DNA of 64,000 nt. Source: Candidatus Campbellbacteria bacterium GW2011_OD1_34_28 (lineage in GTDB: Bacteria; Patescibacteriota; Minisyncoccia; Phycocordibacterales; UBA12079). The stretch spans positions 618,303 to 682,302 of the forward strand of contig CP011215.1 of assembly GCA_001029775.1 (NCBI GenBank), in the 5' to 3' direction. Positions 1 to 64,000 of the stretch are shown here, one piece after another. The notes beneath the pieces are model-generated. The model saw only the letters and a program-made list of their open reading frames with translations, did no database searches and was not told the DNA's origin. Every line of letters begins with the position of its first letter. Positions within the stretch are counted from its first letter, which is position 1. The position numbers and the translations under genes were made by a program.

Positions 1-8
1 TAGTACAT
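1..8 (-). CDS. 5' end of a gene running off the left edge. The ATG is the reverse complement of positions 6-8, preceded on the minus strand by AAGGAGG (positions 14-20).
   Basis: Reverse complement of 1-25 reads cgaaagAAGGAGGttgctATGtac. This gives a strong SD with 5 nt spacing to the ATG. Only two codons lie inside the window. Confidence 0.3.
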
Positions 9-232
9 AGCAACCTCCTTCTTTCGTATGGTTTAAGCCGTCCTCCCAAGACGACCCTTTTCAAATTTTCTGTTGTAATTATAACAATAATTGTGGTAAA
101 TGTCAATACTAAATTAATAAATAAAAAAGCCTTTTTCATATAGTAACAAAGGGTTTTTGTTGCTTATTTTTAGAATATATGTAATTCTTCTGAAAGATAC
201 CCTTTTAATAAAAATCAGACGAGGAAAACCTA

Positions 233-472
233 ATGCGAGAAAAAAAAATAGTGATTAATCCATTTTTCTACCCCCAAGATGATGCAGAAACAAAACAAAT
301 ACTTGATGAAATAGAAAATATTATTAAAAAATTGGACGAAAGAAAAAGAGAGATCAAAGAAACATGTCCTCATACGAAGAAAATCGATGGACATCTGGGA
401 ATTTTGGGCGAACCGCCTAATCTTGAATTTGGTCCCATATGTGCAAAGTGTAGAAATATTCTTGTCGATTAA
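233..472 (+). CDS. Small hypothetical protein (79 aa) with a C-terminal CPH...CAKC zinc-ribbon-like motif.
   Basis: ATG-initiated ORF followed directly by a strong hairpin terminator at 481-517. No recognisable family. Confidence 0.45.
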   Translation: MREKKIVINPFFYPQDDAETKQILDEIENIIKKLDERKREIKETCPHTKKIDGHLGILGEPPNLEFGPICAKCRNILVD

Positions 473-480
473 CTAACACA

Positions 481-517
481 GCCCGTCGTAGCACAAAAGC
501 TACGACGGGCTGTTTTT
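481..517. terminator. Rho-independent terminator. Shared by the convergent ORF 233-472 and leuS, so bidirectional.
   Basis: Stem GCCCGTCGTAGC, loop ACAAAA, stem GCTACGACGGGC, then TGTTTTTT. A perfect 12-bp stem with an A-run before and a T-run after. Confidence 0.8.
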
Positions 518-547
518 TCTAAAAACTAACAACTAAAAACTATTAAC

Positions 548-3004
548 TTATATAACAATATTCACCAATTTGTTCTTTACATAAATAACCTTTTTTGGTT
601 CATTCCCCGCCATCCATTTTTTAGACGCTTCTTGTTCCATTGCTAGTTTTTTCACATCATCATCACTTGTCCCCTCTTCTACCTGTATCTCTGCTCTTAC
701 TTTTCCGTTTATTTGAATCACAACTGTATAAGAAGTATCTTTCATCAAATTTTCGTCAAACTTTGGCCAAGGTTCGTTGTGAATAGAATTTGTATTTCCT
801 AAAATCTGCCAAAGTTCTTCTGTAATATGTGGAGCAAATGGAGAAAGAATTTTCAAAAAACTTTCATAATCTTGTCGTGCAATCTCTTCTTCCTTTTCCA
901 TATCATTAATCAATATCATCATTGCACTGACAGCGGTATTATATTTTAGATTATCAATATCATTTGAAACTTTTTTAATCGTCTTGTGCAACAAATTTTG
1001 GATTTTGTTTTCTACTTTCAACTCTCCACCTTTCACTTTCGAACTAAGTCTCCACATTTTCTCCAAAAATCTATACACCCCGACAATGTTGTCTTCGTTC
1101 CACATCACTTCATCTTCTAGAGGTGCGGCAAAAAGCATGTAAGTTCTAACAGAATCAGCCCCGAATCTGTTTACCATATCATTTGGATTGATAACATTTC
1201 CTTTTGATTTAGACATCTTTTTCCCTTGCCCATCCAATACCATTCCCTGATGACGCAATCTTTGAAATGGTTCATCAAAATTTACCAAACCGATTTTATT
1301 CATTGCTTTTACAAAAAATCTTGCAAACAACAAGTGCATATATGTGTGTTCTGCCCCTCCAATATACAAATCTACCGGTAACCATTTTTTGCGAGTTTCT
1401 GAGCAAAACTCTTTTTCATTATGAGGGTCGGGGTATCTCAAAAAATACCAAGAAGAATCCACAAAAGTATCCATAGTATCGTATTCAGGCACCCAACCTT
1501 CACCAAAAATTTTTTCTGTCCTTTCTTTCAGTTCTTTTGATTTTGCGAGAGGAGAGATCCCTGTTGGAACAAAATCTACATCCGCAGGCAAAGTCCATGG
1601 CAGATTTTCTTCGGGAACCAAGTGAGCTTCCCCATCTGGAGAATAAACAACAGGAATCGGACAACCCCAATATCTTTGACGAGAAATAGACCAATCACGC
1701 AGACGGTAATTAGTTGTCATTTTTCCTCCAACAAATTTTGTAATCTCTTTCTTTGCTTCTATATTATACATATCGGTAAATTTGCCAGAATTTACCAAAT
1801 AACCAGATTCCGAAAAACATTTTTTACCACTTCTCACATCACCGATAAACTCTAAAACCCCTTTTTGTTCAGAATGTTTAATTAAAGGATCACGGTTTTC
1901 AACAATCATTGGGCTTACAACTGGTTCTATTTTTAAATTATATTTCTTCGCAAACTCCAAATCCCTTTCATCATGCGCCGGCACCGCCATAATTGCACCT
2001 GTTCCATATCCACCCAAAACATAATCCGCAATAAAAACAGGGATTTCTTCTTGTGTTGCAGGATTAATAGCAAAAATTCCTTCCAGTTTTACACCGGTTT
2101 TTTCTTTCGCCTCGATTCTGTCCATCTCCGTTTTATTTTTTGCTCTCTCTATATAATTTTTAACCTCACCTAAATTCTGAATTCTATTTTCTAAATTCTC
2201 AATTATTGGATGTTCCGGAGCAAGCACCATATAAGTCGCACCAAACAAAGTATCAGGCCTTGTCGTAAACACCTTAATTTTAAGTTCTGAATTCTGAATT
2301 CTAAATTCTATTTCTGCTCCTTCACTTTTTCCGATCCAGTTAACCTGATTCTTTTTCGTATGTTCAGGCCAGTCTATCTTTTCCAAACCTGTAATCAAAT
2401 CATCTGCAAAATCAGTAATTTTGAAAAACCACCCGGGGACTTCTTTCTGAATAATCTCTGCTCCACATCTCTCACACTTGCCATCCACTACTTGTTCATT
2501 GGCAATAACAGTTTGGCAAGAAGAACACCAATTTGTCTTTGATGTTTTTTTGTAAACCAAATCGTTTTTATAAAATTGACTGAATATCCATTGAGTCCAT
2601 TTGTAATATTTTGGATCACTCGTCACTGCTTTTTCATCAAAATCATAAGCAAGACCCAACATTTTCATTTGACCAATATAAGTATTGATATTTTTTTCTG
2701 TTGTTTCAGCAGGATGAACTTTTGTCTTGATGGCATAATTTTCCGCAGGCAAACCAAAGGCATCAAAACCTTGTGGGTGCAAAACATTAAATCCCTGCAT
2801 CTTTTTGAAACGATAATAAACATCGCTCGCGGTATAACTTTCGGTATGTCCCATATGCAAACCGTCTCCTGATGGATAAGGGAACATATCCAAAATATAA
2901 TATTTTGGTTTTGAAGTATCGTCTTTATCTATTTTAAAAGCCCCTGTTTCCAACCAGTGCTTTTGCCATTTAGATTCAATATCTTTGTGATTATATTTCT
3001 CCAT
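548..3004 (-). CDS. leuS: Leucyl-tRNA synthetase (818 aa).
   Basis: HMGH(TESY) class I HIGH-type motif near the N-terminus, a KMSKSKGN motif, the CP1 editing region, and the typical bacterial LeuRS length and layout. Confidence 0.95.
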   Translation of the reverse strand: MEKYNHKDIESKWQKHWLETGAFKIDKDDTSKPKYYILDMFPYPSGDGLHMGHTESYTASDVYYRFKKMQGFNVLHPQGFDAFGLPAENYAIKTKVHPAETTEKNINTYIGQMKMLGLAYDFDEKAVTSDPKYYKWTQWIFSQFYKNDLVYKKTSKTNWCSSCQTVIANEQVVDGKCERCGAEIIQKEVPGWFFKITDFADDLITGLEKIDWPEHTKKNQVNWIGKSEGAEIEFRIQNSELKIKVFTTRPDTLFGATYMVLAPEHPIIENLENRIQNLGEVKNYIERAKNKTEMDRIEAKEKTGVKLEGIFAINPATQEEIPVFIADYVLGGYGTGAIMAVPAHDERDLEFAKKYNLKIEPVVSPMIVENRDPLIKHSEQKGVLEFIGDVRSGKKCFSESGYLVNSGKFTDMYNIEAKKEITKFVGGKMTTNYRLRDWSISRQRYWGCPIPVVYSPDGEAHLVPEENLPWTLPADVDFVPTGISPLAKSKELKERTEKIFGEGWVPEYDTMDTFVDSSWYFLRYPDPHNEKEFCSETRKKWLPVDLYIGGAEHTYMHLLFARFFVKAMNKIGLVNFDEPFQRLRHQGMVLDGQGKKMSKSKGNVINPNDMVNRFGADSVRTYMLFAAPLEDEVMWNEDNIVGVYRFLEKMWRLSSKVKGGELKVENKIQNLLHKTIKKVSNDIDNLKYNTAVSAMMILINDMEKEEEIARQDYESFLKILSPFAPHITEELWQILGNTNSIHNEPWPKFDENLMKDTSYTVVIQINGKVRAEIQVEEGTSDDDVKKLAMEQEASKKWMAGNEPKKVIYVKNKLVNIVI

Positions 3005-3042
3005 AATGTTCCCATTTTATCATAAAAATTTATAAGACTCAC

Positions 3043-3083
3043 ACCTATCCCAAAATTTTAACGACCGTTAAAATTTTAGGATA
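3043..3083. repeat. Palindromic repeat, family member 1: CCTATCCCAAAATTTTAACG-AC-CGTTAAAATTTTAGGATAG.
   Basis: Near-perfect 19-bp arms. Lies in the 5' region of leuS and 3' of the PaaX-like gene. Further copies at 3751, 27817, 28733, 31379 and 44725. Confidence 0.85.
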
Positions 3084-3116
3084 GTTGCGATACTTTATAA
3101 TACTTTGTTATCTTTT

Positions 3117-3146
3117 GCGATTTCATGCGATTTCATGCGATTTCAT
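3117..3146. repeat. Tandem decamer repeat (GCGATTTCAT) x3.
   Basis: Three exact consecutive copies read directly from the sequence. Confidence 0.9.
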
Positions 3147-3166
3147 GTTTTATTTTATAACCAATT

Positions 3167-3727
3167 TCACTTCAAACCAAATACCTCTTTTAACCATTTT
3201 TCATTTTCAATTCGATTAACCTCCATATACAAAACATCGCTATCAATAAAAATTTTTGTCTTCAACAAAAAAATCAATTCTTCGCATTCATAAGGAAAAA
3301 CCCAAACGCTGTTCTGCAATTTAACAAAACCAAGTCTATTTAAATTGGATCTGAGCAAATCCCTAAGACCTCTCTTTTTTTCTTCAACATCAAAAATTAT
3401 CACCCTCCATTTTTTGTCCCATTTTTTTGGTTTTTCTATTTTTAAATCTCCCAATTCATATCTTCCAATCAATTCATCGCCTTTTTTGGTAAGTTTAATA
3501 AATTCAGAATCACCTTTTCTAACTTTTTCTAGCATACCCTTTCTCAACAAATTCTTGATTGACTCATTCATATTATATTTTTCCTTAACCCATCTTTTTT
3601 TATTTGGGGAAAATTGTTTAATGACTTGAAGAGCATTGGGAGCCACGATAGCAACACCAATTAATCCGGCTGTCGCTACGGTCGTTAAAATAATTTTTTG
3701 AATATTTATATTTTTTGAATCGTCCAT
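3167..3727 (-). CDS. PaaX-like transcriptional regulator: N-terminal TM helix, winged HTH (..LTKKGDELI..), and a WDKKW...FDV...LQNSVWVFPYEC core with the Cas2/VapD-type fold.
   Basis: Resembles E. coli PaaX (WDGKWLLLLSE...; yRLTekG wing). The core matches the Cas2 beta1-alpha1-beta2 signature (hhhFDV...R..L...G.rvQNSV[FW].c). The gene is flanked on both sides by 40-45 bp palindromes. Confidence 0.6.
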   Translation of the reverse strand: MDDSKNINIQKIILTTVATAGLIGVAIVAPNALQVIKQFSPNKKRWVKEKYNMNESIKNLLRKGMLEKVRKGDSEFIKLTKKGDELIGRYELGDLKIEKPKKWDKKWRVIIFDVEEKKRGLRDLLRSNLNRLGFVKLQNSVWVFPYECEELIFLLKTKIFIDSDVLYMEVNRIENEKWLKEVFGLK

Positions 3728-3750
3728 TCATATATTTATAGCATAAATCT

Positions 3751-3795
3751 CACCTATCCCGAAATTTTAACGGTCGTTAAAATTTTGGGATAGGT
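3751..3795. repeat. Palindromic repeat, family member 2: CACCTATCCCGAAATTTTAACG-GT-CGTTAAAATTTTGGGATAGGTG.
   Basis: 22-bp arms with one mismatch. Lies immediately upstream of the PaaX-like gene start. Confidence 0.85.
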
Positions 3796-3930
3796 GACGG
3801 TTTATATGTTTTTTATATTTCATATTTTATATTTTGTATTTTGTATTCTATATTTTTGTAATTCAAAGTTTTCTAATTCAATTCAAAAATTTAAAGCCTG
3901 AGTATCAATTAATTCATTCTTTAAAATTTA

Positions 3931-3964
3931 AAAAGCCCCGATTGAGGTCGGGGCTTTTGTTTTG
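3931..3964. terminator. Rho-independent terminator downstream of ORF 3970-4377 (-).
   Basis: AAAAGCCCCGA ttgagg TCGGGGCTTTTG. GC stem with flanking A- and T-runs. Confidence 0.75.
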
Positions 3965-3969
3965 ATAAC

Positions 3970-4377
3970 TTATGCCGTTGCTGGTGTCACAACAGGCTCA
4001 CTGTTAATTTTTGAAGGGTCATCTTCTTTTATGGCCGTAATAATTTTATTGACATATAAAATCATGACTTCCCTGTCTGGATTATATTTACAAGACTCGT
4101 AGTACAATTCCCAAAAAATAAATTTTGTTTTACCCACAACAAAATTATTGCAAATTCCTTTTTGAAAAAGCGGACATTCCTCACACCTAAAATTTGAGAT
4201 ATTTTTCACATCAAATTCAATACAATAACCACATTCACCTTTCAACCGAGGAGTAGTCCCGACCTGCAAAAAATCATCCATCATAGTTTGTTTAATCTCA
4301 AGCCATTTTTTTAATGAATTATTCCACCTTTCAGGCCATTCTTTTGAATAGACATGTTGCGGTAAATTTTTCGACAT
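3970..4377 (-). CDS. Cys-rich hypothetical protein (135 aa).
   Basis: ORF with its own terminator. CGYC...CEEC...C motifs suggest metal binding. No recognisable family. Confidence 0.5.
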   Translation of the reverse strand: MSKNLPQHVYSKEWPERWNNSLKKWLEIKQTMMDDFLQVGTTPRLKGECGYCIEFDVKNISNFRCEECPLFQKGICNNFVVGKTKFIFWELYYESCKYNPDREVMILYVNKIITAIKEDDPSKINSEPVVTPATA

Positions 4378-4456
4378 TTCTCTCTCCTTACAAAAAGATT
4401 GTCATTTAAAATTCGTCTCTATTTTGAATATTACAATATTTGAATAAAAAAGTAAA

Positions 4457-4490
4457 CAAAAATCGCCAAAGGCGATTTTTGTTTTTCTTT
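4457..4490. terminator. Hairpin terminator.
   Basis: AAAAATCGCC aaag GGCGATTTTTG followed by a T-run. Confidence 0.65.
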
Positions 4491-4506
4491 ACAAACTTTA
4501 AGAACT

Positions 4507-4522
4507 TGCCTGCCGGCAGGCA
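4507..4522. repeat. GC-rich perfect palindrome TGCCTGCCGGCAGGCA.
   Basis: 16-bp perfect palindrome in an AT-rich background. The same core occurs at 25049-25068, and a related hairpin at 7212-7232. Confidence 0.8.
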
Positions 4523-4549
4523 GGCTTTATAAACTTTATAAACTCTTTT

Positions 4550-5101
4550 CTATTTGAATTTTCTTATACCTAGATAAACGAGTACTGCCAACGCAAGACC
4601 CAATATTCCAACTTGCAAAAATTCACTTGCAAACTGCCAATATCTAATTGAAGCAACTATGAATGCAAGAACTCCACCTAGTGGGAATGCTACTGAAACG
4701 ATAGGCTGAGTTGCCATCACAAATCCAATTACAATAGAGATTACACCCAGACCAATCAGAGTCATAAAAACATTTCTTTCATAACCCTCTTTCGCTGTTT
4801 GATACTCTTGATTACATGTGAAGTATAAATCACAATATCCTGGATTTATAACCTCTCCATTTTCGTCAAAAACAGGAATTGGCTTTTCTGGAGAATCACG
4901 GTAAATATTTTCATTCCACTGACCTCCCTGCTCCAAACACATTTCTCTTGTGTCTATTTTTTCTACTACTTGTTTATCTTGGCAAAACTCTTCGTACTTA
5001 GGTTCGCTATAAACAACTTTCATAGCATAGGCAAAGAATAGATTAAGAACAACAATTATTCCTAAAATCAATGCCCATTTTAAAACTTTATTTTCAATCA
5101 T
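4550..5101 (-). CDS. Hypothetical membrane protein (183 aa): N-terminal TM helix, Cys-containing extracytoplasmic domain, two C-terminal TM helices.
   Basis: Hydrophobic segments read from the translation. No recognised family. Confidence 0.5.
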   Translation of the reverse strand: MIENKVLKWALILGIIVVLNLFFAYAMKVVYSEPKYEEFCQDKQVVEKIDTREMCLEQGGQWNENIYRDSPEKPIPVFDENGEVINPGYCDLYFTCNQEYQTAKEGYERNVFMTLIGLGVISIVIGFVMATQPIVSVAFPLGGVLAFIVASIRYWQFASEFLQVGILGLALAVLVYLGIRKFK

Positions 5102-5240
5102 ATATTAATAAATAAGTTAACAAGCTATCAGCCGACAACTGACAACTACTTCTAATAGTTAAATTATAGCAATTTATAAGGTTTGTAGCCAACAGAGTGG
5201 GGTGTCTCGAAAGAAAAGCAGTTTCTGCAAATAGGGGTTT

Positions 5241-5268
5241 TATTTTAAATAAAAAACCGGTAACTTGC
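5241..5268 (-). terminator. Hairpin terminator downstream of ORF 5325-5861.
   Basis: CCGGTAAC ttgc GTTACCGG with an A-run on the plus strand, which is a T-run on the minus strand. Confidence 0.65.
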
Positions 5269-5324
5269 GTTACCGGTGAAGGAATTGTCTTAAAATTTGT
5301 TAATCGAAGGTTTGTTGTCTTTGA

Positions 5325-5861
5325 TTATTGGCGATTTTGACCGAAACCACCCAAAGTAATAAAACGATGTTTTTCCGAGACCAAATTATCATCATATGGA
5401 TGAATTTGTTTAAATATCTCCCCTTTTGTGAAAAAATAAAGATTTCCATCTTCAATAAAAGCTGCCATTGGAAATTCAAATGAAAGAAATTTAAACCCCT
5501 CGCAAAATCTATCGAAGTCTTTTTTTGAAATACAAATACCCAAGGACCATATTGCCTGATCCCTCAACAAACATTTTGCTTCCCTGACGGTCATCTCTTC
5601 CCTGACTTTCTCCCCGTCAGCAGAATTCTTATACAACTGTGTTATCCAAAAATCACCAAGACGATGACAATCTGCATTAAATGATCGACTCAATTGTTCA
5701 AAAACAGAATTGATTCTTTCGATAAAAAATCTCTTGTTTCCAAGAATTCGATTTGCCATTTCGAATGTCAAATGTTTAGTCGGAATGGCGTTAACCATTG
5801 TTGAAATAAGATCTTTCAACTGCCCAAGTGTTGCCGGTCGGACTGTATCATGTTCTCCCAT
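5325..5861 (-). CDS. Hypothetical protein (178 aa).
   Basis: ATG-initiated ORF with a downstream terminator. No recognisable motifs. Confidence 0.5.
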   Translation of the reverse strand: MGEHDTVRPATLGQLKDLISTMVNAIPTKHLTFEMANRILGNKRFFIERINSVFEQLSRSFNADCHRLGDFWITQLYKNSADGEKVREEMTVREAKCLLRDQAIWSLGICISKKDFDRFCEGFKFLSFEFPMAAFIEDGNLYFFTKGEIFKQIHPYDDNLVSEKHRFITLGGFGQNRQ

Positions 5862-5964
5862 GATCTGTTCCTCTCCTTTTAACGATTAATAAAGGACTAC
5901 CAATTTATTAGAAATATAAACTAAAGATATGAATTTAACAACCCCTTCTAACCATTTCTGATTT

Positions 5965-6085
5965 AATCAAAAATTGGATGAAGTTCGAGGAAACAAAAGA
6001 AAAAGCCCCGAGGCGTATGTTTATTACGACGAGGGGCTTTTTCTTGCAGTTGACGAAGAAATTCGTCAATTTTGGATTAAATCTT
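5965..6085. repeat. Conserved ~120-bp two-hairpin element, copy A. Overlaps the ychF stop codon.
   Basis: About 80% identical to 33600-33725. Contains AAAAAGCCCC-N23-GGGGCTTTTT and GACGAAGAAATTCGTC hairpins. The ORF 5978-6184 predicted over it is probably spurious. Confidence 0.8.
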
Positions 6086-7171
6086 GAATTCAATAACATC
6101 TCCATCCTTCACAATATAAGTCTTCCCTTCTGTTCTTATCAAACCTTTTTCACGAGCACTTGCAATAGAACCAGACGCAATTAAATCTCTCCAATTAATT
6201 ACATCGGCTTTGATAAATTTATCTTTAAAATCTGTGTGAATAGCAGTCCCCGCCATTGGCGCTGTCCAGTTTCTTTTGATTGTCCAAGCACGACTTTCGT
6301 CTTCTCCGGTCGTAAAGTATGTAATCAGATCAAGCAATTCGTAACCTGCTCTAATCAATCCATCAATATCGTCTGCTGATCCCCCCAAGTGTTGTTTAAA
6401 TTCTTGTTTGTCATCAATAGAAAAATCTTTTAATTCGTGTTCTACTTCTGCATCCACAGTTACCCATTTTGAGTTTGTCTCTTCAAAAAATTTAATCAAT
6501 CTGTCATACCTATCGTCTTCCATTTCGTCCAAATTGTTTCCGCCAGATTTTTTATTCAAAACATAAAGAATTGGTTTCATTGTCAAAAGATGCACTTGCT
6601 TTGCTGTCTTCATTTCCTCTTCATCCAAATCAACAGAAGAAGCAAGTTTTCCATCGTTTAGCACTGTCTCTATTTTCTTTAGTACTTCTTTTTCTTTTAT
6701 CGCTACCTTATCTCCTCTTTTTACTTCCTTTTCTAAATTGCCCAATCTCTTTGTAACAGTTTGAGAGTCCGCCATTATCAATTCTAAATTTATCACCTCG
6801 ATATCGTCTAGCGGATCAATCTTTCCTTCAACGTGAATTATTTTATCATCTTCAAAAATTCGGACCATTTCGGCGATTGCATCTACCTCTCTGATATTTG
6901 CCAGAAACTTGTTGCCCAAACCTTCTCCTGCGTGAGCGCCTTTCACAAGGCCGGCAATATCTACGAATTCAATCGCAGCCGGAATTGTTTTTTGAGAATT
7001 TGAAAACGCGGTCAATTCTTCCAGTCTTTCATCAGGCACAGCAACAACACCCACAGAAGGGTCTATGGTACAAAATGGATAGTTCGCTGCTTCAACAGAT
7101 TTCTTTGTCAAAGCATTAAACAGTGTAGATTTTCCAACATTGGGCAAGCCAACGATTCCGATTGATAACAT
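6077..7171 (-). CDS. ychF: Ribosome-binding ATPase YchF (Obg-family GTPase with a C-terminal TGS domain), 364 aa.
   Basis: GLPNVGKST P-loop at residues 9-16, the YchF-specific architecture, length equivalent to E. coli YchF, and a C-terminal TGS-like ...YIVKDGDVIEFKI. Confidence 0.92.
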   Translation of the reverse strand: MLSIGIVGLPNVGKSTLFNALTKKSVEAANYPFCTIDPSVGVVAVPDERLEELTAFSNSQKTIPAAIEFVDIAGLVKGAHAGEGLGNKFLANIREVDAIAEMVRIFEDDKIIHVEGKIDPLDDIEVINLELIMADSQTVTKRLGNLEKEVKRGDKVAIKEKEVLKKIETVLNDGKLASSVDLDEEEMKTAKQVHLLTMKPILYVLNKKSGGNNLDEMEDDRYDRLIKFFEETNSKWVTVDAEVEHELKDFSIDDKQEFKQHLGGSADDIDGLIRAGYELLDLITYFTTGEDESRAWTIKRNWTAPMAGTAIHTDFKDKFIKADVINWRDLIASGSIASAREKGLIRTEGKTYIVKDGDVIEFKI

Positions 7172-7211
7172 AAGCTTAGTTTTTAGTCATTAGTTTTTAG
7201 TTTTTAGAAAA

Positions 7212-7232
7212 ACCTACCAGCACAGGCAGGTT
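7212..7232. repeat. GC-rich hairpin ACCTACC agcaca GGCAGGT, 45 nt upstream of the ychF start.
   Basis: Related to the CCTGCC...GGCAGG palindromes at 4507 and 25049. Confidence 0.55.
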
Positions 7233-7352
7233 TATGAATGATAACTTTTTTAGCAAAAGAATTCAATCATTATTTGCATTTGCAAATTTGTTTATGTATT
7301 ATCTGGCAAGAGATTTGATCTAAGTATAATAAACAAAGTTTAAGGAGGAGAA

Positions 7353-7670
7353 ATGAGTAGAAAACGAGATATAGATCTTAATGGCGGAAAACTTTTGAAA
7401 AAAGGTCCCTATATAGCTTCTGCAAAAATATTTGAAGACACAGACAATTTGGCACTCTGCATAAACATAATCAACGAGGAAACAAGAAAAGTTACAATAT
7501 CTAAATGGTTTAATATAGAAACTCTTAATCTTGATGATAAAAAAGAAGATTGGCTAGCGCTAATGATTGCCCTATCTATGTTAAGCTCAGCAAAAGCAGG
7601 ACGAGAAGAAAAAGCAGAAGAAGTCAGAAATAGCTGGAAAGAATTGATGTCCGTTCTTGAAATTTGCTGA
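7353..7670 (+). CDS. Hypothetical protein (105 aa).
   Basis: Strong SD (AGGAGG at 7343-7348) 5 nt before the ATG. Terminator at 7688-7722. Confidence 0.55.
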   Translation: MSRKRDIDLNGGKLLKKGPYIASAKIFEDTDNLALCINIINEETRKVTISKWFNIETLNLDDKKEDWLALMIALSMLSSAKAGREEKAEEVRNSWKELMSVLEIC

Positions 7671-7687
7671 GAGATCTAATTCTCCAA

Positions 7688-7722
7688 ACAAAATCCCGCG
7701 GGTAACCGCGGGATTTTATTAT
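7688..7722. terminator. Bidirectional rho-independent terminator.
   Basis: AAATCCCGCGG gtaa CCGCGGGATTT with flanking A- and T-runs, placed between convergent ORFs. Confidence 0.75.
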
Positions 7723-7946
7723 CCTAAAATATTTTTTAACTCTGATTGGTATTTTCCCATAACTTCCATTGTTGCGGACATTTGATCTTTTCCACCTTTC
7801 ATTTTTTCTTGCACCTCTGTGGCTATCTTTTGAAACAATTCTGGATTTTCTTCTATTATTTTAAATATTTTTTCTTGTTCAGCCTCGGGAACACCTTTCA
7901 TTTGAGACTTTAACATTTTTCGCATTAACATTCCTTTTAGTGACAT
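7719..7946 (-). CDS. Small hypothetical protein (75 aa), Lys/Glu/Met-rich.
   Basis: ORF only. Its stop codon overlaps the terminator hairpin. Confidence 0.4.
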   Translation of the reverse strand: MSLKGMLMRKMLKSQMKGVPEAEQEKIFKIIEENPELFQKIATEVQEKMKGGKDQMSATMEVMGKYQSELKNILG

Positions 7947-8058
7947 AATTTCTAGTTTATAGTTTTTAGTCCTTAGTTTTTAGAAACGAAGAAACAAACT
8001 ATTTTATTTAAATTAATTTAATAAGCTTCAACAATAATATCACAAGATGACAAAAATT

Positions 8059-8085
8059 AAAAAAGTCGCCGAAGCGACTTTTGTG
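8059..8085 (-). terminator. Terminator with a cUUCGg tetraloop on the minus strand. Nearly identical to the hairpin at 14307-14334.
   Basis: Minus strand reads GTCGC-TTCG-GCGAC followed by TTTTTT. It lies immediately 3' of ORF 8088-9254 and matches the 14307 copy at 23 of 24 positions. Confidence 0.75.
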
Positions 8086-8087
8086 CA

Positions 8088-9254
8088 TTAATCAGTATTC
8101 CAAACTTTAAAAAATAAATATACCAAAATAAAGATTATCAAAAGAATGACCAACCAAATCCACCAAGGACTGTCTGAAAAGAAACCACCTGCCATAGCAA
8201 CATTTTTTAAATTGTCAGAAGCAGAAAAAGAACTCGTTGAAACGGTAGTGGTAGTACTTGTGACTTGTCCATTATTATCTTTATCATTTAAAATAAGAGT
8301 CCCCCCATCGGTCAATTTCATAACTAAATCCAAATCGTTGTCTGATAAACCTTCGTGAAAACCAGAATATCCTGAAAAATATCTTTCTTCCTCTGCACCC
8401 AATTTTTGATTGATTTCTTCTTCGGTCAACATTTTAAAACTATGTTCTATTCCAACTGTTGCAGGTGAAGCATGAGAAACGGCTCTATAATAATAAGTTT
8501 TTCCAGCCTCCAGATCAGCCAACAAAACCGAGTGATTCAAAACTTTTACCAAATCCTCGCTCGTGCCATAAGGATATCCATAATTAGGAAGTGATAAATC
8601 TAGAGAATAATTTTGTCCCTCCTCTCTGTAAATTACTTGACTCGTAGAGAGATAACTTGTGTTCCATTGAATTACCACGGAATCAAGATTTAACAAAATA
8701 CTTGTTTCATTCTTTATGGTCAAACCGCGTGGTGCACTTCCTCCTCCCCCACCAGCGCCAGAATTTACAAACACTCCTCCCTGAAAACCAATCAATAGAT
8801 CAAAAGTTGAGGAAAGTGATTGATATTCGTTCTCTTTTTCAGGAAGGAATGTAACAATAAAATCGTATTCGGCACTAGATCCATTATTTAAATTACCCAA
8901 ATTAATTTCGTCGCCATTCAAAAAATCCTCCAAAGAACCATTGAACAATTCGTTGTCCTCTCTTTTAATAATTAAATTTATGGCCTCTGACAAACAAGGT
9001 GTTTTATCGCAAGAGTTTGAATTAATTGCGGAAACAACAACAGTTTGAGATTTGCCAAGAGTATTTGTAACTTTTATATATTTTGTAACAGACTCACCTG
9101 GAATAAAATTTATTTCAGAAAAGAGCGGTGTACTTTCAAACTCTACGTCTAAACCATTTTCGGCATAAACAATATTACTAGTACCAAAAAACAAAGCAAT
9201 GAAGAAAATTATTATATTCAATTTTATTTTTAAAACTTTCATATTATTCTTCAT
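8088..9254 (-). CDS. Secreted, C-terminally membrane-anchored protein (388 aa) with a Gly-rich linker. Last gene of the TasA/SipW-like operon.
   Basis: N-terminal signal peptide, a GAGGGGGS linker, a Ser/Thr-rich stalk, and a C-terminal TM helix (WWIWLVILLIIFILVYLFF). Confidence 0.6.
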   Translation of the reverse strand: MKNNMKVLKIKLNIIIFFIALFFGTSNIVYAENGLDVEFESTPLFSEINFIPGESVTKYIKVTNTLGKSQTVVVSAINSNSCDKTPCLSEAINLIIKREDNELFNGSLEDFLNGDEINLGNLNNGSSAEYDFIVTFLPEKENEYQSLSSTFDLLIGFQGGVFVNSGAGGGGGSAPRGLTIKNETSILLNLDSVVIQWNTSYLSTSQVIYREEGQNYSLDLSLPNYGYPYGTSEDLVKVLNHSVLLADLEAGKTYYYRAVSHASPATVGIEHSFKMLTEEEINQKLGAEEERYFSGYSGFHEGLSDNDLDLVMKLTDGGTLILNDKDNNGQVTSTTTTVSTSSFSASDNLKNVAMAGGFFSDSPWWIWLVILLIIFILVYLFFKVWNTD

Positions 9255-10617
9255 TATTATTTAAATCTTCTTCATCTTCAGAATTAACAGGAATAATATC
9301 CTCTTGTTTAATAAGTACAACATCGTCACCCAACAAAAGAACAGGGTCAGTTTCGGTTACTTCCTCTTTCTTTTCATTTATTTCTTTTTGTTTAGACTCA
9401 AGTTCGGGTTCGGGTTCTGGTTCAACCTCTACTACTATAGGTTCTTCAACAAAAACATCTTTCTTATTTTCTTCCGAAACATCTTCTTCAAGATTATTTG
9501 CGACAAATTGAATATTCTCAATGACAACATTGTGTGGATTTGTTCCCGGATTTGGACCAACTGGTGTTGACCCATCATAAGTATCCATCCAATCATCCGC
9601 CGTGTTAGTATCAATTCCTTTTTCTTTTCTTGAAATCGAATGTCCCAAAATCACGGCTGAGACAGACGGATTGAAAGCGGTAATATTGTCACCCCAACTA
9701 ACTGAATCAATCAAATTATTTTCATCATCATAAAGCATAAGGACATCACCATTATCATCCAGACCGTCGTCAAACATTTTTGTTCCACCCAAAGCAATCT
9801 TGAAAGCATTGTCTGGAATATCTGGCCAATATGCCCAAGTAGAAGCATTTGCGGCAATCACAACAAACTGGTGTGATTCTATTATGTAATTTTGATTTAT
9901 TAGTTCACTATTATCTTCATTGTTTAAATACCATTTCTTAATATTAACTTCGTGATCACAAACATTATAAAGCTCTATCCACTCATCGTTTGGATTGTTT
10001 TCAAAACCATTTGCACCTTCTCTAATTCCTGGGTAATAATAAACCTCGTTAATCTTTATACAAGATTCTGGTACAGGTTCAGGAGTTAATTCATCAATAA
10101 ATACCGTATTAGAAACATCTTCTTCATCACTAAAACCTCCCACGCCATACTCGGGAAAATCTTCTTGCCACCCCTGATAGACAAAATTGAAATCGCAATA
10201 ACCATAAGAATTTTCTCTTGCTTCTAATTGAAATTGCCAAATCCCCAAACTAGTTGTTGCATAAGAAAAATCATTTATATAACCATTGTAAACTTGGACA
10301 CCGTTTAAATTAGCCACCAAAATTAAATTTTCACACAGACGATTCCTGTCACCAAATTCTGGTAAAATCTTGTATTTAAAATCTAAACTACCTTCATTTT
10401 TTATTTCTATACTGGTGCTGGCAGAACTTAACATATTAGAGTTTTCAAAACCATTTCCAATTAAAACAAAATCCAGAGATGCGACAGAAAAATTGATTTT
10501 GGAAGACTCTACATCACTGTGATAAGCATAAACTTTAACCGCAACAAAAGAAAAGGAAATCTGAATAATCAAAGACAAAACTGTGTAACTTATTATTTTT
10601 TTAGTTAAAGTTTTCAT
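9244..10617 (-). CDS. Secreted lamin-tail-domain (LTD) protein with an acidic low-complexity C-terminus (457 aa).
   Basis: INEVYYYP...NDEWIELYN...VNIKKWYL matches the LTD signature. Signal peptide present. The C-terminus is EPEPEPE/EEK-rich. Confidence 0.6.
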   Translation of the reverse strand: MKTLTKKIISYTVLSLIIQISFSFVAVKVYAYHSDVESSKINFSVASLDFVLIGNGFENSNMLSSASTSIEIKNEGSLDFKYKILPEFGDRNRLCENLILVANLNGVQVYNGYINDFSYATTSLGIWQFQLEARENSYGYCDFNFVYQGWQEDFPEYGVGGFSDEEDVSNTVFIDELTPEPVPESCIKINEVYYYPGIREGANGFENNPNDEWIELYNVCDHEVNIKKWYLNNEDNSELINQNYIIESHQFVVIAANASTWAYWPDIPDNAFKIALGGTKMFDDGLDDNGDVLMLYDDENNLIDSVSWGDNITAFNPSVSAVILGHSISRKEKGIDTNTADDWMDTYDGSTPVGPNPGTNPHNVVIENIQFVANNLEEDVSEENKKDVFVEEPIVVEVEPEPEPELESKQKEINEKKEEVTETDPVLLLGDDVVLIKQEDIIPVNSEDEEDLNNNEE

Positions 10618-10626
10618 AAATATTTT

Positions 10627-11142
10627 TTATGTATTACTCTTTTTTGTTTTTTTTATCTCTTTCCATATTTTTTTGGATTCATCATAAACAATTATTACGC
10701 CTGGGATTATAATCAAAATTGCGAAACCAAAAGGTTTTCTTGCTTCTTGAACAACATAACCAGCATAAGGTAAACTAAACAAAACTTTTCCAATTACATC
10801 TTCTTTCGGGACATCTTTTGGGTCTTTGTCATCGTTGGCGTCTCCTTTTGTTATGTAATAATAATCCCCTTCTATCACTTTTATATCTACAATCCTGTGG
10901 GTGATAGGGGTCTCACTTTTATAAACATCACCAAAAGTTATAACATCACCTACCTGATAATCATCACTCGGTTTTATTACAGCTACACTTCCCGTCTTTA
11001 TTGCCGGCTCCATTGATCCAGACTGTACAACTCTTAATTCATAGTTACCTGTTATGGGGAAAATTGATGCAATCATGAGAACAGCCATTAAAAATATCGC
11101 GAAGACAACTATGTAATAAATGATTTTAATTAACTTATTCAT
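10627..11142 (-). CDS. sipW: Type I signal peptidase of the SipW/Sec11 (S26B) type (171 aa).
   Basis: N-terminal TM helix, the SGSMEP catalytic Ser motif, and ITHRIV (His). It sits directly downstream of two SipW-cognate-signal proteins. Confidence 0.8.
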   Translation of the reverse strand: MNKLIKIIYYIVVFAIFLMAVLMIASIFPITGNYELRVVQSGSMEPAIKTGSVAVIKPSDDYQVGDVITFGDVYKSETPITHRIVDIKVIEGDYYYITKGDANDDKDPKDVPKEDVIGKVLFSLPYAGYVVQEARKPFGFAILIIIPGVIIVYDESKKIWKEIKKTKKSNT

Positions 11143-11266
11143 ATCTTTGTAACGGACTTTGTTAAAGCCTTTATTGACCGCCCGAACTTACCTCACAGTT
11201 CAAGCGGTCTAAAAAGTTTCAAACTTTTTAAAAGAGAATCGAAATTAGAAATTAGTGTTTCTAGTA

Positions 11267-12568
11267 CTAATCTAGTTCCTCTTCGTCTAGGTTGATATTT
11301 TCACAAGAGAAGTTCTCATTGTTTCTTACTTGTTCCGCGTAAGCAGTCAGACTTGCTTCAAGCGAATCTGATTGCGCGTCATCAAGCATTCCACTTCCAT
11401 CACAATTAATTTCTCCTGTTGTGTGATTTACTTGGATATCTCCGGCACACCAAGCAAAGCCTACATATCCTGTTGGGCCACCTCCCGCAAGTGACATCTG
11501 AATAACTTCTGTTTGGATATTTCCCTCATACAGACTATCCTCTGTATTAGGTTCATAAACGCCATCGCCGTCATCTTCCCAAGCAAAAATATTGATGTAA
11601 TCGGAAAGCTCCCCTAAACCTGCAGGATTTCCGCTGGTAAGGGTATCTCCTACACTTTCTTCTGTTTCAAGAAGCTCATTTTCTTCATCATTCATGTCAT
11701 GTATTATCAAACATGCGTAAGCATCATTTGAATTGACATGTAAAGAAATTAGGTTTGTTCCCCAATCAGATGGTTTTACATCCCCAAAATTGAAGAATTT
11801 TTGTGATCCGTCAAGATCAGTTTCTCTCCAAAGTTGACAAGCTTTTTTGAATTCACTATTTGCGTCACAGTCTTCTGCATCGCGAGTAACAGTGAGGTAG
11901 TAAAGCAAGCCTCCTGGATTATTAAGTGGGGTGTTGTATGCAGGATTAGTTTGGGTTAAATTAGTTACAACAAATGTAAGTGTGTTTTCACCCGGTACAA
12001 CCTGCGCCAAGAATGACGCTTCTGATACAGGGTCAAGTGTTGTATATTGAGCACTTCCCGAACCAGCTGAAATGGATACTCCGTTTAGGAATAATTCATA
12101 TTGGTTATCAGCTGCAACATCCATCACTAAATCAACACTAACAGCATCACCCCACCAATCGAATTCATGTTCAAAGGTGTAAGTAACATTGCCATCTGTA
12201 CCATCATCACCAACTAAAGTAGCTGGAGAAGCCCAAATCCATTGTGCTGTTGGATGGGTTGTCCAATACTGGAGAGTAATGGGTGTATCAATTACGATAG
12301 GAGCTTGAAATGGAAATACTGTAATTTCTGTATTAACACCAGAAACAACATCTGCTCCACCATCGCCACTGAAAAGTACCAGTGAGCATGATTCACAGTC
12401 ATCGCCATTATAAGTTTGTGCCAAATGATCTACTTTGAGGTCAATAGATCCGGCAGTGAATATGTTTCCTGCCGAGGTTTCTGTGTCATTGAAGAAAGCA
12501 TAAGTTCCTCCAATAATCACCGCCCCGGCCAAAACAATCGTGCCTAGGCTAAAAATTATTTTTTTCAT
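11267..12568 (-). CDS. TasA/camelysin-like secreted protein with a SipW-cognate class signal peptide, paralog 2 (433 aa).
   Basis: N-terminal ...GGTYAFFNDTETSAGNIFTAGSIDL is the classic SipW-cognate motif (AFFxDTETS..N.FtaG.lDL). Shares the KFFNFxDxKPxDxGxNxISLHV and C-terminal Y.EQ.RNN.F.C blocks with ORF 12596-13753. Confidence 0.75.
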   Translation of the reverse strand: MKKIIFSLGTIVLAGAVIIGGTYAFFNDTETSAGNIFTAGSIDLKVDHLAQTYNGDDCESCSLVLFSGDGGADVVSGVNTEITVFPFQAPIVIDTPITLQYWTTHPTAQWIWASPATLVGDDGTDGNVTYTFEHEFDWWGDAVSVDLVMDVAADNQYELFLNGVSISAGSGSAQYTTLDPVSEASFLAQVVPGENTLTFVVTNLTQTNPAYNTPLNNPGGLLYYLTVTRDAEDCDANSEFKKACQLWRETDLDGSQKFFNFGDVKPSDWGTNLISLHVNSNDAYACLIIHDMNDEENELLETEESVGDTLTSGNPAGLGELSDYINIFAWEDDGDGVYEPNTEDSLYEGNIQTEVIQMSLAGGGPTGYVGFAWCAGDIQVNHTTGEINCDGSGMLDDAQSDSLEASLTAYAEQVRNNENFSCENINLDEEELD

Positions 12569-12595
12569 GTTTTTAAGTTAGCTTTAGTCTGATAA

Positions 12596-13753
12596 TTACA
12601 GATCTGAATCTGTGTATGTTATGAGATTTAACTCAAACAAAGATTCTATTCCCACTGGCCATGTGGTTACGCTATTAGTTCCTGAGTTATATTCTGATGA
12701 TTTTATTACCCAGATTTTTGCACCTCCTGGATAATTAGCATCGGCTGAATCAGGAAGATTCATTCCCAAATTTACATCTCCTGAAACACTGGCATCACCA
12801 CTGCCGTCAGTTGTCAGTGTTCCGATTAATGCGCCTGGATTATTTCCTGGCCATCCATCAGCATAATAGATGATACTGTATTGAGTTGAAGCAACTAAAC
12901 CAGATACATCTAATGTGTAGTTAAATGTTGGGTGAGACGAAATGAAAGTTAATTCTCCTTCAACCCCATCATCTAGATAAGGATCCCATGTACCATCAAT
13001 ATCTTTGTTTTCTAATTTAAGAACAGTTCTCACTGGTTCTTGATTGTTTATACTTCCACAGACAAATTCATCATTGTTTCTTGCTTGTTCAACATAGAAA
13101 CTAATGTCACCTGTCATACTATCTGTTTGGATTTCGTTTCCAACTGATGCTGGAACACTCCATGAAACACCAATGTATGTAGTAGATGCTCCTGTCAATG
13201 GACCTGTTGCTGTTGTTGAGTCATAGATAGACAAAACACCATTGGCAGGATTACCTGATGTCAATGTTTGTTCACTTCCGTTTTGAATATTGTCGCCTGC
13301 AACCCCACCGCCTGCGCCATTATCTCTCCAGACGTTCCAAACCATAACACTTGATAGTTCACCATCGTTTACGCCAGTAGTTAAATCTACTGAAGCTTCT
13401 GGTTCTGTTTGACCGTTTTCAAGATCAGTCAAATTGGAAACTTCTGCACAAACCCAAGCGTCATTATTGATAACATGCAAACTGATGGTATTCTCTCCAG
13501 AATCCCCTGGTTTTATGTCATCAAAATTAAAGAACTTATCCGATGTTGGGATTAGATCTTTTTCTGCCCAAGTTGCGGCTTCAACATCCTCTCCATTATA
13601 GGTAGCAGTGCTATCTATTCTTAGATCGATTGCCCCAGCCGTAAAGGTGTTTCCTGTAGACGTTTCAGTGTCACTAAAGAAAGCGCCTGTAGCTCCAATA
13701 ATTATCGCTGCTGCTGCGACAATTGTCGAAGCACTAATGATTATTTTTTTCAT
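12596..13753 (-). CDS. TasA/camelysin-like secreted protein with a SipW-cognate class signal peptide, paralog 1 (385 aa).
   Basis: N-terminal ...GATGAFFSDTETSTGNTFTAGAIDL. Paralog of ORF 11267-12568. Confidence 0.75.
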   Translation of the reverse strand: MKKIIISASTIVAAAAIIIGATGAFFSDTETSTGNTFTAGAIDLRIDSTATYNGEDVEAATWAEKDLIPTSDKFFNFDDIKPGDSGENTISLHVINNDAWVCAEVSNLTDLENGQTEPEASVDLTTGVNDGELSSVMVWNVWRDNGAGGGVAGDNIQNGSEQTLTSGNPANGVLSIYDSTTATGPLTGASTTYIGVSWSVPASVGNEIQTDSMTGDISFYVEQARNNDEFVCGSINNQEPVRTVLKLENKDIDGTWDPYLDDGVEGELTFISSHPTFNYTLDVSGLVASTQYSIIYYADGWPGNNPGALIGTLTTDGSGDASVSGDVNLGMNLPDSADANYPGGAKIWVIKSSEYNSGTNSVTTWPVGIESLFELNLITYTDSDL

Positions 13754-13989
13754 AATTTTAATAAATTAAATTAGTTTATAAGTTTATATTTATTTGCCAT
13801 TTATATTAAATATAAAAAATGTCTTATTTTACTTTTTGTCTTTAGTTGTTTTTTATTTATTTTTTTATTTACATAGTTTTTTAAAAAAAATTAAGATTGA
13901 TAATTCTCGACCTTTCTTATTACAGACAATAAATATGTAAGTTTTTATTGAATGCAAAAAAGACTCTTTTAAAGAGCTTCTAGAATTAC

Positions 13990-14085
13990 TGAGGTAGATT
14001 GCCGAGGTAGAATTACCAAAAGCGTGCCAGCGTGGAATGAGGTAGAGAGTGAGAGGTAGAGTGCTTGAGGTAGAGTGACTGAGTA
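13990..14085. repeat. Five direct copies of GAGGTAGA (iteron-like) within about 90 bp.
   Basis: ctGAGGTAGAttgccGAGGTAGAatt...atGAGGTAGAgagtgaGAGGTAGAgtgcttGAGGTAGAgtgactGAGTAGAta. Confidence 0.8.
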
Positions 14086-14212
14086 GATATTTTTTTAATT
14101 AACCTAATATCAATTATATAGATATATACCTGTATATGTCAACTTTAAAAATGTATATTTTTTGTAATCAAAAAAACCTTATTTAAAAGCTTTTTTAGGC
14201 TTATACAAAAAG

Positions 14213-14524
14213 TTATCCACAGTTTTTAAACTTGAGTTATCCACAGTTTAAAAACTGTGGATAACTTAAAAAACGTCGTTGAATTTAAATTATTTTTAGA
14301 AAAATGAAAAAAGCCGCCGAAGCGACTTTTTTCAATGTAGATATTAATCCGAAAATTAATATCTACATTGTATCCACAGATCCGAAAATCTACGGATACA
14401 ATGTAGATATAAAACCGAAATTTTATATCTACAGCGTACTTACTAGTCCGAAGATTAGTAAGTACATTTCTATCTTAACCAATTGAGATAATTTGTCAAT
14501 ACTTTTTCGATTAACTGTGGATAA
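14213..14524. promoter_or_regulatory. Cluster of DnaA boxes (TTATCCACA). Perfect 9-mers at 14213-14221 (+), 14237-14245 (+), 14256-14264 (-) and 14516-14524 (-). One 8/9 box (gTATCCACA) at 14370-14378.
   Basis: Boxes 2 and 3 form a perfect palindrome AGTTATCCACAGTTTaaAAACTGTGGATAACT. Four perfect copies of a single 9-mer within 312 bp is far above chance in 64 kb. Confidence 0.7.
14307..14466. repeat. Array of five tandem hairpins with a conserved CCGAA(A/G) loop (UUCG-type loop on the minus strand) and variable stems.
   Basis: H0 GCCGC-cgaa-GCGAC; H1 ATGTAGATATTAAT-ccgaaa-ATTAATATCTACAT; H2 TATCCACAGAT-ccgaaa-ATCTACGGATA; H3 TGTAGATATAAAA-ccgaaa-TTTTATATCTACA; H4 TACTTACTAG-tccgaag-ATTAGTAAGTA. 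Confidence 0.8.
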
Positions 14525-14556
14525 CTTGGAAACAATTAATTTAAAAGGTTGGCTTA

Positions 14557-14910
14557 TTATTCTTCCTCTTTAAGTTTAGCTGCAGCTTCTGGCGTTGATA
14601 CCGTTTTACTGATCAGAAATAAACGGACAATTGCATAAGCGATTATCCAATACACCAGCATTGCCAAAAGAGTTGTCCACTCAAAGACGCTACCCTCTAG
14701 AGTTGTCTGTGGGAATACTGCAAGAAAAGGAGCAGTAAATGGCCGTGTAATACCGTAGATAAAACTTGTGAATCCAGCTACAGGATTTGCCCCCATAAAT
14801 TTGAGTGCAAAACGGAACGCAAGCAATATTTCAAGAAGAGAAAGAACATACCACACAATTTGTGTGCCTTTAAATAAAGGTTTCGTAGTGGGAGAATTAT
14901 ATGAGTCCAT
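14557..14910 (-). CDS. Small integral membrane protein, possibly YggT/Ycf19 family (117 aa).
   Basis: Three or four predicted TM segments. Weak similarity to YggT. Low confidence on family. Confidence 0.4.
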   Translation of the reverse strand: MDSYNSPTTKPLFKGTQIVWYVLSLLEILLAFRFALKFMGANPVAGFTSFIYGITRPFTAPFLAVFPQTTLEGSVFEWTTLLAMLVYWIIAYAIVRLFLISKTVSTPEAAAKLKEEE

Positions 14911-15194
14911 AATTTTGAATGTTAAATGTTAATAAAATATATTTTTAATTAAATTATTAATTATTGTTAGTCTTCAAATATCGACCTTTTTAAAAATTGA
15001 TAGTTAAAAAATTTTTTCCCAAAATTAAGTGCTGTTCGAGCCGATATTCTTATCCGTTTCTTTGGTGTTTTTTAATTTAAGGATTTTAGTTTTAAATTTT
15101 TGACAAATTTCTTGTTATCGAAAATGGAGAGGTGTATTAGAGCTACTTTAAGAATACCACCGCAAAATCTAAAAGTCACGGAGTTTAAAAACTG

Positions 15195-15610
15195 AGAGAG
15201 GAATCGGTCACGAGTCACTAAATATATTTAGTGCTCGCGATATTGTTCTGTGGATTATAAGAGAGGAATCGTCCCGCGGTTACTAAGTAAATTTTTCGCA
15301 AGCTCAAATTTACTAAGTACCGCTGGACGCGACTCAAAATTATGCTCCCAGCATAATTTTTCCGTCGTTCGATTCCTCTTTGGTCCTACAAAATCAAAAG
15401 CCCCGATGTTTTCACATCGGGACTTAAGATTTTGTGGAGAGGAATCGGCTCCCAGTTCTAAACAAAAATATGGACCAGAGAGGAATCGGTCACGAGTCAC
15501 TAAGTCTTTTGTTCATTCTTCGCTTCGCTACGAACTCCAAAAGCCTAAGTGCTCGCGACCCCGGCTCGTCTGTTTTGCTTCGCAAAACATGACTCCGCCT
15601 TTCGATTCCT
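15195..15610. repeat. Multiple partial copies of the tRNA-Ala 3' end (T-arm plus acceptor, core GAGAGGAATCG), in both orientations.
   Basis: Copies at about 15195, 15259, 15436 and 15471 share up to 19 nt with the tRNA 3' end. Inverted copies (TTCGATTCCTC) lie at about 15368 and 15597. Associated motifs GTCACGAGTCAC and TAGTGCTCGCGA each occur twice. Confidence 0.8.
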
Positions 15611-15654
15611 CACGAAAGCAAAGCAGTTTGCTTTCTTCTGGCACAGCAACACAA

Positions 15655-15688
15655 AATAAAACACCATCTAAAAAAGATGGTGTTTTAT
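15655..15688 (-). terminator. Terminator immediately 3' of tRNA-Ala.
   Basis: AAAACACCATC taaaaaa GATGGTGTTTT. Confidence 0.7.
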
Positions 15689-15698
15689 TTTGGTTGTG

Positions 15699-15772
15699 TG
15701 GACCAGAGAGGAATCGAACCCCCGGCCTCCTCAGTGCAAGTGAGGCGCTCTAGCCAACTGAGCTACTGGCCC
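15699..15772 (-). tRNA. tRNA-Ala (anticodon UGC), 74 nt, CCA not encoded.
   Basis: Cloverleaf deduced manually. Acceptor GGGCCAG/CUGGUCC with the G3:U70 Ala identity pair. D-arm GCTC-AGTTGGCTA-GAGC. Anticodon arm CCTCA-CTTGCAC-TGAGG. T-arm GGGGG-TTCGATT-CCTCT. Confidence 0.85.
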
Positions 15773-15868
15773 ATACTATTTAAGAATTTTCTTCATTGAA
15801 TAAACTCAATACACAGTATTTTATAACAAAGATGTCTATAAATCAATATCAAATTTATTTATAATTTT

Positions 15869-16963
15869 TTATATAATTTTTGTTACCAATTCAACACTAT
15901 CAACCTTCTTTATTTCAAACTTTATCTTTCCCAATACCTGTCCTTTGTTATTTTTTACATAAACTCTCCATTTACCATCTATAGCATTATTCATAAGAGA
16001 ATACCCCCGATATCCTTTATCTCGCCCGCCTTTTATGGCATAACTAACTTCATTCAAAGTGACCCATTCCCCTATTTTCTCGTCGTATCTTTGCCAGATA
16101 TGGGTGATCTCTGTATTTAAGTCAGTTGGAGCAAACACAGAGGCATAAACATACACAGGGCTGTTGTTATTCATCTTATTGAATTCATTTTTCCAGTCAC
16201 GGTATGCGTCTTTCAAAAAATTAAATTTTTCTTCTCGCACCAAATAATTTCCGTCTGATGTTTTTTCAACATAATGATAGACTTCTAATTGTTTCAAAGA
16301 TAAAGGAACAGGAGGAATAATATTTGTAAAATACATTAAATTAAAGCCCAAAAAAATCAAAAAAATATCCCTCGTCAATTTTTTTTCTCTTTTCAAACCC
16401 AGATGCGAAATATATTTGAAAAAGAAAAACATCAAAGCATAAATAACAACCAAACTAATAACACCGCTCAATAAAAATATTCCGCTACCAATCTTTTTTA
16501 AAACAACAGGAACAAAGAAAATCAAATATGAAAAAATTGCGACAAAAAGAACCTTTATCTGAAAATTGAAGTCATTATAATATTTTCTAAATCTTTCGTT
16601 TCCTATAAAAAAACCATATATAACAAGCAAAAAAATCCAACTGGAAGCAAGAGAAGCACTCTTGGTATAAAATATCACATACCCACTAAACAAACCTCCA
16701 AAAGCAAACTGAGTTAAAAGAAGCAAAAAACTTTTCCATTTGTTTTCAATATTTCTTGCTTGAAATAGATTTATCAAAATAATGCTCGCCGTTGCAATAA
16801 ACAAATAACCGAGCAATATAACATTGTCAAAAACTCTATCAATTCTGGTCAATGTCAGATTGTCAAAAATCAGACCGCCAATGAAAAAAGCCGGTACCAA
16901 ATACCTCTCATTCTTTTCTGCCCAACTTCTAACAGTTAAAATTTTTGCTTTTATAGCTTTCAT
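15869..16963 (-). CDS. Polytopic membrane protein with a C-terminal soluble beta-rich domain, possibly DUF2914-like (364 aa).
   Basis: About six TM helices. The C-terminal ...ITHIWQRY...GGRDKGYRGYS...GKWRVYV... pattern is recalled from DUF2914. Family assignment is tentative. Confidence 0.5.
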   Translation of the reverse strand: MKAIKAKILTVRSWAEKNERYLVPAFFIGGLIFDNLTLTRIDRVFDNVILLGYLFIATASIILINLFQARNIENKWKSFLLLLTQFAFGGLFSGYVIFYTKSASLASSWIFLLVIYGFFIGNERFRKYYNDFNFQIKVLFVAIFSYLIFFVPVVLKKIGSGIFLLSGVISLVVIYALMFFFFKYISHLGLKREKKLTRDIFLIFLGFNLMYFTNIIPPVPLSLKQLEVYHYVEKTSDGNYLVREEKFNFLKDAYRDWKNEFNKMNNNSPVYVYASVFAPTDLNTEITHIWQRYDEKIGEWVTLNEVSYAIKGGRDKGYRGYSLMNNAIDGKWRVYVKNNKGQVLGKIKFEIKKVDSVELVTKII

Positions 16964-17076
16964 AATTATTTATAATATTAACATAAAGGGCTTTCTTTGA
17001 CACCGAGTTACAATATATGTATATTTACATCAGAATAATTCATCTAAAAAGAGCAATTCAACAGAGAGGATTACAA

Positions 17077-17664
17077 ATGGATAACGAAGAAAACACCTTA
17101 ACAACAAAAGTATTTATTTCCATCGGGACGATAATGGAAGAAACCAAAAAGGTTATTAAAGCAACAGAGAAAAAAGTTCTTGCAAAACAAAAAATAATAG
17201 AAAAAATCATCGCAGACTATAATAAAATTAGAATCGAAAAAATGGCTGAAATGTTGTCGAAAAGCATAGATGACAAATGCGACAAATGCGGACAAACTCT
17301 TGACCCCAATAAAATATTTCTCTTTCAATCCGGATATGACTATAACGAACACTCTTGGAGACCAACACAAATATTGAGGGTGTGTAGAGATTGTTCTATT
17401 TTTTTGGAAGCACGCAACGGGACATGGACCAAATGCGATTGCGGCCCGGAAGGGAGACAGACAATTTTTATTGCCAAATTAATAACCAGCACAGACCTTT
17501 TAAAAGAAGGTACCGTAAATGATCAAAGAGAGGAAATGGTCATGACATACCTTGCAGGAAAAAATATTCCCCCAGAATTTATTATAGAAAAAGAAAATGA
17601 ATATATTACCGGAATCTTTTTTGTAAGTCCCGATGGAAAAATTAACAAAATTGAAGCGCTCTAA
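17077..17664 (+). CDS. Hypothetical protein with zinc-ribbon-like CDKCGQ...CRDC...CDC motifs. The track ORF starts at 17017.
   Basis: Internal ATG at 17077 is preceded by AGAGAGG. Terminator at 17669-17716. Confidence 0.5.
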   Translation: MDNEENTLTTKVFISIGTIMEETKKVIKATEKKVLAKQKIIEKIIADYNKIRIEKMAEMLSKSIDDKCDKCGQTLDPNKIFLFQSGYDYNEHSWRPTQILRVCRDCSIFLEARNGTWTKCDCGPEGRQTIFIAKLITSTDLLKEGTVNDQREEMVMTYLAGKNIPPEFIIEKENEYITGIFFVSPDGKINKIEAL

Positions 17665-17668
17665 ATTC

Positions 17669-17716
17669 CAGCTCGTTTGAATCACTTACACAGGTGGTCC
17701 AAACGAGCTGTTTTTA
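17669..17716 (+). terminator. Rho-independent terminator.
   Basis: CAGCTCGTTTG...CAAACGAGCTG, an 11-bp stem, followed by TTTTT. Confidence 0.75.
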
Positions 17717-17743
17717 TTTTATAAATAATGTAAGATAAGTCTC

Positions 17744-18457
17744 ATGGAAGAAATACAATATCCAATCAGAATAAACCGCTATCTTTTTTTAAAAGGTTTT
17801 TGCAGTCGTCGAGAAGCGGACCGTTTGATTGAAAAAGGTCAAATAAAAATAAACGGAAAAACTGCTTTAATTGGCCAAAAAATAGATGAAAAAGATAAGG
17901 TGGAAATAAGCAAAAAAGTAGAACAAATCGCTGAGAATCGTGTTTATTTAGCATTTAACAAACCCCGTGGTATCGTAACTCACGACCCACAAGAAGGCCA
18001 AGAAAGTATCGAGGATGTCTTGAAATATCCGAAAAAGGTTTTTCCATTAGGAAGGTTGGATAAAGAATCTGATGGGCTAATCCTCCTAACCAATGATGGT
18101 AGAATAACCAACGCTCTTTTAAATCCAGAAGAAAACCACGAGAAAGAATATCTTGTTGAGGTAAATCACAGATTGTCCATTGATGCGATAAAAAAAATAG
18201 AAGGAGGAGTAATTATTGATAAATACAGGACCAAACCTGCAAAAATAAAAAAAGTTTCTCCCCGAGAATTTCATATCATATTAACCGAAGGCAAGAAACA
18301 CCAGATCAGGAGAATGTGTTCTGCATTAAATCTTGATGTCGTAAGCTTGAAAAGAATACGAGTAATGAGCATAAAACTTGGAAATCTAAAACCTGGTCAA
18401 TACAGAGAGCTAAAAGGAGTAGAGCTGAAAAAGTTTTTGTCAGATTTGAAATTTTAA
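17744..18457 (+). CDS. rluB: rRNA pseudouridine synthase, RsuA/RluB family (237 aa).
   Basis: N-terminal S4 domain (RINRYLFLKGFCSRREADRLI). NKPRGIVTH and LGRLDKESDGLILLTNDG catalytic-Asp motifs. Confidence 0.85.
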   Translation: MEEIQYPIRINRYLFLKGFCSRREADRLIEKGQIKINGKTALIGQKIDEKDKVEISKKVEQIAENRVYLAFNKPRGIVTHDPQEGQESIEDVLKYPKKVFPLGRLDKESDGLILLTNDGRITNALLNPEENHEKEYLVEVNHRLSIDAIKKIEGGVIIDKYRTKPAKIKKVSPREFHIILTEGKKHQIRRMCSALNLDVVSLKRIRVMSIKLGNLKPGQYRELKGVELKKFLSDLKF

Positions 18458-18468
18458 AGATTTAATTA

Positions 18469-18499
18469 TAAAAATACAGGGACCGAGTCCCTGTATTTT
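18469..18499. terminator. Bidirectional terminator between rluB (+) and parB (-).
   Basis: AAAATACAGGGAC cga GTCCCTGTATTTT. Confidence 0.75.
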
Positions 18500-18503
18500 A
18501 GTT

Positions 18504-19607
18504 TTAAATCGTAAAATCTTTTATTGAGTATAAATCGGATTCATCTTCTTTTGGCTGTTGATCTGGAACACTCTCCGCCATAACATCGTCTTTGTCCCAA
18601 TCTGTCTCCTCTATCATTGTCTTTTCTTCTTGTGTCGGAATCATTGCTTCTTCTTCTGTGGCAATATTTTCTGCAACAACATTTTCCGCAACAACATCCA
18701 AATCATTACCTTCGGGAACTGTCTCAACAATTCCATTTGTCTTTATATAATTGTCCAACATTTCATAAGGATTTTTCTTTTCATTTGAGTGAACAAGTTC
18801 TAGAATCTTTCTCAAATCTTCATTAGAAAAGAAATCTATTGTCAATTTGCCTCCGACTTCCCTTCTCTCAATTTGTACTCTTGTGCCCAAAGATTCTGAC
18901 AATTGTCCCTCCAATTCTACCATCTCTGGATCAGGGGGAAGATATCTTTTTCTGATTTTGTCATGAGCAATTTTTCTTGCGATTGCTTCTGCATCACGAA
19001 CTGTCAATTTTTTAAAGACAATTTCTTTAAACAAAGTATCTTGTTCTTCCGGTCTATCTTTCAACATCAGAATTGGTCTAGCGTGTCCTTCGGTAATCTG
19101 TCCTGCAGAAATTGCTTTTTGCATTTCATCTGGAAGTGTCAAAAGTCTTAAACTGTTTGAAACATATTCCCTACTTTTTCCTACTTTTTTTGCAACTTCA
19201 TTGTGCTTAAAACCAAATTCTTCTGTTAGTCTATGGAAAGCCAACGCTCTGTCGATCGGGTTAAGATCTTCTCTCTGCAAGTTTTCAATAATTGCCAATT
19301 CAAGTTTTGCTCCTTCGTCTTGATCTCCTTCTCTAATGATTACTGGCACTTGTGACAAACCCGCCAATTTTGATGCTCGCAATCTTCTTTCTCCTGCGAT
19401 CAATTCGTATTCTGCCATCAAACCGCCGTCTGGTTTTTGTATTTCATACCGTGTTACAACGAGAGGTTGAAGCACCCCATACTGACGGATTGAATCCGCC
19501 AAAAGTTTAAGCTTATCCTCGCTAAATTCTTTTCTTGGCTGATATGGATTTGGTTTTATTTTTTCTACTTCAATCCAAAAGATTGAATCATTTTGAAATT
19601 TTGACAT
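18504..19607 (-). CDS. parB: Chromosome partitioning protein ParB/Spo0J with an acidic C-terminal extension (367 aa).
   Basis: ParB box GERRLRASKLAGL, an HTH, and an N-terminal ...KIKPNPYQPR.... No parA lies adjacent. Confidence 0.9.
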   Translation of the reverse strand: MSKFQNDSIFWIEVEKIKPNPYQPRKEFSEDKLKLLADSIRQYGVLQPLVVTRYEIQKPDGGLMAEYELIAGERRLRASKLAGLSQVPVIIREGDQDEGAKLELAIIENLQREDLNPIDRALAFHRLTEEFGFKHNEVAKKVGKSREYVSNSLRLLTLPDEMQKAISAGQITEGHARPILMLKDRPEEQDTLFKEIVFKKLTVRDAEAIARKIAHDKIRKRYLPPDPEMVELEGQLSESLGTRVQIERREVGGKLTIDFFSNEDLRKILELVHSNEKKNPYEMLDNYIKTNGIVETVPEGNDLDVVAENVVAENIATEEEAMIPTQEEKTMIEETDWDKDDVMAESVPDQQPKEDESDLYSIKDFTI

Positions 19608-19758
19608 GAGATTATTTTAACATAAAAATTTTTCATTACCCAAAATTTTTGGTAAATAATTGTGGAGATATGGTGGAAAACCAAAGAATTGATTTTTTGG
19701 AAGAATTTAGTTATTATATCCTTACTTAAATTTTAAATTGTACTTTTAATTTTTTAAT

Positions 19759-19843
19759 GCCGAGGTGGTGGAATTGGTATACACGCACGACTCAAAATCG
19801 TGTCTCGCAAGGGATGGGAGTTCGACTCTCCCCCTCGGCACCA
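19759..19843 (+). tRNA. tRNA-Leu (anticodon CAA), type II with a long variable arm. CCA encoded.
   Basis: Acceptor GCCGAGG/CCTCGGC. Anticodon arm CACGA-CTCAAAA-TCGTG. Variable stem-loop TCTC-gcaa-GGGA. T-arm GGGAG-TTCGACT-CTCCC, ending ACCA. Confidence 0.85.
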
Positions 19844-19892
19844 CAATCAATCATAATTTAGCGTGAGCACGACTCGCTGCTAGTCAAATTTG

Positions 19893-19937
19893 CGTGTCTC
19901 GCAAGGGATGGGAGTTCGACTCTCCCCCTCGGCACCA
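19893..19937 (+). pseudogene. Tandem duplicate of the 3' 45 nt of tRNA-Leu (variable arm, T-arm, acceptor and CCA). It lacks a matching 5' half.
   Basis: CGTGTCTCGCAAGGGATGGGAGTTCGACTCTCCCCCTCGGCACCA is identical to the 3' portion of the upstream tRNA. No GCCGAGG acceptor 5' strand precedes it. Confidence 0.8.
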
Positions 19938-19946
19938 AAAATAAAA

Positions 19947-19987
19947 AACTGCAATATTCGTGAGTATGAATATTGCGGTTTTTTGTT
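19947..19987 (+). terminator. Terminator after the tRNA-Leu locus.
   Basis: CTGCAATATTC gtgagtatg GAATATTGCGG followed by TTTTTTG. Confidence 0.7.
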
Positions 19988-20108
19988 TTTGGTGCACATT
20001 TTTGTTTTGTATAATCGCTTCAAATTTTTAGTAAAGACAATGACTTCGCAACAAAAACCACCGGATCCTCACGCGGTGATTTTTGATTATCTTTCACTAG
20101 CCAATTAT

Positions 20109-20888
20109 TTATTGTGCTGTACGGAAAGAAGCAGGAGTGGTTATGCTCACATTTTTTGATGAGTCAAACACCACAATCAAATAGTAATATGTTGTATTTG
20201 ATGTGAGGTTATTGATGTTTACCGTGTGAGTAACACGGGCAAGACCATCATATTGAGCCAATGTTCCAGTTACTATAGGTTCTCCTGAGAAAACTCCAGT
20301 TGCATCAAATATATTACTTATTCTAATAGGTGATGTACTGTAATATACTTTTCCCATAGAAGCTTCACTTGCTGTCCAAGTAACGGATGCTCCATCATTA
20401 TCAGTAGTTACATTTATACTTTTTATTGTAGGAGCATAAACATCCCCACCAACATTTCCACCACCTCCAAGTCTTGCATTAATAGCAGCTTGTGTTAGTG
20501 GACCAACACGACCATAACCAGTTGTCGCTGGTGTTCCTTGGGAAACGATTCCCACCGATGTTTGAAATCTTTCTACTGCTGCTTTGGTAAGTTGACCAAA
20601 GTATCCAGTAACCAAACCTTCAGGATAGATACTCACATCTGTAGCGAGATATGTCTGAAGTTCAGTGACTTCCGAACCACGGTCACCAAGGTCCAACTGA
20701 CTAGTGATGACAGCATAGGCACTTTGAACGCCAAAGACCAACAAAGCAAGCATGGTCATCATTGTCACACCAAAGAGAAAACCTATGCGTGGTATATTCT
20801 TTTGTAAATTTATTATTTTGTTCATGTTATTTTTGTTTAGATTAATAATAGAGATTGTTAAGTTAAAATGTTTTACATGATCGACCAT
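20109..20888 (-). CDS. Secreted protein with a peptidoglycan-binding domain (PG_binding_1) and a C-terminal Ig/FN3-like beta domain. An internal ATG at 20825 is possible.
   Basis: Signal/anchor helix. DLGDRGSEVTELQTYL...DGYFGQLTKAAVERFQ matches the PGBD consensus. Confidence 0.65.
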   Translation of the reverse strand: MVDHVKHFNLTISIINLNKNNMNKIINLQKNIPRIGFLFGVTMMTMLALLVFGVQSAYAVITSQLDLGDRGSEVTELQTYLATDVSIYPEGLVTGYFGQLTKAAVERFQTSVGIVSQGTPATTGYGRVGPLTQAAINARLGGGGNVGGDVYAPTIKSINVTTDNDGASVTWTASEASMGKVYYSTSPIRISNIFDATGVFSGEPIVTGTLAQYDGLARVTHTVNINNLTSNTTYYYLIVVFDSSKNVSITTPASFRTAQ

Positions 20889-20998
20889 TCATGTTTGTAA
20901 TCTCTCTACCTATAGTGCCGTTTCAAATGCACTTTCATTACAAACTTCATTACAGTTTTCATTACAAACATCTTTTGGGCCAAATTTTAAACAGTTTT

Positions 20999-21670
20999 TT
21001 AACGACTTATTTCCGGTTCGTCTACCTTTCTCTTTAAATTTTCTATATAAATTTCCAGCCTTTCTATTCTTTCCTCTGTTTCATCTTCAAATTGTTTTGT
21101 GTGAAGGGCAAGCATCTCAGCAACACTCATCATTTCTGTAACATCTTCTATGGCAAGAAGTATGATTGGAGGAAAAGAAGGATCCTCCTTCACATGAATT
21201 TGGCGAGCATTTAAAATCATGGACTTATGCCCAATAGAAGGAAAATCATGAGAAACTTCAAATCCCTTGAAAAAAGTATTTTTAGGCAAAATATCTTCAA
21301 GCAGTTTTCGTAAAGCTGGAATATTCCATTGGCCATTTCCCAACTCATATACAATTTTTTGTTCAGTGTCCCCGGCCTCTACTTGAAATACTCGGTAAAA
21401 AGATTCATTGGCTGCCATCACACGAAAATTTTTATCTAAAATTAAAACAGGTTCGTGTACAACATCGACTACAGTTTTAATATATGTCCAACTTTTTTCC
21501 CAAAAATGATCTACGAAATCAGCTCCGATAGTAGCAAATATTTGTCCTGCATTATTATTTTTTTTATTTTTCTCCATATACAATAACAGCCGAAAAAAAA
21601 AGAATATCATTACAAAAACTCGCTCTAAAATATATGGCATGTTATACTTAGGTATCAAATATTCACTCAT
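20999..21670 (-). CDS. PAS-domain protein with a C-terminal coiled coil. The true start is probably the internal ATG near 21577.
   Basis: The PAS core ...VVDVVHEPVLILDKNFRVMAANESFYRVF...WNIPALRKLLEDIL... is clear. The N-terminal 31 residues of the track ORF look non-coding. Confidence 0.6.
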   Translation of the reverse strand: MSEYLIPKYNMPYILERVFVMIFFFFRLLLYMEKNKKNNNAGQIFATIGADFVDHFWEKSWTYIKTVVDVVHEPVLILDKNFRVMAANESFYRVFQVEAGDTEQKIVYELGNGQWNIPALRKLLEDILPKNTFFKGFEVSHDFPSIGHKSMILNARQIHVKEDPSFPPIILLAIEDVTEMMSVAEMLALHTKQFEDETEERIERLEIYIENLKRKVDEPEISR

Positions 21671-21819
21671 TTGTAAGACACTGTTGTAATACTTTAGTAA
21701 TAAAGTATGAGATATTCAATCTCAAATTCCCTTTCAAAATATAAACTTTAAAAAAAATTCCAGTACCCTTTGTAATACTTGTGTAATAAAATAACCCCGG
21801 GTTCGGCTTATATAATATT

Positions 21820-22350
21820 ATGATTATGACACCGAAACAAAAGAATAAGCGGGATATAATATTGACCATGGCACACCGCAACTATGAAAAAGGTATGAGT
21901 TCGTACGCTTTCTTCAAAGTGCAGAATAGTGCGATGAGCAAGGATTTGGTTCAGGACACTTTCATAAAAACTTGGAAATATCTCGTTAGAAACGGAAAGA
22001 TTGATTTGATGAAACCATTTTTATACCACATTCTAAACCAATTGATCATTGATGAATATCGTAAAAAATATCGTAAGAATAAAACAACTTCCCTTGATGC
22101 TCTTATGGAAAAAGGATTTGAGCCAGGCTTTGATAATTCGGAACGCATGATAAATACTTTTGATGGCAAAGCTATCTTACTTTTAATTCAATATCTCCCA
22201 ACAAAATACGAAAAGGTCGTACGTATGCGATATGTTCAGAATCTCTCACTTAAAGAGATCTCCCTCATAACGGGGCAATCTAGAAATGCCGTCGCTGTGC
22301 AAGCATATCGGGGACTTGCGAAACTGAAAAAATTATATAATCACAAATAA
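21820..22350 (+). CDS. ECF-type RNA polymerase sigma-70 factor (176 aa).
   Basis: Sigma region 2 (DLVQDTFIKTWKYL) and region 4 HTH (LSLKEISLITGQSRNAVAVQAYRGLAKLK). Confidence 0.8.
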   Translation: MIMTPKQKNKRDIILTMAHRNYEKGMSSYAFFKVQNSAMSKDLVQDTFIKTWKYLVRNGKIDLMKPFLYHILNQLIIDEYRKKYRKNKTTSLDALMEKGFEPGFDNSERMINTFDGKAILLLIQYLPTKYEKVVRMRYVQNLSLKEISLITGQSRNAVAVQAYRGLAKLKKLYNHK

Positions 22351-22354
22351 AAAT

Positions 22355-22486
22355 ATGCTTTGGACAATAATAATCGTTTTGTTTATTCTATGGCTTCTCG
22401 GATTTAGTTTTAATGTAGGAGGTAATCTTATTCACACTTTACTTGTTATTGCGCTCATCGTCCTTATTGTTAACCTCTTATCTTAA
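22355..22486 (+). CDS. Small hydrophobic protein of the lmo0937 family (43 aa), MLWTIIIVLFILWLLGFSFNVGGNLIHTLLVIALIVLIVNLLS. Absent from the ORF track because it is under 60 aa.
   Basis: Read directly from the sequence. Near-textbook match to the lmo0937/DUF5670 family (MLWTII..LL..WLLGF...GG.LIH.LLVIA). Followed by a strong terminator. Confidence 0.6.
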   Translation: MLWTIIIVLFILWLLGFSFNVGGNLIHTLLVIALIVLIVNLLS

Positions 22487-22518
22487 ACATAACAAATCTA
22501 AAGAATGAACCAGAAACA

Positions 22519-22560
22519 AAAATGCCGAAATTTATGCGACCGCATAAATTTCGGCATTTT
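22519..22560. terminator. Bidirectional terminator with a long hairpin.
   Basis: AAATGCCGAAATTTATGCG acc GCATAAATTTCGGCATTT, an 18-bp stem. Confidence 0.8.
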
Positions 22561-22601
22561 TGCTTACTTATTACTTTAATCTTGCTACTTAATGCTAGCA
22601 G

Positions 22602-23303
22602 TTATGTAATAACTGATATGTGTTCCAATAACATTTTTACTGAAGGAGACCTATCGTTCAAAAAACTGCGACAATTCATAATCTCATTAAAAATAATTTG
22701 ATCTTTTTCTTTTACATTTTTAAAATCAATGTCTTCCCTCAACTGTTTTTCTAATTCATTTAAAAACCTGATTGCACCGCTTTTATCAGCTGGCTCTTTT
22801 TTCTTGCTATCACCAAAATAAATTTTTACCATTTCCAATCTCTCTGCCAGAGAAGACTTTATAAATTTCTTTGCAAACTTTTCTATCTCTATCTCGGAAT
22901 CACTTTCTGAATATGGTCGCACAAGCATCAGCCTTGATTTTAATGTTGGTAAAAGTATCTCGGACGAATTCATAATTATAAAAAAATGAGTATGAGGAGT
23001 AGGTTCTTCAAACATTTTCAAAAGAGAATTTTGTGCCTCTCTGGTAATAAAATTCATTTTAATCACAAAAAACTGTTTTCCCCCGTTAAAAGATTTTTTG
23101 GATTGTAATTCATTTATTTTTCTTCCGTCATCAATTCCAAAAGTCTCAAATTCTCCAAACCAAAAATCAGGATTATTTTTTGTAGAAAATTTTAAAACAT
23201 CTTCAAAAAGATTTATTATTTGAGCAACAATCTCCAAAGAATCGCTTTCTATCAAATAAGCGTGATGAAGGCTGTCTTTATGTTTAATTATTTCGCGTAA
23301 CAT
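22602..23303 (-). CDS. holB: DNA polymerase III delta-prime (HolB)-like clamp-loader subunit (233 aa).
   Basis: HHAYLI...; ...T.EAQNSLLKMFEEPTPHTHFFIIMNSSEILLPTLKSRLMLVR matches the delta-prime sensor/box motifs (LLKtLEEPp...fiL.t....lLpTIrSRC). Walker A is degenerate, as is usual for delta-prime. Confidence 0.6.
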   Translation of the reverse strand: MLREIIKHKDSLHHAYLIESDSLEIVAQIINLFEDVLKFSTKNNPDFWFGEFETFGIDDGRKINELQSKKSFNGGKQFFVIKMNFITREAQNSLLKMFEEPTPHTHFFIIMNSSEILLPTLKSRLMLVRPYSESDSEIEIEKFAKKFIKSSLAERLEMVKIYFGDSKKKEPADKSGAIRFLNELEKQLREDIDFKNVKEKDQIIFNEIMNCRSFLNDRSPSVKMLLEHISVIT

Positions 23304-23405
23304 TGATTAAAGTATAAGCGGATATGTTAAAAGTATAAAGCGTTGACAAACAATATTGGTTATAGTTAAATCATTTAAGAATAAAGAATTCTTTACACAA
23401 AAACA

Positions 23406-23732
23406 ATGCTGGAGGAGAAGATGAAAGAATACACATTTTATGCTTATGACAAAACAAAATATGTCATCCAATTAATTGATGGCAAAGCAATTATTGATCC
23501 ACCTTGTGGGGCTATGTTTGCTCTGGAAACAAATGTCACAGAAATAATTGCGGCTCCATCTGTTCAAGATCATAATGCCAACATATCTCCAAAAGACTTT
23601 GGGAACTATCTGGAATTTCTTGAACATGGAGATGGATCTTCTATAAATGTGAATATTAAAATTTATGAAGGAACTTTTTCTCTAACAATATTTCCAAATG
23701 GATTATTCTTTCCAAGCAGAAGAGAACTTTAA
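23406..23732 (+). CDS. Hypothetical protein (108 aa).
   Basis: SD GGAGGAG precedes the ATG. Terminator at 23765-23797. Confidence 0.5.
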   Translation: MLEEKMKEYTFYAYDKTKYVIQLIDGKAIIDPPCGAMFALETNVTEIIAAPSVQDHNANISPKDFGNYLEFLEHGDGSSINVNIKIYEGTFSLTIFPNGLFFPSRREL

Positions 23733-23764
23733 TATCTATTTTGTTTTCAAAAAAGATATACAAA

Positions 23765-23797
23765 AAGCACAGACTAAAAATCTGTGCTTTTTTTAAT
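23765..23797 (+). terminator. Rho-independent terminator.
   Basis: AAAAGCACAG actaaaaat CTGTGCTTTTTTT. Confidence 0.7.
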
Positions 23798-23969
23798 TAT
23801 AACTTTGAATTATGAAATTGGATTTTCTGGATCGCTTCGTTTCATTCGCGAAGACGAACAAGTCAGTTTCATTCGTGCTGTCAGCTGTAAGTTGTTGGCT
23901 ATTGGCTTCGTTATTCCACATCTTCCTGTTTCTCACAAAGGCTACAAAATATGCCAAATTTAGAATTAT

Positions 23970-24989
23970 TTATCTTTTTGAGATGACGGATTTCTTGTAG
24001 GTGTCTAAGTGTTCCAAAGCGATACCTGTTCCTTTAGCAACACAATAAAGAGGATCTTTTGCTAAAACTGCTTTAACACCTGTTTTTTGTTTTACCAATT
24101 CTGTTAGGTTTCTTAATTGAGAAGATCCTCCTGTCATAGTGATTCCTTGATCAATAATATCCGCAGACAATTCTGGTGGTGTATCGTGCAAAACATCTTT
24201 AATTGCTTTTATTATTTCATTTAATTCTTTTTGCAACCCCTTAACAATCTCGTTTGTTCCGATCTCAACAGACCTTGGAAGACCTGAAACAAAGTCTCTC
24301 CCTTTTACTTCAAATTTCAATTCTTCTTTTTCTTTTACCATAACCGCTGAACCAATTTTCATTTTTATATCCTCGGCTGTTTTGTCTCCAATTGAAAGAT
24401 TGTGAGTTTTTTTAACATAATCAACAATAGCATGATCCATTTTGTCTCCTGCACATTTTACAGAAGTAGAGGCAACTATACCTCCCAAAGAAATAACAGC
24501 GACATCGGTTGTTCCTCCTCCAATATCTACTACCATATTGCCGTTAGCTTCTTCAATCAAAATTCCTGCTCCAATTGCAGCCAGAATAGGCTCTTTTACA
24601 ACATAAGCCTTCCTCGCTCCTGCTTTCATCGCTGCTTCAATTACCGCTCTTCTTTCTGTAGAAGTAACACCAGCAGGTACAGATACCAAAACATCTGGCT
24701 TGAAAAAATTCCATTTTCCAAGAGCTTTTTCAATATAATAACGAAGCATTGCTTCTGTCACTCTATAATCGGCGATTACTCCGTTTCTCATAGGTCGATA
24801 TGCAATAATGTTGTCAGGAGTTTTTCCAATCATTCTTTTTGCCTCAAGCCCTACTGCCAAAATTTGATTATCCATTTCTGAAACAGCAACAACAGAAGGT
24901 TCATTCAAGATAACCCCTTTCCCTGGAACATAGACCAAAGTATTGGCTGTTCCTAAATCTATTCCTAATTTTTTTGTAAACATTCCCAT
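23970..24989 (-). CDS. mreB: Rod-shape determining actin homolog MreB (339 aa).
   Basis: GIDLGTANTLVYV phosphate-1 motif, a DIGGGTTDVAV phosphate-2-like motif, and MreB-specific length. Confidence 0.93.
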   Translation of the reverse strand: MGMFTKKLGIDLGTANTLVYVPGKGVILNEPSVVAVSEMDNQILAVGLEAKRMIGKTPDNIIAYRPMRNGVIADYRVTEAMLRYYIEKALGKWNFFKPDVLVSVPAGVTSTERRAVIEAAMKAGARKAYVVKEPILAAIGAGILIEEANGNMVVDIGGGTTDVAVISLGGIVASTSVKCAGDKMDHAIVDYVKKTHNLSIGDKTAEDIKMKIGSAVMVKEKEELKFEVKGRDFVSGLPRSVEIGTNEIVKGLQKELNEIIKAIKDVLHDTPPELSADIIDQGITMTGGSSQLRNLTELVKQKTGVKAVLAKDPLYCVAKGTGIALEHLDTYKKSVISKR

Positions 24990-25048
24990 AATAAAATTTT
25001 TATTCTAAAAATTTCAAATCCTAAATTCTAATACCTAAATCCTAAACA

Positions 25049-25068
25049 CCTGCCTGCCGGCAGGCAGG
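25049..25068. repeat. 20-bp perfect GC-rich palindrome CCTGCCTGCCGGCAGGCAGG, 60 nt upstream of the mreB start.
   Basis: Perfect palindrome. Shares a 16-nt core with the copy at 4507-4522. Confidence 0.85.
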
Positions 25069-25170
25069 AATTCAAATTTTTTAATTTTCCAATTTTCAAA
25101 ACTTTTTGTATTTTGAATTTTGGATTTTTTGAGTTTGTTTAGAATTTAGAGTTTAGTGCTTAGAATTTTT

Positions 25171-26469
25171 TTAACTTATTCTCTCTATTTTTACTCCTAT
25201 CTTTTGCAATCTTTCTTCTATCCTCTCATACCCTCTATCTATCAAGTACACATTATCTATGATTGACTCCCCTTTTGCAAGAATTCCAGCGATTATAAAT
25301 GCCAGCCCTGCTCTCAAATCTGGACTCTCTACCTCTCTCCCTCTGAAAGAAGTCGGGCCTTTTACAAGAGCTCTATGTGGATCAAGTAAAATAATATTTG
25401 CACCCATTCTATTTATATCTTCAACAAAGTTTAATCTCCCCTCAAAAATAGTTTCAAAAACCAAAGATTCACCTGTTGCTTGTGTTAAGAAAATCACCAT
25501 TGGAGCTTGTAAATCTGTTGGAAATCCGGGAAATTCTTTTGTCTTAAATCCAATACTTTTGAAATCTTTATTTTTTAATTTTGCATTTCCTTTTATTTTT
25601 ATACTGGTCTTTCCAATCTCCAAAGGTACACCAGCATCTTTCAATATTTCAATCAATATTTCAATATCGTTTGGATTACAATCTGTTATTTCCAAATTGT
25701 CCGCACACAAAGCCCCCATTATCAAAAAACTTCCTGCTTCTATTCGGTCAGGCATTGCTTTATAAATTTTCCCTTTTGATTTGAGAAGTCCTCCACCTAT
25801 TATCTCAATAGTGGATGTCCCCGCTCCTTTTATTTTTGCGCCACAAGAAATCAAAAAATCTGCCAAATTCTTTATTTCAGGCTCTATGGCACAATTTTTT
25901 AAAACCGTTTTACCTTTTGCCAAAACACCAGCCATTACAAATGTCTCTGTTGCTGTGACGCTTGGTGCTCTAAAAAATATTTCTGCTCCTTTCAATTTTT
26001 TTCCTGTTTTTACTTTTATATAGTATCTATCATTTTTGAATTCCATTTCTGCTCCCATTTTTTCAAATCCTTCTACAAAAAAATCTATTGGCCTTGCTCC
26101 AATAACACAACCTCCTGGAACAGGAAAAGAAACTTCGCCAAATCTAGACAAAATAGGTCCCGTCAAAACAATAGAAGCCCTTATTCTCTCAGAAATTTCT
26201 CTATCCAATTCACAATATTTTATTTTTTTAGCATCAATAGAATAGATACCTTTATTTTTTTTAGAAACAACCACACCCATTTTCCCAAGTAATTCAGAGA
26301 GTCTTTTTACATCTTCAATATCAGGAATATTTTTCATTTCAATTCCGTCTTCAAACAAAACACTACTTGCCATCACTTTTAAAATCGCATTTTTAGCACC
26401 ATTTACTTTTATCTTTCCAGATAAAGTTTTTCTGCCACTTAATCCTTGAATTACAAATTTATCTTTCAT
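25171..26469 (-). CDS. murA: UDP-N-acetylglucosamine 1-carboxyvinyltransferase MurA (432 aa).
   Basis: KVNGAKNAILKVMAS. Active-site PVPGGCVIGARPID (Cys). Two-domain EPT fold, typical length. Confidence 0.93.
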   Translation of the reverse strand: MKDKFVIQGLSGRKTLSGKIKVNGAKNAILKVMASSVLFEDGIEMKNIPDIEDVKRLSELLGKMGVVVSKKNKGIYSIDAKKIKYCELDREISERIRASIVLTGPILSRFGEVSFPVPGGCVIGARPIDFFVEGFEKMGAEMEFKNDRYYIKVKTGKKLKGAEIFFRAPSVTATETFVMAGVLAKGKTVLKNCAIEPEIKNLADFLISCGAKIKGAGTSTIEIIGGGLLKSKGKIYKAMPDRIEAGSFLIMGALCADNLEITDCNPNDIEILIEILKDAGVPLEIGKTSIKIKGNAKLKNKDFKSIGFKTKEFPGFPTDLQAPMVIFLTQATGESLVFETIFEGRLNFVEDINRMGANIILLDPHRALVKGPTSFRGREVESPDLRAGLAFIIAGILAKGESIIDNVYLIDRGYERIEERLQKIGVKIERIS

Positions 26470-26536
26470 TCACATAATATTAAGCATTTTTTTGATTTTT
26501 TACAAATTTTGTCTTATCAACAGTACAAACAAAAAA

Positions 26537-26562
26537 ATGAACCCCGAAGGGTTCATTAATAT
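26537..26562. terminator. Hairpin terminator.
   Basis: AAAAAAATGAACCC cgaa GGGTTCATTAAT. Confidence 0.65.
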
Positions 26563-26566
26563 AAAT

Positions 26567-26920
26567 TTAAACAGCCATCCCAGGCCACCAACACATGTAT
26601 ATATCACCTCTGACAAACATGACTGAGGGCCTCTTGTGTAAAACATCACCAATTTTTTTTCTAATCTCCGGTCCTTTAACAGGATTCGAACACAAAGACA
26701 TGGTTCCGTGGGAGCCAAGACCCTTATGAAACTGAATGAAAAAATCACTCTTTTCTCCTTCACGGCAAAAGTGGTAATCGTGTCTATCACCGACTTTTAC
26801 TAAAGAACCTGTCTCACCATCATGAAGAAACGCGCGGTTAATTGTATTGAGCAATAAAGCTTGCTTGACACTCACATCTCCTGGGCCATTCCCAAAAGCA
26901 ACTGTTTTTAATTGTGACAT
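26567..26920 (-). CDS. Hypothetical protein (117 aa).
   Basis: ORF with a downstream terminator. No confident family. The overlapping ORF 26500-26790 in another frame is probably spurious. Confidence 0.45.
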   Translation of the reverse strand: MSQLKTVAFGNGPGDVSVKQALLLNTINRAFLHDGETGSLVKVGDRHDYHFCREGEKSDFFIQFHKGLGSHGTMSLCSNPVKGPEIRKKIGDVLHKRPSVMFVRGDIYMCWWPGMAV

Positions 26921-27051
26921 CTTTTATTTCTCCCGTAAAAAAATTAACATTAAAAAACATTTCCAAAAAAACATTACCACAAAACAAACCGTATACGCAA
27001 GTCTTAGGGACTTTATAGACTTTACAGACTTTCTGCCTTAAACTTGTTTAT

Positions 27052-27789
27052 ATGTATTTGATCACAGCTATTTCAATATATAGAAATAAATTTCAAACAC
27101 CCTCTCTATTTTTTTCTTCTCAAAATTTTGATATTGGCTCTGTTGTTTTTGTATCAATAGACAAAAAAAATAAACCAGCCTTGGTGATAGAAACAGACGA
27201 TTTAAACAAAAACAAATCTCTTATTCGCAGAAGTAAAATAAAAATAGGAAAAATTAATCAAAAAGAAGAGTGTCGTTTGATAAATAAAGATTTGATTGAA
27301 TTCACAAAACTTGGTTCTCAAAAAACAAACCTTAAAATTGAAGAGGTTTTTCAAAAAATAACGCCAACAAAAATCGTCAAAAATTTGAACAATTTTGATT
27401 TTAAAAAAGAAAACAAAGAGACAATAAAATTCTTTGAAAAATTAACACGCGAGGATATAAAGAAAAAAATTGTAAAAAAGAAAATTGTAACAGAAAAAAG
27501 AGGTAACGATGGCGAAATAAAAACAATCGGTTCTTTCTTGTCAGAAACAAAACAAGTTAAAAAAAGCCTTCATTCTGAAAAACATTACCTTGTTAATGAA
27601 ATCAGAAATTATTTTGGAGAAACTGCTAAAAATGGCAAAGGATCTTTCAGTTTTTATTTAGGCTTTTTTAAAAGAATTCCTGAGAAAAAAATATACGAAT
27701 TTTGGTCAGAGGTAAAACAAAGTAGAAAATCTATCAAAGATCAACAAAAATTGTTTTGGTGGAAAATAGGACAATATTTAAAACAATAA
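27052..27789 (+). CDS. Lys-rich hypothetical protein (245 aa).
   Basis: ORF only. Highly basic (KK/KI repeats). Confidence 0.45.
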   Translation: MYLITAISIYRNKFQTPSLFFSSQNFDIGSVVFVSIDKKNKPALVIETDDLNKNKSLIRRSKIKIGKINQKEECRLINKDLIEFTKLGSQKTNLKIEEVFQKITPTKIVKNLNNFDFKKENKETIKFFEKLTREDIKKKIVKKKIVTEKRGNDGEIKTIGSFLSETKQVKKSLHSEKHYLVNEIRNYFGETAKNGKGSFSFYLGFFKRIPEKKIYEFWSEVKQSRKSIKDQQKLFWWKIGQYLKQ

Positions 27790-27816
27790 TAGTTTTATAT
27801 ATATAAAAACAATCTT

Positions 27817-27859
27817 AAAATTCTGACGACCGTTAAAATTTTGAGATAGTTTTTCTATT
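27817..27859. repeat. Palindromic repeat, family member 3 (degenerate): ...CTTAAAATTCTGACG-AC-CGTTAAAATTTTGAGATAG....
   Basis: Shares the ACGACCGTTAAAATTTTG(A/G)GATAG arm with members 1 and 2. The flanks match the reverse complement of member 4. Confidence 0.75.
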
Positions 27860-27898
27860 TACGCACGGCCCGACCGTATATGAATATTGATTTTAAAA

Positions 27899-27926
27899 AA
27901 GCCCGCGTAGGCGGGCTTTTTGGTTC
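27899..27926. terminator. Bidirectional terminator.
   Basis: AAAAAAGCCCGC gta GGCGGGCTTTTTGG. Confidence 0.75.
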
Positions 27927-27932
27927 AGAAAT

Positions 27933-28721
27933 CTAGGCGGTTTTTATATTTTCCTCCGCCGTATCTTCGGAATTGAGTCTTTTTATTTCTTCAAAAATTG
28001 CTTTTGCATTTTGTTCAATAAAATGACGACGATTTTGAATCAAAGTGTTAAAAAGATCAACACGATTTTCTTTTAAATAAAAACGCTCATCAGTGTCTCC
28101 TAAATTCTCAAAAGACAAAGCCGGGAAACAATGAAAACAAATAAAAGTATGGTCCCACAACATTTTTGAGTAAAGACCGAGCAGGTCATAATATTTATTG
28201 ATTTGGTAATTATTGTTTAATACGAGATTTAACCCATTCAAATCCTTCTTTAACTCATCAATGTCAATATTTAAACGCGATCCGCAAAAATTGCTGATAT
28301 CAATTATCAGTTGAGGTCTATATTTGGGGGTAATCACTTCCGGCAAATCTTCGGCCAAATACAAAACTATATTATTTCTTACTCGTTCCAAACTGGACTT
28401 ATGAAAGTGGTTTGCCTTTTCCACCATTTTAATTAAATGATCCTCGAAAAGCCTTCTCTGACAAAACTCTTCAAAGATCAATGCGAAAATAAAACTTGGG
28501 ATGAGAGACATCACAAGAAATAAATGTACGCTATCAGAATTAAGGTTCTCCTCCCCTGTTAAATGGTGAAGAATGAGTAAAGTAATTAGTCCAAAAATAC
28601 AAGAAAGTAAAAACCAATTCCAACAAAATCTTTTAATATTCACAAGACCTCCATTTATAAGTTTAAAAGACCAAAACCAATTTCCTTTTGTAATACTGCA
28701 AAAAATGAGGTTAAAAGTCAA
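27933..28721 (-). CDS. Two-TM membrane protein with a cytoplasmic domain (262 aa). Paralog of ORF 28832-29539. TTG start in the track.
   Basis: N-terminal TM hairpin. The C-terminus (...YLKENRVDLFNTLIQNRRHFIEQ...EEIKRL) aligns with YLFKENILPFKLNFFFQQLREIRNYFEE...EIQRL of the neighbouring gene. Flanked by palindrome members 3 and 4. Confidence 0.5.
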   Translation of the reverse strand: MTFNLIFCSITKGNWFWSFKLINGGLVNIKRFCWNWFLLSCIFGLITLLILHHLTGEENLNSDSVHLFLVMSLIPSFIFALIFEEFCQRRLFEDHLIKMVEKANHFHKSSLERVRNNIVLYLAEDLPEVITPKYRPQLIIDISNFCGSRLNIDIDELKKDLNGLNLVLNNNYQINKYYDLLGLYSKMLWDHTFICFHCFPALSFENLGDTDERFYLKENRVDLFNTLIQNRRHFIEQNAKAIFEEIKRLNSEDTAEENIKTA

Positions 28722-28732
28722 GAAAAATAAAA

Positions 28733-28775
28733 CTATCCTAAAATTTTAACGACCGTCAGAAGTTTAAGATTGTTT
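28733..28775. repeat. Palindromic repeat, family member 4: CTATCCTAAAATTTTAACG-AC-CGTCAGAAGTTTAAGATTG.
   Basis: The left arm is identical in type to members 1 and 2. Lies in the promoter region of ORF 27933-28721. Confidence 0.75.
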
Positions 28776-28791
28776 CTATATTTAAAACAAT

Positions 28792-28834
28792 AACAGCCGA
28801 AGATTTCGCACACGAAACCTTCGGCTGTTTTTTA
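28792..28834 (-). terminator. Terminator downstream of ORF 28832-29539.
   Basis: ACAGCCGAAG atttcgcacacgaaac CTTCGGCTGT followed by TTTTTT. Confidence 0.7.
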
Positions 28835-29539
28835 TTCTTGATCCTCAAGTTCAAGCTTCTCAAGACGCTGAATTTCTTTTTTCAACTCGTCTTGTTTTTC
28901 TTCAAAATAATTTCTTATTTCTCTCAGTTGCTGAAAGAAAAAATTAAGTTTGAAAGGAAGAATATTTTCTTTAAATAAATAAGCGCTAGATAGCCCTCCT
29001 TCCACCAATTTAAACTCTGGAAAATATCCACATTTAGCGGGGTAATTTAAAGACTGAGTTATATCCAAAAAAATACCCAAAAGTTTGTCATATCCTCCGT
29101 CATGTTCACCAAACCGTAAAGAAGAACGAAGTTGAATAACACATCCAGAAAGAAATTGTGCCGTGCAATCTTCACTTAGTAAAGACGAGTCAATTTTTTC
29201 TTTTTTTGAACCAATCACCAACACCCAAGCGGGGTGTCGTAAAATATTTTTTGATCTGGAGAGATACTCAAAAACAAGACTCATTGCAGTTACGACGTTG
29301 TTTTTGTATAACTCGTTAATTTCCTTTATCTCTGTGATTATATATTTTTCGTATGCCCTCTTTTCGGAAAAAACCTGCCAAACGAGTGACAAAAGTAGCC
29401 CAAAAAAAGAAGACAAAGAAAGTATAAACAAAGATCCCTTACCACTCAAAGCTGAATCTTGTGTAACAAAAGTTTTTAAAAGACACAAAAAAGCTAATAA
29501 CAAAATAAAAAAGAAAACGGAACGGACAAAAATCATCAT
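28832..29539 (-). CDS. Two-TM membrane protein with a cytoplasmic domain (235 aa). Paralog of ORF 27933-28721.
   Basis: See the paralog alignment under ORF 27933-28721. N-terminal TM hairpin. Confidence 0.5.
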   Translation of the reverse strand: MMIFVRSVFFFILLLAFLCLLKTFVTQDSALSGKGSLFILSLSSFFGLLLSLVWQVFSEKRAYEKYIITEIKEINELYKNNVVTAMSLVFEYLSRSKNILRHPAWVLVIGSKKEKIDSSLLSEDCTAQFLSGCVIQLRSSLRFGEHDGGYDKLLGIFLDITQSLNYPAKCGYFPEFKLVEGGLSSAYLFKENILPFKLNFFFQQLREIRNYFEEKQDELKKEIQRLEKLELEDQE

Positions 29540-29633
29540 AATGTTACTCCTTTGTTAAATTTATGTTTGTGTAGAACAAATATCTGAAGCTAATATCCCA
29601 CAAAGACACCTAAAAAGTCAAGGAAAATATAAA

Positions 29634-29672
29634 ACAACCCAATTGAGACATCCGACGTCTCAATTGGGTTGT
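29634..29672. terminator. Strong hairpin terminator.
   Basis: AACCCAATTGAGAC atccgac GTCTCAATTGGGTT, a 14-bp stem, followed by GTTTTTATTTT. Confidence 0.8.
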
Positions 29673-29679
29673 TTTTATT

Positions 29680-29979
29680 TTAAAGATTCAAAAGATCCAA
29701 GGGGTCAATTTCATCCCAGTTTTCCAATATAATAATTCCATCAGAGCCGACAGAACGAACAAGAGCTTTTATGCCGTCCCCCAAATTAATTTCTTCTCCT
29801 TTTTTAATCTTCTTATCAAAAATAATATCAAACCTTTTTGATCTTTTTTCTTTATCAATCTGTTCTTTGGCAATATTTTCAACATTGGCATAATGCCATT
29901 CTCGGGCAAAATTGGCCCTTTGCGCCTTTACTGCAGCGTGTGAACCACCCTGTCTTTTCATATTTGCTCCCTTTGACAA
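29680..29979 (-). CDS. Hypothetical protein (99 aa).
   Basis: ORF only. Basic N-terminus. Confidence 0.45.
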   Translation of the reverse strand: MSKGANMKRQGGSHAAVKAQRANFAREWHYANVENIAKEQIDKEKRSKRFDIIFDKKIKKGEEINLGDGIKALVRSVGSDGIIILENWDEIDPLDLLNL

Positions 29980-30054
29980 AGTTAAACAAAAAAAGAATCT
30001 AAAAGAAAGATTAACACATAGAATAAATTAAGAAAAGCCATCAATCTTTCTGGG

Positions 30055-30110
30055 TTGCTTCTTACACCCTACACCTTACACCTTTCTCCTTATACCTTAT
30101 TCCTTCTTAT
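30055..30110. repeat. Low-complexity (TAAGG/GTGTAAG)n-type element overlapping the tgt stop codon. Inverted copy of 33481-33530.
   Basis: Reverse complement reads ATAAGAAGGAATAAGGTATAAGGAGAAAGGTGTAAGGTGTAGGGTGTAAG. It shares TAAGGTATAAGGA and AAGGTGTAAGG with the fmt 3' element. TAA occurs in all three frames. Confidence 0.8.
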
Positions 30111-31305
30111 ATCTTTTCAAAAAATCTTTTTTAAGCTCGTCAAAATTTTCGTCCATTATAGATTGACGAATGTCTTGAACCAGTTTGTTTATAAAGTACA
30201 AATTATGAATTGTTGCTAGAGTACTACCCAACATCTCTTTTGCTCTAAACAAGTGAGACAAATAACTTTTTGTATAATTTTTGCAGGTATAACATCCACA
30301 GTCTTTTTCAATAGGCGAAAAATCGTCCTTGAATTTTGCATTCAAAATATTTATTTTTCCGTCCTTGGTATGCAAAGAACCGTTTCGAGCCATTCGTGTT
30401 GGAGCAACACAATCAAACAAATCTATTCCATTTTCTACCCCACCAAACAAATCTTCTGGCTCACCTATTCCCAACAAATGTCGGGGCTTCCCTTCTGGCA
30501 ATATTTTATTTACCCAACCAACAGCAGTATTCATATCTTCTTTGTTAAAAGATCCACCAATCCCAAATCCATCAAAATCCATTTTCGATATCACCTCGGC
30601 ACTTTCTTTTCTTAAATCCTCAAATCGTCCTCCTTGTACAATTCCAAAAAGAGAAATTTTATCTTCTATATTAAGTTTTTTATGTTCATCCAAACTTCTT
30701 TCCGCCCAACGATGTGTCCTGTCCATTGCTTCTCTTTGATAATCATAATCTGCATTTGGCGAAGTGCATTCATCAAATGCAAAAATCATATCTGCTCCGA
30801 TATTGTGTTGAATCTGAATTGATTTTTCAGGAGTAAATTTATGAAGACTACCATCTATATGTGATTTAAAAGTAACACCGTCCTCGTCTATCTTTGCCAA
30901 TGAACAACCCTCGCCATCACTCATCTCTCCACATCTATTCACAATATCTTTTTTGTCTGCTGATGCAATTTTGCTAACTCCGCTACCAAACGCCACACCA
31001 AGCGAAAAAGCCTGAAAACCACCCGAGTCTGTCATCGTCGGTCCAAACCAATTCATCATTTTGTGCAAACCGCCAGCATTTTTAACAATTTCATCCCCTG
31101 GTTGCAAATACAAATGATAGGTATTAGCAAGCACCACCTGTGCGCCCAAATCTTTTACCTGCTCCATCGTCAAAGCCTTCACAGTTGCTTTTGTTCCCAC
31201 CGTAACAAACGACGGCGTCAAAATTTTCCCATGAGGAGTTTCTAAAACACCGGCTCGTGCCAATGTTCCTTCCATCTTCTTTTCGATGTTAAATTTTATA
31301 GACAT
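30097..31305 (-). CDS. tgt: Queuine tRNA-ribosyltransferase (tRNA-guanine transglycosylase), 402 aa. The track ORF starts at 31425.
   Basis: MSIKFNIEKKMEGTLARAGVLETPHGKILTPSFVTVGT start typical of Tgt. Zn site CGCYTC...H. Catalytic Asp region. The upstream 40 codons of the track ORF overlap the promoter palindrome. Confidence 0.9.
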   Translation of the reverse strand: MSIKFNIEKKMEGTLARAGVLETPHGKILTPSFVTVGTKATVKALTMEQVKDLGAQVVLANTYHLYLQPGDEIVKNAGGLHKMMNWFGPTMTDSGGFQAFSLGVAFGSGVSKIASADKKDIVNRCGEMSDGEGCSLAKIDEDGVTFKSHIDGSLHKFTPEKSIQIQHNIGADMIFAFDECTSPNADYDYQREAMDRTHRWAERSLDEHKKLNIEDKISLFGIVQGGRFEDLRKESAEVISKMDFDGFGIGGSFNKEDMNTAVGWVNKILPEGKPRHLLGIGEPEDLFGGVENGIDLFDCVAPTRMARNGSLHTKDGKINILNAKFKDDFSPIEKDCGCYTCKNYTKSYLSHLFRAKEMLGSTLATIHNLYFINKLVQDIRQSIMDENFDELKKDFLKRYKKE

Positions 31306-31378
31306 AATGAAACAGTATAAAGTCTGGAAAGTCGAAAGTCCATAAAAATTGTTTACCAAAAAACTCACGAGGTCTGAA

Positions 31379-31416
31379 ATGTGCAAAGTTTTGACGACCG
31401 TCAAAACTTTGCACAT
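31379..31416. repeat. Palindrome, family member 5: ATGTGCAAAGTTTTGACG-AC-CGTCAAAACTTTGCACAT (perfect 18-bp arms), in the tgt/def divergent intergenic region.
   Basis: Perfect palindrome sharing the (G/A)ACGACCGT(C/T) centre with members 1-4. Confidence 0.85.
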
Positions 31417-31499
31417 TTTAAACACCTCTTAATACCTAGTGTATTCAAATATTAAATACCCGCTTGCACAGGCAAGCTTGCTACTTTATACTAAATTCA

Positions 31500-32003
31500 A
31501 TGTTAGAGATATTGCAAAAAGGCAATCCTATACTAAATAAGAAGGCGTCGGAGATAAAACCCGATGATATTTCGTCTACCCAAATTCAAGATTTGATAAA
31601 AGAAATGAAAGAGATATTGAGCAAAAAAAATGATGGGGCCGCTTTGGCAGCACCTCAAATCGGAAAATCTGTTCGTCTTTTTATAATCGCTGAAAATGTT
31701 TTCACCGAGGAAGAATCCAACATGGTTTTTATTAATCCAAAAATAATTGAACAATCGGAAGAAAAAGAATGGATGGAAGAAGGATGTCTCAGTGTGAAAG
31801 GAATATACGGAAAAGTAAACCGTTCAACATCTTGTACAATCAGAGCTTATGATTTGCAGGGAGAAATTTTTACTCAAAAAGGACACGGCTTAATCTCTCA
31901 GATTTTTCAACACGAAGTGGATCACCTAAACGGAATATTGTTTACAGAAAAAGCGAAAGACTTGTTCCAAGTAGATGACGAAAACCAAAACAAAAAACTG
32001 TAA
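31500..32003 (+). CDS. def: Peptide deformylase (168 aa). The track ORF starts at 31464 with TTG.
   Basis: All three PDF motifs are present: GAALAAPQIG, EGCLSV and HEVDHLNG. Confidence 0.9.
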   Translation: MLEILQKGNPILNKKASEIKPDDISSTQIQDLIKEMKEILSKKNDGAALAAPQIGKSVRLFIIAENVFTEEESNMVFINPKIIEQSEEKEWMEEGCLSVKGIYGKVNRSTSCTIRAYDLQGEIFTQKGHGLISQIFQHEVDHLNGILFTEKAKDLFQVDDENQNKKL

Positions 32004-32086
32004 AATTTAGAAATTTTACAGTTTTTTGTTTTGGTAATTTAAATTATCAAACTATTCAAGTATTCAATTGAATATGAGAAATATAA

Positions 32087-32112
32087 AAGCCGTCTTCATC
32101 AGACGGCTTTTT
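32087..32112. terminator. Terminator downstream of def.
   Basis: AAAAGCCGTCT tcatc AGACGGCTTTTTC. Overlaps the 3' end of the doubtful ORF 32099-32386. Confidence 0.75.
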
Positions 32113-32330
32113 CTTCACAAATTGTGGGTGCTTCCAAAATTCTGCGTATTTCAACAAGAAAATGAGAGGCTAATAAAATAAAAAATATAGAAAGACCTCT
32201 AGAACAGACTACATCTGCCAAAAATAAAAATAAGATAAACAGACAAAGTAAAACAAAAAAATCACTCGTGTTATCTTCAACGATAACGACTTTCCCATCT
32301 CTGATGTATATTTTTTCTCTCATTTTTTCC

Positions 32331-32555
32331 TCACAGTCCTGGATCAAGCTTGGTATGGATCTCGGCGCAAACATCTGCAAAATCAACGGTCATTTCGCCA
32401 GCAACTCTCAAACGTTCGTCATAAATTTCTCTCAGATGTGTAGTGGATTTTTCAAAAGATTCTTCACTGGCAAAGGTTGTTTCCAAATAGGCCTTTTTCA
32501 TAATTTCTAAAAATTCACTGAAAGAAATTTTTCTCTCTTTGGCTAAACTGTGCAT
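32331..32555 (-). CDS. Small hypothetical protein (74 aa).
   Basis: ORF only, immediately upstream of fmt on the opposite strand. It overlaps the doubtful ORF 32099-32386 in another frame. One of the two may be real. Confidence 0.3.
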   Translation of the reverse strand: MHSLAKERKISFSEFLEIMKKAYLETTFASEESFEKSTTHLREIYDERLRVAGEMTVDFADVCAEIHTKLDPGL

Positions 32556-32628
32556 CTTCCCCCCTTTCTTGTTGTTAATAAAACAATGATCTATAATGAA
32601 TATAATCTTAAATAAAAATTAAATCAAT

Positions 32629-33489
32629 ATGGTGAATTTAAAGATAGCGTTTTTTGGGACACCAGAATTTTCTGCAAGAATTTTGGATAAAATGAAAGAG
32701 GGAGAATTTTCTCCATCTTTAATAATTGCAACACCCGACAAACCAAAAGGAAGGAATCTTGTTATGACACCGCCCTCAACAAAAATATGGGCAGAACAAA
32801 ATAATATTGATGTCCTACAGCCAACAAAACTAAAAGCTCCTGAATTTTTAGACGAATTAAAAAAGACCGACTGGGATTTATTTGTCGTTGCTTCGTACGG
32901 TAAAATAATTCCTCAAGATGTTTTGGATATTCCCAAATACGGAACAATAAATATCCACCCTTCTTTGTTGCCTCGTCTTCGAGGGGCTTCTCCAATGCAG
33001 TCCGCGATTTTAAAAGAGAACGAAACAGGAATGACAATAATGCTAATGGATGCTGATATGGATCACGGTCCTATACTGAAACAAGAAAAATTGGATATCA
33101 AAAAATGGCCTCCAAAAATTAATGAACTGGAGGACATGATGGTAGAAGTCGGAGGAAGACTTTTAAACGAAGTTATACCACTATGGATAAGTGGAAAAAT
33201 AAAACCAAAAGAACAAGATCATAACAAAGCAACATATATTGATAAGATAAACAAAGAAGAAGCTCTAATAAATTTTGATGATGATCCTTTTTGGAATTAT
33301 AGAAAAATACAAGCCTTGCAAAATTATAAACCTTATTTTTTTACAGAAAGAAATGACAAAAAAATAAGAATAATAATCAAAGAAGCAAAATTTGAAGATG
33401 GAGAGTTGATAATTATGAAAGTATTGCCGGAAGGAAAAAAAGAAATGGATTATCAAGATTTTTTGAGAGGAAGTAACAATAAGGTGTAA
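32629..33489 (+). CDS. fmt: Methionyl-tRNA formyltransferase (286 aa).
   Basis: IAFFGTPEFSARIL N-terminus. HPSLLPRLRGASPMQSAIL (the SLLP formyltransferase motif). A C-terminal OB-like domain is present but short. Confidence 0.9.
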   Translation: MVNLKIAFFGTPEFSARILDKMKEGEFSPSLIIATPDKPKGRNLVMTPPSTKIWAEQNNIDVLQPTKLKAPEFLDELKKTDWDLFVVASYGKIIPQDVLDIPKYGTINIHPSLLPRLRGASPMQSAILKENETGMTIMLMDADMDHGPILKQEKLDIKKWPPKINELEDMMVEVGGRLLNEVIPLWISGKIKPKEQDHNKATYIDKINKEEALINFDDDPFWNYRKIQALQNYKPYFFTERNDKKIRIIIKEAKFEDGELIIMKVLPEGKKEMDYQDFLRGSNNKV

Positions 33490-33530
33490 GGAGTAAGGTA
33501 TAAGGAATAAGGGGTAAGTAATAAGAAAAG
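33481..33530. repeat. Low-complexity (TAAGG)n-type element overlapping the fmt stop codon.
   Basis: AAGGTGTAAGGAGTAAGGTATAAGGAATAAGGGGTAAGTAATAAG. Inverted counterpart at 30055-30110. Confidence 0.8.
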
Positions 33531-33599
33531 AAACGAGAAAAGAGGGAAATTTGCGAAGCAAATTTCCCTCTTTTTCAGCCACTTACTTCGATTCAAAAA

Positions 33600-33725
33600 T
33601 AAACCCAAATTTGAATGAAGTTTGAGGAAGTAAAAGAAAAAGCCCTGAGGCGTATATACCATACGATGAAGGGCTTTTTCTTGAAACTGACGAAAAAATT
33701 CGTCAAATTTGGATTATTTAAGAGT
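33600..33725. repeat. Conserved ~120-bp two-hairpin element, copy B. Overlaps the cyclophilin gene stop codon.
   Basis: About 80% identical to 5965-6085 (ATGAAGTTYGAGGAA...AAAAAGCCC-N-GGGCTTTTTCTTG...GACGAAAAAATTCGTCAAATTTGGATTA). ORF 33615-33935 over it is probably spurious. Confidence 0.8.
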
Positions 33726-34349
33726 GATTTTGTTTATAACGATATCCACCAAAGGCTGATTATTTATCGGATTGGTTGGAGATTCACTAATCATTTTTGC
33801 AACGTCCATCCCCTTTTTTACTTTTCCAAAAACGGTATGTGCATTATCCAAATGTCTATTGTCCACGACATTTATAAAAAATTGGCTTCCGTTTGTATTT
33901 GGTCCTGCATTTGCCATTGCGATTGTTCCTGCTAAATGAAAATTGTTTGCATGTATTTCATCTTCAAAAGTATATCCGGGTCCACCTGTTCCCCACTGAT
34001 TTTTCTTCGTATCGTCTTTTGACAATGGATCCCCTCCCTGAATCATAAATTGCGGAATAACTCGATGAAATTTTGTTCCATTATAAAAACCATTTTCAGC
34101 CAATTTTATAAAATTGTTTACAGTCAAAGGAGCATCTTCTTGAAAAAACTCTATTTCAATAACTCCCAAATTTGTATCTATTATTACCCCAGAAACAGAA
34201 TTGTTAACCGCAGAAACTGCTCTAGCTGTAAAATCCCCCTCTTTTTTTATAGACTCACTCATAACATTAAAAAGAAAAACTACTATTAATGAAACACCGA
34301 CGATAGCTGAATATGCTACCCACGAATTTATTTTCTCGTTTGCAATCAT
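33714..34349 (-). CDS. ppiB: Cyclophilin-type peptidyl-prolyl cis-trans isomerase with an N-terminal membrane anchor (211 aa).
   Basis: FHRVIPQFMIQGGDP and GTIAMANAGPNTNGSQFFI cyclophilin signatures. Confidence 0.88.
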   Translation of the reverse strand: MIANEKINSWVAYSAIVGVSLIVVFLFNVMSESIKKEGDFTARAVSAVNNSVSGVIIDTNLGVIEIEFFQEDAPLTVNNFIKLAENGFYNGTKFHRVIPQFMIQGGDPLSKDDTKKNQWGTGGPGYTFEDEIHANNFHLAGTIAMANAGPNTNGSQFFINVVDNRHLDNAHTVFGKVKKGMDVAKMISESPTNPINNQPLVDIVINKITLK

Positions 34350-34364
34350 AATTATTTATTAAAA

Positions 34365-34730
34365 TTAAAACTTCTTGAAACCTCTAAGCAAATCTTTCGC
34401 TTTTGACGCTCCTCTTTTAAAAATGCTTCTTTTTTTATCTTTGTAAGAAATTATTTTTCTTTCTACCGCTTCTTTCACATCATCAATCGCAACATACATA
34501 TCGGCATTTTCTGCAACAGCACCAAAATTTTTTCCAGCTGTATGCAAACTTACTTCCGCTTTAAACATATCTCCTGCCCTACCTGTTTCTTTGCTCACTC
34601 TGGCATTACATTCAACGCTCTCGTCACTTTGATCAATATATTTATCCAACACGTTCAATTTTTCTCTAAAATGTTGATCAATGGCTGGAGTCACCTCCAT
34701 ATTGATACCTTGTATTTTTAAATTTCTCAT
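34365..34730 (-). CDS. hpf: Ribosome hibernation promoting factor / RaiA family (121 aa).
   Basis: MNLKIQGINMEVTPAI...AENADMYVAIDDVKEAVERKI matches the HPF/YfiA consensus (..eDmYaAID...dkleRQl). Confidence 0.85.
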   Translation of the reverse strand: MRNLKIQGINMEVTPAIDQHFREKLNVLDKYIDQSDESVECNARVSKETGRAGDMFKAEVSLHTAGKNFGAVAENADMYVAIDDVKEAVERKIISYKDKKRSIFKRGASKAKDLLRGFKKF

Positions 34731-34757
34731 GAGTCTATTATATTAATTAATAATTTT

Positions 34758-34982
34758 TTAATCAATGTTAATACTCAGCAGTTTTGAAGGTGATTGGTGT
34801 CCATTAATGATTTTTACTTTTCCCTCAACAACTCCAAAATGACGAGCCACAAGTTCTATTATTTTTTTGTTTGCCATATTCATTTCCGCTTTCTCTTTTA
34901 CTTTTATTTCAAAACGGTTTTCAGAAGTTTGGACAACCTCTTCTCTTTTTGATTTAGGATATGCTTTTACTTTTATATACAT
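34758..34982 (-). CDS. DUF167/YggU-family protein (74 aa).
   Basis: IKVKAYPKSKREEV...NMANKKIIELVARHFGV...VKIINGHQSPSKLLSI resembles the UPF0235 YggU pattern. Confidence 0.6.
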   Translation of the reverse strand: MYIKVKAYPKSKREEVVQTSENRFEIKVKEKAEMNMANKKIIELVARHFGVVEGKVKIINGHQSPSKLLSINID

Positions 34983-34994
34983 ATATAAATAAAA

Positions 34995-35339
34995 CTATAT
35001 TTGAGTTGCGTATTTTCTTTTGTCTGTTTTTTCTGCCCATTCATAAAAAGCACTAAAAATGGCAATATAAACAGCAACGACAAGAAAAGAAAACAAAACA
35101 GTAAAAAAACCATTTCCGTTTCCAAAAGATGATTCAAGCTCTGCTACAAATTGCATTACATTTGCAGATATGTCTGGAAAAAATATAGCAACAGGCATAA
35201 ACAAGAAAACAGCAACACTAATAAAAGGTTCGGCATAGCTATAATCAATAGGAACAATGAGCATTGCCGAAACACCGTAAATGAGGAGGAACATTAAAAT
35301 GATTATGGCGACTTTAAAGATATATAGTATTTCACTCAT
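34995..35339 (-). CDS. Small membrane protein (114 aa), three TM segments.
   Basis: Hydrophobic ORF. No family assigned. Confidence 0.45.
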   Translation of the reverse strand: MSEILYIFKVAIIILMFLLIYGVSAMLIVPIDYSYAEPFISVAVFLFMPVAIFFPDISANVMQFVAELESSFGNGNGFFTVLFSFLVVAVYIAIFSAFYEWAEKTDKRKYATQI

Positions 35340-35440
35340 ACAAATATTATACCACCAAAAAACCCGAATTAAACATTTTACTTTTTCAAAATTTTTGTTA
35401 ATATTGTATCTGTTAAGTTAATACAGGACTTAATAACATT

Positions 35441-35460
35441 CCGCGGTAGCTCAGTTGGCT
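35441..35460 (+). repeat. Duplicate of the first 19-20 nt of tRNA-Asn (TCCGCGGTAGCTCAGTTGG), followed by a non-tRNA sequence.
   Basis: Identical to 35625-35643. No cloverleaf can be formed downstream. Confidence 0.75.
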
Positions 35461-35624
35461 AAAAAGCGTTTAAGCTTTTTAGGTGGTTTCGAGCGAAGCG
35501 AGAAAATTGTCCAAGTCGAGTTTACGAGACAGGACAATAAATGGAAGAGCGATCCTTTGAATACAGTCGTTCGCGATTTGTGCTAAAGATCATGTCTTCT
35601 AATTGTAGTTTTGAAAATAAATAT

Positions 35625-35697
<73 letters not shown>

Positions 35698-35744
35698 CAA
35701 AAACGATTAAGTCCCAATATGCAATATTGGGGCTTTTTCGTTTT

Positions 35745-35930
35745 CTTTCGCGGCAGGACTCGAACCGAGCGAAGTATGAAGGAGCGACTGAAAGGAGCGA
35801 CGAACACGAGCGAGCGGGGGTCGAGAGTTCTTAGTGAAATTGAGTCCCGAAGGGCAAAAATTTCACTTAGAACTGGCGACCAAGTCCTGCCCGCTCTGAA
35901 CTAAAAACCGGCGACCGAGTCCTACCCACA
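35745..35930. repeat. Degenerate partial copies of the tRNA-Asn 3' half. An inverted copy CGCGGCAGGACTCGAACC lies at about 35745-35770. Direct fragments GTCCTGCCCGC and GAGTCCTACCC lie at about 35878-35925.
   Basis: Matches the tRNA T-arm/acceptor sequence on both strands. ORFs 35541-35834, 35583-35807 and 35719-35904 over this region are judged spurious. Confidence 0.7.
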
Positions 35931-35990
35931 AAACAAAATACAAACAAAAAATCCCCAACATCATTGGGGATTTTTAAATAAAATTTAGAT

Positions 35991-36317
35991 TTAGAAATGT
36001 TTTGCCAAATGCTTCCACCCAGCTTTTACTTCTTTACTCAAATCCTTAACTTCTTCTTCTGTCATCTTCTTTGCTTTCCCATATTTTACAACGGACTCCT
36101 CCATAAATTTTTTAAAATCTTCCTCGGTCATTTTCTTAACTTTCTTAATTTTAGGAGATACTGATTTATAAAAATCTGCGATATGCTTTTTAACATCTTT
36201 TTGTACCTCTTTCCCCTTTTTTGAAGTAATGAATAATCCAGCAGCAACACCTAGAACGGCCCCTGCTAAAGCTCCTTCCATTACTTTTTTTGTTCCGCTA
36301 ACTTTTTTATTTGACAT
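35991..36317 (-). CDS. YtxH-like small protein (108 aa).
   Basis: N-terminal ...GALAGAVLGVAAGLFITSKKGKE... resembles the YtxH/DUF948-associated family. Lys/Glu-rich. Confidence 0.45.
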   Translation of the reverse strand: MSNKKVSGTKKVMEGALAGAVLGVAAGLFITSKKGKEVQKDVKKHIADFYKSVSPKIKKVKKMTEEDFKKFMEESVVKYGKAKKMTEEEVKDLSKEVKAGWKHLAKHF

Positions 36318-36346
36318 ATTTTTATTTTTTTTAATTTATTAAATAA

Positions 36347-36625
36347 TTATTTTTTAGACTTTTTCTTGTTTTTTACAGATTCTTCTTTTTTCTTGAAAAA
36401 AAATGAAAGGATCGGCAATGTAGCTAAAGTCTTTAAAACATACTCTAAATTATCAGACAAATCTTCTGACATCTCTTCTATATTTTCAGATATCTTATCT
36501 AAAGATCTGGCAACTTTAATTAAGTGGTAAAAAATAATAATTGTCAGAACGCCTAATATAATTACTGCAAAAGACACAGAAAGATAAAATAATATTTGTG
36601 AAAAAATTAAAATGTTTATTACCAT
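36347..36625 (-). CDS. DUF948-like small membrane protein (92 aa).
   Basis: N-terminal TM helix followed by a charged helix. Adjacent to a YtxH-like gene, which is a common pairing. Confidence 0.45.
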   Translation of the reverse strand: MVINILIFSQILFYLSVSFAVIILGVLTIIIFYHLIKVARSLDKISENIEEMSEDLSDNLEYVLKTLATLPILSFFFKKKEESVKNKKKSKK

Positions 36626-36748
36626 AGAATAATTTTAGCACGAAATATTATGAAAAAATATAGCCCCTTTACAGCACAAATATAAAAATGTATATTTCGG
36701 GCAGAAACGGTAGTTAAAATCAACAAAAAATATGGGAGGAACAAATAA

Positions 36749-37099
36749 ATGAAGGCAAAACTTGACGGAACACCCGTTAAATTTGATCAACCATTTCTCT
36801 GTTTAAGAACGACAACGAAAAATGTTGGCTGTGTTGGTGATATGTACATTGATGTTGGAGGAAAAGTAAAACTCTACATCGATAATAAAAATAAACCCAC
36901 ATCCAAACTTATAGAGCTTTGCAAGCTTCTTGCTTCCAGAGGTCACAAAGTAACACATTTTGGAACATATGAGGGATCAGCTGGTCCTAACTACATTTTA
37001 AAATGTGGGGCATTGTTTACCCGCTGGGGAAAATTTGAAACAGGCGAAGGAAAAGAAATTAAAAAATTTAAAACTCCAGAGTATTTAAGACATTGGTAA
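36749..37099 (+). CDS. Hypothetical protein (116 aa).
   Basis: SD GGGAGG 8 nt before the ATG. Confidence 0.5.
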   Translation: MKAKLDGTPVKFDQPFLCLRTTTKNVGCVGDMYIDVGGKVKLYIDNKNKPTSKLIELCKLLASRGHKVTHFGTYEGSAGPNYILKCGALFTRWGKFETGEGKEIKKFKTPEYLRHW

Positions 37100-37380
37100 T
37101 AATACCGAAACAAGGAGGCCAAACAGTGTCAGATCAATCGTTGCAATATTGGAGAAAAAAACAAGCAGCTAACGACAACAACCCCAACAAAATACTCCTC
37201 TTGTTTGATATGAGAACAGCACACGCTCTTTTTGAACACAGCCTCAATGCCGAGACAGCTTCAAAAATGACAGACAAAGAGTTGCTGTCTCTAAAAAATA
37301 TTGGACCCACGGCTGTAAAATCTATCAGGAAAGCAATGAGAACCGCGCAAAAAGACAAAGGCGAAAAATTCTCTGTTTAA
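37093..37380 (+). CDS. Small protein with a C-terminal helix-hairpin-helix resembling the RpoA-CTD fold (95 aa).
   Basis: ...ELLSLKNIGPTAVKSIRKAM.... Confidence 0.4.
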   Translation: MVIIPKQGGQTVSDQSLQYWRKKQAANDNNPNKILLLFDMRTAHALFEHSLNAETASKMTDKELLSLKNIGPTAVKSIRKAMRTAQKDKGEKFSV

Positions 37381-37452
37381 ATTATTTATCTAAATACCCC
37401 AAATAATAGTTCGAAAAACCGAGATCAGATAATAAGAAAAACAGCTGATTTT

Positions 37453-37480
37453 CAAAACCACCCCTACGGGTGGTTTTTTG
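37453..37480 (+). terminator. Rho-independent terminator.
   Basis: AAAACCACCC ctac GGGTGGTTTTTTG. Confidence 0.75.
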
Positions 37481-37559
37481 TTTCCTACTTGGTAACTTAT
37501 TGTTACAATATTTATATTAAAGACTTAAAAAGTTTAAGATAAGTATTTTTTTATAAAAT

Positions 37560-37802
37560 ATGAAAAAACCAACAATCACAGGACAAATAAACATAAAAAT
37601 ATTTGAATTGCTTGAACAACATTCAGATGGTTTACGTTGGTCAGAACTTATATTAAAAATTAAAAAATCAAATCCCAATCTTCACCCAAAGACAATCAAT
37701 GGATGTATTTGGAAACTTGTTCAAAAATTTCCTGACAAAGTCTACAAACCATCTAAAGGAGTTTTTCGTTTATTAAAATATAAAAACACCAAAACAAATT
37801 AA
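37560..37802 (+). CDS. Small winged-helix protein (80 aa).
   Basis: Pattern ...IFELLEQHSDGLRWSELI...INGCIWKLV... suggests a wHTH. No family assigned. Confidence 0.4.
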   Translation: MKKPTITGQINIKIFELLEQHSDGLRWSELILKIKKSNPNLHPKTINGCIWKLVQKFPDKVYKPSKGVFRLLKYKNTKTN

Positions 37803-37895
37803 TTTTTTGATACCCCTTTACACACCCCTTTAAATATATTATTCTTCAAAAAGAAATTTGATCAAAAAAGACAAAAATAACGAGGAGACTCTCAA

Positions 37896-38216
37896 ATGCC
37901 AAAACATGATCTATTTTTGTTGGTTGATTACGATGTAATAAAAAGCAAGGCTTGTTTTTCAACGAATATACAACAAGAAAAAGTCGCTGATGTTATCGTA
38001 AATTTTCTTCGAACACAAATCGGAGCAGGAAAAGACACCTCAGAAGCGAATATTCTTGATTTGTACGAGGTCGATCTTTTGTTAGACCTATCTACCGATA
38101 CATTTTCAGTATCATCAAATTGCGGAAATCTTGGTTTAAGAGACGGTATATTACATCACCTCTTCACAAAACTGAGAATTACAGAAATAAATCATGGTCA
38201 GCAACCCTCTTTCTGA
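37896..38216 (+). CDS. Hypothetical protein (106 aa).
   Basis: SD GAGGAG before the ATG. Terminator at 38198-38230 overlaps the stop region. Confidence 0.5.
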   Translation: MPKHDLFLLVDYDVIKSKACFSTNIQQEKVADVIVNFLRTQIGAGKDTSEANILDLYEVDLLLDLSTDTFSVSSNCGNLGLRDGILHHLFTKLRITEINHGQQPSF

Positions 38217-38230
38217 GGGTTGCTTTTTTC
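38198..38230 (+). terminator. Rho-independent terminator.
   Basis: AGCAACCCTC tttctg AGGGTTGCTTTTTTC. Confidence 0.7.
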
Positions 38231-38322
38231 TCTATCAAACGCTTTACAATAATTTCTAATTTATATATAGTCTTTACTAGATAAAATGTCCTTAATATAA
38301 ACGTACAAAAAAGGTAAAACTA

Positions 38323-38904
38323 ATGTCCGATGACAAAAAAGAATTTTGTGAAAAACACCCCTATTTTAATCCTTTTGAATCAGATTGGAACAATGCAAGC
38401 AAAGAATGTAGTAAATGTTGTGGCTTGCATTATGGTGCAAAAAAAATTGGCTATTATTCTGGAGAATGCTCGCTGAAACAATATGATGTCAATAATGCGA
38501 GATTAAAAATTGGACCAATGAGCCTTGAACAATTTGGACATATACGTTTTTCATTGGGATTTGACTATCATATGAGTGATGGACCCTCATGGAACGCTGA
38601 TAGCGAAACAAGAACAATTTACTTTAAAGAAGAACTCCATGAATCTCAAATTAAAGAATTCCAAAAGAAGTGGGGTTGCAAAATAAGTAAAATTGATTGG
38701 TCTCTTCCCAAGGTTTCTTTCGTTGATGCAGAAAAAAAAGAAGGAGAAGTAACAGTCTTTGTCACAATTGGAGAAAACAATATTACCTCGTCTTGCACGT
38801 TAAAAAATGGAATGACGGCAATTGAAATATTTCGCGAATTGGATAAATTAAAATTTTTAGATATCCCGAATGACTCAATCCAAGAAAACGAAATCAAACA
38901 ATAG
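38323..38904 (+). CDS. Hypothetical protein with an N-terminal Cys-cluster (193 aa).
   Basis: CEKH...CSKCCGLHYG...C motifs. Terminator at 38909-38938. Confidence 0.5.
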   Translation: MSDDKKEFCEKHPYFNPFESDWNNASKECSKCCGLHYGAKKIGYYSGECSLKQYDVNNARLKIGPMSLEQFGHIRFSLGFDYHMSDGPSWNADSETRTIYFKEELHESQIKEFQKKWGCKISKIDWSLPKVSFVDAEKKEGEVTVFVTIGENNITSSCTLKNGMTAIEIFRELDKLKFLDIPNDSIQENEIKQ

Positions 38905-38908
38905 ATTC

Positions 38909-38938
38909 AAAGCCACCCGTTCGGGTGGTTTTTTGTTT
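38909..38938 (+). terminator. Rho-independent terminator.
   Basis: AAGCCACCC gttc GGGTGGTTTTTTG. Confidence 0.75.
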
Positions 38939-38989
38939 TCGCATTTCACTTTCCTTTTAAAACCTTGTTATAAAGAGTATATTATAGAT

Positions 38990-39943
38990 ATGACAGTAGA
39001 AAGAAAATATCACAACAGAATAGTTGTTAGCTTGTCTGGAGTGCTTATATTACTCCTCGCGTTTATTGGCTTTGTCCTTTTCAAGCCAGGTATTTTCGGC
39101 GATTGGGGTATTTCTCTTATGGAAAGTCGTATAGCCAATTTAGCTTCAACATATTTGGGCTTAACAGAAAATCAATTTCTTAGTGAAGAACAATCAATCA
39201 CAATAATCAGGTCTAGAAGTGGAGGCGAAAAAGAAGAAATAATTCTTCCAATTAAAAAACCTCTCTTTGAATATATAGAAGTAGTTGATGGTTGCGATAT
39301 CCATTTTGAAGGAGAATGTCTAAATATGCGTTCCGGACCAAGCGAAGAATATCCAGTAGTCAGTAAACTTCGCAATGGCATCGTATTAAAAATAAATGGA
39401 AAAGTAGAATACGAAGGAGGGGTTTGGTACAAAGTAGTCTTTGACGAATGGCTTCGTTATTCCGACAGATTGAATGGAGACTTGTATGTAAATGCCGATT
39501 ATGTAAAAGTTCTTCTTGATGAAGGAATAAAAACTGTAGAAGACAACGAACATTCCACCACAACGACAAAAAAAATTATTGTTAATAGGACGACTCAAAC
39601 ACTTTCTGCTTATGAAGGAGAAAAATTGTTTATGGAAGAATTAATATCTACTGGTTTAGAGTTAAGTCCGACTCCTCGTGGAGAATTTCTAATTTTCAGA
39701 AAAACACCAAGCAGGTATATGCAAGGACCAATTGCTGGGTTAGCAGGCAGTGATTATTATGATTTGCCCGGAGTTCCTTGGAATCTTTATTTTACACACG
39801 GAGGAGCTGTAATTCATGGAGCATATTGGCATGATAGTTTTGGTTCGGAATACTCACATGGTTGTGTAAATATGCCACCAGATAAAGCAAGAGAGCTCTA
39901 TAATTGGGCGGAAATAGGCACACATGTGGTTGTAACTGATTAA
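38990..39943 (+). CDS. L,D-transpeptidase (YkuD domain) with an N-terminal anchor and a bacterial SH3 domain. The track ORF starts at 38870.
   Basis: C-terminal ...HGGAVIHGAYWHDSFGSEYSHGCVNM... (YkuD catalytic His and SHGC motifs). Mid-region SH3b-like (MRSGPSEEYPVVSKLRNGIVLKINGKVEYEGGVWYKV). Confidence 0.8.
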   Translation: MTVERKYHNRIVVSLSGVLILLLAFIGFVLFKPGIFGDWGISLMESRIANLASTYLGLTENQFLSEEQSITIIRSRSGGEKEEIILPIKKPLFEYIEVVDGCDIHFEGECLNMRSGPSEEYPVVSKLRNGIVLKINGKVEYEGGVWYKVVFDEWLRYSDRLNGDLYVNADYVKVLLDEGIKTVEDNEHSTTTTKKIIVNRTTQTLSAYEGEKLFMEELISTGLELSPTPRGEFLIFRKTPSRYMQGPIAGLAGSDYYDLPGVPWNLYFTHGGAVIHGAYWHDSFGSEYSHGCVNMPPDKARELYNWAEIGTHVVVTD

Positions 39944-40104
39944 TAAAGGAACAAATACAAAACATCCGCACTGGGATTGTTGCAATCGCAACAATTGTGG
40001 TATGGGTGTTTTTTCATTAAAAACTTGTAATAAAACCTCTCATTTATCACACAACAAATCTAACAAAAAGTACATTGTTTTGCCCTTCAACATAGTATAC
40101 AATT

Positions 40105-40938
40105 TTGAGTAATTTGAAACACAGAAACACAATTTTCATAACGACGTGTGTGACAATTTTTCTAGCAGTACTGATCAACTCTGTGCCTATTATTTTTTCT
40201 CCAAAAAAATCTATTGAGAAATCTTACTCTTCCCTACCACAATTTCAATCACAAATAAAACAAAATTTTTCAACTTTTGAAAATGATTTAACTCTCTTTA
40301 CAACAATCCCCCCTAATAAGAATGTGGACATTCCTAAAAAAGATAAGATAACTACAACGGTCACCACTCGTGAAAATGAAAACACCTCTAAAGAAGTTAA
40401 AGTAATTGAAACAATCACTCCCGATAAAGAAGAAACAGAAAATTCTTTTTTTGATGTTCCTTTTTTCTCACAATTTAAAGATATTAGTTCTTCAAACTGG
40501 CAAAAGGTAGGGTGTGGAATCGCGAGTCTGGGGATGATTATTAATTATTATGAACCAAAAGAAATTTCTGTTAATGCACTTCTCAATGAAGGTATAAATT
40601 CTGGAGCATACATAAATGACGCTGGATGGTCACATCAAGGTTTAGCAAATCTTGCAGATAAACACGGTCTTGTAGGATCAACTTATGACTTTTCGGCATC
40701 AAGTATGGAAGTAGCTTTTGCCAAATTTGAAAACTCCCTAAAAGAAGGACCTGTTATTGCTTCGGTTCACTATACATTTGATCCTTCAAACCCAATTCCC
40801 CATCTGGCAGTAATCAATGGAATAGAAGGAGATACTTTGCACTATAGTGATCCCGCAGAAGGACAAGGAACAATATCTGTAGAAAAATTTAAACGAGCAT
40901 GGAAGAAAAGATATATTAAAATAAGACCGAGTGTCTAA
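40105..40938 (+). CDS. Membrane-anchored peptidase C39-like (YvpB-like) cysteine peptidase-domain protein (277 aa).
   Basis: DVPFFSQF...WQKVGCGIASLGMIINYY matches the C39_2 catalytic-Cys region. A downstream His-containing ...IPHLAVINGIEGD... is present. Confidence 0.65.
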   Translation: MSNLKHRNTIFITTCVTIFLAVLINSVPIIFSPKKSIEKSYSSLPQFQSQIKQNFSTFENDLTLFTTIPPNKNVDIPKKDKITTTVTTRENENTSKEVKVIETITPDKEETENSFFDVPFFSQFKDISSSNWQKVGCGIASLGMIINYYEPKEISVNALLNEGINSGAYINDAGWSHQGLANLADKHGLVGSTYDFSASSMEVAFAKFENSLKEGPVIASVHYTFDPSNPIPHLAVINGIEGDTLHYSDPAEGQGTISVEKFKRAWKKRYIKIRPSV

Positions 40939-40947
40939 ATAACAAAA

Positions 40948-40980
40948 GAAAAATCGTCTTTGAAAGACGATTTTTCTTTT
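40948..40980 (+). terminator. Rho-independent terminator.
   Basis: GAAAAATCGTCTT tgaa AGACGATTTTTC followed by TTTTG. Confidence 0.75.
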
Positions 40981-41034
40981 GTCTTTACGACTTATGCTAT
41001 AATTTTATTATAGTAATTAATCTTAAAAAAATTT

Positions 41035-41949
41035 ATGAAAAACCTTATAATAATATTAGTCGTCATAATTTTACTAGGGGTTGGAGCATATTTTATGTTT
41101 CCAAATTTATTTTCAACAGTTATTTCTATAGATAATAAAAACGAAAATAACGATAATATAGCAACTTCAACAGACGATGACACATCAACACTCACAGATC
41201 AAAATGAAGTGGAATCAATTTTAGGAAAATCATATGGCGGAAGAGATATTCCTGTATATCAATTTGGTAATGGAGATACAAAAATATTATTTGTTGGAGG
41301 AGTCCATGGAGGCTATGCATGGAACACATCTCTTCTTGCACAAGAAATGATTTCTTATTTAAAAGAGAGTCCAGAAATAATTCCGAAAAATGTGACAGTG
41401 ACGATTGTGCCCATATTAAATCCGGATGGTTTAGATAAAATAATAAAACAACCTTCTTTATCCAGTCTTTCAAACAACCCTCCTCAATTGGCTAACACAA
41501 TAGAAGGAAGATTTAATGGAAACAATGTAGACCTAAATAGAAATTTTGATTGCGATTGGAAAGCAAATGCTACTTGGCAAAACAGAACAGTCAGCGGAGG
41601 AGACGAAGTATTTTCTGAACCAGAAAGTCAGGCAATCAAAAATTATATAGAAAGAGAAAACCCCACAGCAGTGGTTGTTTGGTATAGTGCAGCAGGAGGA
41701 GTATTTTCTTCAAGTTGTCATAATGGGATTTTAGAAGAAACAAGAAAACTAACAAATACGTATGGTAAAGCATCTGGCTATCCTACATACGATGAATTTG
41801 TTTCTTATGAGGTAACAGGAGATATGGTAAATTGGCTAGCAAAAGAAGGTATTCCAGCAATTAGCGTCCTTCTTACTAACCACAACGATATTGAATGGAC
41901 AAAAAACAAAGCTGGAATAGAAGCAATACTTAATTACTACGCTGAATAA
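41035..41949 (+). CDS. M14-family zinc carboxypeptidase-like protein, secreted (304 aa).
   Basis: ...FVGGVHGGYAWNTS...ILNPDG...NNVDLNRNF... (the VDLNRNF hallmark of M14). Confidence 0.7.
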   Translation: MKNLIIILVVIILLGVGAYFMFPNLFSTVISIDNKNENNDNIATSTDDDTSTLTDQNEVESILGKSYGGRDIPVYQFGNGDTKILFVGGVHGGYAWNTSLLAQEMISYLKESPEIIPKNVTVTIVPILNPDGLDKIIKQPSLSSLSNNPPQLANTIEGRFNGNNVDLNRNFDCDWKANATWQNRTVSGGDEVFSEPESQAIKNYIERENPTAVVVWYSAAGGVFSSSCHNGILEETRKLTNTYGKASGYPTYDEFVSYEVTGDMVNWLAKEGIPAISVLLTNHNDIEWTKNKAGIEAILNYYAE

Positions 41950-42806
41950 TGAAAAAATTTTTTATAGGTAGAGCCATTGGTTTTATTGTAGTTATTGTCG
42001 TATTCATTATCGGATATTTTATTTTAGATTTTTTTAAAAATGATGAAATAGTAGAAAAAATAATTTCTTCTACAAAGACTATAATCGGGCAATCGGTTGA
42101 AAAAAGAAATATTGAGGCTTATACATTTGGTGACGGAGAAAAACATCTTTTGTTTGTTGGAGGAATTCACGGAGGATATGAGTGGAATAGTGTACTTTTG
42201 GCATACCAACTAATTGACTATCTAGAAATAAATAAGGAAATAATCCCCAAAGATATAACTGTCACAGTGATTGCATCAGCCAATCCAGACGGAATATTTG
42301 AGGTGACAAATAAAAACGGACGCTTTTATCTTTCCGATCTTTCGTCGGGTGATAAGTCTCTTGCCAGATTTAATGCAAACGATGTTGATCTGAACAGAAA
42401 TTTTGATTGCAAATGGCAATCAGAAAGCACGTGGAGGGGCAATCCTGTTAGTGCTGGCACGAGTGTTTTTTCAGAACCAGAAGCACAGACGATTAGAGAT
42501 TTTGTTTTAGAAAATAAACCAGTAGCAGTTGTATTTTTTCACAGCCAATCTAACGCTGTTTACGCATCAGAATGTGAAGACGGAATCCTTTCAGAAACTC
42601 TTGATATTATGAATATTTATTCAGATGCCTCGGGTTATCCAGCGATTGATACTTTTGACGCTTATGAGATAACGGGTGATGCAGAAGGGTGGCTAGCTTC
42701 TATCAAGATTCCAGCAATTACAGTCGAGCTGTCTACTCACGAAACAATTGAATGGGACAAAAACCTCGCAGGAGTTAAAGCCTTGTTTGAATATTATAGT
42801 AATTAA
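41949..42806 (+). CDS. M14-family zinc carboxypeptidase-like protein, tandem paralog (285 aa).
   Basis: ...FVGGIHGGYEWNSV...ANPDG...NDVDLNRNFDCKW.... Aligns along its whole length with ORF 41035-41949. Confidence 0.7.
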   Translation: MKKFFIGRAIGFIVVIVVFIIGYFILDFFKNDEIVEKIISSTKTIIGQSVEKRNIEAYTFGDGEKHLLFVGGIHGGYEWNSVLLAYQLIDYLEINKEIIPKDITVTVIASANPDGIFEVTNKNGRFYLSDLSSGDKSLARFNANDVDLNRNFDCKWQSESTWRGNPVSAGTSVFSEPEAQTIRDFVLENKPVAVVFFHSQSNAVYASECEDGILSETLDIMNIYSDASGYPAIDTFDAYEITGDAEGWLASIKIPAITVELSTHETIEWDKNLAGVKALFEYYSN

Positions 42807-42820
42807 ACAACACACCACAA

Positions 42821-42851
42821 AAAACCGCCCACTAGATGTGGGCGGTTTTTG
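42821..42851. terminator. Bidirectional terminator.
   Basis: AAAACCGCCCAC tagat GTGGGCGGTTTTTG. Confidence 0.8.
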
Positions 42852-42872
42852 TGTAAAACACTATTTAATATT

Positions 42873-43562
42873 TTACTTCTTTTTCTTTTTTGTTACTGTC
42901 TTTTTTGTTGCAACCTTTTTTGCAATTACTTTTTTAGCTACAACTGGTTTTTTAGGAGCGGTCTTTTTTGCCTTGGTTGTTTTCTCTGTTTTAACTGTTG
43001 GTTTATCCATTGTTTTTACCAACACTTTTTTAAGAGCAGTGATATCAATTTCTTTTTTAGGAGCTCTTTCAAATTTTTTGTATTTAGGAGCGTCTGTTGA
43101 AAATTCTGATTCCTCTGTCTTTCCAGCATTTTGATCAAGATTTAAAACCTTCAAAATTTTATCCAATTTTGTATTCAACATTTCAAACTGAGATTTGTAA
43201 TTTTGAGTATCTTTAGATGAATCATTTTGAAAAGGTTTTCTGTCCTCAAAACGAGGTCTTGAATCTCTTCTACCAAAGTCTCTATTTCCACCGTCTCTGG
43301 AACCTTGAAAAGAATCACCTTTTTTTGATTTGAAACAATCGCTACAAAGGACAGGTTTTCCCGCTGTTGGACGAAAAGGAACTTCACAATTCTTTTTACA
43401 TTCGTCACAAATTGCTTTGTGCATTTCTACATTTCCTCTATCTCCTCTATCTCTTCCGCCTCCAAAGCTTCTTCCTCCTCTGTCTCCACCAAAACTTCTT
43501 CCGCTTCCGCCAAATTTCTTGCCACCTCCACCAAATTTTTTTCCTTTATCAAAATTATTCAT
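42873..43562 (-). CDS. Nucleic-acid-binding-like protein: N-terminal Gly/Arg-rich (RGG/FGG repeats), a central CxxC...CxxC zinc ribbon (CDECKKNCEVPFRPTAGKPVLCSDCF), and a C-terminal Lys/Ala-rich histone-H1-like tail (229 aa).
   Basis: Composition and motifs read from the translation. The C..C.....VPF.P....PV.C..CF ribbon is a recognisable small zinc-ribbon type. Confidence 0.6.
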   Translation of the reverse strand: MNNFDKGKKFGGGGKKFGGSGRSFGGDRGGRSFGGGRDRGDRGNVEMHKAICDECKKNCEVPFRPTAGKPVLCSDCFKSKKGDSFQGSRDGGNRDFGRRDSRPRFEDRKPFQNDSSKDTQNYKSQFEMLNTKLDKILKVLNLDQNAGKTEESEFSTDAPKYKKFERAPKKEIDITALKKVLVKTMDKPTVKTEKTTKAKKTAPKKPVVAKKVIAKKVATKKTVTKKKKK

Positions 43563-43673
43563 ATGATTTATGTTAATATTATCAGGTAAGTCTATGCTTT
43601 TTATTCATTAAAAGCAATGATATTGAACAGCTATTACAAACAAATCAATTTATTGTTAAAATTAACCCTATGA

Positions 43674-43776
43674 ATCCCGTTAGAAATTTTTATTCACGCG
43701 GGAACATAAATAAAATAAAAGTGCTAAAATTATTTTAAAGTTAAACTATTATCAATATTAAAATTTCTAACGGGAT
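43674..43776. promoter_or_regulatory. Perfect 17-bp inverted repeat (ATCCCGTTAGAAATTTT ... AAAATTTCTAACGGGAT) bracketing 69 bp immediately upstream of, and overlapping, the vanY-like start codon.
   Basis: Arms at 43674-43690 and 43760-43776. The ATG of ORF 43775 lies within the right arm. Confidence 0.7.
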
Positions 43777-44710
43777 GAAAGAAAAAATTGTAAATTTCCT
43801 TAATCAAAAGATCTCACACATAGTCGTCGTCAGCTTGTTATTTTTTGTAACAATCCCCGCAGTTGCTTTTGGTTTTTGGTATGGATATAAAAGCGTTACA
43901 GAATTATCTGAACAAATAAATTCTCTCTCAAAAAATATAGAACAAATAAAAACAGAACTTTCCTCTACAACTGTCGCTTTTGAAGATAACATCAGCAGAA
44001 CACAAGAATCATTAAGCAAAGAAATTTCAAGAGAAAAAGAAAATCTTGAATCAAAATTATCAAATGTTCAAGCAGAAGTTGGCTCTGTTTCTGGTACTGT
44101 GAATACTTTGGAAAAATTGAGTAAAACAGATCCTGAACTTTTGCAAAAGTATTCAAAAGTATTTTTCCTAAGCGAACATTATGCTCCATCTCGTTTAGCC
44201 GAAATACCCAATGAATACAAATATTCTGAAAATAAAACTCATTTATTTTATGAGAGTGCCTACCCTTATTTAAAAAATATGCTAAAGACAGCAAAAACAG
44301 CCGGTGTAGAAATATATGTGTATTCCGCCTATCGTTCTTTTGACACACAGGAGGCTCTCAAAGGACAATACACGATTACATACGGATCTGGAACAGCCAA
44401 TCAATTTTCCGCAGATCAAGGATACTCGGAACATCAAATAGGAACCACGGTTGATTTGATAACAACAGGACTGGGGGGTTCATTATCAGGATTTGATAAC
44501 ACAAAAGCTTACACTTGGCTTTTGCAAAATGCATACAAATTTGGATTTGTTCTTTCTTATCCAAAAGGAAACAGCTATTACATCTATGAACCTTGGCACT
44601 GGAGATTTGTCGGAGTTGAATTGGCAACTTATTTAAAAAATAATAATAAATATTTTTACGATTTAAGCCAAAGAGAGATTGACGAATATTTGGTTTCTAT
44701 TTTTGATTAA
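43775..44710 (+). CDS. D-alanyl-D-alanine carboxypeptidase, VanY/M15B family, with an N-terminal anchor and coiled-coil (311 aa).
   Basis: ...YSAYRSFDTQ...SEHQIGTTVDL...EPWHWRFVG... matches the VanY zinc-ligand motifs (SxHxxGxAxD, EPWHxRYVG). Confidence 0.8.
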   Translation: MKEKIVNFLNQKISHIVVVSLLFFVTIPAVAFGFWYGYKSVTELSEQINSLSKNIEQIKTELSSTTVAFEDNISRTQESLSKEISREKENLESKLSNVQAEVGSVSGTVNTLEKLSKTDPELLQKYSKVFFLSEHYAPSRLAEIPNEYKYSENKTHLFYESAYPYLKNMLKTAKTAGVEIYVYSAYRSFDTQEALKGQYTITYGSGTANQFSADQGYSEHQIGTTVDLITTGLGGSLSGFDNTKAYTWLLQNAYKFGFVLSYPKGNSYYIYEPWHWRFVGVELATYLKNNNKYFYDLSQREIDEYLVSIFD

Positions 44711-44724
44711 CTTTACAAAAACTT

Positions 44725-44764
44725 AATGTGTATAAAAAGAACGACCGTACTTTTTATACACATT
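44725..44764. terminator. Palindrome AATGTGTATAAAAAGAACG-AC-CGTACTTTTTATACACATT between convergent vanY-like and uvrC genes. Family member 6 by its ACGACCGT centre.
   Basis: 19-bp arms with one A.A mismatch. Contains the same AACGACCGT core as the palindrome family. Confidence 0.7.
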
Positions 44765-44780
44765 TTATTTTATATAAAAT

Positions 44781-45998
44781 TTATATAAATTCTTTTCTTC
44801 GTTTTTGTTTGTGAAATTTGATAGCAAAACGATGTGCTTCACTATTTGCAAGCAAAATATCTCTTTCATTTTTACTTATTATTTCAGAGTTACCTAAAAA
44901 GCCTCTTGCTCTGTGGTGTTCGTCTTTTGTCACCGCAACAACCGATATTTTATATCCAAAATCTGACAAAACTTTTTCAGCAATATTTTTTTGTGCCTTT
45001 CCACCGTCAACAATTATTATTTTTGGCATTCTCCATTCATCGTGTGCAAATCTTCTTTCCAATATTTCTTTTAATGCTCCCGTATCTCCACCCCCAACAC
45101 TACGAATATTAAATTTTTTGTATTCAGATGTTTTTATCATTCCCCCTTCAATGACTGTCATCACCCCTACCCTGTTTTTTTCCGACATATGAGCAATATC
45201 GTACGCTTCTATCCTGTTTCCTTCAGAGATATTCTGTTCTTTTAATAAAGCGATATCTTGAATATGTGACAAAGCAAAAATCTGTCTCTTTGTCTTGTCT
45301 GCTTTTTCAAATTCTTGTTTTTTAACAAAATCTTTCATATCTTTTTCCAATTTTTTCAAAAGAGATTCTTTTTTGCCCTCAAAAAACATTTTTATACTTC
45401 TGACAGTCTTGTTATAATCGCTTTTCAAAACGACAGAAAAATCAGGAGATAATCCCAATTCTACATTTAAACCAGACTTTATCTTTTTTTTATTTAGGTC
45501 TCGGGGACCTAAGTCTTTTTCACCACGAAATGGAAAAATCTTTCTGACTATTTTCAATGCCTCTTTTAGTTGTAGTGCATAAGGAAAAGGTCCAAACTGA
45601 TATTTGATATCAAAGCCCAAATTTTCTTTGTGTTGTAAATCGTGTTCACGAACCAAAATTATACGAGGATATTCTTCGTTCGTTATTACGACATGATTGT
45701 AGCTCTTGTTATCTTTACCAATTGTATTAGCAGAAGGATTGTGTTTTTTAATCAAATTGGCTTCCAAAATCAACGCTTCTAAAACGGAATCGGTTTCTTT
45801 CCAATCTATATCATCTACCAACTCCATCATTTTTGTTATCTTTGGCCCCCTTCTCAAAACAAGATCATCACCAAAATAACTCTTTATTCTATCGTGCAAA
45901 GAAGTTGCTTTTCCGATATACAAGACGGACTTGTTTTTTTTGAATAGGTAAACACCTGGAGAATCAGGCATTTTTTTAAGCTTTTGAGATAAATTCAT
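44781..45998 (-). CDS. uvrC: Excinuclease ABC subunit C-like (short form, 405 aa).
   Basis: N-terminal GIY-YIG (PGVYLFKKNKSVLYIGKATSLHDRIKSYF). Central UvrC region. C-terminal RNase H-like endonuclease region. Appears to lack the long HhH tail of canonical UvrC, which is about 600 aa. Confidence 0.75.
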   Translation of the reverse strand: MNLSQKLKKMPDSPGVYLFKKNKSVLYIGKATSLHDRIKSYFGDDLVLRRGPKITKMMELVDDIDWKETDSVLEALILEANLIKKHNPSANTIGKDNKSYNHVVITNEEYPRIILVREHDLQHKENLGFDIKYQFGPFPYALQLKEALKIVRKIFPFRGEKDLGPRDLNKKKIKSGLNVELGLSPDFSVVLKSDYNKTVRSIKMFFEGKKESLLKKLEKDMKDFVKKQEFEKADKTKRQIFALSHIQDIALLKEQNISEGNRIEAYDIAHMSEKNRVGVMTVIEGGMIKTSEYKKFNIRSVGGGDTGALKEILERRFAHDEWRMPKIIIVDGGKAQKNIAEKVLSDFGYKISVVAVTKDEHHRARGFLGNSEIISKNERDILLANSEAHRFAIKFHKQKRRKEFI

Positions 45999-46135
45999 AT
46001 TTTAAATTCCAAATTACAAGCACCAAACCACAAACAATATTCAAATTCTAATAACCAAAATTCAAAACTATTTAGTATTTGATGTTTATTATTTAATTTT
46101 TGTTTGTAATTTGTTATTTGTAATTTGTGATTTTG

Positions 46136-48757
46136 CTACTTCAGATATCTTTTCAGATAATCACCAGTATAAGACCCTTCGGTCTCTGCCACTTCTTCCG
46201 GTGTTCCTTTTGCAACCATTTTTCCTCCGCCAATACCACCATCTGGTCCGATATCTATAATATAATCCGAAGATTTTATTAAATCCATATTGTGCTCAAT
46301 CACAACAACAGTGTTGCCTCGGTCCACCAATTTTTGCAATATTTCTATCAGTTTTTTTACATCATCATAATGCAGACCGATTGTTGGTTCGTCCAAAAGA
46401 TAAATAGTTTTTTGAGTGATTGGGCGATACAATTCGGAAGAGATTTTTACTCTCTGAGACTCTCCTCCCGATAATGTAGATGCAGGTTGTCCCAATTCTA
46501 AATATCCAAGTCCTACATCCATCAATGTTTTCAACCTATCATAAATTGCTGGAATATCCTCAAAAAATTGTAACGCTTCTTCTACTGTCATAGACAAAAC
46601 ATCGTGTATATTTTTACCTTTGTATTTTATTTCCAAAGTTTCTTTGGTAAATCTTTTTCCATTACATACATCACAATTTACATGAACCGTCGGTAAAAAG
46701 TGCATCTCTACAGCGATTTCTCCCTTTCCTTCACACGCTTCACAACGACCACCTTTCACATTGAAAGAAAATCTGTTAGCCTTCCAACCTCTTGCTCGCG
46801 CCTCGCTAGTATAAGCAAAAAGATCTCGGATATGCGTAAAAGTACCCGTGTATGTTGCAGGATTTGAACGACTGGTTCTGCCGATTGAAGACTGATCAAT
46901 CAAGATCACACGACTCAAATATTCTGTACCAGTAAATTTTGCACAATTAAAAACAGAAGCAGAACGATACTTTCTATCAAATCTTGCCTGCAAATTTTTA
47001 TGTAATATTTCATACATAAAACTGGATTTTCCAGAACCAGAAACACCTGTGATTGTCACAAATTTTCCCAAAGGCACTTCTGCCTTCATATTTTTTATAT
47101 TAAATACTTTTCCTCCTTCTATTTTTAGAGAACCCTTGTCACTCGTCCTTCTTTTTTCTGGCAATTCTATTTTCTTTTCTTCTCGCAAATATGCCAAAGT
47201 ATTTGAACCAGAATCGTTATATTTTGCCTTTAACAAATCATCTAAGTATCCAGAAACTATTACTTCTCCTCCGTGCACACCCGCCCCTGGACCGATATCA
47301 ACAAGATAGTCGGCAGAAAAAATAGTATCCTCGTCGTGTTCTACAACAATAATAGTATTGCCCAAATCTTTCAATCTCAACAATGTCTTTATCAATCTGT
47401 CGTTGTCTTTAGAATGAAGTCCTATTGTCGGTTCGTCCAAAACATACAAAGCACCAACAAGCCCAGAACCAAGCTGACTTGCTAGACGAATTCTTTGAGC
47501 TTCTCCACCAGACAAAGTATTGGCGCGTCTATCCAATGTTAAATATTCAATACCAACATTTATCATAAAACTTAATCTCTCCAAAATCTCTCGCACCACT
47601 ACTTCTGAGATTTCTTTTTCTTTTTCGCTCATTTTTACATTTTCAAAAAAATCTTTTGCGTCTGAAACAGAAAGAGCTGTCAATTCTACTATATTTTTTT
47701 TACCCCATTTTTCGCTAGTCAAAAAAATATTCAAAGCCTCTGGTCGCAAACGAGCACCATTACACACAGGGCAAGATTCTTTCACCCAAAAATCTGCAGT
47801 TCCTAAACCGTTACATTCTGGACATGCTCCATAAGGCGAATTGAAAGAAAAAAGTCTTGGCTCTATTTCAGGATATGAATATCCGTCAAAAGGACAAGAA
47901 AATTTTGTAGAAAGTAACAATTCTTCTTTGTCTGAGAAAACATTTTTTACAAGACCGTTTGATTCTATTACTGCTTTTTCAATAGCGTCACGCAATCTCT
48001 CCAATGTCGCTTTTTTAAGTGATTCTTTGATCCCAATCAAATCTTCTTTTTTATCATATTCAAAATCAGATAAATCAATACTATCAATCACAATACTGAT
48101 ATCGTGTTTTTTTGTTTTAGTTAATTCTATTTTTTCTCGCAAACTATATTTTTTGCCATCTATTACAACACTTGTATATCCTTTACCTAAATAATCATAC
48201 AGCAACTGGTAATACTCGCCTTTTCTACCTCGGACAACTGGTGCTAAAATATCCAATTTTTTTGTTCCCTCTTTAGATTTTTCTTTTATTTTTTTCAAAA
48301 TAAATTTTTGAATTTCTTCGTTAGAAAGTTTTTCTATTTTTCTTCCGCATTCCAGACAATATGGGTGACCAACACGCGCATACAAAATACGCAAATAATC
48401 ATAAATTTCTGTGATGGTCGCTACGGTTGAACGAGGGTTGTTGGAACGAGATTTTTGATCAATAGAAATTGCAGGAGAAAGTCCGATAATTTCGTCTACA
48501 TCCGGTTTTTGCATTTGAGAAATAAATTGTCTGGCATAAGCGGAAAGCGATTCAATATATTTTCTCTGACCCTCGGCAAAAATAGTATCAAAAACGAGAG
48601 AAGATTTTCCGGAACCAGAAAGACCCGTAACCGCGACCATTTTGTTTCTAGGCATTTTTACGGTGATGTTTTTGAGGTTATGTGTCCTTGCTCCTCGCAC
48701 CTCAATCCAATCGTGTGGGTTAACCCCGCTATTCTTTTTTTCTTTTTCTTTTGACAT
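46136..48757 (-). CDS. uvrA: Excinuclease ABC subunit A (873 aa).
   Basis: Two ABC ATPase modules ([10 protein letters not shown]; GVSGSGKSS). Zn-finger CxxC clusters. LSGGE signature motifs. Confidence 0.95.
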
Positions 48758-48991
48758 AGTTTTTTAAAAAGCTAACAGCTAATAGCCGATAGCTTATAGC
48801 AACAACGAACGAATTTTTGCGAAGCAAAAATTCGTCTCCACCTAAACGCTACACGCTAAACCCTATACCCTTATCATTTCCTCAGAAATGATAAAACTCC
48901 CCCTGAAGAGGATTACTTCTATATAGTAATTGAATAGAAAACCAAAAGCAACGATTTGGGGTTTATTTAATTTTTATTTCTTACTGGGGTT

Positions 48992-51031
48992 TTATTTTCT
49001 CTTTAACGGTTTTAGTTTTTTATTTTCTTGTGTTTTATTAGACATTTTTTCCAATTCTCTAATCTCATCTCTCAAAATAGCTGCTGTTTCAAAATCCAAA
49101 ATTTTTACAGCCGAATCCATTTGTCTTTTCTTTTCTATAACAAATCTCTTTGGATTTTTTTTCATCAATTCCAAATCCACTGCCAAAAGATTTCCAACGA
49201 TCTTTTCATGTTCACTACGCATCTGATCGGCGATGCTAGTGATTTTTTTACTAATTGTTTTTGGAGTAATGCCGTGTTTTTCATTGTACGCTATTTGGAT
49301 TTTTCTACGACGATCTGTTTCTTCAATCGCTTTTTGCATTGATTTAGTAACGTGGTCCGCATACAAAATCACTCGCCCATCCACATTTCTGGCAGCTCGT
49401 CCGATTGTTTGAATAAGAGAAGTTGCAGAGCGCAAAAAACCTTCCTTGTCTGCATCCAATATTCCAATCATAACAACCTCTGGCATATCAAGACCTTCTC
49501 GGAGCAAATTGACCCCAACCAAAATATCATATTTTCCTTTTCTAAAATCAGTAATTATATCTATTCTTTCAACTGTTCCAATATCGCTGTGTATATAAAC
49601 AGATTTAATTCCTCTCTCGTCCAAATATTCTGATAAGTCTTCTGCCATCTTTTTGGTCAATGTAGTTGCCAAAACACGCCCACCTTTTGCAATGGTTTTT
49701 TCCGCTTCGGCAATAAAATCTTGTACCTGCCCACCATGATCTTTTACCTGCTGAATTGGTTTTACAACAATCTGTGGGTCAACAAGACCTGTCGGACGAA
49801 TAATTTGTTCTGCAATATTTGTTGAATGTTCCATTTCATAAATCCCCGGAGTAGCGGATGTATAAACCACCTGTCCAATTTTCTTTTCAAATTCTTCAAA
49901 TGTTAGAGGTCTATTGTCCTTTGCACTTGGCAATCTAAAACCATATTCCACCAAAGTATTTTTTCGTGATCTGTCCCCTGCATACATGCCACCGATTTGT
50001 GGCACCGCTACGTGAGATTCGTCTATCACAGTCAAAAAATCTTCTGGAAAATAATCTAACAATGTGTAAGGTGGTTCACCTTCTTTTCTTTCGTCAAAAT
50101 ATCTGGAATAATTTTCTATTCCACTCACATAACCAATCTCTTTCATCAAAGCGATGTCGTATTTTGTACGCCTTTTTATTCTGTCCGCTTCCAACAATTT
50201 TCCCTCTTTCTCAAATTTTTTTAATTGTTTTTCCAAATCTTTTTCTATTTGTTTCAAGGCCTTTTCTTTTTTCTCTGGATTGGTAATAAAGTGTTTTGCA
50301 GGAAACAAAAAGTATAAATCTTTTTCTTCTAAAATAATTTGTGAAACGGGATCTATTTTTTGAATAGAATCTATCACGCCCCCTTCTATTTGAATACGAT
50401 AATTTTGCTTTTCATTAACGGGCATTATTTCTATTGCATTTCCGATCACACGAAACTTACCTGGTTCCAAATCGGCATTGGTTCTTTCAAAGAAAAGCGC
50501 TATCAAATCTCTGATAAATTTTCCTTGATTTATTTTTTCTCCCTTTTTTATTTTTAAATGAATTTTTTCATACTCTGTTGGGTTTCCCAGACCATAAATA
50601 CAAGAAACGGTTGCCACAACAATAACATCTTTTCTTGTCAGCAAAGATTGGGTCGTCGCATGTCGCAACCTCTCTACTTCGGCATTTATACTCGCCTCTT
50701 TTTCTATATATGTATCCGAAACAGCAACATAAGCTTCGGGCTGATAATAGTCGTAATAAGAAACAAAATAATGTACAGCATTTTCCGGAAAAAATTCTTT
50801 ATATTCTTGCGCCAATTGAGCAGCGAGGGTTTTGTTGTGGGTGATAACCAAAGTCGGTTTGTTTATTTTTGAAATCATATTGGCAACTGTAAAAGTCTTT
50901 CCTGATCCCGTGACACCCAAAAGAGTCTGGTGTCTCTCACCTTTTTTAAGACCTTTCATCAGAGATTCTATCGCCTGCTCTTGATCGCCTGCTGGTTTAT
51001 ATTCTGAATGTAATTTAAAATCAACTTTCAT
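48992..51031 (-). CDS. uvrB: Excinuclease ABC subunit B (about 679 aa). The track ORF starts at 51079.
   Basis: Helicase motifs (GVTGSGKT, DESH). Beta-hairpin region. C-terminal UVR domain (ILRDEIRELEK). Confidence 0.95.
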   Translation of the reverse strand: MKVDFKLHSEYKPAGDQEQAIESLMKGLKKGERHQTLLGVTGSGKTFTVANMISKINKPTLVITHNKTLAAQLAQEYKEFFPENAVHYFVSYYDYYQPEAYVAVSDTYIEKEASINAEVERLRHATTQSLLTRKDVIVVATVSCIYGLGNPTEYEKIHLKIKKGEKINQGKFIRDLIALFFERTNADLEPGKFRVIGNAIEIMPVNEKQNYRIQIEGGVIDSIQKIDPVSQIILEEKDLYFLFPAKHFITNPEKKEKALKQIEKDLEKQLKKFEKEGKLLEADRIKRRTKYDIALMKEIGYVSGIENYSRYFDERKEGEPPYTLLDYFPEDFLTVIDESHVAVPQIGGMYAGDRSRKNTLVEYGFRLPSAKDNRPLTFEEFEKKIGQVVYTSATPGIYEMEHSTNIAEQIIRPTGLVDPQIVVKPIQQVKDHGGQVQDFIAEAEKTIAKGGRVLATTLTKKMAEDLSEYLDERGIKSVYIHSDIGTVERIDIITDFRKGKYDILVGVNLLREGLDMPEVVMIGILDADKEGFLRSATSLIQTIGRAARNVDGRVILYADHVTKSMQKAIEETDRRRKIQIAYNEKHGITPKTISKKITSIADQMRSEHEKIVGNLLAVDLELMKKNPKRFVIEKKRQMDSAVKILDFETAAILRDEIRELEKMSNKTQENKKLKPLKRK

Positions 51032-51119
51032 AACAACACTATATAACAAGAGACAAAATGATGCTATATATTTAAACATTGGACAAAAACAAAAAAATAC
51101 TCTAGTCTAAATATAGAGC

Positions 51120-51407
51120 ATGGCTGTGATAGCCCCAAATTTCTTGGAGGGAGCAATAACCAACGATCAGAGGAACTGGAGGTCCCTCAATCAAACAGAG
51201 ACAAAAACAAACTCTCTCAAAAAAATTCAAGAGGACACGAAAATGCCCAGCAAAGACGACGACATCACCTACAGTGACAATCTTGCACCCCCCTTCTCCA
51301 CCCTCGTCGGTGTTGAGAGTGGAAGAAGAGCCGAGGACGAAGACGGTAACCGTGGTTACGGCAAAACCGACGAAGAAGCCCGGGAAGACCTCGAGCGCCG
51401 CAAGTAA
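51120..51407 (+). CDS. Small acidic protein. The 54-aa form MPSKDDD...GYGKTDEEAREDLERRK starts at ATG 51243 after SD AGAGGA. The 95-aa track ORF has no SD. Markedly GC-rich compared with its surroundings.
   Basis: The coding segment 51243-51407 is about 55% GC by eye against roughly 33% for the window. Strong SD and terminator. No family recognised. Confidence 0.4.
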   Translation: MAVIAPNFLEGAITNDQRNWRSLNQTETKTNSLKKIQEDTKMPSKDDDITYSDNLAPPFSTLVGVESGRRAEDEDGNRGYGKTDEEAREDLERRK

Positions 51408-51443
51408 TCTGAAATCCTACATGCGCTGATTAGCGCGAACCAA

Positions 51444-51476
51444 AAAAACCGGAGCATCACGCTCCGGTTTTATTAT
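51444..51476. terminator. Bidirectional terminator.
   Basis: AAAAACCGGAGC atca CGCTCCGGTTTTATT. Confidence 0.8.
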
Positions 51477-51491
51477 TTTCCTATTTTTTAT

Positions 51492-52031
51492 TTAATCATC
51501 CTCAAACTCGTCTTCACCTCCATTATTTATCGGTTGAGAAGTTGGCAATACGTTTGTATCTATCGTATTTGTTGTGCCTGTATTTTGACCAGAAACAGAT
51601 TTTATTTGAAAATCTCCTACATAATAATTTTTCAATATATCATAAGCAGTACCCGAATGTTTATGTCCACCAAGAATACCTGCAAAAAGATCTGTTGCTT
51701 CTTTTCCGCAACTGCTGACCAAGGTTTGTGTTCCACCCGGGTGAGCTGTCATATACGAAGTAATATTGTAAACCTTTCCGTCGACGACCATCCAACAATC
51801 ACTTTGCTTATTGTGTTGCGCAACAACAGAAGCACCCAACAATTTATTATTAACACCAGCGCTATTATTGATGTTACCCTCTGCAATATTAGAACCATTA
51901 TTATCAACAATTTCTAATCCCTGATTCACACTGTTTGGTTTACTAAATTCATAAGCAGTAAGACCAGCCGATAATATCGCCGTAACTACAATTCCAAAAA
52001 TAAACAAAGTTACAATAAATGTATTTTTCAT
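51492..52031 (-). CDS. Membrane-anchored cytochrome b5-like heme-binding domain protein. The track ORF starts at 52082.
   Basis: ...HNKQSDCWMVVDGKVYNITSYMTAHPGG... (the cyt-b5 HPGG motif). N-terminal TM. A start at 52031 removes the overlap with the upstream FRE gene. Confidence 0.65.
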   Translation of the reverse strand: MKNTFIVTLFIFGIVVTAILSAGLTAYEFSKPNSVNQGLEIVDNNGSNIAEGNINNSAGVNNKLLGASVVAQHNKQSDCWMVVDGKVYNITSYMTAHPGGTQTLVSSCGKEATDLFAGILGGHKHSGTAYDILKNYYVGDFQIKSVSGQNTGTTNTIDTNVLPTSQPINNGGEDEFEDD

Positions 52032-52035
52032 GTTT

Positions 52036-53352
52036 TTATAATAGCTTAAATTCTTCCGTATGGATAGAATTTTTCTTAACACCTAATAAAACAAACTGTT
52101 TTTTGAGATTATTCATCATATTAAAAGGTCCACACATAAAAATATCTGTCTCTTCCAAATTTCCAACAGCATTGTTGATCACACCCGCATTTAAATGACC
52201 ACTTTCATCCGATGTATACAAATTTATTTTAATATTTTTAAGTTCTTTTTCTATGGCTAAAATCTCATCCACAAAAACTTTTTCATCGGCACTTTTGGTT
52301 GTGTAATAAAAATCTATTTTTAGACCATCGTGTTTATTCACTTTTAAATCTCTTAACATACTCAAAAACGGAGTTACACCAATACCGCCCGCAATCCAAA
52401 TCTGTTTTTTGTATTTACTTTTTAAATATGAAAATTCTCCAAAAGGACCTTCTATTTTTGCAATAATTCCTGTCTTTAAATTTTTTAATTCAGATGTCCA
52501 ATCACCAAGCGCTTTTATTGTAAGACGCAATTTATCATCATGTGGAGCCGAACTGATTGTAAATGGATGATATTCGTTGGAAACGTTTGCTCCTTCAAAT
52601 TTGATAAAAATAAACTGTCCAGCAGTAAATTGTATTTTTTTGTCCCTCGGGTTCATTATTATTTCTACAACATCTTTACCAAAAATATTCAAAGACTCAA
52701 CAATGTAAGTGATTTTTTTTGTCATAAAATTTCCAAGAATTGAACGCTGAAGATAAACTAGAATAGCAATGGCAGAAAATCCCAATATATAAACTCTCAG
52801 AAAAATATCTTGCGAAACATCACTCGGTGTCAAAAAAGTATGTAATGCTCCCAAGAAAAAAGCCGTTCCCAAAAATTTGTGAGCAAATTTTAAATTTGGA
52901 TATTTCCATTTTGCAAAAAAAGTTACAATCAAAATTGTTATCATTAGCAAAAGTGAAAAAATACCGAAATTAATTGTCCAATTTGAACTTGGTATTAAAA
53001 ACTTTGCCGAGGTAATAACAGAAATAGGAATAAGTTTTATGGCCAAAAGCAACGGATGTATTGCAAGAAAAACAAAAGATATCACACCCAATTTGTGGTG
53101 AATATTATAAACCTTGTCCAAACCTCCAAAATAATTTTCCAGAAAATGCAAACGGGCGCTTAGAATCAATGTAATAGCAAAAAGAATAATGCCTAAAAGG
53201 CCTGTTATTTGTCCAAAGCTAGTGAATATAGAGAAAAAATCTACAAATCTAGAATCAAGTGGTTTCATTATAATCCACAAAATCAACGGAATAATCGCGA
53301 TAAAAAATATAAAAACAATCCCCAGCCTATTTTTTAACCTGTGTGCTGACAT
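52036..53352 (-). CDS. Ferric-reductase/NADPH-oxidase (FRE/NOX) family oxidoreductase: ferric_reduct 6-TM heme domain plus FAD- and NAD-binding domains (438 aa).
   Basis: The TM domain has paired His (HKLGVISFVFLAIH...). HPFTISS (FAD). GGIGVTPF (NAD(P)H). C-terminal ...CGPFNMM.... Confidence 0.8.
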   Translation of the reverse strand: MSAHRLKNRLGIVFIFFIAIIPLILWIIMKPLDSRFVDFFSIFTSFGQITGLLGIILFAITLILSARLHFLENYFGGLDKVYNIHHKLGVISFVFLAIHPLLLAIKLIPISVITSAKFLIPSSNWTINFGIFSLLLMITILIVTFFAKWKYPNLKFAHKFLGTAFFLGALHTFLTPSDVSQDIFLRVYILGFSAIAILVYLQRSILGNFMTKKITYIVESLNIFGKDVVEIIMNPRDKKIQFTAGQFIFIKFEGANVSNEYHPFTISSAPHDDKLRLTIKALGDWTSELKNLKTGIIAKIEGPFGEFSYLKSKYKKQIWIAGGIGVTPFLSMLRDLKVNKHDGLKIDFYYTTKSADEKVFVDEILAIEKELKNIKINLYTSDESGHLNAGVINNAVGNLEETDIFMCGPFNMMNNLKKQFVLLGVKKNSIHTEEFKLL

Positions 53353-53424
53353 GACATAATTATAGCAAAAGAAAAAAACAGCGCTATTAACAAGACAAAT
53401 ATTTTATGTGTTAAAATAAAAGGC

Positions 53425-54402
53425 ATGGAAAATATTTTTATATTTATATTTGCGATGTTTATGGTTATCAAAGGAGCAACGATGGCAACCAAGTATTCTG
53501 CTCAATTGGCAAACAATTTTCATCTTTCAAAATATACTATCGGTTTTATCATAATTTCTTGTATCTCGATTTTACCAGAAACATTTATCGCTATAAATTC
53601 TGCTCTTACAGGTATTCCCTCTTTTGGCTTAGGGACTTTATTTGGAGGAAACATCGCCGACTTAACAATAGTCTTTGCTGTTGTTATTTTGCTTGCTGGA
53701 AGAGAGGTAAAGGTTGAAAGCAAAATAATTAAAAATCACAAAGTTTATCCTTTCTTTCTTATGTTGCCACTTGTATTGGGATTTGATGGTTTTCTCTCTC
53801 GTTTAGAAGGTATTGCACTTATTATCGCTGGTGGAGTTTTTTATTATCTTGCTTTTAAAGATGGAAATGAAATAAATCAAAATCTAAAAAACGGGAAAGA
53901 TAAATATAAAAATTTTTTGATGTTGTTATTTAGTATGGCCGTATTATTGATTGGATCACATTTTACTGTGACATCTGCTGTCACATTAGCAAATTCGTTT
54001 GGAATAAACCCGATACTAATAGGGATGTTTATTGTCGGACTTGGAACAACATTGCCAGAATTATTTTTTGCACTTAAATCTATTAAAAAAGATGATGACT
54101 CTTTGGCGATCGGGGATATTTTAGGGACTGTTATGGCCGACGCAACAATCGTGGTGGGTATTCTTGCTTTGATAAATCCATTTTCTTTTCCGCGAGAAAT
54201 TATTTTTATTACCGGATTATTTATGGTAATGGCATCTTTTATATTATTTGGCTTTATGAATTCGGGACAAAAAATTTCAAAAAGAGAAAGCTTTTTATTA
54301 TTCTTATTCTGGATTTTTTTTGTCCTCGTCGAATTTTTTGCAAGTCAAAGCACAGAAATATTAAATAATACTCGAGAATTAGCATTGAATATATTTAATT
54401 AA
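53425..54402 (+). CDS. Ca2+/Na+ antiporter (CaCA/YrbG-like) membrane protein (325 aa).
   Basis: Two alpha-repeat-like segments (...SILPETFIAINSALTG..., ...GLGTTLPELFFALKS...). About 10 TM helices. Confidence 0.65.
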   Translation: MENIFIFIFAMFMVIKGATMATKYSAQLANNFHLSKYTIGFIIISCISILPETFIAINSALTGIPSFGLGTLFGGNIADLTIVFAVVILLAGREVKVESKIIKNHKVYPFFLMLPLVLGFDGFLSRLEGIALIIAGGVFYYLAFKDGNEINQNLKNGKDKYKNFLMLLFSMAVLLIGSHFTVTSAVTLANSFGINPILIGMFIVGLGTTLPELFFALKSIKKDDDSLAIGDILGTVMADATIVVGILALINPFSFPREIIFITGLFMVMASFILFGFMNSGQKISKRESFLLFLFWIFFVLVEFFASQSTEILNNTRELALNIFN

Positions 54403-54470
54403 GTATAATTTTTGTACAAAAAAATCGATATACTATTTATAGATAATCAAAACCTCCGACAGTGTCCATT

Positions 54471-55922
54471 TTATTTTCCTAAATCCAAAGTCTCGTCAAT
54501 GCGGATTTGTTTTACAAATTCTGGAACGTGACTTACCAAAACCATTGCTCCTTCATATTTGTCTAGTGCCTCAGCAATCACAGGAAGATGCCTAAAGTTG
54601 ATATGATTTGTTGGCTCATCAAGAATTAACAAAGTTGGTTTTAACAAAACCAATTGAGCAAATGCAACCAAACCTTTTTGACCTTCTGACAAATTTCCTA
54701 TTTTCGTATAAATAATATCTTTGTTAATTAAGAACCCCGAAGCCGTAGAGCGGAGATCTTCTTCAATATGTTTTTCCATCACCGAAGCCAAAGAATCATA
54801 AACAGTATCTTCAAAATTTAGTGTTGAAAAATCTTGTCTATAATAACCAACTCTCACTCCTTCGGTAATCACAGCTCCGTTAGCATCGTTGTTTGCCAAC
54901 GACTCTAACAAGGTGCTCTTTCCAATTCCATTGGGGCCTGAAAGAAGTAGGTGTTGTTTTTTCTTTAACGAAATTTCTGCTTTTTTCGTTACTTTTTTAT
55001 GGTTTTTAAAAATATCAAAAGAAGAAATATTTAAGATTTCACCAGTAACATTTGTTTGAACAGGAATAGTAAACGGACGAATAGTTTTATCTTCTCGCCT
55101 TACATCTATCTTTTCCTCCTCCATTTCTTCTACTTCGTCTCTCATCTTCTTTGCCAGCAATCTCATTCTACCTCCTTTCATTGCAAAGAAATTGGCTTTA
55201 TCTTTATTTTCCTGAATTTTTTTAGCCAACTGTGCATTCTTTCTGTTTTCTTTTTCAATTTGAACAGTAATCTGTTTTACCACATCAAAATAGTTTCCTA
55301 CATATTGTTCAATTTTTAATGTATAAAGGTTCAAATACAAAACACCGTCTGTAAAAGAATTTAAAAAATCGGCATCGTGCGAAATAACAATACATGTTTT
55401 TTGATAATCCAAAATAAACTTTGTTAAATGTTCTACCCCGCTTTTATCCAAATTGTTTGTTGGTTCATCCAAAAGCAAAATATCTGGATCTTGAATAAGT
55501 GCAGACGCCAAAAGCAATCGTGCTTGTTGACCGCCAGAAAAAGATTTGATTATTCTATCGTGTGGAGCTTGCAGATTTACCACTTCTAAAACATTATCTA
55601 TTTTTGGATCAATATCATAAACTTTTTCTTTGAAACATTTTTGAAAAAATTCTCGCACGGTTAAATCCATTTGATCTCTGGGAATAACTTGTTTTGAAAC
55701 AGCAATAGTCGCTCGTGGGTCAACATTAACGGCTCCACTTTCTGATTTAAATTCTCCTGTAATCAATTTCAAAATAGTGCTCTTCCCCGCACCGTTTTGT
55801 CCCATCAAAGTAATTTTGGAACCTCGTCGCACAGAAAAATCTACCTCATTTAAAATAGGTTTGTTATAGCCATAATTAAATGACACTTTATTAAATCTGA
55901 TTACCGCTCCGTTGTTTAACAT
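54471..55922 (-). CDS. ABC-F type ATPase with two ABC domains and no TM domain (483 aa).
   Basis: Two Walker A sites (GQNGAGKST; GPNGIGKST). Two signature motifs (LSGGQQ, LSEGQK). A charged linker lies between the domains. Confidence 0.8.
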   Translation of the reverse strand: MLNNGAVIRFNKVSFNYGYNKPILNEVDFSVRRGSKITLMGQNGAGKSTILKLITGEFKSESGAVNVDPRATIAVSKQVIPRDQMDLTVREFFQKCFKEKVYDIDPKIDNVLEVVNLQAPHDRIIKSFSGGQQARLLLASALIQDPDILLLDEPTNNLDKSGVEHLTKFILDYQKTCIVISHDADFLNSFTDGVLYLNLYTLKIEQYVGNYFDVVKQITVQIEKENRKNAQLAKKIQENKDKANFFAMKGGRMRLLAKKMRDEVEEMEEEKIDVRREDKTIRPFTIPVQTNVTGEILNISSFDIFKNHKKVTKKAEISLKKKQHLLLSGPNGIGKSTLLESLANNDANGAVITEGVRVGYYRQDFSTLNFEDTVYDSLASVMEKHIEEDLRSTASGFLINKDIIYTKIGNLSEGQKGLVAFAQLVLLKPTLLILDEPTNHINFRHLPVIAEALDKYEGAMVLVSHVPEFVKQIRIDETLDLGK

Positions 55923-56108
55923 AATGTTCTCTATACTAACAAAAATATGAATAAAAGCTATAATCTAATTATCCATTGAATATAAAAAAAATTAATGTAA
56001 AATATGGGTTAATCAGACTAAAAGATTTTTCAAAGACATTTTGATGAAATAGTGGTTTTGATAAAAAAAACTTAATTAAAAATTAATAAAATAAATATAA
56101 ACAAAATT

Positions 56109-56231
56109 ATGGCAAAAAGAGAAACAGGTGTAGGAAAAGGAAGAGTATCTCGCTCAAAAAAGACAGCAAAAAGATTGACTATAAAAAGAGAGATGCTGGC
56201 TGCAAAAAAGACAAAGAAAAAGAGTAAATAA
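56109..56231 (+). CDS. Possible very basic 40-aa peptide, MAKRETGVGKGRVSRSKKTAKRLTIKREMLAAKKTKKKSK.
   Basis: ATG ORF read from the sequence, followed directly by a strong terminator. No SD and no family match. Could be non-coding. Confidence 0.3.
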   Translation: MAKRETGVGKGRVSRSKKTAKRLTIKREMLAAKKTKKKSK

Positions 56232-56244
56232 ATTTTTCAAAACA

Positions 56245-56272
56245 AAAATCACCCATTGGGGTGATTTTTGTT
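56245..56272. terminator. Bidirectional terminator.
   Basis: AAAAATCACCC attg GGGTGATTTTTG. Confidence 0.8.
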
Positions 56273-56339
56273 TTGAAACGGAAAATATGCAAAGCAAATT
56301 TTCCGTCTAAATTCTAAATTCTCTTTTCTAAATTCTCAT

Positions 56340-58118
56340 TTATTTTCTCTTATTCTTTGATCTCTCTGTTTCGGTCAAATGTTTCTTTCTCAAACGAACG
56401 CTCTTGGGAGTAATTTCTAGATATTCATCGTTCGCCATTACTTCAAGACCCGATTCAATAGAAATCTTTTTAGGTGGTATCAAAACAATGTTTTCATCAG
56501 ATCCAGCTGCTCTCATATTAGTCAATTGTTTTCCTTTTGTTGGATTTACCACCATCTCTTCGCCCTTTGAAGTATTCCCAACAACCATACCTTCATAAAT
56601 TTCTGTGTTTGCTTCTATATACAATTCCCCTCTCTCCTGTAGATTGTACAAAGAAAAACCAAGAGCCTTTCCTGTCGCCATCGATATCATTGAGCCAGTT
56701 GCCCTCTTTGCAATCTCTCCTGCGTATTCCTTGAAGCCAATCACACGACTAGAAATGATCCCCTCACCTTTTGTATCCACGATAAATTGTCCACGATAAC
56801 CCAAAAGACCTCTAGTTGGAATCTCAAAAATCAAACGAGTTGTATTTTCATGCTGTCTCATTGAAATAAGAATTCCTCTTCTCTTTCCCAGTTTTTCTAT
56901 TACAACTCCCTGGGCTTCATTTGGGACATCAACGGTCACTTCTTCGTAAGGTTCCAATTTCACTCCATCTTTTTCTTTTATAATAATGTGTGGTTGGGAT
57001 ACTTGAAGCTCGTAACCTTCTCTTCTCATATTTTCAAGCAAAACAGCAATGTGCAATTCTCCACGACCTGCTACTTTGTAATTTCCTTCTGAAAAATCTA
57101 CTTCCAAACCTACGTTTATTTCCAATTCTCTTTCCAATCTCTCTCGGATCTGTCGGCCTGTAACAAATTTTCCTTCTCTTCCTGCAAACGGAGAATTGTT
57201 TACCAAAAAATCCAAAGTGATTGTTGGTTCATCTACTTTGATAGCAGGCATTGGTTCTATATTCTCATCTGTTGTTATTGTCTCTCCAATAAAAACATCA
57301 GGAAGCCCAGCAAGCATAACAATATCGCCCGCAGTTACTTCTTTTGCTTCTTCACGAGACATTCCTTTAAATGTAAAGATTTTTGTTATCTTTCCTTTTC
57401 TTGTCTCTCCTGTGTGTTTTTTTACAAAAATATTTTCTCCGTCTTTTAAAACTCCGTCATAAATTCTGCAAATAGCCAATCGCCCAAGAAAATTGTCATA
57501 TCCCAAATTAAATACCTGTGCCTTTAAAGGAGCATTTGTATTTGAAGGTGCAGGAGAAACTTCTTCCAAAATAGTCTCTAACAAAGGAGTTAGATCTTTT
57601 GATTCATCTTCCAAATTTTTCTTTGCAATACCATCACGGCCAATTGCATAAACAGTTGTAAAATTTAGTTGTTCGTCGTTTGCTCCCAATTCCATAAACA
57701 ACTCAAAAACATCTTCACCTGCTTGTTGAGGATTCGCTGCTGGTTTGTCTATTTTATTTAAAACAACAATTGGTTTTAGACCCAATTCCAAAGATTTTTT
57801 CAAAACGAAACGAGTTTGTGGCATCGGGCCTTCTTGAGCATCCACAATCAAAAGAACCGAGTCAATGGAACGAAGCACGCGTTCTACTTCTGATCCAAAA
57901 TCGGCGTGTCCAGGAGTATCCACAATATTTATCTTTGTTCCTTTATAAATAAGAGACGTGTTTTTAGCATAAATAGTAATACCTCTTTCCTGTTCTATCT
58001 TGTCGGTATCCATACTCATTCCGTCAGCAAACATACCCGTCTGACGCATAATGGCATCCGTTATAGCTGTTTTTCCATGGTCCACATGGGCAATGATTGC
58101 GATGTTTCTAATTTCCAT
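56340..58118 (-). CDS. typA: Translational GTPase TypA/BipA (592 aa).
   Basis: [20 protein letters not shown]1 motif. EF-G-like domains. The C-terminal ...[20 protein letters not shown] matches the TypA tail and is unlike LepA. Confidence 0.88.
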
Positions 58119-58456
58119 ATCTTTTATAGGCTTTGATCCTTAAATTATTCAAATAAAAAAAGACGCCAAGCGACTTTGATGCAAAGATAATACATTAAAA
58201 TCTGAAAAGAATCAATAGAAAAGACAAGGCCATTTCTTAAAGAGGTTGACAAAATGCCTAAACTATAATACTCTTGCACGATAAGTTATATCTCATCGTA
58301 TCCATATATTTTTCTTGTTGGAACCAAAGAGATCCTAGTCGACTTATTTGGTTAGCAAGAAACATCTCAAGATACTTAATTTTTGTGATAAATGCGAAAA
58401 CAAAAATAGGGCATCGAACCCTATATCTTTTAATTTAAAGACTAGCAGGAAAAAAT

Positions 58457-59686
58457 ATGTTTAGAAAAAGAAATGTCCAGAGAAAAAGCTCTGGCAATAG
58501 TTCAAGTGCAAATAAAAATTTTAGAGGACAAGGAAAACGATTTAGTAAACCAAGTCGTTCTAGAAAATCTCGTTCAGGACAAAGCCAATTTAGTGATGTA
58601 TCAAAATTCATCAACAAGGCCGTTCCAGAAAAAAATGTAAAACCTTACACACCAAAAAACTCTTTTGCTGATTTTTTGATTGACGAAAATTTGAAAAGAA
58701 ATATTTTGAAAACAGGTTACAAACACCCAACACCAATTCAAGACCAAGCTATCCCCCACGTTTTAAATGGTTCTGATATTGTAGGAATAGCAAACACAGG
58801 AACTGGAAAAACCGCAGCTTTTATTATTCCTCTTTTGGACAAAGTAATCCGAAATAGAAAACAAAATATAATAATAATTGCTCCAACAAGAGAATTAGCA
58901 ATCCAAATCAATCAAGAATTGGTAAAATTTGCTTTTGGATTAAAAATATTTTCTGTATGTGCGGTAGGAGGAATGCCTATTTTCAGACAAATAAGTGATT
59001 TGCGTAGAAATTATAATTTTATAATCGGAACTCCAGGTAGAGTAAAGGATCTAGTTGATAGAGGTCATATACCATTGGAACAATTCCAAACAATTGTGCT
59101 AGACGAATCAGATCGTATGCTTGATATGGGATTTATCAATGATATGCGTTTTTTGATGTCAGCAATGCCTGAAAATCACCAGACTCTTTTCTTCTCTGCA
59201 ACATTGTCTGATGATATCAAAAATATCATTAACAATTTCTTGACAGACCCTATAAGTATTTCTGTTCGAGTAAATGATACCGCCAGCAGTATAGACCAAG
59301 ATGTTGTCTATGTAAAAAATGAGGTTAAATTGGATCTCTTGCACGATTTGTTGATCCAACCAGAATTTAACAAAGTTTTGATTTTTGGAAAAACAAAACT
59401 TGGAGTAGAAAAATTGTCCGAGCGTCTTTCTGGTCGTGGATTAAAAGTAAAATCAATTCACGGAAACAAAAATCACACACAACGCCAACATGCGTTAAAA
59501 TTGTTTAAAGAAAATACGGTAAACATTTTGGTGGCGACAGATGTAGCTGCTCGTGGACTGGATATCCCAAATATCAGTCACGTTATCAACTACGAACTCC
59601 CTTCTACTTATGAGGACTATATCCACCGTATCGGCCGTACTGGTCGTGGTGGAAAAGCAGGAAAAGCTTTGACTTTTATTGGGTAA
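58457..59686 (+). CDS. DEAD-box ATP-dependent RNA helicase with a basic N-terminal extension. Motif II is DESD (409 aa).
   Basis: Q-motif region. AxTGTGKT Walker A (ANTGTGKT). PTRELA. VLDESD. SAT. HRIGRTGRGG. Confidence 0.88.
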   Translation: MFRKRNVQRKSSGNSSSANKNFRGQGKRFSKPSRSRKSRSGQSQFSDVSKFINKAVPEKNVKPYTPKNSFADFLIDENLKRNILKTGYKHPTPIQDQAIPHVLNGSDIVGIANTGTGKTAAFIIPLLDKVIRNRKQNIIIIAPTRELAIQINQELVKFAFGLKIFSVCAVGGMPIFRQISDLRRNYNFIIGTPGRVKDLVDRGHIPLEQFQTIVLDESDRMLDMGFINDMRFLMSAMPENHQTLFFSATLSDDIKNIINNFLTDPISISVRVNDTASSIDQDVVYVKNEVKLDLLHDLLIQPEFNKVLIFGKTKLGVEKLSERLSGRGLKVKSIHGNKNHTQRQHALKLFKENTVNILVATDVAARGLDIPNISHVINYELPSTYEDYIHRIGRTGRGGKAGKALTFIG

Positions 59687-59834
59687 ATCTTTGATCAAAA
59701 TTCTCCTATACATAATACATTTGATGTGATATGATTACATCAATCAAATCGTAGCTGTAGGAGAATTATGTCGGGTTTTATCAAACAGTCTTTTGTATTT
59801 GACCAGTTTATTAAAATTAATTTCTCTTATAGAA

Positions 59835-60032
59835 ATGAATACAGGAAAAATCGTTCGTTTAAACAATGGTTTTGGATTCATAACTCGTGAGGGTGAAGAA
59901 AAAGATCTTTTCTTCCACGCAAACGAATTAAAGAATGTACAATTCAACGAACTTAGAGAAGGAGATGAACTTTCTTTCGATTTAGCTGAAGGTCCAAAAG
60001 GACTTAACGCTGTAAACGTAAACAGAGTTTAA
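59835..60032 (+). CDS. cspA: Cold-shock protein, CspA family (65 aa). The track ORF starts at 59793.
   Basis: MNTGKIVRLNNGFGFIT (RNP1-like). LFFHANEL (RNP2-like). Confidence 0.85.
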   Translation: MNTGKIVRLNNGFGFITREGEEKDLFFHANELKNVQFNELREGDELSFDLAEGPKGLNAVNVNRV

Positions 60033-60042
60033 ATCTTTTAGA

Positions 60043-60076
60043 AAAATGCAGAGGCTTCCGCCTCTGCATTTTTTGT
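60043..60076 (+). terminator. Rho-independent terminator.
   Basis: AAAATGCAGAGGC ttcc GCCTCTGCATTTTTTG. Confidence 0.8.
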
Positions 60077-60112
60077 TTCCACTTTTGAGACAATTTCTGT
60101 TAGAATATTGTT

Positions 60113-61087
60113 ATGAATACGCACAAACTCGTTCAAATAATAATATTGGTTATTGTTATTGGAATAAATTTCTCTTCTGTTTTAATTTATCTAAAAAGTA
60201 CACAGGTCTCACAAAAAAAAGATTCTCCAGATATTTCTGCAACAGCAACAACAACAGACAACAAAATACAAAACACGGATTCCGAAGATCTGCCTAGCCA
60301 ACAGACAGCAACAAAAACACAGGATAGTAAAACCGATACAACGATACCTCAAAAGAAAGATGTGACGCCTATTTTGGAACCAAAAGAAATTATTCTTCCA
60401 CCAATTAAGGGACCGGCGACAGGAACCAAATCCCCTCTCACAGAAAATGGAATCATCGAAGAAACAAACCTCCGAAGACAACAAAATGGACTTCCTCCAC
60501 TTTCTATCAGTCTAAAGTTGAGCAATTCTGCCGAAAACAAAGTGAACGATATGTTCGTCAAGCAATATTTTGAACATCAATCTCCCACAGGCGAAGGTCC
60601 GAGTGATTTAGCAAATGCAGTGGGCTATGACTATTTATTGGTCGGCGAAAATCTGGCTCTCGGAAATTATGAGAGTGACAAAATATTGGTTGATGCGTGG
60701 ATGAATTCTCCTGGACACAGAGAAAATATTTTAAATCCAAAATACAAAGAAATTGGAGTTGCAATAAGATTTGGCACATACGATGGTTCACAAGTTTGGA
60801 TGGCTGTTCAAGAATTTGGAAGACCTGCATCAGACTGTCCTATTCCTGACGAAATACTAGAAACTAAAATAAATGACGATAAAGATATTGCCACTGAATT
60901 AAAAAATCAAATAACTGTTCTTTACGAAGAAATCAATGCGATGTCACCTAAAAGCGGAGAAACTTACAACGAAAAAGTGAGTGTTTATAATACATTGATA
61001 ATACAATATAATGCTCTCGTCGAAGCTCTCAAAACAATGATTATAAATTATAATGCTCAAGTAGAAGCTTATAGAAGCTGTATATAG
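60113..61087 (+). CDS. Secreted CAP/SCP (YkwD-like) domain protein with an N-terminal anchor and a Thr/Gln-rich linker (324 aa).
   Basis: ...GENLALGNYESDKILVDAWMNSPGHRENILNPKYKEIGVAI... matches the CAP domain core. Confidence 0.7.
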   Translation: MNTHKLVQIIILVIVIGINFSSVLIYLKSTQVSQKKDSPDISATATTTDNKIQNTDSEDLPSQQTATKTQDSKTDTTIPQKKDVTPILEPKEIILPPIKGPATGTKSPLTENGIIEETNLRRQQNGLPPLSISLKLSNSAENKVNDMFVKQYFEHQSPTGEGPSDLANAVGYDYLLVGENLALGNYESDKILVDAWMNSPGHRENILNPKYKEIGVAIRFGTYDGSQVWMAVQEFGRPASDCPIPDEILETKINDDKDIATELKNQITVLYEEINAMSPKSGETYNEKVSVYNTLIIQYNALVEALKTMIINYNAQVEAYRSCI

Positions 61088-61099
61088 TATAATAAATAT

Positions 61100-61741
61100 A
61101 TGTCTAATAAATTAACAACAATAATAATTTTAGGAATTGCTATTTTATCTTTCGGGATAGGAGTGTTTTTTTACCCATCTCTGCCACAAACAGTAGCATC
61201 GCATTGGAACTCGCAAGGAATGGTAGACGGTTATATGTCAAAATTTTGGGGAACTTTTCTAACACCAATAATCTTACTATTTATGTACGGAATATATTTT
61301 ATTATCCCTAAAATAGACCCTCTCAAAAACAACATTGCTGGTTTTAGAAAACAATATAATATTTTGATTGCACTAATTTCTGTTTTTCTTTTTTATATTT
61401 TTATCCTTACACTGGCATGGAATCTCGGAAAAGAATTTAATATGAACAATTTTATATTGCCAGCTATGGGTGTGTTTATTTTTTACATGGGACATATATT
61501 AAAATATGCTAAAAGAAACTGGTTTGTCGGAATAAGAACACCATGGACACTATCTAGTGATTATGTCTGGAACAGAACTCATAAAATAGGTGGTTTACTA
61601 TTTAAAATAATTGGTATAATAACCCTATTGGGGATGTTAGTTCCTAACTATGGATTTTATCTAACGATATTTTCTATAATAGGTTCTGTCATCTTCCTGT
61701 TTGTATTTTCGTACATTCTTTATCAAAAACAAAATAATTAA
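61100..61741 (+). CDS. SdpI/YhfL-family (DUF1648 + SdpI) membrane protein (213 aa).
   Basis: ...NWFVGIRTPWTLSSDYVWNRTHKIGG... is the SdpI signature. Six TM helices. Confidence 0.65.
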   Translation: MSNKLTTIIILGIAILSFGIGVFFYPSLPQTVASHWNSQGMVDGYMSKFWGTFLTPIILLFMYGIYFIIPKIDPLKNNIAGFRKQYNILIALISVFLFYIFILTLAWNLGKEFNMNNFILPAMGVFIFYMGHILKYAKRNWFVGIRTPWTLSSDYVWNRTHKIGGLLFKIIGIITLLGMLVPNYGFYLTIFSIIGSVIFLFVFSYILYQKQNN

Positions 61742-61751
61742 AATTTAAAAT

Positions 61752-62162
61752 ATGGAAATAAAATTTATGTGGGCACCCAATATGTCCGTAAACGACGAAA
61801 TTATTGATGCTCAACACAAAGAGCTTTTAAATCAAATAAATACTCTCCTTGATGTCGTCTTTAATGAAAAAGATATTTCTATCATAAAAGAAACTGTTGA
61901 TTTTCTAGAAAAATATATTCACGGACATTTGGAATACGAAGAAGAATATATGGAGAGACATCTCTACCCCGAGTTATCACACCACAAAGAGATCCACGAT
62001 AAATTTAACCAAAGATACACCGAATTTAAAAAAAGCTTGGAAATATCGGGTCCAACTAAAGAGATGTTTTCTGAAGTAGAAACTTTCTTAGGAAATTGGT
62101 GGATTCACCATATTGGTCACGAAGACAGAAAATATGCTGAATTTATAAAAGAAAATGAATAA
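61752..62162 (+). CDS. Hemerythrin-like (HHE cation-binding) protein (136 aa).
   Basis: The His/Glu ligand pattern H...H..E...H...H....H...D is spread over four helices (DAQHKEL; HLEYEE; HHKEIHDKF; WWIHHIGHEDRKY). Confidence 0.75.
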   Translation: MEIKFMWAPNMSVNDEIIDAQHKELLNQINTLLDVVFNEKDISIIKETVDFLEKYIHGHLEYEEEYMERHLYPELSHHKEIHDKFNQRYTEFKKSLEISGPTKEMFSEVETFLGNWWIHHIGHEDRKYAEFIKENE

Positions 62163-62164
62163 AA

Positions 62165-62195
62165 AATTGTCCGTCATCATGACGGACTTTTTTTA
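62165..62195 (+). terminator. Rho-independent terminator.
   Basis: GTCCGTC atcat GACGGAC followed by TTTTTTT. Confidence 0.7.
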
Positions 62196-62298
62196 AAAAC
62201 GCCAACTATTTATAAAATATTACAATTAAATCCACGGACTTAACCCTTAATTTAAAAACCTTTGAATTTAAAATGGTTTTTATGATATTATTGTTTTT

Positions 62299-64000
62299 AT
62301 GACTACAAATGAAAAATTTTTAAAACCTTACGAGCCAAAAGAAGTGGAAGAAAAAATTTATAAAACCTGGGAAGAAAGTGGGTTTTTTAATCCTGACAAT
62401 TTGCCAGGCGAAAGAACAGAACAATTTTCTATTGTTCTTCCCCCTCCCAATGTGACAGGAAAATTGCACATTGGACACGCCAATATGCTTGCTATCGAAG
62501 ATACAATTGTACGCTTTCAGAGAATGTTAGGTAAAAAAACATTGTGGCTTCCAGGAACGGATCACGCTGCTATTGCTACTCAGACAAAGGTAGAAAAACT
62601 TTTGGCAAAAGACGGGATAAAAAAGCACGACTTGGGTCGTGACGAATTTTTAAAGAAAGTAAACGAATTTGCTCTTGATTCGCAAAACACAATTATCTCA
62701 CAAACAAAAAGAATGGGGTCGTCTTTGGACTGGTCTCGTTTGGCTTTTACACTGGACGAGCAAAGAAATTTGGCTGTAAAGACTGCTTTCAAAAAAATGT
62801 ATGATGATGGTTTAATTTATAGAGGAGAAAAAGTGGTCAACTGGGATCCAAAAGGTCAGACAGTTATCTCTGATGATGAAATTGTCTACGAAGAAAGAAC
62901 TGCTGTTTTTTATACCTTTAAATATTCTGCCGATTTCCCTATCGCGATTTCTACAACTAGACCTGAAACAAAAGTCGGCGATACTGCTGTTGCAGTTAAT
63001 CCAGACGATGAAAGATACAAAAAATATATTGGACAAACTTTTGAAATTGCAGATTTTTGTGGAACACCTCTTTCTATAAAAATAATTGCTGACTATTCTG
63101 TAGACAAAGAATTTGGAACAGGTGCGTTGGGAGTTACTCCTGCCCACTCAAAAATAGATGAAATGATGGCTATCAAAAACAATCTACCAATGAAAAAAGT
63201 CATCAACGAATACGCTAAAATTGAAAATGCGGGTGATATTTTGAATGGCAAAAAAGTTGGTGAGGCAAAAGAAATTATCGTTAATTGGCTTAAAGAAAAC
63301 AATTTGATGATAGAAGAAGAAGAAACACAACAAAATGTTTCAACTGCTGAGAGAACAGGCGCAGTCATAGAACCATTACCAAAACTACAGTGGTTTATTG
63401 ATGTGAATAAAAAATTTAAACTTCCCCACTCTAATCTAAAAGGTATCAAAGCGGGCGATGAAGTTAGTTTGAAAGATTTGATGAAATATGCAGTTGAGTC
63501 TAGCGAAATACAAATACTTCCAGACAGATTTAACAAAATTTATTATCACTGGATTGAAAACCTTCGTGATTGGTGTATATCAAGACAAATTTGGTATGGA
63601 CATCGCATACCAGTATGGTATGCGAGTGACAAGTTACAAGTAACAAGTAACAAGAAAGACGAGATTTATGTTGGAGTTGATGCCCCAGAAGGAGACGATT
63701 GGATCCAGGATTCAGACACGCTAGACACTTGGTTTTCTTCAGGTCTTTGGACATTTTCTACTTTGGGTTGGCCAAATGAAACGAATGATTTAAAACTTTA
63801 TCACCCAACCGACTTGTTGGAAACAGGACACGATATTTTATTTTTCTGGGTAGCTAGAATGATTTTGATGACGACATATCTGACAGGAGAAATACCTTTT
63901 AAAACTGTTTATCTGCACGGGCTTGTTCGTGATGAAAAAAATAGAAAGTTTTCAAAGTCTCTTGGCAACGCGATAGACCCCTTGGATATAATAGAAAAAT
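62299..64000 (+). CDS. valS: Valyl-tRNA synthetase, N-terminal roughly 567 codons. It continues beyond the window.
   Basis: PPPNVTGKLHIGHA (HIGH). Editing-domain region. KFSKSLGN (a KMSKS variant) near the window end. Reverse-strand ORFs 62580-63754 are spurious. Confidence 0.92.
   Translation, partial: MTTNEKFLKPYEPKEVEEKIYKTWEESGFFNPDNLPGERTEQFSIVLPPPNVTGKLHIGHANMLAIEDTIVRFQRMLGKKTLWLPGTDHAAIATQTKVEKLLAKDGIKKHDLGRDEFLKKVNEFALDSQNTIISQTKRMGSSLDWSRLAFTLDEQRNLAVKTAFKKMYDDGLIYRGEKVVNWDPKGQTVISDDEIVYEERTAVFYTFKYSADFPIAISTTRPETKVGDTAVAVNPDDERYKKYIGQTFEIADFCGTPLSIKIIADYSVDKEFGTGALGVTPAHSKIDEMMAIKNNLPMKKVINEYAKIENAGDILNGKKVGEAKEIIVNWLKENNLMIEEEETQQNVSTAERTGAVIEPLPKLQWFIDVNKKFKLPHSNLKGIKAGDEVSLKDLMKYAVESSEIQILPDRFNKIYYHWIENLRDWCISRQIWYGHRIPVWYASDKLQVTSNKKDEIYVGVDAPEGDDWIQDSDTLDTWFSSGLWTFSTLGWPNETNDLKLYHPTDLLETGHDILFFWVARMILMTTYLTGEIPFKTVYLHGLVRDEKNRKFSKSLGNAIDPLDIIEK

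Follow-up and report, generated by a model that had tools for sequence, protein, structure and literature searches.

A NOX-like flavocytochrome gene paired with a membrane-anchored cytochrome b5 gene in a Campbellbacteria genome: a candidate transmembrane NAD(P)H:cytochrome b5 oxidoreductase

The window, a stretch of 64,000 nucleotides from the genome of Candidatus Campbellbacteria bacterium GW2011_OD1_34_28, carries on its (−) strand the gene of a flavocytochrome of the NOX/FRE type, followed closely by the gene of a membrane-anchored cytochrome b5. The two genes probably form one transcription unit that encodes a minimal two-component transmembrane NAD(P)H:cytochrome b5 oxidoreductase, with electrons passing from NAD(P)H to an external b5. 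This proposal draws on the domain composition and cofactor-ligand motifs of the two proteins, the SpNOX-like fold of the reductase, the anatomy of the operon, and a conserved pairing in which the two proteins have diverged together.

Anatomy of the two-gene operon

The NOX-like gene comes first, the b5 gene second and a terminator last (Table 1). The junction is exact: the TAA stop of the NOX-like gene (52038-52036) is followed by aaac (52035-52032) and then by the b5 ATG at 52031, a gap of exactly 4 nt. A longer b5 ORF with a GTG start (51492-52082) appears in the ORF listing and was rejected in favor of the ATG at 52031, which is taken as the real start because M1 does not vary among 20 homologues and because the b5 read from it is 100% identical, over 100% of its length, to the deposited 179-aa protein P0001. 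Given the 4-nt gap, the lack of an obvious Shine-Dalgarno sequence upstream of the b5 ATG and the frequent ATGA overlaps at homologous loci, translation of the two genes is likely to be coupled.

Upstream of the NOX-like ATG, a TATAAT-like hexamer could conceivably act as the promoter of a leaderless operon mRNA; a consensus scan for promoters with both hexamers does not include it, and the nearest site from that scan lies at 53597-53569. An intrinsic-terminator-like hairpin marks the end of the two-gene operon, and the same hairpin scores as terminator-like on the (+) strand too. A Na_Ca_ex gene neighbors the pair. The ORFs of at least 120 aa scanned in the window otherwise comprise housekeeping genes only; neither msrP nor apbE is among them, nor any gene of an iron transporter, of another redox enzyme or of a two-component system. 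The minimal redox metabolism originally ascribed to the organism is thus borne out at the scale of this 64-kb window alone.

Table 1. Features of the operon, in order of transcription (positions in the window)
Feature	Position	Strand	Basis or remark
Possible promoter, TATAAT-like −10 hexamer	53359..53364	−	6 nt upstream of NOX-like ATG; read from sequence
NOX/FRE-type flavocytochrome gene, 438 aa, SpNOX-like, including stop codon	52036..53352	−	Pfam, phmmer, AF2 model, Foldseek
Six-helix TM ferric-reductase domain, residues 8-204	52741..53331	−	AF2 model helices
His85 codon, TM3	53098..53100	−	invariant in 37 sequences
His99 codon, TM3	53056..53058	−	invariant in 37 sequences
His158 codon, TM5	52879..52881	−	invariant in 37 sequences
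His171 codon, TM5	52840..52842	−	invariant in 37 sequences
Cytoplasmic dehydrogenase domain, residues 214-438	52039..52713	−	Pfam, Foldseek
HPFTISS FAD motif, residues 262-268	52549-52569	−	in dehydrogenase domain
GGIGVTPF NAD(P)H motif, residues 322-329	52366-52389	−	in dehydrogenase domain
Intercistronic spacer aaac, 4 nt	52032..52035	−	NOX-like stop to b5 start
Membrane-anchored cytochrome b5 gene, 179 aa, including stop codon	51492..52031	−	Pfam, identity to P0001, Foldseek
N-terminal TM anchor, residues 3-29	51945..52025	−	model helix 3-29; hydropathy peak 6-24
N/S/G-rich low-complexity linker, residues 30-62	51846..51944	−	pLDDT <50
b5 haem domain, residues 63-142	51606..51845	−	Pfam, fold, invariant residues
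Cys79	51795-51797	−	invariant in 20 sequences
Axial His97 (in HPGG)	51741-51743	−	invariant in 20 sequences
Cys108	51708-51710	−	invariant in 20 sequences
Axial His125 (in H-S)	51657-51659	−	invariant in 20 sequences
C-terminal tail, residues 143-179, ends in GGEDEFEDD	51495..51605	−	net charge −6
Intrinsic-terminator-like hairpin and T-run	51445..51471	−	21 nt past b5 stop; 12-bp stem, 6 GC pairs

The flavocytochrome and its b5 partner

The NOX-like protein matches Ferric_reduct (PF01794, residues 50-168, E 4e-11, above the cut-off), FAD_binding_8 (PF08022, E 6e-17) and NAD_binding_1/6 (PF00175/PF08030, E 7e-12 / 7e-9). A phmmer comparison with SpNOX of Streptococcus pneumoniae (8qq7, 8qt6) gives E 2e-31 over the full length. 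Its AF2 model (pLDDT 89) has six long TM helices and superposes at full length on 8qt6 in Foldseek (TM 0.81/0.88, rmsd 3.0), while the dehydrogenase domain taken by itself matches the SpNOX DH structures 8qq1/8qq5 with TMt 0.87-0.92. The 6-TM ferric-reductase domain with FAD and NAD(P)H motifs, first read from the letters of the sequence, is therefore found again by Pfam and in the six-helix model, and both motifs are present. Like SpNOX, the protein is a single chain that joins a 6-TM di-haem part to an FAD/NAD(P)H domain and has no regulatory domains. The two are 22-23% identical and differ in loop C, which is ~14 residues longer in the NOX-like protein; the invariant F435, fourth residue from the C-terminus, corresponds to F397 of SpNOX (a residue named in the titles of the structure entries), an aromatic at the same four positions from the end.

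The haem ligands are spaced H85-x13-H99 in TM3 and H158-x12-H171 in TM5. All four align to SpNOX histidines and are invariant in 37 homologues, so that the bis-haem ligands on which the original prediction depended are present. By analogy with H101 of NOX2, H85 would ligate the inner haem, and H99 would accordingly be a ligand of the outer one. From its domains, histidines, motifs and fold we would place the protein in the NOX/FRE long form, an assignment that does not extend to O2-to-superoxide activity. The predicted extracytoplasmic loops are A (residues 30-38), C (106-124) and E (175-182). In b5-paired as against unpaired homologues, loop C is longer and P100, L103, A115 and P121 are enriched, a comparison confounded by phylogeny and including only four high-GC sequences that passed the filter; these features are suggestive, at most, as marks of b5 pairing.

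The second gene encodes the membrane-anchored cytochrome b5 protein that had been predicted. Pfam finds Cyt-b5 (PF00173) at residues 70-141 (E 1e-20), and the model matches rat OM b5 with TMt 0.88 and many b5 structures with 0.82-0.88. H97 and H125 align to the axial histidines of rat OM b5 and of cytochrome b558, and the domain is predicted to bind haem b at a bis-His site. The N-terminal helix at residues 3-29 supplies the anchor; both the anchor and the chosen start codon hold. Among 41 b5 partners the anchor (0.64) is conserved to the same degree as the haem domain (0.61), and the linker far less (0.27). The acidic C-terminus, ending in EDD or DD, recurs in CPR b5 homologues. The b558 of Ectothiorhodospira vacuolata (1cxy) has the same fold (rmsd 1.7 Å, 35% identity), with two cysteines at identical alignment positions, and differs in being soluble, whereas the b5 of the window is membrane-tethered and has a long linker and an acidic tail.

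The b5 domain probably lies outside the cytoplasm, on the outer face of the membrane, because cleavable signal peptides or lipoboxes occur on homologues, one of them the NOX-paired b5 L056, because C79 and C108 align to both cysteines of the Ectothiorhodospira b558, and because in CPR there are b5 domains in fusion with Ig/fn3 surface domains. The b558 is periplasmic and its two cysteines form a disulfide. The opposite orientation, N-out/C-in, would leave a cytoplasmic b5 serving desaturases or hydroxylases, with gene adjacency reflecting shared haem or redox regulation only. Eukaryotic b5 does work in the cytosol, for enzymes that modify lipids, the JGI label of homologues reads 'cytochrome b involved in lipid metabolism', and the charges around the anchor are not decisive, since lysines flank it on both sides and the positive-inside rule is ambiguous. 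A cytoplasmic b5 is nevertheless very improbable. The signal peptides, lipoboxes and conserved Cys pair argue against it, as do the S/T/N-rich linkers of the homologues and the Ig/fn3 fusions; no desaturase or hydroxylase gene occurs in the window or in the conserved neighborhoods, and the NOX-like protein has a cytoplasmic reductase domain of its own, which leaves such a b5 with no evident place in the chain.

Recurrence and co-divergence of the gene pair

A NOX-like gene is present at 48 of 79 b5-centered genome loci; at 41 of them it is the next gene upstream, in the same orientation, and the gap is mostly between −4 and +28 nt. Viewed from the other gene, a b5 follows immediately downstream in 17 of ~66 assessable NOX-centered metagenome loci, among them seven of the eight closest relatives. 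About a quarter of the sampled NOX-like genes thus have a b5 neighbor, so that b5 is not obligatory for the family, and about a third of the related b5 genes stand without a NOX neighbor. The gene order recurs in 59 independent loci and in five proteobacterial genomes or contigs, where overlaps of 1-4 nt join the pair (Rhodopseudomonas palustris HaA2, with the pair in region 4877874-4888245 of CP000250; Dechloromonas A34; Rhodopila globiformis; Azospirillum; and a metagenome contig). Pairs occur in CPR bacteria and cultured Proteobacteria, and also in loci labelled as DPANN archaea and a Chloroflexia MAG; at a Micrarchaeota locus a lipobox b5 is paired with an FRD-only protein. Pairing by chance is excluded by the domain E-values together with the same gene order across independent loci. 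The two proteins have also diverged in step, their pairwise distances being correlated (Mantel r 0.73, 0/2000 permutations). The best match of the NOX-paired b5 of R. palustris is 1cxy (E 1e-21), and the b5 partners in Proteobacteria are by sequence closely related to cytochrome b558 of Ectothiorhodospira, itself an orphan.

NOX::b5 fusion proteins are absent from the 79 loci, and no third gene (terminal acceptor, transporter or regulator) is conserved around the 59 paired loci, where the commonest neighbor family occurs at 10 loci only and reflects local synteny.

Co-localization in CPR bacteria was already known. A 2021 preprint (bioRxiv 10.1101/2021.11.17.468889, section 3.5) reported PF01794 and PF00173 genes near each other in 185 of the 1427 CPR genomes that bear PF01794, speculated on a membrane complex of unknown function without giving a mechanism, and stated that no such co-localization had been observed beyond CPR. 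The window adds an instance of these pFre and cytochrome-b5-domain clusters, with the two domains' genes 4 nt apart under a criterion of within 10 kb. The clusters of the preprint center on Tyr-ligated MAPR-like cytb5MY, divergent b5-like genes and a two-component regulator, whereas that of the window has a classical bis-His b5, two genes only and no regulator. A search of the literature for reports of the pair in Proteobacteria, or of b5 acting as partner to a NOX, returned nothing beyond this preprint; the pairs outside CPR come from the present analysis.

Electron path and alternative readings

In the proposed chain, NAD(P)H would pass hydride to FAD in the cytoplasmic dehydrogenase domain of the NOX-like protein, from which single electrons would cross the six-helix domain by way of the inner haem (H85/H158) and the outer haem (H99/H171) and move on to the bis-His haem of b5 (H97/H125), tethered on the outer membrane face by its N-terminal TM helix and a flexible linker of ~33 residues. 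Reduced b5 would then serve an acceptor encoded away from the operon, at a best guess an oxidant that is small or bound to a surface, for example an Fe(III) chelate, O2 or a quinone-like compound. For a CPR cell living by fermentation, the chain would in sum regenerate NAD(P)+ and supply reducing power outside the cytoplasm. The direct step from the NOX-like protein to b5 is one that we infer, as are the terminal acceptor and the physiological role, and the end point is a guess because no terminal-acceptor gene is conserved. The SpNOX outer haem is solvent-exposed, no O2 site has been found there, and SpNOX reduces cytochrome c directly (PMC11564096, PMC5676040), which makes transfer from NOX to b5 biochemically plausible; the SpNOX authors themselves consider that a protein acceptor may exist (PMC11564096; PMC5676040). 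An exported b-type cytochrome requires haem delivery outside the cell, and this we count against the proposal, together with the absence of fusion proteins (Rosetta-stone evidence) from the 79 loci, the ambiguous charges around the b5 anchor, and the NOX-like and b5 genes that stand without each other. Operation in reverse, with external b5 reducing NAD(P)+, was rejected on general knowledge as thermodynamically uphill. The original prediction of NOX-like electron export to an extracytoplasmic b5 is consistent with the His ligands, the SpNOX fold, the axial histidines of b5, the conserved pairing and the signal-peptide homologues; its naming of superoxide or iron as the end product or acceptor is speculation.

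Known systems resemble the pair in part. For SpNOX no partner is known and the physiological acceptor is disputed (PMC11564096), whereas here a b5 gene adjoins the reductase gene. In MsrQ-MsrP and the flavinylation-associated MsrQ-like systems, as would hold for the pair, an FRD-superfamily membrane protein supplies electrons to a redox protein of its own outside the cytoplasm. The NAD-binding domain PF00175 occurs in many MsrQ-like proteins as well (PMC8238504). The acceptor in those systems is a molybdoenzyme or an FMN protein flavinylated by ApbE, mostly in Actinobacteria (PMC8238504), as against a b-haem protein here, and neither ApbE nor FMN-binding extracytoplasmic protein families were found among the window ORFs scanned by Pfam. 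In the NADH-cytochrome b5 reductase couple an FNR-type flavoprotein reduces b5, and the DH domain of the NOX-like protein matches the b5 reductases 2eix and 7rom; both eukaryotic proteins lie on the cytosolic face, whereas here a di-haem membrane wire would stand between flavin and b5.

The same chain might instead be dedicated to surface Fe(III) or metal reduction, for uptake or detoxification, with external b5 as the metal-reducing site and an acidic tail that would attract cations. We regard such an assimilatory or extracellular ferric reductase as possible, if unlikely. The NOX-like protein belongs to the FRE ferric reductase family, the acidic tail is conserved in CPR b5 homologues, the proteobacterial copies lie amid genes for metals or metalloids (CusB/RND, ArsR-type regulators, Acr3/SBF and the bufferin operon), and MsrQ-like clusters with the VIT1 iron transporter are on record (PMC8238504). 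The plant CYBDOM proteins (b561-DOMON) are ferric reductases that likewise join a transmembrane di-haem module (b561) to an external b-haem domain; they differ in using ascorbate and in their unrelated b561 and DOMON folds. Against a dedicated metal reductase, no iron or metal transporter is conserved beside the pair in the 59 loci, SpNOX is poor at direct ferric reduction (kcat 0.05 s-1; PMC11564096), and the family of the Na_Ca_ex neighbor in the window is absent from the recurrent neighbors of the 59 paired loci.

A genuine NADPH oxidase, reducing O2 to superoxide at the outer haem with b5 as an accessory subunit (a stabilizer like p22phox or DUOXA, or a modulator) and not as acceptor, is distinctly unlikely. 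An anchor as conserved as the haem domain would fit a structural subunit packed on the NOX helices, yet both axial histidines of b5 are invariant, which points to a redox cofactor under selection, and some b5 partners, such as L056, are lipoproteins without a TM helix. Four residues beyond H99 the protein has Leu103 (Leu in 96% of b5-paired homologues), where NOX2, by spacing from the outer-haem ligand H115, has His119; in eukaryotic NOX a His at this spacing and an Arg would make up the O2-reaction centre beside the outer haem. SpNOX, which oxidizes NAD(P)H with O2 and is described as a superoxide producer (PMC5676040; PMC11564096), is itself without the O2-reaction centre of eukaryotic NOX (PMC11564096). 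Hardly credible, finally, is a repair system in which electrons end on an extracytoplasmic methionine-sulfoxide reductase or other repair enzyme. MsrQ is a precedent in the FRD superfamily for passing electrons to a periplasmic protein (PMC11564096; PMC5676040), but the NOX-like protein has its own NAD(P)H domain, which MsrQ does not. The earlier idea of methionine sulfoxide as a substrate has no support either: the window ORFs of 120 aa or more include no MsrP-type gene, and no third gene is conserved across the 59 loci.

Meaning for bacterial NOX homologues and for CPR cells

Bacterial NOX homologues serve as structural models of human NADPH oxidases, and an unidentified protein acceptor for the bacterial enzymes is suggested in the discovery paper of 2017 and again in the cryo-EM paper of 2024 (PMC5676040, PMC11564096). 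Since the reductase and b5 genes stand only a few nucleotides apart in CPR, DPANN, Chloroflexia and Proteobacteria, we nominate b5 as a candidate natural partner of the bacterial NADPH-oxidase-like enzymes, and one that can be put to the test. The presence of the pair in the genetically tractable R. palustris and in Dechloromonas makes the hypothesis directly testable.

The forms of b5 extend from proteins with one or two domains beside the reductase to DoxX-anchored surface proteins with three to five b5 domains. As a tentative extension, which we consider doubtful, NOX-like reductases and tethered or polymeric b5 might constitute a b-haem extracellular electron conduit in CPR and DPANN, dumping fermentative reducing equivalents onto the environment or a host cell surface, with b5/b558 as the physiological acceptor of bacterial NOX homologues in Proteobacteria too; its premise is that CPR bacteria, like the archaea of DPANN, are without respiratory chains and c-type multihaem cytochromes. 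If true, the pairing of NOX-like reductase and b5 would assign a function to the cytochrome b558 family, an orphan so far, and would count among the few candidate ways in which CPR and DPANN organisms, regarded as non-respiring, could shed reducing equivalents.

Operon and protein components

The reductase and cytochrome b5 genes adjoin each other on the minus strand, and a hairpin with a T-run lies 3' of the second, an arrangement that by sequence makes them a two-gene operon. The 4-nt gap of the original prediction reads 'aaac', and the b5 start that it used is also upheld, since homologues all share M1 and the identical deposited protein has 179 aa; on the same grounds, a longer, GTG-started ORF from a mechanical ORF list was rejected. 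Both start codons lack a preceding Shine-Dalgarno-like sequence. The position of a perfect TATAAT 6 nt before the reductase ATG suggests that the operon mRNA may be leaderless. GC content of the window is ~34%, and database proteins identical or nearly identical to those of the operon carry the name Candidatus Campbellbacteria, of the CPR/Patescibacteria.

The Ferric_reduct domain (Pfam) spans residues 50-168 of the reductase. The four bis-haem ligands expected of it are present: H85, H99, H158 and H171 are invariant in an alignment of 37 homologues, with the bis-haem spacing characteristic of NOX/FRE proteins (helix 3, H-x13-H; helix 5, H-x12-H). The predicted HPFTISS (FAD) and GGIGVTPF (NAD(P)H) motifs were both found. 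The best solved relative is SpNOX, the NADPH-oxidase-like flavocytochrome of Streptococcus pneumoniae (E 2e-31, full length, all four His aligned), with whose cryo-EM structures the AlphaFold model (pLDDT 89) gives TM-scores of 0.81/0.88 and an rmsd of 3.0 A. The invariant F435 lies four residues from the C-terminus, like F397 of SpNOX, and EF-hand or other regulatory domains are absent. Four positions past the putative outer-haem ligand H99 stands a Leu; in NOX2 this spacing is occupied by His119 of the O2 site. By every sequence and fold criterion, the reductase is assigned to the SpNOX-like branch of the NOX/FRE family.

The b5 domain model matches b5 structures with TMt up to 0.88, among them cytochrome b558 of Ectothiorhodospira vacuolata (1cxy, rmsd 1.7 A), both Cys of which align exactly in sequence with C79 and C108. 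Cytochrome b558 was reportedly described as periplasmic, with its two Cys forming a disulfide. In longer homologues, the b5 domain is present twice in tandem. These features identify the partner as a bona fide bis-His cytochrome b5, as judged by sequence, closest to bacterial b558. Across b5 partners, conservation is 0.64 in the anchor helix, 0.61 in the haem domain, 0.27 in the linker and 0.18 in the tail; an anchor conserved like the haem domain would fit specific packing of this helix against the reductase.

Features of the operon, the window and comparison loci (L160-L164, proteobacterial loci with the pair; other L numbers, loci of the b5-centred scan)
Feature	Location	Strand	Remarks
NOX-like reductase gene, 438 aa	52036-53352	-	Pfam Ferric_reduct, FAD_binding_8, NAD_binding_1/6
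NOX-like stop codon	52038-52036	-	then aaac, then b5 ATG at 52031
Cytochrome b5 gene, 179 aa	ATG 52031, end 51492	-	Pfam Cyt-b5 E 1e-20, residues 70-141
b5 N-terminal helix	residues 3-29
b5 linker	residues 30-62		disordered, N/S/G-rich
b5 domain			invariant H97 (HPGG), H125 (H-S), C79, C108
b5 C-terminal tail			ends in GGEDEFEDD
GC-rich hairpin, 12 bp, and T-run	51471-51445	-	21 nt past b5 stop
TATAAT	53359-53364
ORF, 95 aa	51120-51407	+	no Pfam match
uvrC, uvrA, uvrB	44781-51079		in a row, all on the same strand
tRNA-Asn 5'-end copy	35437-35460		23-24 nt, 96% identical
tRNA-Asn, intact	35625-35698
Small-ORF region, 3.6 kb	34750-38320		ORFs of at most 116 aa
Lys-rich ORF, 108 aa	35991-36317		one hydrophobic segment
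ORF cluster	8088-13753, 20109-20888		weak partial domain matches only
Small protein ahead of pair	L160:3411-3734, L161:3421-3720, L162:3435-3737, L164:3413-3730, L163:3262-3732
Multi-helix-b5 family, CPR	L020:5749-6450, L057:5749-6342, L066:5587-6312, L072:5626-6318		Pfam: b5 part only
KIHRY-motif protein, 95 aa	L017:6667-6954, L051:2726-3013		weak PepSY_TM match, E 7e-4
DoxX-b5-Big_7/fn3 proteins, CPR	L043:5521-10395, L047:2545-4776, L031:2231-4117
Lipobox b5, then FRD-only protein	L063:5878-6408, 6423-7091		15 nt apart
ATP-synthase operon	L164:5366-10369		begins 4 nt inside b5 gene end

Pairing and phyletic range

A b5-centred scan, with one genome per species, yielded 79 loci, 48 of which contain a NOX-like gene (tblastn and HMM concordant), five or six of the NOX-negative loci ending too near b5 for presence to be judged. 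The NOX-like gene lies directly upstream on the same strand in 41, with gaps mostly of -4 to +28 nt, a few larger, and -4 (an ATGA overlap) the commonest single value; orientation is divergent in four, and no fused NOX-b5 protein was found among the 79. In a NOX-centred scan of metagenome contigs (80 loci), b5 is directly downstream in 17 of the ~66 with assessable downstream sequence; among the 8 closest relatives it is so placed in 7. Across 42 pairs, the distances within one protein co-vary with those within the other (Mantel r 0.73, 0/2000 permutations), which shows the two to be inherited, and to diverge, together; such co-variation fits interaction as well as shared descent. Loop C tends to be longer, and P100, L103, A115 and P121 to occur near the outer haem, in reductases paired with b5, a suggestive, phylogenetically confounded difference.

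Co-localisation of PF01794 and PF00173 has been reported in 185 CPR genomes, as unseen outside the CPR and of unknown function (bioRxiv 10.1101/2021.11.17.468889). Taking lineages as named in the records, we found the pair in many CPR classes, in DPANN archaea (e.g. L033, L067 and L076, each with an ATGA overlap) and on a 2.3-Mb, 63% GC Chloroflexia MAG chromosome (L065). On several metagenome contigs of high GC, a NOX-like gene is overlapped by one for an anchored b5 of b558 type (120-135 aa), and a sequence search with one such b5 found 215 relatives, some of them from cultured Rhodopseudomonas palustris, Rhodopila globiformis, Azospirillum, Dechloromonas and Accumulibacter. In each of the five genomes or contigs examined, a Ferric_reduct gene of 417-421 aa is overlapped at its end by this proteobacterial-type b5 gene. 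Between the reductases of R. palustris and the window, identity is 28% over the full length (E 4e-43), and the top match of the paired R. palustris b5 is 1cxy (E 1e-21). The known range of the pair thus extends past the CPR to DPANN, Chloroflexia and culturable Proteobacteria.

Membrane side and gene surroundings

Since NAD(P)H use requires a cytoplasmic dehydrogenase domain, six helices would leave loops A, C and E on the outer side, together with the H99/H171 haem. Charge bias flanking the b5 anchor is not decisive for orientation. Related b5 proteins have cleavable signal peptides or canonical lipoboxes (L056, itself NOX-paired, L040, L055, L063, L070 and L075), and some CPR proteins join a DoxX membrane domain to 3-5 b5 domains and then Big_7/fn3 surface modules; together with the Cys pair matching b558, these points argue for an extracytoplasmic b5 domain. 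In a Micrarchaeota (DPANN) MAG, L063, the lipobox b5 precedes a 222-aa FRD-only PF01794 membrane protein without an NAD(P)H domain, so that the b5-FRD link persists despite a different reductase architecture. The DoxX-b5 proteins are giant, and one also has a weak cupredoxin-like match; such b-haem arrays, unusual for a surface protein, could serve to conduct electrons like a wire.

Other b5 contexts were also seen. Ahead of the pair, all five proteobacterial loci have a ~100-aa protein (called at 156 aa in L163) that the CPR window lacks. It has a hydrophobic N-terminus resembling a signal peptide, the conserved motifs GPWRAS..NTRGW..MTPEER..HQ, an HH pair, two invariant Cys and no Pfam match, and could be a third component, in the periplasm. 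In L164, a proteobacterial metagenome contig, the ATP-synthase genes, including an ATPase_gene1 gene (possibly N-type), appear to form one long operon with the pair. A CPR family fuses an uncharacterised multi-helix N-terminal membrane domain (conserved start ...YK.LR.TAWLL...) to a C-terminal b5 domain, with a NOX-like neighbour in 0/4 loci, and the KIHRY-motif membrane protein directly follows NOX-less b5 genes.

In the window, the uvr genes lie directly downstream of the operon, beyond a hairpin that is terminator-like on both strands and the 95-aa ORF. Elsewhere, the tRNA-Asn 5'-end copy, 185 nt upstream of the intact gene and called a tRNA by neither ARAGORN nor Rfam, may be a recombination or integration scar; the small-ORF region adjoining it differs in gene density from the rest of the window. 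The ORF cluster, matching a Peptidase_M73/camelysin N-terminal segment, Lamin-tail, purple-acid-phosphatase N-terminal and PG_binding_1 domains, may encode cell-surface proteins.

Electron acceptor and physiological role

Electrons would most likely pass from NAD(P)H to the FAD of the reductase, on through its inner and outer haems to the tethered external b5, and from reduced b5 to a further acceptor. The SpNOX outer haem is unusually solvent-exposed, and an O2 site could not be validated (PMC11564096); SpNOX reduces cytochrome c directly, faster than O2, and its authors proposed that a protein acceptor may exist (PMC11564096; also PMC5676040). By analogy, these properties make a protein-to-protein step from outer haem to b5 plausible.

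In MsrQ-MsrP and in flavinylation-associated MsrQ-like systems (PMC8238504), an FRD protein likewise feeds a dedicated extracytoplasmic redox protein. With a b-haem partner, and no msrP or apbE in the 64-kb window (ORFs of at least 120 aa), the pair is placed by its sequence in neither group. The suggestion of methionine sulfoxide as substrate, with an MsrP partner, finds no support, given this absence and that of any conserved third gene around 59 paired loci. The genes that surround the operon in the window are all housekeeping (LeuRS, YchF, ParB, MreB, MurA, TGT, Def, Fmt, L,D-transpeptidase, peptidases, UvrC/A/B, ABC-F, BipA and a DEAD-box helicase). The leading specific alternative is a metal reductase, kept alive by the proteobacterial copies, which often lie among metal/metalloid resistance genes and ArsR-type regulators.

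Given the 2021 preprint, the CPR gene neighbourhood is not unprecedented. New here are the mechanistic reading of b5 as acceptor of a NOX-like reductase, its extracytoplasmic placement, the compact layout of the operon, the occurrence of the pair in DPANN, Chloroflexia and culturable Proteobacteria, and the tie to cytochrome b558. In the literature, CPR cells are described as non-respiring, and b5 counts among their unexplained carriers; in such a cell, an outlet for NAD(P)H electrons would be a reasonable physiological role for the pair.
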